Assembly (NCBI GenBank): GCA_964534375.1
Contig: CAZHPN010000035.1
Location: 1-40,859 of the forward strand
Length of the DNA stretch: 40,859 nucleotides
Direction: 5' to 3'
Source of the DNA: an uncultured bacterium
Lineage (GTDB): Bacteria > Lernaellota > Lernaellaia > Lernaellales > Lernaellaceae
The position numbers and the translations under genes are program-made. This document shows positions 1 to 40,859 of the stretch, one piece after another; position 1 is the first letter of the stretch; every line of letters begins with the position of its first letter. The notes under the pieces were generated by a model that saw only the letters and a list, made by a program, of their open reading frames with translations, did no database searches and was not told the origin of the DNA.

Positions 1-1
1 C

Positions 2-196
2 AGCCCGGCGATTTCGGCGATCACGGCGACGGACGGCAGCTTCCTGCTGCTCGTGTGGCCGACATGGGACTGGCTGGCGCCGCGGTCGGCCAACCGGGCA
101 TTTGTCGAACGATTGCCGGCCAGGGTTGCTGATTCGGCGGCCAGGGCAATTCGACGCCGGGTCTTTCACGGGCCCGGGTTCTTGACGGCTACGTAA
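2..196 (+). CDS. possible 3' end of a gene entering from the left edge (unknown product)
   Basis: Frame open from the edge to TAA at 194-196 with G/C-rich third positions (..FLLLVWPTWDWLAP..); the antisense frame is similarly plausible. Confidence 0.3.
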   Translation, partial: SPAISAITATDGSFLLLVWPTWDWLAPRSANRAFVERLPARVADSAARAIRRRVFHGPGFLTAT

Positions 197-251
197 GTCG
201 CCGCGAGGGGGATGCAACGCTTGGCCATCATCGGGCAGGCTGGAAAAACCC

Positions 252-282
252 GGGAGGTCTGGGAATCATGGGAATTACGGGA
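252..282. repeat. degenerate 9-nt-period tandem repeat (GGGAnnnnn x4)
   Basis: GGGA at 252, 261, 270 and 279; reverse complement of the TCCCAT 9-nt-period tract at 38415-38455. Confidence 0.55.
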
Positions 283-314
283 TGAATTCCGCGGACACAA
301 TAGAATAGCACCAC

Positions 315-478
315 GTTGACGGTTTTTCGTATTTGTTTCGGTGCATTATCTCGCGAAATTCACGTCGCGGCCGATTCAGCGACCGGAGCGAGCCAGCACC
401 GGGGTAGTCAAACAAAGCCGTCAATATCACAGGGGGTCGGCCTTAACGTAGCGCCATTCGCGACGGCCCCCAGTTTTC
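315..478 (+). ncRNA. candidate structured small RNA (rod-like hairpin plus terminator-like hairpin), family unknown
   Basis: Nested pairings 315-326/414-425, 333-344/396-407, 350-354/388-392 and 364-368/379-383, with G-U pairs favouring the + strand; hairpin 432-439/464-471 followed by AGTTTT; TAGAAT -10-like hexamer at 301-306. Confidence 0.45.
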
Positions 479-853
479 CTATTTCACTGCCACGTGGATG
501 GTGACCGTTTGGGCGGGGTTGTCGGCGATCCACGGGCGGGCGAGTTTGGCGGCCAAATCGACTTTGCCCGGGGCTTTGGCGGCGATCGTCCAGACGAATT
601 GCACGGGTCCGCCGACCAGGCCCGGCGTGCGATCCGCGTTGATTTTCGCTTCGCTGACGGCGAGCACCGTGGCGTCGACGGGGTCGATCTTCCAGAGGTA
701 GCCCGTGCCGGCCGACGCCGAAAGCGTCAGCGTCGCCTGGTCGCCGACCGTCAACGTCACGGACTTGCCGTCGTCGGCGGCGGTCCAGTTCGCCACCGGA
801 GTCGCCGCCAGACCGACCGCCAGGAACAACGCGAGCGCCGCCAGCTTGCTACT
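479..853 (-). CDS. chagasin-family (I42) cysteine protease inhibitor, exported; start codon uncertain
   Basis: Motifs AGTGYLW, GLVGGP and RPW match the chagasin loops (NPTTGY.W, G.GG, RPW); signal-like SKLAALALFLAVGLAA; in-frame starts are TTG at 829 or an unlikely ATG at 937. Confidence 0.8.
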   Translation of the reverse strand, partial: SSKLAALALFLAVGLAATPVANWTAADDGKSVTLTVGDQATLTLSASAGTGYLWKIDPVDATVLAVSEAKINADRTPGLVGGPVQFVWTIAAKAPGKVDLAAKLARPWIADNPAQTVTIHVAVK

Positions 854-1940
854 GGCCGCCGCAGCCCGTCGTCGAGGTGGTCGTAACGGATTTGGCGGGA
901 GGCGCCGCGCCGTTGCCGCTGTCGTCGTCGTCGTCATCGTCGCCGCCGTTATTGGTGTCGTCGTCCGAGTTGTTGTCGGTGTCGTTGTCGTCGTTGTCGT
1001 TGTCGTCGTTGTCGTCGTCCTGGCCGTTGGGACCCGTGCCGAATTGGATCCACGTTGAATTGGCGCCGAAGTCCGACTGGCCCGTGACTTCGCTATAGGC
1101 GATCATGAAGTAGCCGTGGTCGCCCCAGGAAGCGCCCCACGAATTCTTGACGATGAAGTACGACCCGCTGTCGTCGTAGCCGACGATCAGCACCGCATGG
1201 CCGCCCTCGTCGCTGCCGTAGGAGTAGGAATAAACACCGCCCGTGTAGTACATGAAGTCCTGGTAGACTTCCATCGTGGTGGCGATCGGGCCGTAGGTGA
1301 CCAAGCCCTGCTTCAACGCGTCGACCGCCTGGGAAACGTCGCCGTGCGCCGCGCCGTGATAGAGGTCTTGTTGGGCATTGCTGCAAGGCGAACACGACAA
1401 TTCCTGGCCAAGCTGCGCCCGGAAGGGGTCGCACGACGCATCCACCGTGCCATTGCCGCAAAGGAACGCCATCGGCTGATCCATGTCGTAGGCGCCGTTG
1501 CAGTTGCCTTCGCCCGAATCGCAGGACAACAAATACTGCTCGGAAAGGTCGATCGACTGCGGATAATTGCCCTCGCGAATGGCCGCCGACTCCAACGCCC
1601 CAATCGCCGCGAAGGCCCAGCAGCCGCCGCATTGGGCCTGGTTTTTCACGGCGCTGACATCGCCCAGCGCGATGTAGTTCAGGCTGGCGGGCAGGTCCAT
1701 CGGCTGCATTTCATTTTCGGGAAGGCAAACCTGGTTGGCGCCGCGCGTCAGGTGCATGCCCAACCGGGCGCGAAACTCCGCCGGCGTGAAGATCGAGGGC
1801 CCGGCGGTCCAGTTCAGGCCTTTTTCCTGAATTGCCTGCTGGACTTTCGCCAACGTCGCGTCGTCGGTTTGCGCCATCAGAGCGCACGGAACGAGAAGAA
1901 GCACGAGCAACATGATAGCTGCAACCGCGTGTCGATTCAT
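849..1940 (-). CDS. secreted papain-family (C1A) cysteine peptidase with Asp-rich C-terminal tail
   Basis: QAQCGGCWAF (catalytic Cys), GGHAVLIVGY (His), IVKNSWG (Asn), LSEQYLLSC; signal peptide from ATG 1940 with GGGAGA RBS; 363 aa. Confidence 0.95.
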   Translation of the reverse strand: MNRHAVAAIMLLVLLLVPCALMAQTDDATLAKVQQAIQEKGLNWTAGPSIFTPAEFRARLGMHLTRGANQVCLPENEMQPMDLPASLNYIALGDVSAVKNQAQCGGCWAFAAIGALESAAIREGNYPQSIDLSEQYLLSCDSGEGNCNGAYDMDQPMAFLCGNGTVDASCDPFRAQLGQELSCSPCSNAQQDLYHGAAHGDVSQAVDALKQGLVTYGPIATTMEVYQDFMYYTGGVYSYSYGSDEGGHAVLIVGYDDSGSYFIVKNSWGASWGDHGYFMIAYSEVTGQSDFGANSTWIQFGTGPNGQDDDNDDNDNDDNDTDNNSDDDTNNGGDDDDDDDSGNGAAPPAKSVTTTSTTGCGGQ

Positions 1941-2216
1941 AATGGGAATCTCCCTAAGTTGAATAGTTCGAACCAGTCCTCGCCACCCAATCGACCCGCG
2001 ACCAATCCCCGCTTGCCAGAGCACTACATGAAATATACTCGCGGAGTCGCGAAAACACAAGGCATTTTGCGCACAATGGCCGCGCAATTCGGACTGTTTG
2101 TCGATAACCGGCGCGGCAAACCGTGAAATTCGCGCAAAACCGGGCGACTCTGGAGGAAGCGGCGGAACCGCGAAGGCTGAATTGTTCCCGGCTTATTTTT
2201 ATTGTTCGGTTTTTTT

Positions 2217-2353
2217 AACCGCGAATTCACGCGAATGCACGCGAATTGGGTTCGGCAGGATCCGGGCGTGAAAACGCGAATTCACGCGATTTTGCCAAGG
2301 CTACGTCGGGCCGGCAGCGAATGCACGCGAAGGGGGTTCGGCAGGATCCGGGC
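2217..2353. repeat. ACGCGAAT 10-nt-period tandem repeats and a 37-nt direct repeat pair
   Basis: gcgaatgcacgcgaa(tt/gg)gggttcggcaggatccgggc at 2231-2267 and 2317-2353 (35/37 identical); further acgcgaattcacgcga between them. Confidence 0.8.
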
Positions 2354-2381
2354 ATTGGCGATGAAGATCGCCGGCGCGCGC

Positions 2382-2410
2382 TTGACATGACGCCGCAGGA
2401 AGCATGAAAT
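2382..2410 (+). promoter_or_regulatory. sigma70-like promoter candidate for the exbB operon
   Basis: TTGACA-N17-TGAAAT; overlaps imperfect palindrome TGAAA-N4-TTTCA. Confidence 0.4.
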
Positions 2411-2540
2411 GCTTTTCAACGGCCGGCTTGCCGGCGGTTGACGGAGCGCGGGACAAGTCCAAGAAAGTCCGGAAAAAGGGCGGTTTAAACCAATCGGCGC
2501 GCGGCGCCGGCGCGGCAAGAAACGACGGAGGGGGCGGTTC

Positions 2541-3167
2541 GTGGAACACCAACTTGTGAACCTTTCGATGATCGGGGCGCGGGCCCTGCTGTATGTGCTT
2601 TTTCTGCTCTCGTTGCTGAGCATTGCGGTCGCCATCCTCAAGTATCGGCAGTACCGGCAGGACAATTCGTTGGGCCGCGACTTCCCCACCAAGCTGGTCA
2701 CGTGGCTGGAAGCGGGCGACGTGGCGGCTGCGCTGGCGTTCGTCGAGCGCGGGGCGGGGGCGACGGCCGCCGTATTGCGCGAAGGGCTCCGGAATTTCAA
2801 GGAAGGTCCGCAGGCGGTCGAGAAGATCATGGCGAGCCGCAACGTCCGCGAGAAGAACCGGCTGGAGGCGTACCTGGTGGTGCTCGGCACGATCGGCAAC
2901 AACGCGCCGTTCATCGGCCTGCTGGGCACCGTCATGGGCATTATCAAGGCCTTCCACGACTTGTCGCAAGCGACGGTGCAAGGGCCGCAGGCGGTCATGT
3001 CCGGCATCTCCGAGGCGCTGGTGGCGACCGCGGTCGGCTTGTTTGTGGCCATTCCGGCGGTCGTCTTGTTCAACTGGCTGCAGGGCAAGGCCAATTTGCT
3101 GCTGGACGAAGCGGATTCGACCGCGAAGATCGTGTTGGCGTACGCGGATCGCGCAAAAGGGGCATGA
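2541..3167 (+). CDS. exbB: MotA/TolQ/ExbB proton-channel family protein
   Basis: Three TM segments; LGTIGNNAPFIGLLGTVMGII and GISEALVATAVGLFVAIPA signatures. Confidence 0.93.
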   Translation: MEHQLVNLSMIGARALLYVLFLLSLLSIAVAILKYRQYRQDNSLGRDFPTKLVTWLEAGDVAAALAFVERGAGATAAVLREGLRNFKEGPQAVEKIMASRNVREKNRLEAYLVVLGTIGNNAPFIGLLGTVMGIIKAFHDLSQATVQGPQAVMSGISEALVATAVGLFVAIPAVVLFNWLQGKANLLLDEADSTAKIVLAYADRAKGA

Positions 3168-3168
3168 C

Positions 3169-3594
3169 ATGGCGGGAGCCGCAGGCAACAGCAAAGCGCC
3201 GATCACCAATATCAATGTCACACCGCTGGTGGATATTACGTTGGTGCTGCTCATCATTTTCATGGTGACGGCCACGATCATCACCGCGCCGCAAATCCCG
3301 ATCGAGTTGCCCAAGGCGGCGACCGGACAACGATCGGAGGCGGAAACCTTCACCGTCGTCGTCACCAAAACGAACGAACTGTTCCTCGACGGCCGGCCGA
3401 CCACGGAGACCGAAATCGGCAACTTCATCGATCAGCGCTTGAAGAATGAAGTCGATTTGCAGATGGTCATCAGCACGGACCGCGACGCGCTGCACGGCAA
3501 TGTGGTGCGCGTCATCGATTTGATGCGCAGCCACAACGTGCAGAAGTTTGCGATCAACGTGGAACCGGCCGACGAAGAAAAAGACAAGAAATGA
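3169..3594 (+). CDS. exbD: ExbD/TolR biopolymer transport protein
   Basis: INVTPLVDITLVLLIIFMVT with the conserved TM Asp; ATG 1 nt after the exbB stop; 141 aa. Confidence 0.93.
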   Translation: MAGAAGNSKAPITNINVTPLVDITLVLLIIFMVTATIITAPQIPIELPKAATGQRSEAETFTVVVTKTNELFLDGRPTTETEIGNFIDQRLKNEVDLQMVISTDRDALHGNVVRVIDLMRSHNVQKFAINVEPADEEKDKK

Positions 3595-4439
3595 ACATCG
3601 ACACCGCCCGAGCGGCCCGACCGTGGCGCGAATACGGCTCCTCCCTGGGAGGATCGGCGGTCCTGCACGTGCTGCTCATTCTGCTCTTCGCGTACGTGAC
3701 GCCGAAAATGATCGCCCACCGCTGGGTCGGCGGCCAGGTCATCTTCCAGCCCGTGAAGGCCAAAGAGGCGCAGGAACTCGCCAAGCCGAAGCCGCCGGTC
3801 CGCAAATTCGAAGAGCCGCCGACGCACGCCGAGGCGCCGTCCATCGCGGCGGCGCCGCCCGCGGAGAGAGATTTTCGTCCGCGCGCCGTTCACGAAACGG
3901 CGGGGCCGGATATGCTCTCGCTCGGCAAAGACTTTGCGCACGCGCCGCAAGACCAGATCAAAACGGTGGACCTGTCGCAGATACCTGTCACCCGCTCGGG
4001 CCGCGACGTCTCCAACTCGTTTCAGGTTCCGCAAAAACCGGGCGGCGCCGAACGCCGCGACAATTCGGCTATCTCTTTTCGCGACGCGCTCCCCGGCTTG
4101 GAAAACAAAGACGGGCGTTCGCCCGCGCAGGCGTATGACCCGAGCCTCGCGCCGGGCGGATCCGGCGTTGGCGCGGGCGGCCGACGCCGCGTCAGCGACA
4201 CGGCCGAAGGCGCGTTGTCGGCGGATCTGGGCGCGGCGTCGAAGAAGCCGGCCGCAAAGCCCAAGTCCGGCGTGGAGGATCTCGACGCGAGCAAATGGGA
4301 GCGAATCGAAATCGCCGGACCGGTGGCGCAGCATCAACCCGATTGCCTCAACGTCGCCGGCTACGTGTACGTCGGCAATTACCGGCTGATGTGCAAGAAC
4401 GATCAGATCGTCGCCGCCTGGCGAAAGAAAGAATACTAG
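3591..4439 (+). CDS. TonB/TolA-like energy transducer with atypical C-terminus
   Basis: N-terminal TM with S-x3-H (SAVLH), Pro/Lys-rich linker, overlaps the exbD stop; no recognisable TonB_C domain. Confidence 0.65.
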   Translation: MNIDTARAARPWREYGSSLGGSAVLHVLLILLFAYVTPKMIAHRWVGGQVIFQPVKAKEAQELAKPKPPVRKFEEPPTHAEAPSIAAAPPAERDFRPRAVHETAGPDMLSLGKDFAHAPQDQIKTVDLSQIPVTRSGRDVSNSFQVPQKPGGAERRDNSAISFRDALPGLENKDGRSPAQAYDPSLAPGGSGVGAGGRRRVSDTAEGALSADLGAASKKPAAKPKSGVEDLDASKWERIEIAGPVAQHQPDCLNVAGYVYVGNYRLMCKNDQIVAAWRKKEY

Positions 4440-4440
4440 C

Positions 4441-5439
4441 CTACCGGGCCTTTTTCTTCCCCACCGCGGGCTTGGCGTAAACCGTCAGGGAATTTTCCAT
4501 CGTCTCGACGACGAAGAGGTTGCGCTGCGGGTCGGCGGTGACCTCCAGCTTGATCGGCAACAGCGCGGACGATTCGGTGCCCAGCTCGTAATCGCCGGGC
4601 GGCAGATAGATCGAAAACGTGTTCGGCCGGTGCTCGGTCAAACGTTCGTTGGTGACCAGATAGCGGGAGACGCCGCGCAGGAAGTCTTCGCGGGCGACCA
4701 TGACGTAGTATTCGTTGACGTTCTTGGCCTTGGCCGCCACGCGGAAGACATCTTTCTTTTCGCCGAGCTTGTCGACCGACGCCTGGGTGAGGTTGCGGCC
4801 TTCGAACGTCACGCGCACGGTGTCGGTGCGCGCCCATTCGCCGAGGCCGTCTTTGATCCAGGCGCGGACCGGCCGCTGATCCTGGAAATTGTCGATGCGC
4901 ACGGTCAACGATTCGACGGTCGGATAGATCTTCCGCGCGCGTTCGATCAGGTCGGTCGCCGCGGCCGCGAAGCCTTCGTACCCTTTGGCGATGGCGTACA
5001 ACGCAAACGATTCGCTGATCCGGGAGGCGAGGGGATTGGCCGAGCCGGCGTCGTCAATATCGGAATTGGCGCCGATGCGCTCGCGCTCCTTTTCGTCGGC
5101 GGTCTCGCTTTGGCGGAATTCGAGCGGATACTCGACGTACTTGTAAATCAGGTCTTCGATCCGCTCGACCATGTCGCGCCGGTCCCACTGGTTGTTCGTG
5201 CGGCGAATCTCTTCGATCAGCCGGCAAATGTCGGAGTTGACCCAATCCAGACTCAGGTTCTGGAGGAAGAACGGATCCGCCTCGGGCGCCGTCGCCGCGG
5301 GCGGCGCGGCCGGCGCCGCCGGAGCGGGCGTTTCCGCCGAGCGCGCCGTCACGACGCCGAGAACCGAGAGCGCCAGCAGGCAAGCCAATGCGCCCAAACC
5401 CAGTCGCTTCACACTTCGCCTCCGTTGCATCGTTGTCAT
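4441..5439 (-). CDS. exported hypothetical protein (helical N-half, beta-rich C-half)
   Basis: Signal peptide, Pro/Ala linker, ATGA coupling with the upstream gene, LPPGDYEL beta-sandwich-like motif; 332 aa. Confidence 0.75.
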   Translation of the reverse strand: MTTMQRRRSVKRLGLGALACLLALSVLGVVTARSAETPAPAAPAAPPAATAPEADPFFLQNLSLDWVNSDICRLIEEIRRTNNQWDRRDMVERIEDLIYKYVEYPLEFRQSETADEKERERIGANSDIDDAGSANPLASRISESFALYAIAKGYEGFAAAATDLIERARKIYPTVESLTVRIDNFQDQRPVRAWIKDGLGEWARTDTVRVTFEGRNLTQASVDKLGEKKDVFRVAAKAKNVNEYYVMVAREDFLRGVSRYLVTNERLTEHRPNTFSIYLPPGDYELGTESSALLPIKLEVTADPQRNLFVVETMENSLTVYAKPAVGKKKAR

Positions 5440-6887
5440 TGGGGGGCTCCCACGTTCTGGCAGCCCTGTTCGTACTGCGACGACAGATCGCGCGCTTCGA
5501 TCGTTTCGCCGAAGCGGTTCAGATAGTTCACGTAGTATTGGTAGGCCCGGCAGAATTCGGGCGAATACGCGGCCCCGCGGCCGCGCTGCTGCTGTTTCTT
5601 CATCACGAGCTTGAAGGCGTGCGAACTCGCGGCGAGGCAGAGCGCCTTGTAGCTCTTGAAGATCTCGGGCTGATGATAATGTTCCGCCGCCAGCTTGTCC
5701 GCGGTCTCCGCGAGCAGGGTGAAGGTGACGGATTTGTTTTCCCAATCGAACCCGGCGTCGAACAGATAGGTCCGCAGCCCGACGATGCTGGCGTAGTCCT
5801 TGCGGAGATAATGCTCGTAGGCGAGGCCCGTGAGATTGGCGCCGAAGCTCTTTTGCAGTTTCGCGGTCAGTTCGGACCCGTCGACTTCATACGGGTAGCT
5901 CGCCCCGGGCACGCTGGCCGCCCGCTCGTTGAGCTTGCGCATGATCTGCAGGCCCTCGTTGGCGTTGTCGAACCCCAACTTGTAGTACGCGGCCAGTTTT
6001 TCCTTGTCGGAACTCGTGTACAGCGTGGCGAGGTACGCCACGTCGCTGGACAGCACGGCCCGCGCCTTGTTGGTTTTGACGCGTTTGAGCGCCTCGTTGT
6101 AGTTGTACAGCGCGCGCGTGAAGTGGTCATCGGTGGCCGGCGTCTGGTCGTATTGCTCCTGCTGCCGATCGCCCCGATATTTGTACATGCCGACGATGAT
6201 GTTGTTGTCGAAGTAGCTCAACTCCAGCAGTTCGCGCATCCACTCTTTGAAGATCTTCAGGTTGCCTTTGCGGACTTCGGTTTCGCCTTTGTCCGGATTG
6301 ATCATCGTAAAACGATCGGCCAGCCCGCGAATCATCGCCGCCAGCAGATGCGTCCGCGCGGGGTTCTTTTCGTTGTTCAACACGCGCTCGATCAGCGAGT
6401 CGCGCGCGTTCTGGCTCCAGACGAGCATGGTGTTCGAAAGGGTGTCGCGCGAGAAGTTTTCGGTCGCGTGCATCTTGAGCAGCGACTCCCACAGGTCGTT
6501 CAGGCCCTCTTTTTCGCGGGCGAGTTGATCCTTCGCGCCAGTCAGGCGATCCAGCGCTTTCAAGCGCGCCAGCCCCAGGTGATACGCGGCCTCTTCGGAG
6601 TAGCGAATCGCCACCGACTGCTCGAGGTAATCGATCGCGGTCGACAGGCGCTCAGTTTGACCGTCTTTTTTGTACAGCGCGAGTTCCGCCATGCCGCAGT
6701 ACTTCAGGATCACATCGACGCTCGGATCGGCCTGAATCGCGTCTTTGTTGGCGACGCACATCGCCGTCAGTTGCGGAAATTTGCTCGCGAGGAACAATTC
6801 CTTGTAGGATTCCCACCCGGCGACGGCCGGGGCGGCGACAATCGCGGCGCACAGGAGCGCCAGGGTCGCGTAACGCAAAAGCCTCAT
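5436..6887 (-). CDS. exported alpha-helical (TPR-like) hypothetical protein
   Basis: Signal peptide ending AVA-G, GGAGG RBS, helical patterns such as AIDYLEQSV..AAYHLGLARL; 483 aa. Confidence 0.75.
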   Translation of the reverse strand: MRLLRYATLALLCAAIVAAPAVAGWESYKELFLASKFPQLTAMCVANKDAIQADPSVDVILKYCGMAELALYKKDGQTERLSTAIDYLEQSVAIRYSEEAAYHLGLARLKALDRLTGAKDQLAREKEGLNDLWESLLKMHATENFSRDTLSNTMLVWSQNARDSLIERVLNNEKNPARTHLLAAMIRGLADRFTMINPDKGETEVRKGNLKIFKEWMRELLELSYFDNNIIVGMYKYRGDRQQEQYDQTPATDDHFTRALYNYNEALKRVKTNKARAVLSSDVAYLATLYTSSDKEKLAAYYKLGFDNANEGLQIMRKLNERAASVPGASYPYEVDGSELTAKLQKSFGANLTGLAYEHYLRKDYASIVGLRTYLFDAGFDWENKSVTFTLLAETADKLAAEHYHQPEIFKSYKALCLAASSHAFKLVMKKQQQRGRGAAYSPEFCRAYQYYVNYLNRFGETIEARDLSSQYEQGCQNVGAPQ

Positions 6888-6918
6888 CTTGATATCCCGA
6901 CCTCCGTCCGGCGCCGCG

Positions 6919-7782
6919 TCAGGGGTTCGACAACAAGCGGTGCATGATCGCGTCGTAATGCACTTTGTAGTTCACCTGGGCGAAGCCGGCGTATAAGCGA
7001 TACACGTGGTAGTCAATGCGAGTCGAGAGCCGCTGCATCTCGGTGTGGAAACAACAACCCGTAGCGACAACCCCGTAGCCGACGTACGTGCCGACGGCAT
7101 GCTCCCCGAGCTCTTTGGAGTATACCACGATGTCGCCGTACGCAATATCGGACGAATTGTCGACCCGTTCCATTTTTTCCGCGAAATACGGCTCGAAGCC
7201 CTTGTTCGGCGGCGGCGCCAGTTGGAACGGGGCCTGCAGCGTCGTTTGCAGAAAACCGATGTCGGTCAGGAAAAACCGGCCTTTTCTCATGTATTCCATG
7301 AGCTTGGCCGTGATCACCGCGCCTTCGACGTGTTGCAGGTGGTCGAGGACGCTGGTGTTGAGGTTTTCCGCCATCAGGCCGCAGGCGCCCTTGACGACAT
7401 CGAGTTCGAGAATGGTCTGGAAAGCGCCGCCGAGTTGCAGGAAGCGGCGCTGGCCCGTCACGCGCACGTCGTACAGGCAGGTGTTGTCGGCGTCGGCGAT
7501 CGTGAAATGATTCCAGGAGTTGGCGGCGAACGGAAAGTAGCCGCCTTTGCCGTTCCGCCGGAATTGGACGTTATGGTGCTGCTCCGCCACCTCGAGCGAC
7601 CGCGTGAAGACGTCGTAACTGGGCGGCGAAACGATATCCGTGACGCCCGCGCGGGCGTCGTCGCCGCTCGCGCCGGCCTTGGGCGCGGCAGTCGAAGCGC
7701 AACCCCATGCCGCCAAGGCGAGCAGGCCGAGCAGGGCGAGCGCCGCGGCGCTCGCCGCAAATCGTTTAGAATGCAAGGTCAC
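6919..7782 (-). CDS. lipoprotein with degenerate NlpC/P60-like C-terminal domain
   Basis: Lipobox-like AAWGC; GDIVVY..HAVGTYVGYG resembles NlpC/P60 GDLVFF..HVGIY.G.G. Confidence 0.6.
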   Translation of the reverse strand: MTLHSKRFAASAAALALLGLLALAAWGCASTAAPKAGASGDDARAGVTDIVSPPSYDVFTRSLEVAEQHHNVQFRRNGKGGYFPFAANSWNHFTIADADNTCLYDVRVTGQRRFLQLGGAFQTILELDVVKGACGLMAENLNTSVLDHLQHVEGAVITAKLMEYMRKGRFFLTDIGFLQTTLQAPFQLAPPPNKGFEPYFAEKMERVDNSSDIAYGDIVVYSKELGEHAVGTYVGYGVVATGCCFHTEMQRLSTRIDYHVYRLYAGFAQVNYKVHYDAIMHRLLSNP

Positions 7783-8755
7783 CGGCTCCCACCCTTCGTT
7801 CGTCGCGCGTGATCCCGATGAAAAAGCGCATTTTCGGATCGCCGACGCCGGACAACAGGCCCACGCCGCCGCCGACGGTCAGCGCCGTAAAATTGAGGTT
7901 TCGCCAATACTTGCGGTAGGCGAGAACGACTTCGGAGTAATCCAGATCCGGCGTGCCGAACGGCTTCTGCACTTGCGTCCGCGTCGCCGTATCCACGAGT
8001 ATTTGATGCGTGCCGGCGAAGCGGAACGCCATGCCCGCATTCAACGTCAACTCGTCGCCCAGCCGCAGGCCGAACTGCGGCGACTGTTCGCGGGCCGTGT
8101 AATATTTGTAGCCGACGTTGGCGGCGAGCGTCCACCAATCGCGGCCGAGGTCGAAAATGAACACCGGTTCGAGCGCCAGCCCGCGGTCGGTCGAGAAATT
8201 GTTTTCCCGGTAGGCGGGCGGCACGTCGAGGCGCGTCACAAACCCGATGCCGAGGCAATCCTGCCGCCGATTCAGGATCGTCCACTTGGCCTCGACGCGC
8301 AGGTCTTCCCAGGTGGCGACCGGTATCCCGGGGTATTTGGCCGTGTTCTCCAGTTCGCGGTACGCCACGAACGGCACGGCGACGCCGAGATCGACGAAAT
8401 TCAGCAACCCCACGGAAAACAGCGCCTGCACGCCGAATTGCTGCGCGATCAGCGGATGCAGGTTTTTGTTCTGATTCAGCACGTTCACCGGCTGGAACGC
8501 GTCATCGACGTAACCGCCGTAATACATGTGGGCCATCTCGAGCGGTTCCGAACCGTAGGTCCACAACACGCCGCTGCCGTCGGTGGTCGGCCAAAAATAA
8601 TGGATGTTCTTTTGCAGGATGTCTTCCGCGCGCGCCGGACTCGACGCCGCGAAACATAAGACCGCAAGCAGCAGCATTCTCCGTAAAAGCAATTTCACCT
8701 TCGTCATCCCAGGGATCAACCCCGCGGCTTCGCGGGCCTTTTCCCGAGTTGCCAT
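7766..8755 (-). CDS. outer-membrane beta-barrel protein resembling the N-terminal barrel of myxobacterial OmpA/TraB-type proteins
   Basis: Signal peptide (..SSPARA), alternating amphipathic strands, motifs VDLGVAVP, EDLRVEAK, LAANVGY and GVGDPKMRFFIGI; alternative start ATG 8707. Confidence 0.65.
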   Translation of the reverse strand: MATREKAREAAGLIPGMTKVKLLLRRMLLLAVLCFAASSPARAEDILQKNIHYFWPTTDGSGVLWTYGSEPLEMAHMYYGGYVDDAFQPVNVLNQNKNLHPLIAQQFGVQALFSVGLLNFVDLGVAVPFVAYRELENTAKYPGIPVATWEDLRVEAKWTILNRRQDCLGIGFVTRLDVPPAYRENNFSTDRGLALEPVFIFDLGRDWWTLAANVGYKYYTAREQSPQFGLRLGDELTLNAGMAFRFAGTHQILVDTATRTQVQKPFGTPDLDYSEVVLAYRKYWRNLNFTALTVGGGVGLLSGVGDPKMRFFIGITRDERRVGAGDLAF

Positions 8756-8761
8756 TTCCCG

Positions 8762-10291
8762 CTACCGAAACGCCTCAGCGCACCCGGCGCCGGTCAACTG
8801 CTCGCTCAGATGGTGACGATGCCGGGCCGTATCGTCGTCCGTAGTCGTATCGTCGTCGACCCCCGGCCAGCAACGGCCGTTTTCGCAATGGTTATCGGGG
8901 CCGCAGTCGACGCACGCTTGGGCGCCGCTGCCGCACGCGTCGTTGGCGTCGCCGGAGACGCACGTGTTGCCGCCGACGCAGCACCCGCTGGCGCAATCGG
9001 CGAGGTTGCAATAGTTGACGCAGGCGCCGTCCACGCAACGTTGCGTCGCCGTGCAGGCGACGCAGACGTTGCCGTCGATGCCGCACGCATTGTCCTCGTT
9101 GCCCGGCAGGCAAACGGTCCCGCTGCAACAACCGTGGCCGCAGTCGGTCGCATCGCAGGCCGTGACGCACGCGCCGTTTTCGCAATGGTTGCCCGGGCCG
9201 CAATTGACGCACGCCGCGCCGTTGCGGCCGCACTCGTTGTCGGCGTCGCCGCCGAGGCATTGCGTCCCGTTGCAGCAGCCGGACGCGCAGTCGGTCGCGT
9301 CGCACACCGGCACGCAGGCGCCGTATTCGCAGCGCGTCCCCGCGCTGCACGCGGTGCAGACGTCGCCGCTGGTGCCGCATTGGCCGTCGGTGTTGCCCGG
9401 CTCGCACTGCGAGCCGTTGCAGCAGCCGGCGCCGCAATTGACGGCGTCGCAGTAGGCGACGCAGGCCTGATTCTGGCAATGACTGCCGGCGCCGCAGTTG
9501 GCGCAGGCCTCGCCCTGGTGGCCGCAGGCGACGTCGGCCGTGCCGGGAACGCATTGCAGACCCTGGCAACAGCCGCCGGTGCACTCGGCGGAATCGCAGT
9601 ACGGCGCGCACGCGCCGTTTTCGCACCGGGTTCCCGTGACGCAGCCGATGCAGGCCTGGCCGGCGGTTCCGCAATCGGTGTCGCTGTTTCCCGGCAGGCA
9701 TTGGTTCGCGTCGCAACACCCGGTGGTGCAGTTGCCGAGGTCGCACACGGCGAGGCATTGCTGATTTTCGCAACTCTTGCCCGCGCCGCAGTTGGTGCAG
9801 GCAGCGCCGCCGGAGCCGCACTCGCTGTCGCTCGTGCCCGGCTGGCATTGAGCGCCGAGGCAGCAACCCGAAGGGCAATCGGTCTGGTCGCAATACGAGG
9901 TGCATTGGCCGTAGATGCAATTCTCGCCGGCGGTGCAACTGACGCAGGCCGCGCCGTCCGTGCCGCACTCGCTGTCGCTGTTTCCCGGCAGGCACAACGT
10001 GCCGACGCAACAACCGCTGGCGCAGTCGCTCGCGTCGCAATGCGCGGCGCGCTGACCGTTTGCGCCGCGCGGTCCGGCGCCGTCGGCAAAGCACGCCGCG
10101 TCGGCGCCGTCCGTCATCATTAATGAGGGAACGTCAACTAGCAGCCGGCTCGCGTGGCCCGCGGTCGCGTCGACTGTCGCCGTCGCCAGAGCCCGTGGCG
10201 AGGGTCCGGCGACGAGCAGGAACAGAAAAACAAAACCCAACGGCGCCAACAGAAATATCGGCTTGCCGGAGTTCAAATACATTTTCCGCAC
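8762..10291 (-). CDS. exported Cys-rich tandem-repeat protein (8 repeats of about 49 aa, 10 Cys each)
   Basis: Signal peptide; repeat C-x4-C-x3-CC-x4-C-x8-C-x6-C-x2-C-x5-C-x4-C; Asp/Thr tail ending GAGCAEAFR. Confidence 0.9.
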   Translation of the reverse strand: MRKMYLNSGKPIFLLAPLGFVFLFLLVAGPSPRALATATVDATAGHASRLLVDVPSLMMTDGADAACFADGAGPRGANGQRAAHCDASDCASGCCVGTLCLPGNSDSECGTDGAACVSCTAGENCIYGQCTSYCDQTDCPSGCCLGAQCQPGTSDSECGSGGAACTNCGAGKSCENQQCLAVCDLGNCTTGCCDANQCLPGNSDTDCGTAGQACIGCVTGTRCENGACAPYCDSAECTGGCCQGLQCVPGTADVACGHQGEACANCGAGSHCQNQACVAYCDAVNCGAGCCNGSQCEPGNTDGQCGTSGDVCTACSAGTRCEYGACVPVCDATDCASGCCNGTQCLGGDADNECGRNGAACVNCGPGNHCENGACVTACDATDCGHGCCSGTVCLPGNEDNACGIDGNVCVACTATQRCVDGACVNYCNLADCASGCCVGGNTCVSGDANDACGSGAQACVDCGPDNHCENGRCWPGVDDDTTTDDDTARHRHHLSEQLTGAGCAEAFR

Positions 10292-10337
10292 GGCGCTCTC
10301 CCCGCCGATCAGGACGATAGGCTGCGACCGGTGGCCG

Positions 10338-12257
10338 CTAACACGGACAATACGACGCCGACTGGCACCAATACCACGAAGGCGTGGTCGCGTCGCAACT
10401 GCATTCGCTATACGTTTCCGGGCCGTAGCAATTGCAAATGATGCCTAAATAATCGCATTCGCAGAGGCCCTGGCAAGGCTGGCTGCTGCAAAGCGTGCCG
10501 GAGTACCAGCACTCGAGCGAACCGCCGCTGTGGCAATTTCCCTGTTCGACGCCGTCGGTGCACGTGCCGCTGGTGTTGCAGCACGCGCCGATGGCGACGC
10601 ACGTCTTATTGTCGCAGGTCCCGAACTGGCCGCAATTCGTGCAGGCCACGCCGCCGTTGCCGCAATAGGCGTCCTGCGTGCCGGGCTGGCAGGAGGTGCC
10701 GTTGCAACAACCGTTGGGACAGTCGGCTTCGTTGCAGTAAGGAACGCAGTCGCCGTTCACGCATTCCGTGCCGGCGCCGCACGCGACGCAGGCCGCGCCG
10801 CTCGCGCCGCAGGCGTTGTCCGAGGTTCCGGAGACGCATTCGGACCCGCTGCAGCAACCGGTCGGGCAATCGCCGTAATCGCAATACGCCGTGCACGCGT
10901 TGTTTTGGCAGTCGTAATCGGTCGGGCATTCCACGCACGCGACGCCGCCCTTGCCGCACTGGTCGTCCGCCGAGCCCGACTCGCAGGTCGTGCCGTTGCA
11001 ACAGCCGTTCGGACACAGGCCGGGGTCGCACGCGGGCACGCAGATGTTGCTCTCACAGTGACCGGTGGGCAAACAATCCTGGCAGGTCGCGCCCGCCGTG
11101 CCGCAGTCGGTGTCCGAGGTCGCGGTGATGCAAGTCGTCCCACTGCAGCAGCCGTTCGGACACAAACTGGCGTTGCACGCGGGCACGCAGGCCTGGTTCT
11201 CGCATTGGGTTCCCGCGCCGCAACTGGTGCAGGGGGCGCCGCCCGTGCCGCACTGGGTGTTGGTCGTGCCCGATTCGCAGGTCGTGCCGTCGCAGCAGCC
11301 GCCGGAGCACAAGCCCGAATCGCAGGCCGCCACACATTGCTGTTTTTCGCAATGTTGGTCGGAGGCGCACGTTACGCAGGGGACGCCGCCCGACCCGCAC
11401 TCGCCGTCCGTCGTGCCCGCCTCGCAGGTCGTTCCGTCGCAACAGCCGCTCTCGCACAACGTCGAGTCGCAGGCCGCCACGCATTGCTGATTCTCGCAAT
11501 GTTGCGTCGGCGAGCAGGCCAGGCAGGCCGCGCCGCCCGTGCCGCACTGCGCGTCGGTCGTGCCCGTTTCGCAGGCCGTGCCGTCGCAGCAGCCGGTCGC
11601 GCACAAGCTCGAATCGCACGCGGCGACGCACTGCTGGTTCTCGCAATGATGGCCGGCGCCGCAATTCGCGCAGGGCGCGCCGCCGGTGCCGCATTGGCTG
11701 TCCGTGGTGCCGCCGACGCAGTTCGTGCCGTCGCAGCAGCCGGTCGCGCACAAGCTCGTGTCGCACGCGGCGACGCACTGCTGGTTTTCGCATTGATGCC
11801 CGGCGCCGCAGGCGGCGCACGTCGCGCCGTTCGAGCCGCATTCGGCGTCGGTGTTGCCGGTTTCGCAGGTGGTGCCGTTGCAGCAGCCGTTGGGGCACAA
11901 GGTCGCGTCGCACGCCGGCTCGCATTGCTGGTTCTCGCAATGTTCTGTGCCGGCCGCGCACGTCACGCAGGCCGCGCCGTTCGCGCCGCAGTTGGCATCG
12001 ACGTTTCCGGGCAGGCAGTTCGAGCCGTAGCAGCAGCCCGTGCAGTCGTTCGGATCGCAGACGGCGTCGTCGTCCGCCGGCGACGAATCGTCGTCGAGGG
12101 AGGTGTCGTCGTCGGGCGAGAGATCGTCGTCGGTCGCGTCATCGTCGTTGCGATGGACGGCGCTGGTGCTGGAGCCGCCGCTGGTGCCGCAAGACAATGC
12201 CATCATTAAGAGAACCAGGAATAACGATGTTATTGCGACCGGCTCGAAGCGTTTCAT
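10338..12257 (-). CDS. Cys-rich tandem-repeat lipoprotein (10 repeats of 49 aa plus a unique Cys-rich tip)
   Basis: ATG 12257 with GGAGG RBS, lipobox MALSC, Asp-rich linker, same 10-Cys repeat; 639 aa. Confidence 0.9.
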   Translation of the reverse strand: MKRFEPVAITSLFLVLLMMALSCGTSGGSSTSAVHRNDDDATDDDLSPDDDTSLDDDSSPADDDAVCDPNDCTGCCYGSNCLPGNVDANCGANGAACVTCAAGTEHCENQQCEPACDATLCPNGCCNGTTCETGNTDAECGSNGATCAACGAGHQCENQQCVAACDTSLCATGCCDGTNCVGGTTDSQCGTGGAPCANCGAGHHCENQQCVAACDSSLCATGCCDGTACETGTTDAQCGTGGAACLACSPTQHCENQQCVAACDSTLCESGCCDGTTCEAGTTDGECGSGGVPCVTCASDQHCEKQQCVAACDSGLCSGGCCDGTTCESGTTNTQCGTGGAPCTSCGAGTQCENQACVPACNASLCPNGCCSGTTCITATSDTDCGTAGATCQDCLPTGHCESNICVPACDPGLCPNGCCNGTTCESGSADDQCGKGGVACVECPTDYDCQNNACTAYCDYGDCPTGCCSGSECVSGTSDNACGASGAACVACGAGTECVNGDCVPYCNEADCPNGCCNGTSCQPGTQDAYCGNGGVACTNCGQFGTCDNKTCVAIGACCNTSGTCTDGVEQGNCHSGGSLECWYSGTLCSSQPCQGLCECDYLGIICNCYGPETYSECSCDATTPSWYWCQSASYCPC

Positions 12258-12430
12258 CGCGTCCTCCCCCAAGGTGTTTCGATCGGCCCGAGAACAAGCC
12301 AGAACAACTTCGGCGGCCGGGCGTCGGCGCCGGTTGGGCAACCCTGCAACTCTCGTCTTTATTGCCCGATTCGATCATGCCGAAACGGCGCTCGTGTTGT
12401 CAAGCGTGAAAACCGTTAACGATCTCGAAC

Positions 12431-12913
12431 TCATACTGCCAGATCCGCGACCGTGGCGTCCAGAATCCGCACGAGGTCCGCCGGCCGGAGCGTAACGGCG
12501 AAGCCGCGGCTGCCGCCGTTGATGTGCATGAATTCCAGATTCATCGCCCGGGCGTCGAGAAAAACGGGAATCGGCCGGCGCAGCCCGAACGGACTGATGC
12601 CGCCAACGTGGTAGCCGGTAAGACGTTCGGCGTCGGCCGGCGAGCACTCGACGACGCGCCGGTGCGCGCCGACGGCGTCGGTGAGTTTCGAAAGCGACAC
12701 GCGGTGGGCGGCGTCCACGATCGCAATGACCGGCGCCCCTTCGGACGCGAAAACCAGCGTCTTGAAGACAGCGTCCTCAGCAAAGCCGGTTTCCTTCGCG
12801 GCGGATTTCGCGATGCCGCCCGGACCGCGATATTGATAAAGATGTCCTTCGAAGGGCACGCCGAGCGCCTTCAGGAAAACAACCGCCCGCGTGTTCGGAA
12901 ATTTCTCTTTCAT
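12431..12913 (-). CDS. ybaK: YbaK/EbsC-family aminoacyl-tRNA deacylase
   Basis: VFKTLV (conserved Lys), TGYHVGGISPFG, INGGSRG; 160 aa. Confidence 0.9.
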   Translation of the reverse strand: MKEKFPNTRAVVFLKALGVPFEGHLYQYRGPGGIAKSAAKETGFAEDAVFKTLVFASEGAPVIAIVDAAHRVSLSKLTDAVGAHRRVVECSPADAERLTGYHVGGISPFGLRRPIPVFLDARAMNLEFMHINGGSRGFAVTLRPADLVRILDATVADLAV

Positions 12914-12986
12914 GTCCGGCGTTTCACCACCGCCTCCGGCAACAAAGTATCGCGCCGACCGCCGCACTTCGTCAACGGCCCCATGC

Positions 12987-13025
12987 CCGGCAAAAGGCGC
13001 CGGCAAAAGGCGCCAGCCACTTCGG
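12987..13025 (-). repeat. REP-like repeat cluster downstream of the RAYT gene
   Basis: Minus strand reads ccgaagtggctggcgccttttgccggcgccttttgccgg, inverted relative to the copies at 14484-14580. Confidence 0.8.
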
Positions 13026-13216
13026 GATCCCTTTGGAGTTTGTGGTTGCGTGGCGACTCGATAGTCGCGCTCTTCGTGCGCGCTGGGCAATATCCGGGGC
13101 GAGAAAAAGTGAATTTGCCGTTTGTGAAAGGAGAATTTGGCGGCGTATCCGACGACAAACAGTGCTTCGCCGTGTGAATTCGCTTTCCTTGGGTTTTCGT
13201 GGCGCGAATGGGGCGT

Positions 13217-14149
13217 TTAGTTCGGCGCGGGCAGCAATGGGACGAACGGCGGCACGTACGAGCCCGCGGGAAACTGGTAAACGGCCGCCGGCGGCTGTCG
13301 CCAAAAGAGGTCGCGGGCAGCACGATAGGCGGCGACGAACATCTTGTACGCGCCGCGGTGGTCCAGGCGGGCTTCTTTTGTCGCAGCGTGACACAGTGGC
13401 TGCGGGCGCTTCTCCAAATCGGCCGGACGGGAATGCGGGTCTTGCCGCAGCACCCACGCCGCCCCCATGACCTTGCGCTTTTCTCTCGCGAGTCGGTCGG
13501 CCGTTTCGGTTTCGACGGCGGTGACCATCTCCCGCCATTTCGTCGCTCGTTGCGCCGGCGTCAGGTCGGCGAAGCACGGCAGCGGCGTCAGCGGGACCTC
13601 GTAACGGGTGGAGAAATCGGATTCTTCTCGCGACTTGTCAGCGCGGGACGTTTCCGACATCTTCGTGCGATCAATCCACGTTCCGACCAACGCTTCGCCC
13701 TCGACGAGCGCCGTTACGCAGTTGACGCCGGGCCAATCGCCCGGCCGCTCGACGAGGCCCTCTTTGCAACCCTGGCTCAGCAAATAGTGAACGCGACCGA
13801 GGAGCGATTCGGCGTCGATGATCGGGATCGCGGCGTATCTCCGAGCCCAGAATTTGTCGTGCCAGTCGTAGAGCCGGCCGGCCTCTCGCGCGAGGTTGCC
13901 GTCGACGTAGTTCATGAATTTCGCCAAGGATTCCACGTCACGCGGCGCCAGAATCATGTGCAAATGGTTCGACATGATGACGATCAGGTGGACATGAACG
14001 TCGTAGAGCGACCTCGCCCGGCCGATGACTCCGAGAGCCAGGTCGTTGAGTTGTGGACCAGGTCGAAGCAGCAGGAAACCTTGCATCGTTCGGCACACGA
14101 CCTCGACCAAGGTGTAGGGTTTCGGCAGGTATCGGAGTCGTCGCGCCAT
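13217..14149 (-). mobile_element. REP-associated tyrosine (HUH/Y1) transposase, RAYT-like
   Basis: MARRLR start, VIMSNHLHMIL (HUH), FWARRY, Y..KEGLVERPGDWPG; flanked by inverted repeat clusters; 310 aa. Confidence 0.88.
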
Positions 14150-14227
14150 GCCCGTTCTTAAGGGCAAGATTTATGCCAAAAACCGCATCTAGTAATATCA
14201 AGCACTTACATTTTTGCCAAATACGTC

Positions 14228-14278
14228 CGTGTTCGATTTTCGAACACGCGTGTTCGATTTTCGAACACCATCGAACAC
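14228..14278. repeat. two tandem palindromes plus a half-site upstream of RAYT
   Basis: gtgttcga-ttt-tcgaacac twice at 21-nt period, plus tcgaacac at 14271-14278. Confidence 0.85.
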
Positions 14279-14459
14279 TTGTCGAGGTCAGCATTGACCG
14301 GAAAAACTCCACTTTGCAGCTTTTTGGTTTTTTCTGGCGGCCACGACCGCGTTGCCCGGTTCTCGGGGCTGGGCTCGAATCGGAGGTCACCGACGTCTGT
14401 GGAAAACCGTTCGCGGCGACCTGATATCGAGGCGGTTGGCGTGCCGCCGGGGCTCCGTC

Positions 14460-14612
14460 CGAGGTGGCTGGCACTGGGCTGTTCCGAAGTGGCTGGCGCC
14501 TTTTGCCCCGGTCTGTTTCCGAAGCGTTTCCGAAGTGGCTGGCGCCTTTTGCCGGGCGCCTTTTGCCGCGCCTTTTGCCGACGGCTCCTTTTTGGGGGCG
14601 GCCCCTTTTGCG
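14460..14612 (+). repeat. REP-like repeat cluster upstream of the RAYT gene
   Basis: ccgaagtggctggcgccttttgcc at 14484 and 14530, followed by repeated gccttttgcc cores and degenerate copies. Confidence 0.8.
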
Positions 14613-14715
14613 CAACCGTTTAATGGTAAAGTCGTTCCCCGGGGGCGCTTTGGCGAACGCATTGACGATTTCGCGAATTATTGGTCAACTGCGGGTATTC
14701 ACAGGAGGAGCGCTC

Positions 14716-15768
14716 ATGGGCTTTCGTTTTTGGCGGCGCGTGCGAATTGCGCCGGGAATTTCGCTCAACCTCAGCAAGTCGGGCGCGTCGCTGTCGCTCG
14801 GCGGTCGCGGCGCGCACGTCACCGTCGGTCGGCGTGGCACGACAACCACCGTCGGCGTTCCCGGAACCGGTCTGTATTACACGGAACACTCGGCCGCCGC
14901 CGGACACCACGCGCCGGCGCCGCCGCCTCGGCCGGCCGCGCCGTCGCCGGCCGTCCGACCGGAAGACCGGCTGCACATGGGCTTCTTCGAGAAACTGTTC
15001 GCCTCGGACGAGGACAAGAAGTTGGTCGACGGCCTGCGCGAGGCCGCGGCGGGCCGCGAAGACGAAGCCCTGCCGCTGTTGGAACAAGCGCACGGCGTCG
15101 CTGACGCACAGTTCATGATGGGCGTCATCCGCCTGAAGAAAAACGAATACGAAGCGGCCGCGGAATCGCTCGAAAAAGCCGTCGCAGACTTGCCGCATTT
15201 GAATCATTATCTCCATAAATACGGCATTTCGGCCATCGTGAGTCTCCCGATCGCCGCCGGCTACGTCGCCCACGTCGGGGCGGACGAATGCGGCGTGCGC
15301 CTGATGCTCGCGGAGATTTATCATCAGCTCGGCGCGCACGATTCGGCGTTGGCCTGCGTCGATCGCCTCGTCGCGTTGCAGCCGAACGATCTGGTGGTGC
15401 GGCTGGCGCGCGTCGAGATGTTGCTCGATGGGCCGGCGCCCGATCCGGCCGCGTGCCGTGCGGCGGTCGACGCCGCGCAGGACGTCACGAACGAATCGAC
15501 CGTGCACGCGGCGCTGCTCCTGTACAAGGCCAAGGCGCTGCGGTTGCTCGGTCTTTTCGATGCGGCGATCCAGCTTCTCGGCCAAACCCTCCGGAAGACG
15601 AAAGACCGGCCGCCGGATCTGCTGCAAGCCCTGTTGTACGAACGCGCCCTCGCGCGCGAGGCCAAGGGCGGCGCCGGCGCCGCGCGGGCCGATTGGGAGA
15701 AACTATTCGCGCAAAATCCGCACTATGCGGACGTCGCCAATCGCCTCGGGCTCGCGCCGGTGGCGTAA
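14716..15768 (+). CDS. DUF4236 domain / tetratricopeptide repeat protein
   Basis: MGFRFWRRVRIAPGISLNLSKSGASLSLG..G.PGTGLYY is DUF4236-like; TPR-like C-terminus; AGGAGG RBS; 350 aa. Confidence 0.85.
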   Translation: MGFRFWRRVRIAPGISLNLSKSGASLSLGGRGAHVTVGRRGTTTTVGVPGTGLYYTEHSAAAGHHAPAPPPRPAAPSPAVRPEDRLHMGFFEKLFASDEDKKLVDGLREAAAGREDEALPLLEQAHGVADAQFMMGVIRLKKNEYEAAAESLEKAVADLPHLNHYLHKYGISAIVSLPIAAGYVAHVGADECGVRLMLAEIYHQLGAHDSALACVDRLVALQPNDLVVRLARVEMLLDGPAPDPAACRAAVDAAQDVTNESTVHAALLLYKAKALRLLGLFDAAIQLLGQTLRKTKDRPPDLLQALLYERALAREAKGGAGAARADWEKLFAQNPHYADVANRLGLAPVA

Positions 15769-15870
15769 CAGCGCATTTTGGCCGAGTTGAAATGCACGGT
15801 CCGGGCGCTTAAGCTGCGGTGCGCGTCAGCGGCGGCGCGCCGAATTTGTGAATTGTTGAGGAGGATCTTG

Positions 15871-16707
15871 ATGTTGCGCAGAAAACTCCCGTGGTTGGCG
15901 GCCTTGTTGTTCCTGGCGATCGCGGCGCATTGGGCGCTGGCCGGTGGAATCGAACTGGTCGTCGTCCGGCCCGGCGGCCCGAGCCCGTCGGACGAAGCGC
16001 AGGCCAACGTCGGCCAACTCATGAAGCAGATCGCGTCGCTGGCCGGCTGGCCCGCCGAGTCGGCCAGTTCCGCTTATTTCAATCGGGAAGATGAGGGCGT
16101 TCGTTGCATCCAGAGCCATAAGGCGGCGTTTGCGCTCGTCACTCCGGGCTTGTATCTGAAATATCGCACGCGCCTCGGCCTCGCGCCCGTGGTCAAGATG
16201 ACGATGAAGGGCGTCGCGACGACCCGGTTTTACGTCGTCGCCAAGAAAAGCGGCCCGGCTTCGCTCGCCGACCTGAAGGGCAAGACGATCGCCGGCGCGA
16301 CCTTGAACGAGCCGGAGTTCGTGCAGCGCATTGTCTTTGAAAATGCGCTCGTGCTGGGCAAAGACGTGACGGTCAAAGCGATGGGCGGTTTGCCGGCCCT
16401 GAAGGCGCTGCGCAACGGCGACCTGGCCGCGGTGGTGCTCGACGACAAGGAGCACGACGCGCTCGGCGGTTTGCCGTTCGCGGCGGCGTTCGAGACGATC
16501 TTCACGTCCAACCCCGTGCCGATCACCGGCATCATGGCCGTCGGCAAAAATGCGACGCCGGATCAGATCCAGGCGCTGGCCAAGGCCTGCGACAGCTTCT
16601 GCGCCTCGCCGGCCGGCAAGAACGTTTGCGACACCTTCGAAATCACGGGCTTTGCGCCGGCGACCGCGGCCGATTACGCGGACATGGTCGCGCGGTACGG
16701 GAAGTAG
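15871..16707 (+). CDS. PhnD/SsuA-type periplasmic substrate-binding protein
   Basis: Signal peptide, SLADLKGKTIA and ALRNGDLAAVV motifs; GAGGAGG RBS; 278 aa. Confidence 0.75.
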   Translation: MLRRKLPWLAALLFLAIAAHWALAGGIELVVVRPGGPSPSDEAQANVGQLMKQIASLAGWPAESASSAYFNREDEGVRCIQSHKAAFALVTPGLYLKYRTRLGLAPVVKMTMKGVATTRFYVVAKKSGPASLADLKGKTIAGATLNEPEFVQRIVFENALVLGKDVTVKAMGGLPALKALRNGDLAAVVLDDKEHDALGGLPFAAAFETIFTSNPVPITGIMAVGKNATPDQIQALAKACDSFCASPAGKNVCDTFEITGFAPATAADYADMVARYGK

Positions 16708-16743
16708 GCGCGGGCGCCCGGCCCGGGCAGGGGAATCCGTCCG

Positions 16744-18198
16744 ATGGGCGACAGCCGTCCGGCCGACGCGTTGCGCCCGGCCGCAGGGCCGGAGTGGCGC
16801 GGCGCGGTCGCTGTCGCCGCGGTCGCCGTTGCGGTCTACGCCGGCAAGGCGGCCAACGGCCTGCTGCGGTTCGACGACTATCGGTTCATCGTCGAGCGGC
16901 CGTCCGTCCGGTCGTTGCGCCATCTGCCGCAATTTTTCTTCCATGACGTCGAAGGCCTTTACCGTCCGCTGCGCGAGGCGTTGTACACGGTCAGTTACGA
17001 CGGGCTGGGCTTTGGCGCGAACCCGCTCGGCTATCAGCTCGTCGGCCTGGCGTTGCACGCGTTGTGCTGCGCCGCGTTTTATCTGCTGCTGCGCCGGCTG
17101 GCGGTCGAACCGCTGGCAGCCGGCGTCGCCGCCGTCGTCTTCGCGGCGCACCCGGCGCACGTCGAGCGCGTCGCGTGGGTGACGGCGTCGTACGATCTGC
17201 TCGGCGAGGCGTTTCTGCTGTTTGCGTTGGTCGGCCGCGCCGCCGCGCCGCCCGCCGACGGCCGCTTCGTGCGGCACGATTTCCTGTGGCTGACCGCCCT
17301 GGCCGCGGCGCTGTTTTCGTCGGAGTCGGCGGCGATCTTTCCCCTGCTGGCGCTGGCGCTCGACTACGCGCAAACGGCCGCGACCGGCGAGTGGCGGCGG
17401 TGGCCGCGGGTCAAACGCGATCTCGCCGGGCTCGCATTGGTCGCCGTATATTTCGCCTGCCGGTTCGCCGCGCTGGGGCGGCTCGACCGTGGCCGCGAGC
17501 GCCCGGCGCAAGGCTTTCTCGACAATTTGCTGGCGCAGGCGCTGGCCGACGTGCGCTATCTCCACATGTTCGTCGCGCCGTGGAAGGTGAATTTTTATCA
17601 AGTCATCCAGACGGCGAACCTCAGCGCCTACGGGCCCGCGTGGGCGGCGTTGGCGGCGCTCGCCGCGGCGTTGATCTTCGCGTATGTCGTGCGTCGCCGG
17701 GCTCCGCTGGGCGCGTTGGGAGTGTTCTGGTTCTTCGTCTGCCTGCTGCCGACCTCGCAAATCCTCGCGAACCGCAACCTCTTTCAGGAACGCTACGCGT
17801 ACACGGCGTACGGCGGCGTGGCGCTCCTGGTCGGTCTCGCCGCGGCGCCCGTTTGGCGGGCGGCGGGCGGACCTCGCCGGCGCGCGGCGTTGGCCGCGGC
17901 GGGCGCATTTTGTCTGGCGGCGCTCGTCGTGCTGACCAGCGACTACGTGAGCGCGTTCCACGACGATATGCGCCTGTGGACGCGCGTGGCGGCGCGCGAA
18001 CCGAATTCGGAAAAGGCGTTGACCAACCTCGCGGCCTCGTATATGTCGGTGGACAGATTCGACGCGGCCGTGCCCATTTTGCAGCGCGCCCTGCAGCGGA
18101 AACCCGGCTTCGAGCCGGCGCTGCGCGATCTGGCCGAGTGCTTCGCGCGGCTGGGCCGCTTGCCGGAGGCCGCCGAACAACGGACGCCCGCGCCGTAG
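16744..18198 (+). CDS. TMTC-like GT-C glycosyltransferase with C-terminal TPR
   Basis: FDD, YRPL, HPAHVERVAWV and QERYAY motifs, multiple TM segments, TPR tail. Confidence 0.85.
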   Translation: MGDSRPADALRPAAGPEWRGAVAVAAVAVAVYAGKAANGLLRFDDYRFIVERPSVRSLRHLPQFFFHDVEGLYRPLREALYTVSYDGLGFGANPLGYQLVGLALHALCCAAFYLLLRRLAVEPLAAGVAAVVFAAHPAHVERVAWVTASYDLLGEAFLLFALVGRAAAPPADGRFVRHDFLWLTALAAALFSSESAAIFPLLALALDYAQTAATGEWRRWPRVKRDLAGLALVAVYFACRFAALGRLDRGRERPAQGFLDNLLAQALADVRYLHMFVAPWKVNFYQVIQTANLSAYGPAWAALAALAAALIFAYVVRRRAPLGALGVFWFFVCLLPTSQILANRNLFQERYAYTAYGGVALLVGLAAAPVWRAAGGPRRRAALAAAGAFCLAALVVLTSDYVSAFHDDMRLWTRVAAREPNSEKALTNLAASYMSVDRFDAAVPILQRALQRKPGFEPALRDLAECFARLGRLPEAAEQRTPAP

Positions 18199-18223
18199 GC
18201 GAATTCGCCGGGAGTGAACCGGG

Positions 18224-19936
18224 TTGACCGAAATGAATAATCCCGATCCCGGCGGCGCGCCGCGGGCGCGCGCGCGAATGGCGATTGTCTGTTTGCTCGC
18301 CGCGGCGCCGTTCCTGCCCAAACTGTGGAACGGCCTGCTGCAATGGGATGACGAGCGCTTCATCACGCGCTGGAATCTGATTCATTCCATGCGTCATTTC
18401 ACCCAATTCTTCCGGCGCGACATGGACGGCCTGTACCGGCCGCTGCGCACGGCGTTGTACGCGGTGAGTTACGACCTCCTGGGTTTCGCGGACCGGCCGC
18501 TCGGCTATCAAATCGTCGGGTTGGCGCTGCACGCGACCTGCGCCGGTTTGTTTTTTCTCGTCGCGCGGCGGCTGCTGCATAGCGAAACGGCGGCCTTCGC
18601 GGCCGGCGCGCTCTTCGCCGTCCACCCCATTCACGTCGAACGCGTCGCCTGGGTGACCGCCTCGTACGACCTGCTCAGCGACGCCTTGCTGCTCGCCGCG
18701 CTGGCGGCCTTTTGGCGGCCCGAGCCGAGCGGCGAGGGCGCCCCCCGGCGGCCATCGTGGGCGTGGACGGGCTGGTTGCTGCCGGCGCTGTTCGCGGCCG
18801 AAACGGCGGTGGTTTTCCCGTTGCTGGCGGCGGCCGGCGAATTTACGGGCTTGTCGAAAAAGCGCGATCGGCTGCGGCTATGTCTCACCGCGTTCGGACT
18901 CGTCGGCTTTTACCTGACCTGCCGCTGGGCCGTCACCGGCAGCCTGGCTCGCGGCGCGGGGCGGCCCGTCGCCGGCCTCTTGAACAACGTGCTGGCCGTC
19001 GCGTCCGCCTGTTTCCGCTATTTGGAACTTTTCGCGCTGCCCTGGCGGGTCAATTACTTCCAGGTCATCGACCTCGATCATCTGACCCGCCAGTGGACCG
19101 CCTGGGCGGCGCTCGCCGTGCTCGCCGGCATCCTCGCCGCGGCGTTGTGGCTGCGGACCCGCCGGCCGGCGTTCGCTTTCGGGGCGCTCTGGTTTTTTAT
19201 CTGCCTGCTGCCGGCCTCGCAAATCGCCCCGAACGTCAATCTTTGCCAGGAACGCTACGCCTATCTCGCGTTCGGCGGCTTCGCCTTGGCGGTCGGCGCC
19301 GCGTTCGAAGGGCTGTGGCGGCGGGCGCCGGCAGGTTGGGCGCAAGGCGCGTTGGCCGCCGCGGGCGCGCTGTGCGTGGCGGCGTTGACCGTGGCGACGT
19401 GGAGCTACACGAGCGCCTTTCACGACGATCTTAGCCTGTGGACGCGCGTTGTCGGCCACGCGCCGCGGCACGCGGGCGCGCACAACAACCTCGGCGCCGC
19501 GCTGTTGCGGCGCGGCAAGCCCGACGAGGCGCTGCAGGAATTTCGGCGCGCGCGCGAACTCGATCCGGCCTTTTCGCTGCCTCTGAAGAACATCGCCGTT
19601 TGCCTGCGCATTCTCGGCCGGCGCGACGATGCGGTCGCGGCGTACGAACGATATCTCCAAGTCGCGCCGGGCGACCTGGACGCGGCGGCCGATTTCTACC
19701 GCCTCGGCGTCGAACTCGGCGAAAGCCGGCAGGTGATCGACGCGATCGAGGGGCATCTGGCCCACGGCGGCGCGCCGCCGGATTTCTTGTTGATCCTCGC
19801 GCAAGCCCAGCAACGCGAAGGCAACCCGGAGAAGGCGAGGGAGGCGTTGGAACTCTACCGGCAAAGCGCGCCGGAGACGGCGGAATATCGCGCGCTGAAA
19901 CGGGAGTTGGACGCTGGCGGAGCGGCGCCGCGGTGA
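18224..19936 (+). CDS. TMTC-like GT-C glycosyltransferase with C-terminal TPRs (paralog)
   Basis: WDD, YRPL, HPIHVERVAWV, QERYAY, AHNNLG TPRs; clearly similar to the upstream gene. Confidence 0.85.
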   Translation: MTEMNNPDPGGAPRARARMAIVCLLAAAPFLPKLWNGLLQWDDERFITRWNLIHSMRHFTQFFRRDMDGLYRPLRTALYAVSYDLLGFADRPLGYQIVGLALHATCAGLFFLVARRLLHSETAAFAAGALFAVHPIHVERVAWVTASYDLLSDALLLAALAAFWRPEPSGEGAPRRPSWAWTGWLLPALFAAETAVVFPLLAAAGEFTGLSKKRDRLRLCLTAFGLVGFYLTCRWAVTGSLARGAGRPVAGLLNNVLAVASACFRYLELFALPWRVNYFQVIDLDHLTRQWTAWAALAVLAGILAAALWLRTRRPAFAFGALWFFICLLPASQIAPNVNLCQERYAYLAFGGFALAVGAAFEGLWRRAPAGWAQGALAAAGALCVAALTVATWSYTSAFHDDLSLWTRVVGHAPRHAGAHNNLGAALLRRGKPDEALQEFRRARELDPAFSLPLKNIAVCLRILGRRDDAVAAYERYLQVAPGDLDAAADFYRLGVELGESRQVIDAIEGHLAHGGAPPDFLLILAQAQQREGNPEKAREALELYRQSAPETAEYRALKRELDAGGAAPR

Positions 19937-19946
19937 TTCACGACGC

Positions 19947-19989
19947 TTGTGGACGCTTGCTTGGGATCGTTATAATAACGAATGCGTTA
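19947..19989 (+). promoter_or_regulatory. promoter and palindromic operator candidate for the MNT gene
   Basis: TTGTGG-N18-TATAAT (19971-19976) followed by palindrome taacg-aatg-cgtta. Confidence 0.45.
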
Positions 19990-20005
19990 AAAGGGGCAGG
20001 CGGAC

Positions 20006-20320
20006 GTGGAACGAAATATTTTCTTGGCCGAGGTGAAACAACGGCTGGCGACGGCTTTCGGTCCGCGGCTGAAAGGGGTCGTGTTGTATGGGTCGGAGGC
20101 CCGCGGCGATGCGGAGGCCGATAGCGACGTCGACCTGATGGTCCTCTTGGAAGGCCCGGTCGCGATCCCCGAGGACGTCTGGGCCGTGGTCGATGCCGTT
20201 TATCCGGTGCAGCGGAAATTTCCGCGCGCGATTCACGCCTCGCCGATCGATTTCGCCATGTATCGCGCGGGCGAGTATGCGATCTATCACGAGGCGCAGC
20301 GCGAACGAATCATGCTGTGA
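20006..20320 (+). CDS. minimal nucleotidyltransferase (MNT, MntA-like antitoxin)
   Basis: LYGSEARGDAEADSDVDLMV = GS-x10-DxD motif; 104 aa. Confidence 0.9.
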   Translation: MERNIFLAEVKQRLATAFGPRLKGVVLYGSEARGDAEADSDVDLMVLLEGPVAIPEDVWAVVDAVYPVQRKFPRAIHASPIDFAMYRAGEYAIYHEAQRERIML

Positions 20321-20363
20321 TTGAAGAGCACAGCGATTTGCGGTGGCGGGCGCGCGGAAAAAA

Positions 20364-21791
20364 ATGAACAGAGCGCTGCTGCGCAAATCGCTGATCCTGG
20401 CCTTCCTGACCGCGATTCTGCTTCCGTCGGCGTATCTGCTCTACGACCGCAATCTCATCCCCGGATGCCGCCATGTCAGAATTCTCGAAACGCCGCCGAA
20501 AAAGGCGCCGCGCCTCGAACGCAACCTGACGCGCGCGCAACGCGTGCGGAACTTTGAACTGCTGTGGCAAGCGATCGACCGGTGGTACGGCTGTTTTCTC
20601 ATCAAGCAAATCGACTGGAACGAGGTCCATTGCCGCTATCGCCCGTTGGCCGAAAATGCGGCGGGCGACGAGTTCTACCTGACGCTGACGCACATGATTC
20701 GCGAATTGCGGGACAGCCATTCCTACCCAATCAACTACGACGATCCGGCGGCGCTGGATTGGGCGGCGCCGGCGATCGAGGTGCGCCGGATCGAAGGCCG
20801 CGCCGTCGTGGCGCGGGTGATAACCACTTCCGACGCCGCGGCGCAGGGCGTGCGGCCGGGCTCGGTCATTGCGGACGTCGACGGCGTTCCGGTGGCGGAG
20901 AAGATTGAGGAGCTGCGTTCGCGGCTGCCCGTGCGCAGTTCCGAGCGCGCCTTTTTGGACGCGGCGCACAAGCGGCTGCTGAGCGGCGAGAACGGCACGA
21001 CCGTGACGATGCGCTTCGTCCCGCCGGGCGGTTCGCTGCAAACGGCCACGCTGATTCGTTCGAAAAACCGCGAGCTGTTGACCCCGGCGCGGCCGGGATT
21101 TCCCACGGCCGGCGACGAGACGATCTGGTTTGGGCGGACCCCGTCGGGCGTGGGATATCTGCGCCTCGTGGCGTTCCACGGCCGCGAGCGCCTGGCCGCG
21201 AAATTCGACGAGGCGCTCGAACGACTGCGCGACGCGCCGGGGCTAATCGTCGACATTCGGGACAACCCCGGCGGGTACGGCACGCGCCAGCCGCAGATGA
21301 TCGGCCGGTTTCTGACCGCGCGCCGCGATTTTTGCCGCCTGTTCCGCCGCAACGGCCCCGCCCACGACGCCTTCGAAGAAAAACAATCCGGCTTTGTCCT
21401 GCCGTCCGGACCGTGGACCTACACGCGACCGGTGGCGCTGCTGCTCAACGAGGGCGCGGGCAGCGCCGCCGATTTGTTCGCGGCCTCGTTCATCGGCACG
21501 GGCCGGCCGATCACGATCGGCGCGACCACGCACGGGAATCTGGCCGGCGACGGCGTCAACATCGTGCTGCCGTGCGGTTTCGCCGCGCGCATTTCGGACG
21601 GCTACGTCGCCGACGCCGCGGGCCGCATCATCGAGGTCAATGGCAACGATCCGCAGATCAAGGCGGAATTGACGATCGCGGATATCATCAATGGCCGCGA
21701 CTCGGTCATCGACCGCGCGTGCGAAGAGATATTGACGCAGGCCGAGTTGCAACGGACGGCGACCGTGGTCGCCCGGCCGGCGGCGCGATAA
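20364..21791 (+). CDS. S41-family (tail-specific/tricorn-like) peptidase with PDZ domain
   Basis: N-terminal anchor, ELRDSH, PDZ-like segment, IVDIRDNPGG, GSAAD (catalytic Ser), IGATTHG; 475 aa. Confidence 0.88.
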   Translation: MNRALLRKSLILAFLTAILLPSAYLLYDRNLIPGCRHVRILETPPKKAPRLERNLTRAQRVRNFELLWQAIDRWYGCFLIKQIDWNEVHCRYRPLAENAAGDEFYLTLTHMIRELRDSHSYPINYDDPAALDWAAPAIEVRRIEGRAVVARVITTSDAAAQGVRPGSVIADVDGVPVAEKIEELRSRLPVRSSERAFLDAAHKRLLSGENGTTVTMRFVPPGGSLQTATLIRSKNRELLTPARPGFPTAGDETIWFGRTPSGVGYLRLVAFHGRERLAAKFDEALERLRDAPGLIVDIRDNPGGYGTRQPQMIGRFLTARRDFCRLFRRNGPAHDAFEEKQSGFVLPSGPWTYTRPVALLLNEGAGSAADLFAASFIGTGRPITIGATTHGNLAGDGVNIVLPCGFAARISDGYVADAAGRIIEVNGNDPQIKAELTIADIINGRDSVIDRACEEILTQAELQRTATVVARPAAR

Positions 21792-21801
21792 TCGGCTGGC
21801 G

Positions 21802-23166
21802 CTAGCCGCGAACCCGGAACCGAACCTGCAACGTCTCTTCCGCGAGCCGCCGCACCGCCGCGAGATCGACGCCCGGGACATTGACCGCGGTCGCGGTCAC
21901 TTCGGGCACGACGAGCCGCGCCTGCGCGATAAACTCGCAGACGGCCGGAAACGCGGCGTCGCCGAAGCTCGGCCGGCAGAGCGCCCGGTAGGATGCGGCG
22001 TCGGGCGCGTTGAGGCTGACGCTGACGGCGTCGATTTTCCCGCGCATCTCGGGCGCAACCGCACGGCCGTGGATCAAATTCGCGAGGCCGTTGGTGTTCA
22101 GGCGAATGCGTTTCGCGCCGCGATTTTTCAATTCCGCCGCGGTTTCAAGCACGGTTTGCCAGCGCAGCGTCGGTTCGCCAAAGCCGCAGAAAACGACCTC
22201 CGGCCAGCGCGACGGATCCCCGGCGGCGGCGACGAGTTGCGCCGCGTCCGGCTCCTCCGCGCGCGGCAAATAGAGATAGTGGCCGCCCAAGACGAAGCCC
22301 GGCGCTTTCGCGCAGAACGGGCAGCCGTTGACGCAGCGGCTGGTCGGATTGAGGTAAAGCGCGCCCTTGTGTTCGTAGGCGATTTCGCCGCGGCGGCCGG
22401 CGTGCTCGAAGCGAAAGAGCGCGTAGGCGTTGGCCGCCGTTTGCGCGGCGAGTTCCTCGACCGGCAGGGCGAGCACGGCGGCGGCTTGCTCCGCGACGTG
22501 CCGCACGTACGCCGGCTCGTTGCGTTGACCCCGGTGCGGCTGCGGCGTCAGAAACGGCGCGTCGGTTTCGACCAGCACGCGGTCGAGCGGGCAGGCGCGC
22601 AGCACGCGGTGGGCCTTCATCTTTTCGTGGAAGGTGATATTGCCCGTGAAGCTGACGTAGAAGCCCAGCGCCATGACCTCCGCGGCCATTTTTTCGTCGC
22701 CCGCGAAACAGTGAAACACGCCGCGATAGGCGTCGCCTTCGTCGCGCAAGATCGCCAGCGTCTCGGCGTGCGCGTCGCGATCGTGAATGATCAGCGGCAG
22801 GTCGAGTTCGCGCGCCAGGCGAAGCTGCCGGCGAAAGGCGGCGACCTGCGCCTCGCGCGGGCTGTAATTCTTGAAAAAATCGAGCCCGATCTCCCCGAGC
22901 GCGACGACCTTCGGGCCGCGCAGCAACTCGGCCAGCTCGACGTACGAGTTCTCGTCGGCGTCCTTGGCGTCGTGCGGATGAACGCCGGCCGCCGCGTAAA
23001 CGTTGGCGTAGCGCTCGGCAATCTGCAACGCCACGCGCGCCGACGCGACGTTCGTGCCGACCGTCAGGATGCGGCCCACGCCGGCGGCCGCCGCGCGCGC
23101 CACGACCTCGTCGCGGTCGGCGTCGAAGGAATCCCACTCCAAATGGCAATGCGAATCGACGAGCAT
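21802..23166 (-). CDS. tatD: TatD-family hydrolase fused to a TatD-associated radical SAM domain
   Basis: DSHCH, GEIGLD, IIHDRDA, FHCF, ETDAP, then LYLN..CVNGCPFC (CxxxCxxC), VFCGFGEPT, RLNTNG; 454 aa. Confidence 0.92.
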   Translation of the reverse strand: MLVDSHCHLEWDSFDADRDEVVARAAAAGVGRILTVGTNVASARVALQIAERYANVYAAAGVHPHDAKDADENSYVELAELLRGPKVVALGEIGLDFFKNYSPREAQVAAFRRQLRLARELDLPLIIHDRDAHAETLAILRDEGDAYRGVFHCFAGDEKMAAEVMALGFYVSFTGNITFHEKMKAHRVLRACPLDRVLVETDAPFLTPQPHRGQRNEPAYVRHVAEQAAAVLALPVEELAAQTAANAYALFRFEHAGRRGEIAYEHKGALYLNPTSRCVNGCPFCAKAPGFVLGGHYLYLPRAEEPDAAQLVAAAGDPSRWPEVVFCGFGEPTLRWQTVLETAAELKNRGAKRIRLNTNGLANLIHGRAVAPEMRGKIDAVSVSLNAPDAASYRALCRPSFGDAAFPAVCEFIAQARLVVPEVTATAVNVPGVDLAAVRRLAEETLQVRFRVRG

Positions 23167-23183
23167 GAAGTTCGCCCCAGGCG

Positions 23184-24671
23184 CTACGACGCTGGCGCGG
23201 CGTCGGCGGTTTTCCGTTGGAAGAGCAGGCCGTCGACGCTCCCCGTCGGCCGGAAAAAATCGGTCACGCCGTACGCGCCGGCGAACGCCGGATCCAGAAT
23301 GAACCGCCGCGCGATTTCGTCGACGAAGTTGAATTTCACCTGGCGGTTCGGTTCGAGTTCCGCGTCCGCCCAGAAATATACCCATTCCGGCCGCCGCGAC
23401 AACGAGTAGGGAATGTCGAATTTCTGGTGCCCGCGCACGTGAATGTCCGGATTCGGCGGCAGGTGCGCGATATGGCGGTCCGTGACGCCCAACAGGTCGT
23501 GTACGGCGACGTCCGGATTGAAAAAACCGACCGCGCCGATGTACATCACCGCGACCGTCTCGCCGGGCGGCACGCGTTGCGCGAGCCAGCGCGCCGAATC
23601 GACGAACCGCCGGTTCGCCTCGATGAACATGGCCGCGTTCTGCTGCAGATAAAGCACGCTCGCCGCCAGCGCGACCACGGTCAATGCCGCGAGTGCGGCG
23701 CGCGGCAGCCGCGGCGCGGCCGCGTACGCGAGAATCGGCGCGGCGGGCGCCAGATAGCGGAACGTCAGGCGGTCGTCGCCGCCGACCGCGGCGAGGATGA
23801 GCAGCAGCAGCGCCAGCGCCGGCGGCAGCCAGTCGCCGTCGCGCCGCCACGCGCGCCAGACGCCGACGAGCAGCAACACGGGCAGGGCCGGCAGATAACG
23901 CAACAAACTGGAAAAATAGGGGACAAACGACTCGCGCAGCAACTCCCACGAGGGCGTTTTTACGTAGAACGTGTTGGGCAGCAGATCGCCGAAATAAAAC
24001 CACCGAAAGATGAGGTAGGCGGCGCACGGGCCAAGCGCGATGGCGACGTTCGTCGCCGAAATGCGGCGTTCGCGGCGGATTTGGTCGACGAGCGCCACGA
24101 CGACGAGCAGCGCGCCCTCGGGCCGCGTCAGGCCGACCAGCGCCAGACCGATCGCCGCCCCGCGAAAGTCGGACGCGAGCTGGCGCCGCACCGCGAAAAG
24201 GAGCGCGGCCATCAGCAGGCCGGTTTCCAGACCGTTGCCCGCGGCGAGCGCGATGGGCGCGCTGACGAGCAAGAGCAGCGGCCCGGGAAAACGTTTCTCC
24301 GGATCGGCCGTCAAGAACAGGATCCCGAGCCAGCACACGCCGCCCAGAACCGTCGCGGCCATCATCGGCGGCGCCTTGTACATGTGCGCCAGCGACAACA
24401 GGAAGAGCCACAGCGGGCTGGAGTAGCCTTCGACAAATTCGCCGCGATTGAACGCCAGGCCCCAGCCGCGCACGAGGTTGACGGCGTAGCGGCCAAAAAT
24501 AAACGCGTCGTCGCCGTATCCGAGCCACGTGGCGAAGACGATTTGCCCTAACCCGAGAACGACGATCAGCAGCAGAACGGTTTCACGCCAGTTGACCGGC
24601 GACCGCCGCGCGGCCGGGGTCGCGTGCGGGTTGTCGAGCGTTTGCGGCATGGGCGAAGACCCGTTCGTCAT
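23184..24671 (-). CDS. polytopic GT-C-type glycosyltransferase (AftB-like DDAFI family)
   Basis: DDAFIFGRYAVNL..G..FN.GE.VEGYSSPLW, GLET, LTRPEG, YFGDLLPNTFYVK; start uncertain. Confidence 0.75.
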   Translation of the reverse strand: MTNGSSPMPQTLDNPHATPAARRSPVNWRETVLLLIVVLGLGQIVFATWLGYGDDAFIFGRYAVNLVRGWGLAFNRGEFVEGYSSPLWLFLLSLAHMYKAPPMMAATVLGGVCWLGILFLTADPEKRFPGPLLLLVSAPIALAAGNGLETGLLMAALLFAVRRQLASDFRGAAIGLALVGLTRPEGALLVVVALVDQIRRERRISATNVAIALGPCAAYLIFRWFYFGDLLPNTFYVKTPSWELLRESFVPYFSSLLRYLPALPVLLLVGVWRAWRRDGDWLPPALALLLLILAAVGGDDRLTFRYLAPAAPILAYAAAPRLPRAALAALTVVALAASVLYLQQNAAMFIEANRRFVDSARWLAQRVPPGETVAVMYIGAVGFFNPDVAVHDLLGVTDRHIAHLPPNPDIHVRGHQKFDIPYSLSRRPEWVYFWADAELEPNRQVKFNFVDEIARRFILDPAFAGAYGVTDFFRPTGSVDGLLFQRKTADAAPAS

Positions 24672-24834
24672 TGCGTCAAATGCGCCTTTGTTTTGCGGCC
24701 TGGCGGCGAGCGCGAGACACTCGTTAACTATATATGCGGCATTTCGGCGAAGATTCAAGGGCCGCGCCAAAACGCGGGCGGCGCAAAAAGTTTGCGCGGC
24801 TCTGGCCTGCCCGGTTATTCGTTCTTAATATTGC

Positions 24835-24900
24835 TTGACGCACGCGAGGGAACAGGGTTATAAGAGCGCTGGCTATTAAGTAATGGCATTTATTCTCAAT
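24835..24900 (+). promoter_or_regulatory. sigma70 promoter and Fur/PerR-box candidate
   Basis: TTGACG-N18-TATAAG; AT-rich aatggcatt-t-attctcaat (24882-24900) with a Fur-type half-site ATTCTCAAT. Confidence 0.55.
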
Positions 24901-24914
24901 AAGAAGAAACCATC

Positions 24915-25361
24915 ATGTTGCAAGAGTCGACGCGACGCTTTCGTATGACCCGCCAGCGCGACGTAATTCTCCGCGTGCTGCGCAATCTGCAATCTCACCC
25001 AACCGCGGACGAGTTGTACCACGCGGTGCGCAAGCAAGTGCCGCGCATCAGCCTGGGCACGGTCTACCGCAACCTCGATGTGTTGTGCGAGCAGGGCCTC
25101 GCGTGCCGGCTGGAAATCGGCGGCGGCCAGCGGCGGTATGACGCCGGGATGTGCCCGCACCTGCACGGCCGTTGCGTGCGCTGCGACAACGTGATCGATC
25201 TGCCGGCGGAAACCGCGCCGCCGGTGGAGATCAAGCTGCCCGACGATTTGGGCTTCCAGTTGACCGAATACCGGCTGGAGCTTTTCGGCATCTGCCGTTC
25301 GTGCCAGGAAGAGGCCGCGCACGCCGAAAACAAGAATCGCCGGCGGCTGTCGACGAACTAA
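24915..25361 (+). CDS. perR: Fur-family peroxide regulator (PerR-like)
   Basis: HPTADELY, SLGTVYRNL, HLH..CxxC, C-terminal CxxC; heads the rbr/SOR operon. Confidence 0.85.
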   Translation: MLQESTRRFRMTRQRDVILRVLRNLQSHPTADELYHAVRKQVPRISLGTVYRNLDVLCEQGLACRLEIGGGQRRYDAGMCPHLHGRCVRCDNVIDLPAETAPPVEIKLPDDLGFQLTEYRLELFGICRSCQEEAAHAENKNRRRLSTN

Positions 25362-25413
25362 CTCGGCGGAGATCGTCGCTGATTTCCGCCCGTCCATAAA
25401 TGAAGGAGGAACC

Positions 25414-25989
25414 ATGGCCGCTTTGAAAGGTACGCAAACCGAAAAGAACCTGATCACCGCTTTTGCGGGCGAGTCGCAAGCGCGCAACCGGTATTCCTAT
25501 GCCGCGGAGAAAGCCAAGAAAGAGGGCTTTGTCCAAATTTCGCAAATCTTCGAAGAAACCGCCAACCAGGAACGCGAACACGCCAAGCGCTTCTTCTCGT
25601 TTCTCGAAGGCGGCGACACGATGGTCGAAGCGGCGTTCCCCGCGGGCGTCATCGGCAGCGTGAAGGAGAATCTCGCGGCGGCGGCCGGCGGCGAACATCA
25701 CGAGTGGTCGGAAATGTATCCGGGCTTTGCGAAAATCGCCCGGGAAGAAGGCTTCGCCGACGTGGCGATGGTCTTCGAGCTGGTCTCCGTCGCCGAAAAA
25801 CAGCACGAAAAACGCTATCGCGACCTGCTGGGCAACCTGGAAAAGGGCCAGGTGTTCAAACGCCCGGCCAAGGTCAAATGGCGTTGCATCAATTGCGGTT
25901 ACGTCCACGAAGGCGTGGAAGCGCCCCAGAAATGCCCCGCCTGCCAACACGCGCAGGCCTATTTCGAACTCCTCGGCGAGAATTGGTGA
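25414..25989 (+). CDS. rbr: rubrerythrin
   Basis: AFAGESQARNRY, EREH, EKQH, C-terminal WRCINCGY..CPAC. Confidence 0.97.
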   Translation: MAALKGTQTEKNLITAFAGESQARNRYSYAAEKAKKEGFVQISQIFEETANQEREHAKRFFSFLEGGDTMVEAAFPAGVIGSVKENLAAAAGGEHHEWSEMYPGFAKIAREEGFADVAMVFELVSVAEKQHEKRYRDLLGNLEKGQVFKRPAKVKWRCINCGYVHEGVEAPQKCPACQHAQAYFELLGENW

Positions 25990-26002
25990 CGGGCGGCCGG
26001 CC

Positions 26003-26488
26003 GTGAACGCGCCCGCGCTCGATCTGGCCGCGGCGATCGACCTGGCGATGCAGGCCGAACGTGAGGCGGAAGAGTTTTACGCCGCCGCGGCGCAGGCGAC
26101 GACCGAACCGCGCGGCCGCGACATGTTCGAAAAGCTGGCGCAATTCGAGCGCCATCATTTTACGAGCCTGCAGCGGCTGCGCGAATCGCTGGGGCAGGGC
26201 GCGTTCGCCGGCTACGCGGGCGCCGGCTTGCTGCCGGAACAGCCGGCGGCGCCGGCGCGGCCTCTCGACGACGGGCAGCGGCAGAACGATCTCGAGGCGC
26301 TGACCGGCGCGATCGACGCCGAAACGAAAGCGCAGGCGATGTATCGCGAACTCGCCGCGCAGGCGCTCGACGCGCCGGTGCGGCGCATGTTCGAGAAGCT
26401 GGCCGAGGAAGAAGAATTGCATCGCAAAGTGCTCGAAGACCAATTCTACGCCCTGACGAATCAGGGCCGCTGGATCTGGGGCGATTAG
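26003..26488 (+). CDS. ferritin-like (rubrerythrin di-iron domain) protein
   Basis: Duplicated E-x6-Y..E-x2-H motifs (EREAEEFY..ERHH; ETKAQAMY..EELH); GTG start. Confidence 0.85.
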   Translation: MNAPALDLAAAIDLAMQAEREAEEFYAAAAQATTEPRGRDMFEKLAQFERHHFTSLQRLRESLGQGAFAGYAGAGLLPEQPAAPARPLDDGQRQNDLEALTGAIDAETKAQAMYRELAAQALDAPVRRMFEKLAEEEELHRKVLEDQFYALTNQGRWIWGD

Positions 26489-26539
26489 TTCGAGGCTGCG
26501 ACGAAAAGCCAACGTTTTTTGCAAAAGGAGAGTTACGCA

Positions 26540-26698
26540 ATGAAGTACGAGTGCATGGTGTGCGGTTACGTGTACGATCCGGAAAAGGGCGACGTGGAGA
26601 ACGGCGTGGCGGCCGGCACGCCCTTCGACAAGCTGGGCGCCGAATGGGTTTGCCCCGTCTGCGGCGCCGGGAAAGACCAATTCGAGCCGAATTCCTGA
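26540..26698 (+). CDS. rub: rubredoxin (52 aa; absent from the ORF track)
   Basis: [31 protein letters not shown] with two CxxC motifs; AAGGAG RBS. Confidence 0.97.
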
Positions 26699-26765
26699 CG
26701 CGCGGCTTGACTTGCCGCCGCTGGTTCTTACTTTCTGTTAAACCATTTCCCAAGGAGCGACGACC

Positions 26766-27155
26766 ATGGAACGCCTGCAAGTCATTCAATGTCAGGATGC
26801 GGATTGTCACAATTGGCTCGAAGTGCTGGTCGGCTGCGACTGCGGCGACGAATGCGAGATCGCCTGCCACGACACGCCGATGAAAACGCTGCCCGTGCAA
26901 ACGGCGGACAAGACGACGGAAAAGCACGTGCCGTTGATCCAAAGCGTGCCGGAAGGCACGAAAGTCGTGGTGGGTTCGACGCTGCACCCGATGCTCGAGA
27001 ATCATTACATCATGATGATCGAGTTGATGGACGGCGATTACGTTTATCGCAAATATCTCAAGCCGGGCGAGGCCCCCGAGGCCGTGTTTCCGATCAAGGC
27101 GAAGAACCCGGTCGCCCGCGAACTGTGCAATCTGCACGGGCTGTGGAAAGGATAA
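26766..27155 (+). CDS. dfx: desulfoferrodoxin / superoxide reductase
   Basis: EKHVP, HPM, HYI and CNLHGLW centre II ligands; atypical Cys-rich N-terminal domain. Confidence 0.93.
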   Translation: MERLQVIQCQDADCHNWLEVLVGCDCGDECEIACHDTPMKTLPVQTADKTTEKHVPLIQSVPEGTKVVVGSTLHPMLENHYIMMIELMDGDYVYRKYLKPGEAPEAVFPIKAKNPVARELCNLHGLWKG

Positions 27156-27158
27156 TTC

Positions 27159-27665
27159 ATGGCGAAGTTGAACAAAAAAGTGCAAACGGCGCTGAACGAT
27201 CAACTGAATTTCGAGATCGCGTCGGGCTATTTGTACTGGGGGATGGCGGCGTATTTCGAAACGCTGAACCTCCCGGGGTTCGCACACTGGATGGCGGCGC
27301 AGTATCACGAAGAGACGAACGTGCACGCGCGCAAGCTGTACGCGTTTCTCAACGAACGCGGGGCGCGTGCGGAATTGCAGGCGATCGAAAAGCCGCCCCT
27401 GACGTGGGATTCGCCGCTCGCGGCGTTCGAAGCGGCCTACGCGCACGAACTCAAAGTCACCGATCGCATCTATAAGATCGCCGATTTGGCGCGGCAGGAA
27501 GGCGATTGGGCGACGGTCGAATTTCTCGATTGGTTCATTGCCGAACAGGTCGAGGAAGAGAAGCAGACCGACGACGTCGTGCAGATGCTGAAAATGGCCG
27601 GCGACAAGAACGTCAACGCGCTGTTCGTAATCAACGCCAAGCTCGGCGAACGCAAATTCGGTTGA
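27159..27665 (+). CDS. ftn: non-heme ferritin
   Basis: LNDQLNFE, GFAHW, HELKVT, FLDWFIAEQVEEE. Confidence 0.93.
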   Translation: MAKLNKKVQTALNDQLNFEIASGYLYWGMAAYFETLNLPGFAHWMAAQYHEETNVHARKLYAFLNERGARAELQAIEKPPLTWDSPLAAFEAAYAHELKVTDRIYKIADLARQEGDWATVEFLDWFIAEQVEEEKQTDDVVQMLKMAGDKNVNALFVINAKLGERKFG

Positions 27666-27691
27666 TGGCGCGCTTTCCGTAAAAGTTGAGC

Positions 27692-27722
27692 AATTCCTCC
27701 CCGCCTGGGGAGGAATTTTTTT
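27692..27722 (+). terminator. Rho-independent terminator-like hairpin between ftn and cydA
   Basis: aattcctcccc-gcct-ggggaggaatt followed by a T run. Confidence 0.75.
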
Positions 27723-27745
27723 AGAAAACAAAGAGGAGGCGACCC

Positions 27746-29083
27746 GTGGACGCGACCTTGCTCGCCCGCATTCAATTCGCCGTGACCGTCAGTTTCCATT
27801 TCATTTTTCCCCAATTGACCATCGGTATGTCGTGGCTCTTGTTCTGGATGATGGCCCGTTGGGTGCGGACCGGCGACGCCCGCTACCGCACCATGGCTCG
27901 CTTCTGGACGCACGTCTTTGCCCTCGGTTTCGCGGTCGGCGTCGCCACGGGCGTGGTCATGGAGTTTCAATTCGGCACGAACTGGGCGGCGTACGCCCGC
28001 TACGTCGGCGATATCTTCGGGGCGCCGCTCGCCGCGGAAGGCGTGTTCGCCTTCTTCCTCGAGTCGACGTTCCTCGGCATGCTCTTGTTCGGCTGGAACA
28101 AACTTTCGCCGAAGACGCACCTGTTTTCCTCGGCGATGGTCGCGCTCGGTTCGACGTTGTCGGCGTTCTGGATCATTGTCGCCAATTCGTGGCAGCAGAC
28201 GCCGGTGGGCTACCACCTCGTCAACGGCCGCGCCGAGATGACCAGCTTCGCCGAGGTCGTCTTCAACCCGTCGACGATCATTCGCTTGCTGCACACGGTC
28301 GACGGCGCGTTGATCGCCGGTTCGCTGTTCGTACTCGGCCTTTCGGCGTGGTTTCTGCTCCGCAAACGGCACGTGGCCTTCGCCGTCGATTCCATGCAGT
28401 TCGCGCTGATATTGGGGCTGGTCGCCACCGGCGTGCAGTTGTTCATCGGCCACGGTCACGCGGTGCAGGTGTATAAGACCCAGCCGGCCAAACTGGCGGC
28501 CTTTGAAGGCCATTTCAACACGGAAGCGAACGCCGACCTGCTGGTCTTCGGCGTGCCCGACGTCGCGGCGGAGAAGACCTATTTCCGCATCCCGCTGCCG
28601 GGCATGCTCAGTTACGGCGTGTCCGGCGACTTCTCGACGCCGATCAAAGGCTTGAAAGACTTTCCGCGCGACGAGTGGCCGCCGGTGCTGCTGACGTTCT
28701 TCCCGTTCCATACGATGGTCGCCCTGTGGGTGATCATGCTGCTCGTGACGATCTGGGGCGTCATCCTGCTCTGGCGCGGGACGCTGCCGGACAACCCCCT
28801 CTATTTGCGGCTGGCGCTGTGGGCGATCCCCGCCCCGATCCTCGCCAGCACGCTCGGCTGGATGACGGCGGAGGTCGGCCGCCAGCCGTGGATCGTCTAC
28901 GGCCTGCTGCGCACGAAGGACGCCGTATCCACGACGGTCGGCGCCGGCGAAATCGCCTTCTCGTTGGTCTTCTTGTCGCTGGTGTACGCGGCGCTGTTCG
29001 CCGTCTGGATCTTCCTGCTGCGGCGCCGGCTGGCGCTGGGGCCGGAAGAAGCGGAAACGACCGGAAAGGGGGCGACGGCATGA
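27746..29083 (+). CDS. cydA: cytochrome bd ubiquinol oxidase subunit I (short Q-loop)
   Basis: FHFIF, EFQFGTNW, FFLES, QPAKLAAFEG, FHTM, AEVGRQPW. Confidence 0.97.
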   Translation: MDATLLARIQFAVTVSFHFIFPQLTIGMSWLLFWMMARWVRTGDARYRTMARFWTHVFALGFAVGVATGVVMEFQFGTNWAAYARYVGDIFGAPLAAEGVFAFFLESTFLGMLLFGWNKLSPKTHLFSSAMVALGSTLSAFWIIVANSWQQTPVGYHLVNGRAEMTSFAEVVFNPSTIIRLLHTVDGALIAGSLFVLGLSAWFLLRKRHVAFAVDSMQFALILGLVATGVQLFIGHGHAVQVYKTQPAKLAAFEGHFNTEANADLLVFGVPDVAAEKTYFRIPLPGMLSYGVSGDFSTPIKGLKDFPRDEWPPVLLTFFPFHTMVALWVIMLLVTIWGVILLWRGTLPDNPLYLRLALWAIPAPILASTLGWMTAEVGRQPWIVYGLLRTKDAVSTTVGAGEIAFSLVFLSLVYAALFAVWIFLLRRRLALGPEEAETTGKGATA

Positions 29084-30096
29084 GCGCGCTGCAAGTGATT
29101 TGGTATTTCCTCGTGGGCGTGTTGCTCACCGGCTACGCGCTCCTCGACGGCTTCGATCTCGGCACGGGTTGGTGGCTGCTGCGCGAAAAGGATCCGCAGC
29201 AGCGCCGGCGGATGCTCAACGCGATCGGGCCGGTCTGGGACGGCAACGAAGTGTGGCTGCTCACCGGCGGCGGCGCGCTCTTCGCCGCCTTTCCGCCCGT
29301 GTACGCCTCGGTCTTTTCGGGCATGTATCTGGCGTTGATCCTCGTGCTCTTCGGCCTGATCCTGCGGGCGACGGCCATCGAGTTTCGCAGCCAGATCGAG
29401 AGCCCGAAATGGCGCAGCTTCTGGGATCTCGCCTTCGGCGTCGGCAGTCTGCTGCCCGCCTTGCTTTTCGGCGTGGCGCTCGGCAACGTCGTGCGCGGCA
29501 TCGATCTCGCGCCGAACGGCGACTATCTCGGCTCGTTTTTCGATCTGCTCAACCCGTACGCGCTGTACGCCGGCGTCTTCGGCCTCGTGGTCTTCATCGT
29601 CCACGGCGGCCTCTACCAGTTGGTGAAACTGGACGGCGACGCCGAGGCGGGCATCAAGAAAAGCCTCTATCTGTGGTGGCGCGCGTACCTGGCGCTGTTC
29701 ATCCTGATCGGGCCGGCCACGGCGATTTTCGCGGGCCACATGTTCGGCAACTTCATGCGGCATCCGCTGCTCTTCTGCGTGCCGTCGGCCATCCTCGCCG
29801 GGATCATCATGGTCTGGATCTACCTCCAGACCGGGAAGTATTTCAAAGCGTTCCTCGCCAACTGCGTCGCGATCGCCTCGCTGCTGTTCACCGTCGGCAC
29901 GATGATGTTCCCGAACCTCGTGTGGGCGAAAGACAAAGCGCTTTCGCTGACGGCGTACAATTCGTCGTCCTCCGAATTGACGCTGACCGTGATGCTCGTC
30001 GTCGCCCTCCTCGGCGTGCCGCTGGTGCTGCTCTACAACCTCTGGGTCTACCGCACTTTCGCCGGCAAGATGAAACAGGAAGAGTTTCATTACTGA
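29080..30096 (+). CDS. cydB: cytochrome bd ubiquinol oxidase subunit II
   Basis: LDGFDLG, IGPVWDGNEVWL..GGALFAAFP; ATGA overlap with cydA; 338 aa. Confidence 0.97.
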   Translation: MSALQVIWYFLVGVLLTGYALLDGFDLGTGWWLLREKDPQQRRRMLNAIGPVWDGNEVWLLTGGGALFAAFPPVYASVFSGMYLALILVLFGLILRATAIEFRSQIESPKWRSFWDLAFGVGSLLPALLFGVALGNVVRGIDLAPNGDYLGSFFDLLNPYALYAGVFGLVVFIVHGGLYQLVKLDGDAEAGIKKSLYLWWRAYLALFILIGPATAIFAGHMFGNFMRHPLLFCVPSAILAGIIMVWIYLQTGKYFKAFLANCVAIASLLFTVGTMMFPNLVWAKDKALSLTAYNSSSSELTLTVMLVVALLGVPLVLLYNLWVYRTFAGKMKQEEFHY

Positions 30097-30193
30097 GCGC
30101 CGCGGCGCCGGAGTTTGTGCATTGATTTTTTGACGAGATCGACAGGACTCCGGAATCTCGATTTCAGATTGCGGATTGAGGAAGGTTTTTGAC

Positions 30194-30336
30194 AGGATCA
30201 ACAGGATCAATGGGCCTGTTTCAAATGTAGTCGAGGGGATCAATTTCCTAGACTCCGTTGTCGCGCCATGGTGTGGCGAACAAGCGCCATTGTTCATTGT
30301 TCGCTGCTCACTGATCCCGTTGATCCTGTTGATCCT
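30194..30336. repeat. 143-nt element bounded by 21-nt inverted repeats built of AGGATCAAC units
   Basis: aggatcaacaggatcaatggg / cccgttgatcctgttgatcct (20/21 match). Confidence 0.8.
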
Positions 30337-30386
30337 CCCCAAAAAGACCGCGTTCAAACTCATGATCTTGCCGAAATCGTCCCGCA

Positions 30387-30415
30387 TTGACTCAGGACGG
30401 TGTTTTGAGTATGGT
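30387..30415 (+). promoter_or_regulatory. sigma70-like promoter candidate for typA
   Basis: TTGACT-N17-TATGGT. Confidence 0.5.
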
Positions 30416-30545
30416 CTGCCGCCGTCGTGGACGGCCCGAAACGAATCCGCGTGATGCCGCGCGCCTCTGGGATTGCCGAACAAATTCCAGAAATTTTTCG
30501 CCGATGCGGAATACGCAGAAATGAAACTCGTTTGAAAGCAACGTC

Positions 30546-32399
30546 ATGATTCGAACCAAATTCCCCGTCCGGCGGCGGGAGAACATCCGCAATATCGCGA
30601 TCATCGCGCACGTCGACCACGGCAAGACGACGCTGGTCGACAAGATGCTGGCGCAGTCCGGCAGCTTTCTGCGCGGCGAGTCCGATGTCGAGCAGGCGCT
30701 GGATTCCGGCGAGTTGGAGCGCGAACGCGGCATTACCATCCTTTCGAAGTGCACCTCGCTCGATTTCGACGGCTGCCACATCAACGTCGTCGACACCCCC
30801 GGACACGCGGATTTCGGCGGCGAGGTCGAACGCGTGATGCGCATGGTCGATTCCGCCCTCCTGCTGGTGGACGCGTTCGAAGGCCCGATGCCGCAGACGC
30901 GCTTCGTCACGCGCAAAGCGTTGGCGCGCGGCCTGCGCCCGATTCTCGTCGTCAACAAGATCGATCGGCCGGGTTGCGACCTGCACGCGGTCGTCGACGC
31001 CGTGTTGAACCTGTTCATTTCGCTGGACGCCACCGAAGAGCAGTGCGACTTCCCGGTCCTGTACGCGTCGGCGCGGCTGGGTTACGCCATCCGGTCGCCG
31101 AACGACTCGCCCGTCGATCTGACGCCGCTGTTCGAAGTGATTCGCGACCACGTGCCGGCCCCCGAGGTGGACCCCGACGCCTCGCCGGCCTTGCAAGTCA
31201 CCACGTTCGGCCACGACGAATATCTGGGCAGCATGGCGATCGGCCGCGTCGAATCGGGCGTCTTTCGCCCCGGCGAACGCGCGCTGCTGATCCGGCAGGA
31301 CGGCCGGCAGGACCCGTTCCGCATCAACAACGTCTTGGCGTTTCGCGGCCTGCACCGCTTCGACATCGACCAGGGAACCGCCGGCGACATCGTCGCCATC
31401 ACGGGGATGGACGACCTGAACGTCGGCGAAACCATCACCTCCGTCGAGAATCCGCGCGTGCTGCCGCTGATCGAGGTCGATCCGCCCACCGTGCGCATGG
31501 CGTTCATGACCAATACTTCGCCGACGGTCGGCAAAGAGGGGCGGTTCATCACCAGCGCGAAGCTGAAGGAACGGCTCGACCGCGAAAAGAAATCCAACGT
31601 CTCGCTGCGGGTCGAGGCCACCGAAACCACCGACACGTTCCTGGTCAGCGGGCGCGGCGAACTGCACCTTTCGGTGCTGATCGAGACGTTGCGGCGCGAA
31701 GGTTACGAGTTCATGGTGTCGCGCCCGAAGGTGGTGACGAAAACGGCCGACGACGGCACGGTCCTCGAACCTTACGAAGAGGTCGTCATCGACCTGGAGA
31801 CGGCGCACACGGGCACGGTCATCGAGTCGCTCGGCCAACGTTTCGGCCGCGTCGCCGCCATTCGCGATGTGGGCGTCGGCCGCTCGCGGATCGAGATTCT
31901 CATCCCGACCCGCGGCCTGTTCGGCTATCGCTCGCGCTTTCTGACCGACACGCACGGCACAGGGGTCATGAGCGCCGTGTTCCATCACTACGGGCCGTGG
32001 GCGGGCGAGATCAAGGAGCGCGCGAACGGCGTCATGATCGCGCAGGAACCGTGCACCACGGTGACCTACGCGCTCTGGAAACTGGAAGACCGCGGCGAGT
32101 TTTTCATGGGCCCGGGCGTGCGCGTTTACGAAGGGCAGATCATCGGCTTGCACACGCGGGAAAACGACCTGGTCGTCAATCCGGGCAAAGCGAAAAAACT
32201 GACCAACATGCGCGCCGCCGGCAGCGATGAAAAGAATTTTCTGACGCCCGTCCGCGACATGACCATCGAGGAAGCCGTCGAACTCATCAACGACGACGAA
32301 CTGGTGGAGTTCACGCCGAAGTCCATTCGTCTGCGCAAGAAGATTCTCGACTACAACGAGCGGCGCCAGGCCGAAAGGGCCGACCGGCCGAAAATGTAA
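30546..32399 (+). CDS. typA: translational GTPase TypA/BipA
   Basis: [61 protein letters not shown]. Confidence 0.98.
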
Positions 32400-32451
32400 G
32401 GGCGATGCTTGCCATCGCCCTCCGAATCAGGGCGAACGCAAGGTTCGCCCC
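32396..32451. repeat. GTAG-type REP doublet overlapping the typA stop
   Basis: GTAA-gggcgatg-cttgc-catcgccc followed by gggcgaac-gcaag-gttcgccc. Confidence 0.7.
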
Positions 32452-32524
32452 GGCTTGCCGCCGTCTCGCCGATACTTATTATTTGGCGTTGGCAAATCGC
32501 GAGGCAAACCGGAGGCGAAATAGC

Positions 32525-33190
32525 ATGAAGGTCATTCTCTTTGGCGCGACCGGCATGGTCGGGCAGGGCGTGTTGCGCGAATGTCTGCTCGACCCCGAGG
32601 TGGAGTCTGTGCTCGCGGTCGGGCGGCGCGCGACCGGGCAGCAGCACGAAAAACTGCGCGAACTCGTACACAAAGATTTCTTCGATTTCTCGTCCGTCGA
32701 GGGCGAACTCACGGGTTACGACGCCTGTTTTTTCTGCCTCGGCGTCTCTTCCGCCGGCATGAACGAAAAAGACTACGCGCACGTGACGTACGACATCACG
32801 ATCGCGGCGGCGCAGGTTCTCGCGCGGCGCAACCCCGGCCTGACGTTCATTTACGTCTCGGGCGCCGGAACCGACAGCACCGAACGCGGCCGCATGATGT
32901 GGGCGCGCGTCAAAGGCAAAACGGAGAACGCGCTGCTCGGCATGCCCTTCAAGGCCGCGTACATGTTCCGGCCGGCGCTCATCCAACCGTTGCACGGCAT
33001 CACGTCGAGCACGCGCATGACGCGGGCGCTCTACGCGGTTGCCGGGCCGCTGTTCCCCGTGGTGAAAGCGCTTTTCCCGAAATATGCGACGACGACGGAG
33101 CGGGTGGGACGGGCCATGATCCGGAGCGCGAAAAACGGCGCGCCCAGCCACGTGCTCGAAAACCGCGAAATCGACAACCTCGGCGCCTGA
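32525..33190 (+). CDS. NAD(P)-binding Rossmann protein (atypical SDR/epimerase-like)
   Basis: MKVILFGATGMVGQG, ACFFCLG, WARVKGKTEN; GGAGG RBS; 221 aa. Confidence 0.88.
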   Translation: MKVILFGATGMVGQGVLRECLLDPEVESVLAVGRRATGQQHEKLRELVHKDFFDFSSVEGELTGYDACFFCLGVSSAGMNEKDYAHVTYDITIAAAQVLARRNPGLTFIYVSGAGTDSTERGRMMWARVKGKTENALLGMPFKAAYMFRPALIQPLHGITSSTRMTRALYAVAGPLFPVVKALFPKYATTTERVGRAMIRSAKNGAPSHVLENREIDNLGA

Positions 33191-33247
33191 CGCGAGGCCG
33201 TGGAAATCGCCGTTCGGCCGATCGCGCGGCCGGCGCGGCTGCCGCGG

Positions 33248-34048
33248 CTAGGCCGGCGTTTCGGCCGCCGGCATCGCCGCGGCGCGGCGCAGCCGCCAAG
33301 CGTTGAGGGCGAGGCCGCCGGCGACCAGCAGCATGCCGACGCCGATCCATTGCGAGGTGGAGAGCGGCCCGTATTGGCCGCGATCGTCGTCGCCGCGGAC
33401 GAATTCGATGGCGAAGCGCGCCACGGCATACCACGCGATTTGCAGCGCGATCAATTCGCCGGGTTGGCGGCGCGGCAGGCGGCGCCAGGCGAGCAGGGCG
33501 GGGAACATCAGCAGCACGGCCGCGGCCTCGTAAAGCTGCGTCGGATGCACGGGCACGGGGCCGAACGTGGCCGTGGCCGGGGCCGCCGGCGGGAAACGCA
33601 CGCCCCACGGCAGCGTCGTCGGCCGGCCGAAACAGCAGCCGGCGCAAAAGCAGCCGACGGCGCGATGCAGGGCGAGGCCGAGCGGCATATACGTGGCGGC
33701 GATATCCAGAAAGCGCAGCACCGGCTGTTTGGCGATCCGATAAAAGAGGCTCGCAAAAATGACGGCGCCGAGGTAGCCGCCGTAAAAGACGTGGCCGTAG
33801 CCGATCTTGGTCAGGCTCGCCGGGTCCAGCCGATACGTGCGCCAATTGACGGCGATATCCATGGCCTTCGACGCGAAAAAGATCGCGATGATGCCGACAA
33901 ACAGCCCCTGCAGCATCCGGTCGGCGTTGAGCTTTTCGAATTCGGCCCGCCGCACCGAAAGCCCGGCGCAGAGGATGATCCCCGCGGCGAAGGTCAGGCT
34001 GTACACATGAATGGGGAAACTCCCCACGCGAAAGAGAATCGGATGCAT
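33248..34048 (-). CDS. lgt: prolipoprotein diacylglyceryl transferase (Lgt) family protein, GCC-type
   Basis: MHPILF, VFYGG, GCFCAGCCFG, PWGVRFP, HPTQLYE, RFAIEFVR. Confidence 0.8.
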   Translation of the reverse strand: MHPILFRVGSFPIHVYSLTFAAGIILCAGLSVRRAEFEKLNADRMLQGLFVGIIAIFFASKAMDIAVNWRTYRLDPASLTKIGYGHVFYGGYLGAVIFASLFYRIAKQPVLRFLDIAATYMPLGLALHRAVGCFCAGCCFGRPTTLPWGVRFPPAAPATATFGPVPVHPTQLYEAAAVLLMFPALLAWRRLPRRQPGELIALQIAWYAVARFAIEFVRGDDDRGQYGPLSTSQWIGVGMLLVAGGLALNAWRLRRAAAMPAAETPA

Positions 34049-34060
34049 GCGGTGGGCGTC

Positions 34061-34546
34061 TCAGTTCGTCGTCAAAATGTGGTCGTCGTACCACGTTTCG
34101 AGCATGTTCTTATGTTGGCGTTCTTCGTGGGCGAGACGATCGAACAGCGCCTGCGCGACCGGGTCGGCGGTCAGGCCGCCCGCCGCGGCGTAAAACGATT
34201 CGGCGAACGCCTCTTTCTTGATCGCGGCCATCAGCGTTTCCTGCACCGTGCTCGCCGCGGTGACGCGGATGTCGGGCATGAACTCCGCGAGGCCCAGGTC
34301 GGCGAAGCCGCGCGGCACGCCGATGAATTCGAATTTCCCTTCGGTTTGCGCGCGCACGAGCATCGTTTCGTGGGCGACTTCTTCTTGGTAGAGGTCGCCG
34401 AGCATCGCTTTGCCCCCGGGATCTTTCACCAGGGTCTGCGCGGTCCGATAAAACGCCTGGGCGTCGCGTTCGCGCTCGATGGCGAAGGCGTAGATTTCGT
34501 TGAGGGGCATGTCTTTGACGGCGGCAAGCAGGCGTTGCGTATCCAT
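34061..34546 (-). CDS. ferritin-like (rubrerythrin di-iron domain) protein
   Basis: ERDAQAFY..EVAH; EAFAESFY..ERQH; TGATG coupling; 161 aa. Confidence 0.85.
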   Translation of the reverse strand: MDTQRLLAAVKDMPLNEIYAFAIERERDAQAFYRTAQTLVKDPGGKAMLGDLYQEEVAHETMLVRAQTEGKFEFIGVPRGFADLGLAEFMPDIRVTAASTVQETLMAAIKKEAFAESFYAAAGGLTADPVAQALFDRLAHEERQHKNMLETWYDDHILTTN

Positions 34547-35043
34547 CACGCCACCTCGTGGAATTTTTCTTTGGCGGCCTGGCAGATCGGGCATTCGTCG
34601 GGCGCCTCGCCGTCGCCGATGTAGCCGCAGACGCTGCACACGTAATACTTGGTCTGGCGTTCTTCCATCAGGTGATCGAGCGCACGTTTGTAGATATTGG
34701 CGTGGAACTCCTCGACGTCGCGGGCGCGCGAGAAGATCAGGGCGGCCGGCCGCTCGCCTTCCTCCTCGGCGTCTTTGATCAGCGCGGGGTACTTCTCGTT
34801 CTTCGCCATCAACTCGCGCTCGAAGGCCGCCTTCAGGTTCGTTTCCGTGTCCTGCACGACGCCGCGCAGCCGCAGGGCGTTGCGGCAGTGCACCGCTTCC
34901 GCGTCGGCGATGGCGCGGAACATGTGCGCGATTTGCGGATAGCCGTCTTTCGCCGCGCGCTCGGCGTAGGCCGTGTTGCGGAAAAACGCTTCGGCTTCGC
35001 CCTGAAACGCGAGCTTCAGCCCGGCTTGCGTCTTCTCACCCAT
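34546..35043 (-). CDS. short rubrerythrin-family protein
   Basis: AFQGEAEA, EAVH, EEFH, YYVCSVCGY..CPIC; 165 aa. Confidence 0.92.
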   Translation of the reverse strand: MGEKTQAGLKLAFQGEAEAFFRNTAYAERAAKDGYPQIAHMFRAIADAEAVHCRNALRLRGVVQDTETNLKAAFERELMAKNEKYPALIKDAEEEGERPAALIFSRARDVEEFHANIYKRALDHLMEERQTKYYVCSVCGYIGDGEAPDECPICQAAKEKFHEVA

Positions 35044-35066
35044 GGCGTCACCCCCTTCGGCTGCGG

Positions 35067-35564
35067 TTATGGTCCGACGTGGATCAGGTCTTCGGTGTCT
35101 TCGAACCACAACGGCGCTTTTTTGAAGAAATCCATCTCGGCCTTCAGTTGCCGTTCGTGGCCGCGTTCGAATTCGACCAGGTAATCGAGCATGCGCCGGC
35201 CGCGCGGATCGGCGCTGATTTTCGCCGCCTCGCTGTACAGCTTTTGCGCGTCGCGTTCGGCCGCGATGGCGAATTGCAGCGCCGCGTCGACGCCGAATTT
35301 TTGGAAGTCGAACTTTTCGTCCCGGGCGAACTCCATCGCCGGCGTGGGCGGGGCCTTGGCTTCGCCGGTCATTCGTTTGTATTCGGCCAGGAGCAGCGCG
35401 CGGTGCAGGCGTTCGTCTTTCGCCAGTGCGAGGAAGCGGTTCTTGACGATCGGATTGACGATGTGCTCGGCGAGCTTGCGATAAAAGGTCGCGGCGTCGA
35501 GTTCCTTCTTGATGGCGATGCCGAGGATCTCGATCACGGTCAGCCGGGCGTACAAATGCGGCAT
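35067..35564 (-). CDS. ferritin-like (rubrerythrin di-iron domain) protein
   Basis: ELDAATFY..ERLH; ERDAQKLY..ERGH; GGAGG RBS; 165 aa. Confidence 0.85.
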   Translation of the reverse strand: MPHLYARLTVIEILGIAIKKELDAATFYRKLAEHIVNPIVKNRFLALAKDERLHRALLLAEYKRMTGEAKAPPTPAMEFARDEKFDFQKFGVDAALQFAIAAERDAQKLYSEAAKISADPRGRRMLDYLVEFERGHERQLKAEMDFFKKAPLWFEDTEDLIHVGP

Positions 35565-35580
35565 GCTGTCCCTCCGGGCG

Positions 35581-36048
35581 TCAGTCTTCGACGTGGCCGG
35601 CGTAGTCGACGTCCAGCCAGTAAAAATCGCCGGTGACCGCCGCGATTTCGGCGCGCACGATGGCGAAGTGGCCCCATTCCTGTTCGGCCAGCGCCTGGCA
35701 GAGGCCGCGCAGGCGGTCGTCGCCGGCGTCGATCGCCATCGCTTCGTAGAGCGTGGCGGCGGTTTTTTCGTGGGCGAGCGCGAGCTCGAGGGCGTCGACG
35801 GCGCCGGATTGCGTGTCGATGGCGATCTCGATTTTCTCGACGGCCCCCGGGTCGATTGGCGGCAAGGCGCCGAACTGCTTCGCCCACCATTCTTCCAGCA
35901 ATTTGCGGTGGCCGATCTCGTCCTTGGCCAACTTCGCGAAGGTCTCGGCCCCTTCGGCGCTTTTGATGCTTTTGGAAAGCCGGTCGTACAAATCGAATGC
36001 GGCCTGCTCGCGGCAAACCGCCTCGATCCACAACTTTTTCGTGCCCAT
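35581..36048 (-). CDS. ferritin-like (rubrerythrin di-iron domain) protein
   Basis: EQAAFDLY..EIGH; EKTAATLY..EWGH; 155 aa. Confidence 0.82.
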   Translation of the reverse strand: MGTKKLWIEAVCREQAAFDLYDRLSKSIKSAEGAETFAKLAKDEIGHRKLLEEWWAKQFGALPPIDPGAVEKIEIAIDTQSGAVDALELALAHEKTAATLYEAMAIDAGDDRLRGLCQALAEQEWGHFAIVRAEIAAVTGDFYWLDVDYAGHVED

Positions 36049-36245
36049 CGCTCGGAACGCCCCCGCGTTTTTGGTCCGGCCGTCGAACGCGACCGAGAAT
36101 AACATAAGCACGGCGGCGCGAAAAGCCGAACACCGTGAAGAACCGAGAGCGAAGAACGAAGAAGGAACGAGGAAACAAGCTGCCCTGACGCGCTGCTTGC
36201 ATTCGCCGGGCGGCAGCGCCAAACTGCGCCATCCAAGCATGCTTT

Positions 36246-36956
36246 TTGACCCGGGGGACGACCGTGAACTTGACCAATATGGCAGGCCCGTGGGGCCGGG
36301 TGGCGCTGTTCGGTTACGAGCGCTTCATTGCACCGGGGGTCGCGCCGCTGCACTGGATGATGACCGACGACTTCTTCGCCGACCTGCCCGCCGGCTGCCG
36401 CGTGCTGGACGTCGGCTGCGGTTCGGGCGACGTGCTGTGCCGGCTCGCGGCGCGGCTGCCGCAGATCGAGGCGCTGGGCGTGGACTTCTCCGCGGCTCAG
36501 ATCGTGCGGGCGCGGCGGCGCGCGGCCGGCATCGCCAATGTCTCGTTCGCGATCGGCGACGCCATGAACCTGCCGCTGCCGGATAGCTCGCGCGATCTGG
36601 TCATCTCGATTGCGGCGCTCAAGTTCTGGCCCGATCCGTTGCAGGGGCTCCGCGAGCTGCGGCGCGTCTGCCGGCCGACGGGGCGGGTCTGGATCGCCGA
36701 GGCCGACCCCGAATGCTCGGAGGCCGACGCCCGCGCGTTTACGGCCCGGTGGCGCGGCGTGGCGCCCGGCCTGCGGTCGTTCGTCGCCTGGGGGTTCCGC
36801 CGGTCGATCGCCAGCCGGGGCGTGAGCTGCGCCGACCTGCTCGACCTGTTCCGCCGGGCCGGCTTCGCCGAGGCCTATGCGCGCCCGGCGCCCGGCCTGC
36901 CGCTGCTGATCGGCGTCGCCGGCGACGAGCCGTTGGCGCGAAACGCGGTTTGTTGA
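36246..36956 (+). CDS. class I SAM-dependent methyltransferase
   Basis: VLDVGCGSG, GVDFS, GDAMNLP, LRRVCRPTG; true start may be 36264 or 36279. Confidence 0.88.
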   Translation: MTRGTTVNLTNMAGPWGRVALFGYERFIAPGVAPLHWMMTDDFFADLPAGCRVLDVGCGSGDVLCRLAARLPQIEALGVDFSAAQIVRARRRAAGIANVSFAIGDAMNLPLPDSSRDLVISIAALKFWPDPLQGLRELRRVCRPTGRVWIAEADPECSEADARAFTARWRGVAPGLRSFVAWGFRRSIASRGVSCADLLDLFRRAGFAEAYARPAPGLPLLIGVAGDEPLARNAVC

Positions 36957-36990
36957 TGCGGGCAGTCCGTATTCCGCGTCCGAGGCTGCC

Positions 36991-37280
36991 TCAGCCGAGC
37001 CCCTTTTCCCCATAACGATTGTGATGGACGAAATCCGCGATCTCGCGGCGCACGCGCAGCGCGGGGCCCGGCGGCGCGGCGAGATAGCCGACGCGCACGG
37101 CGAAGGCGATCGTCAAAGGCTCGGGAATGCCCAGGATGATCTTCACCGCTTTTTCCGCCGGCGGGGCGGCGAGGGCGCTGATCACGTGGCACGCGATCCC
37201 CAGCGATGCGGCCATGAGCCAGATGTTTTCGAGCATGCAGCCCAGGCTGATGATGCCGAGGAAATCGCCCGGCGAGGCCG
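36991..37280 (-). pseudogene. C-terminal fragment of a nitroreductase-family gene
   Basis: SLGCMLENIWLMAASLGIACH..ILGIP..RVGY..RR; no N-terminal half and no start. Confidence 0.7.
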
Positions 37281-37673
37281 GCGGGCGCCGCTGTTTTGCA
37301 GCGCGCCGAATGTCGTGCGCCCCGCGCACAGCAGCGGCGCGGCGGCGGCCGAGGCGAGTTCGTCGGGAATCGCGGCGAGCACCTCCGCGCGGGCGATCAT
37401 CCGCTCGGCGTAGCCGCCGTCGGTGGACAGCCCCGTGGTCAGCGCCTTCTCGCAGTCGCTGAAGGCGCCGCAACGGCAGGCCGGGCAACAGCCGCAGTGG
37501 CCGGCGTGCCAGCCGACGCCGACCCGCTGGCCGACCTGCCACCCGAGGTCGGGCGCGCCGACTTTCTCGATCGCGCCCACCACTTCGTGGCCGGGAACAA
37601 GCGGGTACTTGAGGTTCGGGAAGTGACCTTCTTTGGCGATGGCGCCGCCGTGGCAAATGCCGCACGCCTCGAC
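37281..37673 (-). pseudogene. N-terminal GroES-domain fragment of a Zn-dependent alcohol dehydrogenase
   Basis: VEACGICH, PGHEVVG, CGCCPACRCG..C, DGGYAE, APLLCAG; in-frame TAA just upstream; ends before the Rossmann domain. Confidence 0.85.
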
Positions 37674-37727
37674 TTAAGGTGAGGGGAATTTCCCATGCCG
37701 TCACGGTCGACCGACCGCGGCAATATC

Positions 37728-37814
37728 CCGGGAGCGCGGGTGTCCCCACCCGCTCCGGGACCGCCGGCGTCCCGCCGGCGTTGCACTTGCTGGGAGCGTC
37801 TAGCCTGCCCTCGC
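37728..37814. repeat. REP-like GGAGCGC/GGACCGC palindromic repeats (2 intact, 1 degenerate)
   Basis: ccgggagc-gcgggtg-tccc-cacccgc; ccgggacc-gccggcg-tcc-cgccggc; ctgggagcgtc.. Confidence 0.7.
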
Positions 37815-38271
37815 GAAAGCGGGGATCTCCGTCGGCGTTGAATAATCTTTCGTCGCCAATGGGGCCGTTAGCGCTTATACCAACACCGATTTGAACACAG
37901 GACGGGCGAAGAGATCCTTAAGGGATCTCATAGCAGCGCCCGGCCTGTGGATAAATCGGGTCGCGGCTGGCAAGATTTTTTCTTTCCAGGCTGTGCACGT
38001 GCGCGGTCAGGCACAGGCGATAGTGCGCAACCGTCGTGGACGTGGAAATGACGGCGATCACCGCCGGGTAGATGCGCAACGGCCAAACCGCCGGGCGCCG
38101 GCGCACGCACGTGCCATGGATCCCCAGCCCCCAATCCCCAAACTGTCGGTCGGCTCGCAGGCCGAAGCGGCGCTTTCTTGACGCCTTCTCCGAGTGTCGC
38201 CACGCTTTCGGACAATGGAACTATTTCGCCCGTGGTCGCGTTCGCCGTTGGCGAGATACAGGGAAATTCTC

Positions 38272-38613
38272 AACACAGAGGGCACAGGGAGAACCACAGC
38301 GCGGCAAAGCCGCAACCGAATTTCGGATTGCGGATTGCGGATTGCGGAATGAACCGGCGCGGGGCCGGCGTGGTTTCATTGCGCCCGGTTGGCGAACGGG
38401 CACGGCGCCGACAATCCCATGAGTCCCATTGGTCCCATAAGTCCCATTATTCCCAGGCGCAACAACGGTGCAACGAAAATCGTGGCGCAAGAACAAGAAA
38501 CGAACCGTTAGTAGTACAGAGTCGGCGCGCATTCGCAGCGCGACCGCGCGCCACGGATGCGCGCCGCTGCGCTCCCTGTGCTCTCCGTTCTCCCTCTCTG
38601 TGGCCTCTGTGTT
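38272..38613. repeat. nested composite repeat element
   Basis: Outer inverted ACACAGAGG-type repeats; inner segment between ACAG copies; CGGATTG x4 (last copy CGGAATG); TCCCA(T) 9-nt period x5. Confidence 0.75.
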
Positions 38614-38660
38614 TAAAGTTCCCGCCACCGCCGAACAACGGCTTGCGGCTGGCGCCCACT

Positions 38661-39944
38661 TTATTTCGTCCCAGCCGCAGTCGGCTCGGGCGTCGCCGGC
38701 GGCGCCGCGGCGGTCGGGGGTGCGAAGTCCGTTTCGGTAACGTCGCGGACGCAGCGAAATCCGACCGAGTTTTCGCGGTGGTCGGGTTCAAACGAAACGC
38801 GTGTGGATGCGCGGACGATTCTGGAGCACACGACCCAACTGCCGCCGCGCGCGACGCGGTGTTCTCCGGCATCGGGACCCCGCGGATCGTTCGCGGACGC
38901 GGTCTTGTAATACTCTCTGTCAAACCAATCCGAGCACCATTCCCAAACGTTGCCCAGCATGTCGTAAAGCCCGTATGCGTTCGGCTTTTTCTGGCCGACG
39001 GGGTGACTCTTTCGTCCGGAGTTGTCATCATACCAGGCAATTAAATCCAGGTCGTCGTACTGCGGCCCACGAGTCCCACCGCGCGCGGCGTATTCCCACT
39101 CCGCCTCAGTCGGCAAGCGTTTCTTCGCCTCCAAGCAATAACGGTTTGCATCATACCACGACACATTTTCAACGGGGCAGAAAGCGCACCGATTGAAATG
39201 ACTCGGATTATTCCGCGTCTTGACGAAATACGCCGCCGAGGTCACCGGAGTTGCGTCCATCCAGAAACTTTTCACCGTTACTTGATGGCCGGGGGTTTCC
39301 GTCCCGTCGCAGTCTGAATCACCTGGCGAGCAACCCATTGCAAATGTCCCGGCGGGAATCCTAACCATTTCCGGGCCGGCGTACCGCGTCGGCGACAATC
39401 CGCCGTTTCTCAACAGGGAAGTCAGGTTCGCGGAAACAATGGAAATCGCAAAAACCAAGCCAAAAGTCCGCACAAGCGACTTCCCGTTTGGGGATGTCGC
39501 CGGTGCGTCCGCAGGGGGCTGAGCGTTTTTTCGCCGCCGTTCGGCCACGACAAAATTCCTTAAATAAAGGCCGGCGATCGTGCAATTCAATAGGTAGCTG
39601 GTCACGACAAGGGACGTTAGCGCATAGTACGTAACCATCTTCACCGGATAAATATATATTATTTGAAGGTACGCGGCCACGCCGGACAAAAAACAATAAT
39701 AGAGCAACGGGAATTTAACGCTCCATTTTTCATTCCGGCCCCAGGCGGCCAGCACGATCGTTCCGACGGTAAACATGATGAGAAAGGGGGAGATTCGAAT
39801 CTGCGCTTGCTCGCTCAGCAAAGAACGCCCGAATCCACCCGAGGACGCCAGAAATGCGAGCGCAAAATCAACGTGGGGGTACGCAAGATTCACGCCAAGG
39901 GCCACGACAACGGCGAGGATGCGCCACACGTACCGGATTAGCAT
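38661..39944 (-). CDS. multi-TM protein fused to an FGE-sulfatase (SUMF1-like) domain; candidate RHS immunity-position gene
   Basis: About five hydrophobic segments, then RLPTEAEWEYAARGG, NAYGLYDMLGNVWEWC, RGGSW, GFRC; ATG 39944; 427 aa. Confidence 0.8.
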   Translation of the reverse strand: MLIRYVWRILAVVVALGVNLAYPHVDFALAFLASSGGFGRSLLSEQAQIRISPFLIMFTVGTIVLAAWGRNEKWSVKFPLLYYCFLSGVAAYLQIIYIYPVKMVTYYALTSLVVTSYLLNCTIAGLYLRNFVVAERRRKNAQPPADAPATSPNGKSLVRTFGLVFAISIVSANLTSLLRNGGLSPTRYAGPEMVRIPAGTFAMGCSPGDSDCDGTETPGHQVTVKSFWMDATPVTSAAYFVKTRNNPSHFNRCAFCPVENVSWYDANRYCLEAKKRLPTEAEWEYAARGGTRGPQYDDLDLIAWYDDNSGRKSHPVGQKKPNAYGLYDMLGNVWEWCSDWFDREYYKTASANDPRGPDAGEHRVARGGSWVVCSRIVRASTRVSFEPDHRENSVGFRCVRDVTETDFAPPTAAAPPATPEPTAAGTK

Positions 39945-39984
39945 TTGATTGCCCCAAGGAACATCGATTCCCCTTTTTATTTCT

Positions 39985-40857
39985 CTAGTCACGCGGAAGA
40001 TTCGACAACGGACCGGCTTGATCCAAAGCGAAATTCGTACCAGCCAAGGCCGAGCTTCCACAATGGCACAGATCGAGGCACGAAGCCTGCGCGTTGAGTA
40101 CCTTGTCCCAATCGGTCGTTGCATTTGTTCCGGATAAGCACAGTTTCTTCTCGCCAAAGAAACAGGACAAGATGCAACTCACGCAATTCTTGAGATCCTG
40201 GTATGTAGTAATGATCTTTACGGCTTTATCCCCCCAATCCTTCAATGTTTTCGCAATGTTGTCCCCTTTGTCCCCGTTGCCCGATGAGTCAAACTCACTT
40301 AAAGGCTTGTTATCTGCATATCCGTATCCGTCAAAAAGGCGAGATTTGTCCGGCAACCGATTGTCCCGCGCAATCGGATCCGCCTGCAAATACCTCCCCG
40401 CGACCGGGTCGTAGAACCGGTGCCAATTGTAATACAGCCCCGTCTCCTGGTCATAATACTGCCCCGGCCGCCGAATGTTCATCGTCACGTGCGTGCCGGT
40501 ATTGCCGGGGTCGTCATTGAGGTCGGCGGTCTCGCCGAACGGCGCGTACCACGTTTGCCAGACGACGCTGCCGCTGGCGTTCGTCATGGCAATCGGCGAG
40601 CCGAGGTTGTCGGTGTGCACCCAATACGGAGTGTACGTCGGCTGCACGAGTACTGTCCCCCACGAACGGCCGGCGAAGGCCGCGAGGCCGGCCGTCGTTA
40701 CGACGGTCAACCCGGCTACCACCGTCAATTTTACTTTGCCGCGCGCATCATACCGCCGCCAGCGCGGCAGGATCAAGCAACCCGACATCGGCAAGAGCAG
40801 CCATGCCAGTTCGAGCGGCGACGAATGAGTCGCACGGCCCGCCGTGCGGATCGCCGG
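39985..40857 (-). CDS. RHS repeat-associated core domain protein, 3' part (runs off the window), with 97-aa C-terminal extension
   Basis: HTDNLGS, YAPFGE, PGQYYDQETGLYYNWHRFYDP..GRYLQADPI, PLSEFDSSG (PxxxxDPxG-like); frame open to the edge. Confidence 0.93.
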   Translation of the reverse strand, partial: PAIRTAGRATHSSPLELAWLLLPMSGCLILPRWRRYDARGKVKLTVVAGLTVVTTAGLAAFAGRSWGTVLVQPTYTPYWVHTDNLGSPIAMTNASGSVVWQTWYAPFGETADLNDDPGNTGTHVTMNIRRPGQYYDQETGLYYNWHRFYDPVAGRYLQADPIARDNRLPDKSRLFDGYGYADNKPLSEFDSSGNGDKGDNIAKTLKDWGDKAVKIITTYQDLKNCVSCILSCFFGEKKLCLSGTNATTDWDKVLNAQASCLDLCHCGSSALAGTNFALDQAGPLSNLPRD

Positions 40858-40859
40858 CG

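Follow-up and report, generated by a model that had tools for sequence, protein, structure and literature searches.

Where the gene operon of an ExbBD-type motor runs into an operon of exported proteins, the question is whether the two belong to one machine or are chance neighbours. Such a locus lies in a stretch of 40,859 nucleotides (hereafter the window) from an uncultured bacterium of the candidate phylum Lernaellota. An earlier note on this DNA had proposed that the two operons form an undescribed envelope apparatus. Here we compare the genome of the window (G000) with other Lernaellota genomes (G001–G016); all 17 are metagenome-assembled genomes of uncultured organisms from one small phylum, so that counts across the relatives are not independent. 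All nine genes were found at the places that the earlier note had named, and the features of the region are as follows.

2541..3167, plus strand: ExbB/TolQ-family stator subunit, 208 aa (PF01618, E 2.8e-34), paralogue of the genome's canonical ExbB
3169..3594, plus strand: ExbD/TolR-family stator subunit, 141 aa (PF02472, E 7.4e-28)
3591..4439, plus strand: p282, putative TonB/TolA-shaped force transducer, 282 aa; SxxxH helix, linker and two-Cys C-terminal domain of about 45 aa
4441..5439, minus strand: p332, exported, 332 aa; TPR-like helical N-domain and mixed/beta C-terminal part; known family, none
5436..6887, minus strand: p483, exported helical-repeat (TPR-like) protein, 483 aa; marker of the module
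6919..7782, minus strand: p287, lipoprotein, 287 aa; beta N-domain and NlpC/P60-fold C-domain; lipobox-like AAWGC
7766..8755, minus strand: outer-membrane barrel of TraB-N / Phenol_MetA_deg type without OmpA domain, 329 aa; alternative start 8707
8762..10291, minus strand: cys509, secreted; eight 49-aa repeats of 10 Cys, acidic linker, then the tail LTGAGCAEAFR
10338..12257, minus strand: cys639, lipoprotein; ten 49-aa repeats of 10 Cys and a Cys-rich C-terminal region; lipobox-like MALSC
12374..12403, minus strand: promoter-like site upstream of cys639, TTGACA-18-CATGAT, 10 of 12 positions, a consensus match only

The gap of 1 nt between the convergent ends of p282 and p332, on which the earlier note had built, was confirmed. 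ExbB and ExbD are likewise 1 nt apart, and the p282 gene lies 3' of them, overlapping exbD by 4 nt. Spacings within the six-gene operon are -4 (p332/p483), 31 (p483/p287), -17 (p287/barrel), 6 (barrel/cys509), and 46 nt (cys509/cys639). Its six products all appear to be exported, as had been claimed, from signal-peptide-like or lipobox-like N-termini that were judged by eye in the translations rather than with a signal-peptide predictor. Likewise, a scan of 32 ORFs of the window gave no family of TonB-dependent receptors (TBDTs), TolB, or Pal.

Both stator subunits exceed their Pfam gathering scores (ExbB 118.1 bits against 22.9; ExbD 97.6 bits against 25.4), neither reaches the NCBIfam equivalog cut-offs for TolQ, ExbB, TolR, or ExbD, and the ExbD translation contains the Asp-containing helix PLVDI. 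Contig C71 of the same genome encodes a canonical ExbB, then ExbD, then a TonB_C protein; identity to this canonical pair is 70% for the ExbB of the window, which is 79% identical to the syntenic gene of G004, and 60% for its ExbD. To judge by these alignments, the window's ExbB/ExbD is a duplicated copy of an ordinary TonB-serving pair and, because its identity to the canonical pair is so high (about 65–70%), its role could be, wholly or in part, to serve TonB. The earlier note had weighed its claim against a motor that groups with ordinary TBDT-serving ExbBD-TonB systems: ExbB and ExbD do group in this way, but the third gene has no TonB_C domain.

That third gene product, p282, has a TonB-like topology, with an N-terminal hydrophobic transmembrane helix at residue 19 that bears the motif SAVLH. 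It matches no Pfam family at E <= 0.1, TonB_C (PF03544/PF13103) included, and its counterparts in G004 and G010 match none at E <= 0.01. By contrast, TonB_C is recognised in genuine TonB proteins of G000 (E 2e-18) and G015 (E 1e-18). The C-terminal domain of p282 aligns instead with membrane proteins of 311–341 aa that relatives encode inside the operon, between p287 and p483 (in-operon transducers), with W236, G243, A246, C252, G262, C268, I273, A276, and W277 invariant. Six aligned loci carry this domain in the in-operon transducer (G001, G007, G008, G013, G015, and G016), and a seventh, in G012, was found by tblastn. When the in-operon transducer of G001 was searched against the genome of the window, p282 was the sole match (E 2.2e-7). 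The two-Cys domain appears to be novel and limited to this system. In-operon transducers also have a conserved cytoplasmic domain of about 90 aa, which type B transducers have lost. The SxxxH motif is present in all three ExbBD-linked transducers examined (G000, G004, and G010) versus none of seven in-operon transducers, and in the G010 protein residues 10–49 match the TonB N-terminus (E 2e-10) while residues 225–307 match the in-operon transducer (E 4e-14). The transducer of such an ExbBD cassette would be a chimera that joins a TonB-type helix to the C-terminal domain of the in-operon transducer.

Nine related genomes have the barrel–p287–p483–p332 module with a deeply divergent MotA/ExbB-ExbD pair of its own. 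At its end the module there has a MotA_ExbB gene in the same orientation (PF01618, E 3.9e-11 and 2.3e-10), together with one for ExbD (PF02472, E 3.2e-6 and 1e-5); this dedicated stator closes 6/6 of the relatives' loci that reach past p332 and are not of the swapped type, as well as 4/4 metagenome loci of the same kind, and in G002, G005, and G009 it shares one contig with p483. It was not found in G000, where the relatives' stator had no match, nor in G004, G010, and G011, and each of these four genomes has ExbB-ExbD followed by a protein bearing the p282-type C-terminal domain. The G010 cassette and module are on different contigs, with no module gene in the 15 kb of the cassette contig that were covered, and the G011 cassette is also on a contig other than the module's (about 3.3 kb of that contig covered); therefore, adjacency is not required, and the adjacency of motor and module in the window could be partly accidental. 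Synteny in relatives, which the earlier note had proposed as a check, was found between the module and its stator and transducer, but the convergent adjacency of the two operons is kept in G004 only. In the tree, the transducer-linked ExbBD of family f1 falls inside a clade with the canonical ExbBD of f1 and f2 (support 98/100), and that of family f3 falls outside it, with the f3 canonical pair as its nearest relative (63.6%); each cassette C-terminal domain resembles that of its own family. This pattern indicates that the dedicated stator was replaced by an ordinary ExbBD copy twice.

The p483 family is present in 14 of the 17 genomes and has 23 matches at E <= 1e-3 among 1.84 billion representative proteins. 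G003, G006, and G014, the genomes without the module (84–98% complete), have neither p483 nor the stator nor the transducer domain (the best stator match of G014 is at E 8.2e-4 and 24% identity). As far as homologues were recognised, the putative nine-gene machine is confined almost wholly to Lernaellota. The proposal that motor and exported-protein operon form one unit is supported, though along other lines than the earlier note had drawn, by p282, the only homologue in this genome of the relatives' in-operon transducer, and by the missing stator, and the view that the assembly is undescribed is supported as well.

The single-copy barrel matches the NCBIfam TraB model NF033763 (E 9.1e-14, 50.3 bits against a cut-off of 700, profile positions 3–292 of 522), and its G001 orthologue does so at E 5.8e-19; no OmpA match was found in it with Pfam, and its structural neighbours are Myxococcota proteins that combine barrel and OmpA (TM 0.76–0.84). 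The p287 model (pLDDT 74.5) aligns with MepS at Z 11.4 over 124 residues (rmsd 3.9). All of its top 47 fold matches are of NlpC/P60/CHAP type, the next having Z 4.5, and RipD, a non-catalytic peptidoglycan-binding protein, is among its matches. The catalytic triad Cys-His-(His/Asn/Gln) is not kept in nine family members, with D/G at the Cys position and two variable His positions, according to a weak HMM alignment (E 0.06–0.4) to MepS, Spr, and CwlO at what we take to be their triad residue numbers. The NlpC/P60 domain of p287 is probably non-catalytic. For p332, no Pfam or PDB sequence match was found; its model (pLDDT 67, pTM 0.68) resembles generic helical repeats over residues 55–204 (Z <= 8.8), and its orthologues adjoin p483 in every relatives' locus that is long enough. 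p483 has no Pfam family over the cut-off and a TPR-like lead with a feature score of 0.93 and TM < 0.5. Pfam TPR families are found in neither protein at E <= 0.1, and we treat the TPR-like folds of both as generic helical-repeat leads from the language model and structure.

The repeat is exactly 49 aa long with 10 Cys per copy in both cys509 and cys639, which are 49% identical and match no Pfam or NCBIfam family at E <= 0.1. The repeat family has 229 homologues, and the organism names listed are all Myxococcota or "Deltaproteobacteria bacterium". In families f1 and f2 the Cys-repeat genes precede the barrel gene. In G001, G004, and G005 the Cys proteins begin with a globular region, continue as a Cys-repeat stalk, and end in a tag that contains Cys, and relatives of 1019–1068 aa match no NCBIfam family. 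The tag, L[VT]G[GA]GC[GA]xxxR at the C-terminus, is found in 6/6 Cys-rich proteins of the f1 type that adjoin the barrel; it spans three different repeat architectures and has no transmembrane helix. In the genome of the window, 11 ORFs end in GC-x4-R, of which cys509 alone looks genuine, the other 10 being Arg-rich frames deemed spurious by eye. Such a short tag, common to Cys-repeat proteins that are otherwise unrelated, may be a signal for sorting or docking. However, f3 loci have no Cys-repeat proteins and no tagged cargo nearby, and the idea that these proteins are integral parts, as had been assumed, had to be given up: by gene content they are accessory, not core, and any adhesin role would lie outside the core because f3 loci do without them.

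We consider it probable that all nine genes belong to a single Ton/Tol/Glt-like system that spans the envelope, is driven by the proton motive force (pmf), occurs almost only in Lernaellota, and has had its motor swapped in the window. From the gene content, homology, folds, synteny, and swap pattern observed here we infer its physical contacts, pmf use and output. The inner-membrane ExbB-ExbD stator would use the pmf to drive p282, which may dock on it through the TonB-type SxxxH helix (for the role of this SxxxH, or SHLS, motif see PMC12204202), cross the periplasm and end in the two-Cys domain. That domain would act on the module, with p483 and p332 in the periplasm and the barrel and p287 paired at the outer membrane, where the NlpC/P60 domain, possibly peptidoglycan-binding, may stand in for the OmpA domain of TraB. 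The Cys-repeat "stalk" proteins of f1 and f2, which carry the C-terminal tag and whose gene order is like that of TraA before TraB, would be accessory. The ancestral dedicated stator and in-operon transducer would have been lost as a duplicated ExbBD and a chimeric transducer gene took over. Our best guess is that the machine either exerts force on a surface-protein complex of the outer membrane or exposes it.

That the two operons merely abut, i.e., that ExbB-ExbD-p282 is an ordinary Ton system for TBDTs elsewhere beside an unrelated surface-protein operon, is very improbable. Likeness to Ton lies in the close ExbB/ExbD paralogy, the same gene order and the SxxxH helix, the genome holds three TBDT-barrel matches (all on contigs other than the window's) and six TonB_C matches (five over the Pfam cut-off), and the convergence with the operon recurs in G004 alone; unlike Ton, however, the third gene has the module-specific domain of the in-operon transducer in place of the TonB_C that genuine TonB proteins show at E about 1e-18, no TBDT is linked, and the four cassette genomes are exactly those without the dedicated stator. 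Envelope maintenance of the Tol-Pal type, with the locus as a second proton-driven outer membrane–peptidoglycan tether or division system and the Cys proteins as passengers, is rather unlikely. Common to both are a proton-driven stator, a transducer that spans the periplasm, periplasmic partners, among them a TPR-type protein, and a lipoprotein of the outer membrane with a domain that likely binds peptidoglycan; p287 has, as RipD does, an NlpC/P60 fold without the canonical triad; the f3 module adjoins NamZ and, in longer loci, also FtsX, an M23 peptidase, an S41 protease, and a YibQ-type deacetylase (G015; for the order, G013, G016, and G010); a core in 14/17 genomes is what housekeeping would predict; and the Cys proteins are missing from f3. 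Yet the genome already has its own, separate tolQ-tolR-tolA-like locus on contig C3, the module contains no TolB propeller and no Pal/OmpA domain, TolA lacks the cytoplasmic domain of about 90 aa, and three genomes of 84–98% completeness are without the module.

A Glt-/TraAB-like surface apparatus, in which barrel and lipoprotein hold a Cys-stalk adhesin for the motor to move or unmask in gliding, adhesion, or cell-cell contact, is a possible reading that we hold only tentatively. To our knowledge, TraAB uses no motor or TonB-like protein. The passages considered of PMC3325183 name none either; in them traA precedes traB, and TraA has a PA14 domain, TIGR04201 Cys repeats, and MYXO-CTERM (TIGR03901). 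The barrel and the N-terminal part of TraB are homologues (E 9e-14 to 6e-19), and a Cys-repeat gene lies directly upstream of the barrel gene, as in traA/traB, but the barrel lacks OmpA, and the Cys proteins have no PA14, TIGR04201, or MYXO-CTERM match and a tag without transmembrane helix. According to the part of PMC11761067 considered, the motor of Agl-Glt is of TolQR type, its TonB-like proteins have cytoplasmic N-domains, and its parts also include TPR proteins, barrels in the outer membrane, a lipoprotein, and an adhesin on the surface; its GltG has FHA domains. Our parts list parallels that of Agl-Glt, the gliding and focal-adhesion machinery of Myxococcus xanthus, and its paralogue Nfs in its TolQR/ExbBD-type motor, TPR proteins, barrel with lipoprotein, Cys-containing surface protein, and TonB-like transducers that are bitopic, with one helix, a Pro-rich linker, and an N-domain in the cytoplasm; in G015 an FHA gene lies upstream of the barrel gene, and its homologue occupies the corresponding place in G013, which recalls GltG, and the tag is conserved on otherwise unrelated Cys-rich proteins beside the barrel. 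The differences are the missing TonB_C end-domain, the NlpC/P60-fold lipoprotein, and seven core genes against at least 17 Glt proteins. As the earlier note had said, Glt orthology is not evident: the NCBIfam profiles gave a single Glt match, to GltJ (E 0.039), which falls in a relative's Pro-rich linker, and neither Pfam nor NCBIfam gave Glt sequence orthology. The Cys proteins, moreover, are not core, type B transducers have no cytoplasmic domain, and the description of the phylum mentions neither gliding nor adhesion. Export or surface display, with the motor powering passage or anchoring of tagged Cys-rich cargo via the barrel (cf. type 9 secretion, GldLM/PorLM and a C-terminal signal), is quite improbable; a tag conserved over three repeat architectures, cys509 as the only tag-ended gene judged genuine in the genome and the papain-like fold of the lipoprotein p287 favour it, but a barrel of this type, of about 300 aa, is no known protein translocon, p287 has not kept the catalytic residues, and the f3 core has no tagged cargo nearby. 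Also unlikely is an unrecognised class of proton-driven outer-membrane machine in Lernaellota, with a transducer ending in the new two-Cys domain, in which the barrel and a pseudo-NlpC/P60 lipoprotein would capture interchangeable Cys stalks by the tag L-V-G-G-G-C-G-x-x-x-R-COOH and the motor would move, expose, or exchange them; such an apparatus for gliding or kin contact would have arisen independently of Glt and TraAB. If true, the two independent swaps would mark 5:2 stators as modules that can replace one another, provided that the transducer helix changes too.

On the preferred reading, one pmf-driven system with a swapped motor, the locus would add a distinct member to the machines that link the pmf to the outer membrane (Ton, Tol, Glt/Nfs, and type 9 secretion), new in its transducer end-domain and periplasmic parts, and in a phylum without a cultured member. 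Non-canonical periplasmic force transducers that have a helix of SHLS type, a disordered linker, and a vWA domain at the C-terminus are encoded beside tolQR-like and TPR genes (Williams-Jones et al. 2025, PMC12204202, as far as considered here). They resemble p282 in TolA/TonB-like topology, a changed globular C-terminal domain, and neighbouring motor and TPR genes, and differ from it in that p282 has a two-Cys domain of about 45 aa, a different outer-membrane module, and an ancestral form with a divergent stator and a helix without SxxxH. The twice-repeated stator replacement would be a natural experiment, in which an ExbBD copy came in and the helix was exchanged for the SxxxH type; as the helix was exchanged along with the stator in both swaps, this would show which transducer part determines motor choice. 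It also suggests that an iron-uptake annotation is unwarranted for ExbBD paralogues beside "TonB-like" genes without TonB_C.

Assembled contigs from four RNA libraries, from which strand, level, and shared transcript are not readable, cover parts of the motor and operon with 0 mismatches, a weak hint of expression; one RNA contig of 501 nt spans the convergent p282/p332 junction. Six promoter-like sites were found in the region versus 1.4 expected.

The layout described in the earlier note is borne out: the exbB-exbD-p282 genes end 1 nt from a packed six-gene operon, that single nucleotide lying between the stop of p282 and the stop of p332 on the opposite strand, and the gaps inside the operon range from -17 to 46 nt. 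The products of the six genes were taken as exported, and all six translations indeed have, by eye, a signal-peptide-like or lipobox-like N-terminus, which is in line with putative export. The G+C content of the window is 61-69%, and a terminator scan gave no signal (12 found versus 13.9 expected). The genes of the locus, in which p282, p287, p332 and p483 are named by their length in amino acids and cys509 and cys639 are the Cys-repeat proteins, are as follows.

Genes of the locus (window coordinates, strand, description)
2541-3167, + strand, ExbB-family gene (PF01618, E 2.8e-34)
3169-3594, + strand, ExbD-family gene (PF02472, E 7.4e-28)
3591-4439, + strand, p282, a 282-aa gene without a Pfam or meaningful NCBIfam match
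4441-5439, - strand, p332, last gene of the six-gene operon
5436-6887, - strand, p483, six-gene operon
6919-7782, - strand, p287, six-gene operon
7766-8755, - strand, barrel, six-gene operon
8762-10291, - strand, cys509, six-gene operon
10338-12257, - strand, cys639, six-gene operon

Just upstream of exbB, a papain-family C1 cysteine peptidase (849-2087, - strand; PF00112, E 6.8e-46) adjoins a chagasin-type I42 peptidase inhibitor (479-937, - strand; E 4.7e-17), which looks like a protease-inhibitor pair.

Barrel orthologues were found in 16 of the 60 relatives searched, 15 of them in the window's class, and the order barrel-p287-p483-p332 (the module, hereafter) is kept in every genome or metagenome locus that reaches far enough. 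The p483 family is present in 14 of 17 phylum genomes; no member was detected in G003, G006 and G014 (98%, 84% and 90% complete), where the transducer domain considered below is absent as well, Pro-rich stretches alone giving matches. The p483 profile has 23 matches at E <= 0.001 in a set of 1.84 billion representative proteins, and for ten p483-family clusters looked up, the few names given were "hypothetical protein". A second, more divergent p483-family copy lies on another contig of G012 (C184:148-1674), with one TGA inside the match. A term search of the main text of the paper describing the phylum returned nothing for gliding, TonB, ExbB, adhesion or cysteine-rich proteins.

In the relatives, the module carries a motor of its own. 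A divergent MotA_ExbB gene and an ExbD gene (the dedicated stator) directly follow p332 on the same strand in all loci that extend past p332 and are not window-type, i.e., six of six in genomes and four of four in metagenomes, and the stator is on the p483 contig in G002, G005 and G009. These stators form their own clade, and very long branches (5.4 and 8.6 substitutions per site) lie between it and all ExbBD/TolQR that these genomes encode. A word search gave 22 relatives of the dedicated stator, one of which is named by NCBI as Candidatus Lernaella stagnicola, and the group is therefore placed in the candidate phylum Lernaellota. G003 and G006 have nothing that matches the dedicated stator, and the match in G014 is marginal (E 8.2e-4, 24% identity). 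The relatives also have a 311-341-aa gene between p287 and p483, missing from the window operon, whose product (the in-operon transducer) consists of a ~90-aa cytoplasmic domain, one helix, a Pro-rich linker and a ~45-aa C-terminal domain. This last domain can be aligned to the p282 C-terminus, the residues W, G, A, C, G, C, I, A and W being invariant, and p282 is the only match to the in-operon transducer in the window's genome, G000. One relative's locus (L028; G016:C1:386000-405999) has two ExbD-like genes, extra transducer-gene pieces and split p332 and p287 matches, which suggests duplication, frameshifts or assembly errors.

The dedicated stator has no match in G000 (94% complete), nor in G004, which keeps the convergent layout of the window (identities 79%, 76% and 46%) and in which the p282 counterpart is the sole match to the in-operon transducer. 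It is likewise lacking in G010 and G011, the two genomes of genus g8 in family f3; in both, ExbB-ExbD precedes a gene with the p282-type C-terminal domain on a contig other than that of the module, and on the G010 module contig no transducer gene separates p287 from p483. In the concatenated tree, the ExbBD pairs linked to such transducers in family f1 are nested within an f1/f2 clade (98/100). The f3 transducer-linked pair lies outside this clade and is closest to the canonical f3 pair (63.6% versus 55-58%). The motor-module link proposed in the earlier note is thus supported in one respect, as the module of the relatives carries its own stator and transducer, and weakened in another, as the window ExbB and ExbD are 70% and 60% identical to the pair beside the TonB_C gene of the same genome.

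An SxxxH motif, the role of which is motor docking according to the part of PMC12204202 used here, is present in the helix of all three transducers behind ordinary ExbBD that were examined (G000, G004 and G010) and in TonB and TolA-like proteins of the same genomes, but in none of seven in-operon transducers. The G010 transducer has no Pfam match; one match, to a genuine TonB N-terminus, covers its residues 10-49 (E 2e-10), another, to its own family's in-operon transducer, covers residues 225-307 (E 4e-14), and it is, as judged from these alignments, a chimera. BLASTP of p282 against the TonB of G000 gave no significant similarity, so that chimeric origin is visible in sequence for G010 only, and for the window it is the motif that points to it. 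A word-based search with p282 residues 222-282 was uninformative, returning p282 itself only among eight candidates. We conclude from sequence comparison that the dedicated stator has been replaced by duplicated ordinary ExbBD at least twice and that the transducer helix was exchanged for a TonB-type helix each time; this repeated replacement, together with the helix exchange, is a strong argument for regarding stator, transducer and module as a single system.

Turning to the module, the barrel matches the NCBIfam Myxococcus TraB model with E 9.1e-14 and 50 bits (cut-off 700), the match being confined to the N-terminal 290 profile positions, as is that of the orthologues (E 5.8e-19). Its structural neighbours are barrel-plus-OmpA proteins, mostly of Myxococcota, and the Phenol_MetA_deg barrel family (TM 0.76-0.84); the OmpA domain is absent from the window barrel. 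In the p287 model (pLDDT 74.5), residues ~137-267 adopt an NlpC/P60 fold (Z 11.4 to MepS in the structure search), and the top 47 rows are all NlpC/P60/CHAP-type, followed by a row at Z 4.5. The p287 family aligns weakly by profile with MepS, Spr and CwlO, with D/G at the position of the enzymes' Cys and variable residues at the two His positions. Because of these substitutions, weak as the alignment is, we read the p287 domain as non-catalytic, possibly peptidoglycan-binding, as in RipD, which is among the fold matches. That p483 is TPR-like is only a lead. The p332 model has a helical N-domain with generic TPR-like or helical-repeat rows only (Z <= 8.8, residues 55-204) in a wide structure search that barely reached the C-terminal half, and Foldseek of this model against PDB gave no match at E <= 0.001. 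PDB profile searches with the p483, p332 and p282 families gave nothing meaningful, the matches being in low-complexity Pro-rich regions.

The slot upstream of the barrel is occupied by different Cys-rich proteins. In the window these are cys639 and cys509, with ten and eight copies, respectively, of a unit of exactly 49 aa with 10 Cys, for which there is no Pfam or NCBIfam model. This unit recurs in 229 proteins, the printed organism names being all Myxococcota or "Deltaproteobacteria bacterium"; an N-terminal lipobox-like Cys was seen in six of six repeat-family proteins inspected, and a C2 domain (PF00168) is on ~16 of 120 listed proteins (P0058-P0177). In G001, G004, G005 and G007 the slot holds one protein of ~1020-1068 aa, in which a globular N-region of ~400 aa is combined with CNG-type repeats of 26 aa, and in G008 a 616-aa protein with 10 MopE-type motifs (PF11617, E 3e-100) that ends in NGSCQGR. 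The f3 loci have no Cys-rich gene. Despite different repeats, all six f1-type barrel-adjacent Cys-rich proteins terminate with an acidic linker followed by L[VT]G[GA]GC[GA]xxxR-COOH (window 8762-8800 and the C-termini in loci L021, L022, L023, L024 and L049). As a genome-wide sorting tag the GxGC...R tail was rejected for G000, where cys509 alone of 11 ORFs with a tag-like ending was judged a real gene.

The system probably shares its working principle with Ton, Tol and Glt. It is not a member of Ton or Tol, the transducer p282 lacking TonB_C and TolB and Pal being absent here, and Glt orthology, which the earlier note had not found evident, was not detected with NCBIfam models. The order of the genes and their general make-up are reminiscent of TraA preceding TraB as described in the part of PMC3325183 used here. 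Membership in TraA and TraB fails on defining features; of those of TraA, PA14, the TIGR04201 repeats and MYXO-CTERM are missing; MYXO-CTERM has a transmembrane helix and the window-type tag does not. Williams-Jones et al. 2025 (PMC12204202), in the part used here, describe transducers of the same topology with a vWA end domain and state that more such systems await discovery; the window system is in keeping with this and differs in its end domain and its outer-membrane module. We see the interest of the locus in two features, its candidate docking tag and the repeated replacement of the motor.

Next to the observed parts, homologies, folds, conserved order and swap pattern, we infer a mechanism in which the ExbB-ExbD complex would use the proton gradient, and p282 would dock on it through the SxxxH helix, cross the periplasm and work, via the two-Cys domain at its end, on one of p483, p332, p287 and the barrel as a conserved partner. 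Together with the peptidoglycan-facing p287, the barrel would form an outer-membrane unit functionally resembling a split TraB, and this unit would hold the tagged Cys-repeat protein where present. A complex prediction of the p282 C-terminal domain with the barrel and p287 (score 0.00, mark 0.32) is neither support nor counter-evidence.

The output may be the handling of surface adhesins, as in Glt or TraAB, to which the cytoplasmic domain of the ancestral transducer, an FHA neighbour and the Cys-stalk proteins point. It may also be the coupling of outer membrane and wall in a Tol-like manner, a reading favored by the f3 neighbours: the f3 module is beside NamZ in all four loci, and where loci reach further there are FtsX, an M23 peptidase, an S41 protease and a YibQ-type deacetylase, all of these in G015. 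The G015 neighbourhood also has an IS200-like gene and a two-FHA-domain protein. FtsE and FtsX were scanned in G013, too. These surroundings are a cell-wall/division neighbourhood that is absent from f1 and f2.

Neighbourhood genes of the f3 module (locus, coordinates)
L027, 1479-9005
L029, 11147-19398
L030, 331-1497

Four RNA libraries, each under its own study code, contain assembled contigs that correspond to parts of exbB/exbD, p332, p483, p287, cys509 and cys639, many of these contigs being mismatch-free, and a 501-nt contig (4274-4774) crosses the convergent p282/p332 junction. Expression of the motor and operon genes is only a hint here, because such contigs are blind to strand, level and common transcript and RNA libraries can hold DNA; bins without cover are not interpretable. 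Libraries X4 and X5, with one contig per run, have G where the window has A at 3463 and 3475 in exbD, which is probably strain variation.

Elsewhere in G000, a fourth MotA_ExbB locus (L040 5247-8625, contig C60) has an ExbB-like gene, after which come two ExbD-like genes and two further membrane proteins; the FliG_C match is a single 502-aa frame, and the 12 T2SSE matches are pilus or secretion ATPases that say nothing on the window locus. In the rest of the window, a 316-aa ORF (13217-14167, - strand) weakly matches an IS200-like Y1 transposase (E 1.3e-5), 14464-19936 (+ strand) encodes a DUF4236 and TPR protein, a phosphonate-binding-type periplasmic protein and two large TPR proteins, and 24903-30096 holds an oxidative-stress/low-oxygen cluster of a Fur family protein, rubrerythrin, desulfoferrodoxin, a ferritin-like protein and cytochrome bd oxidase subunits I and II.
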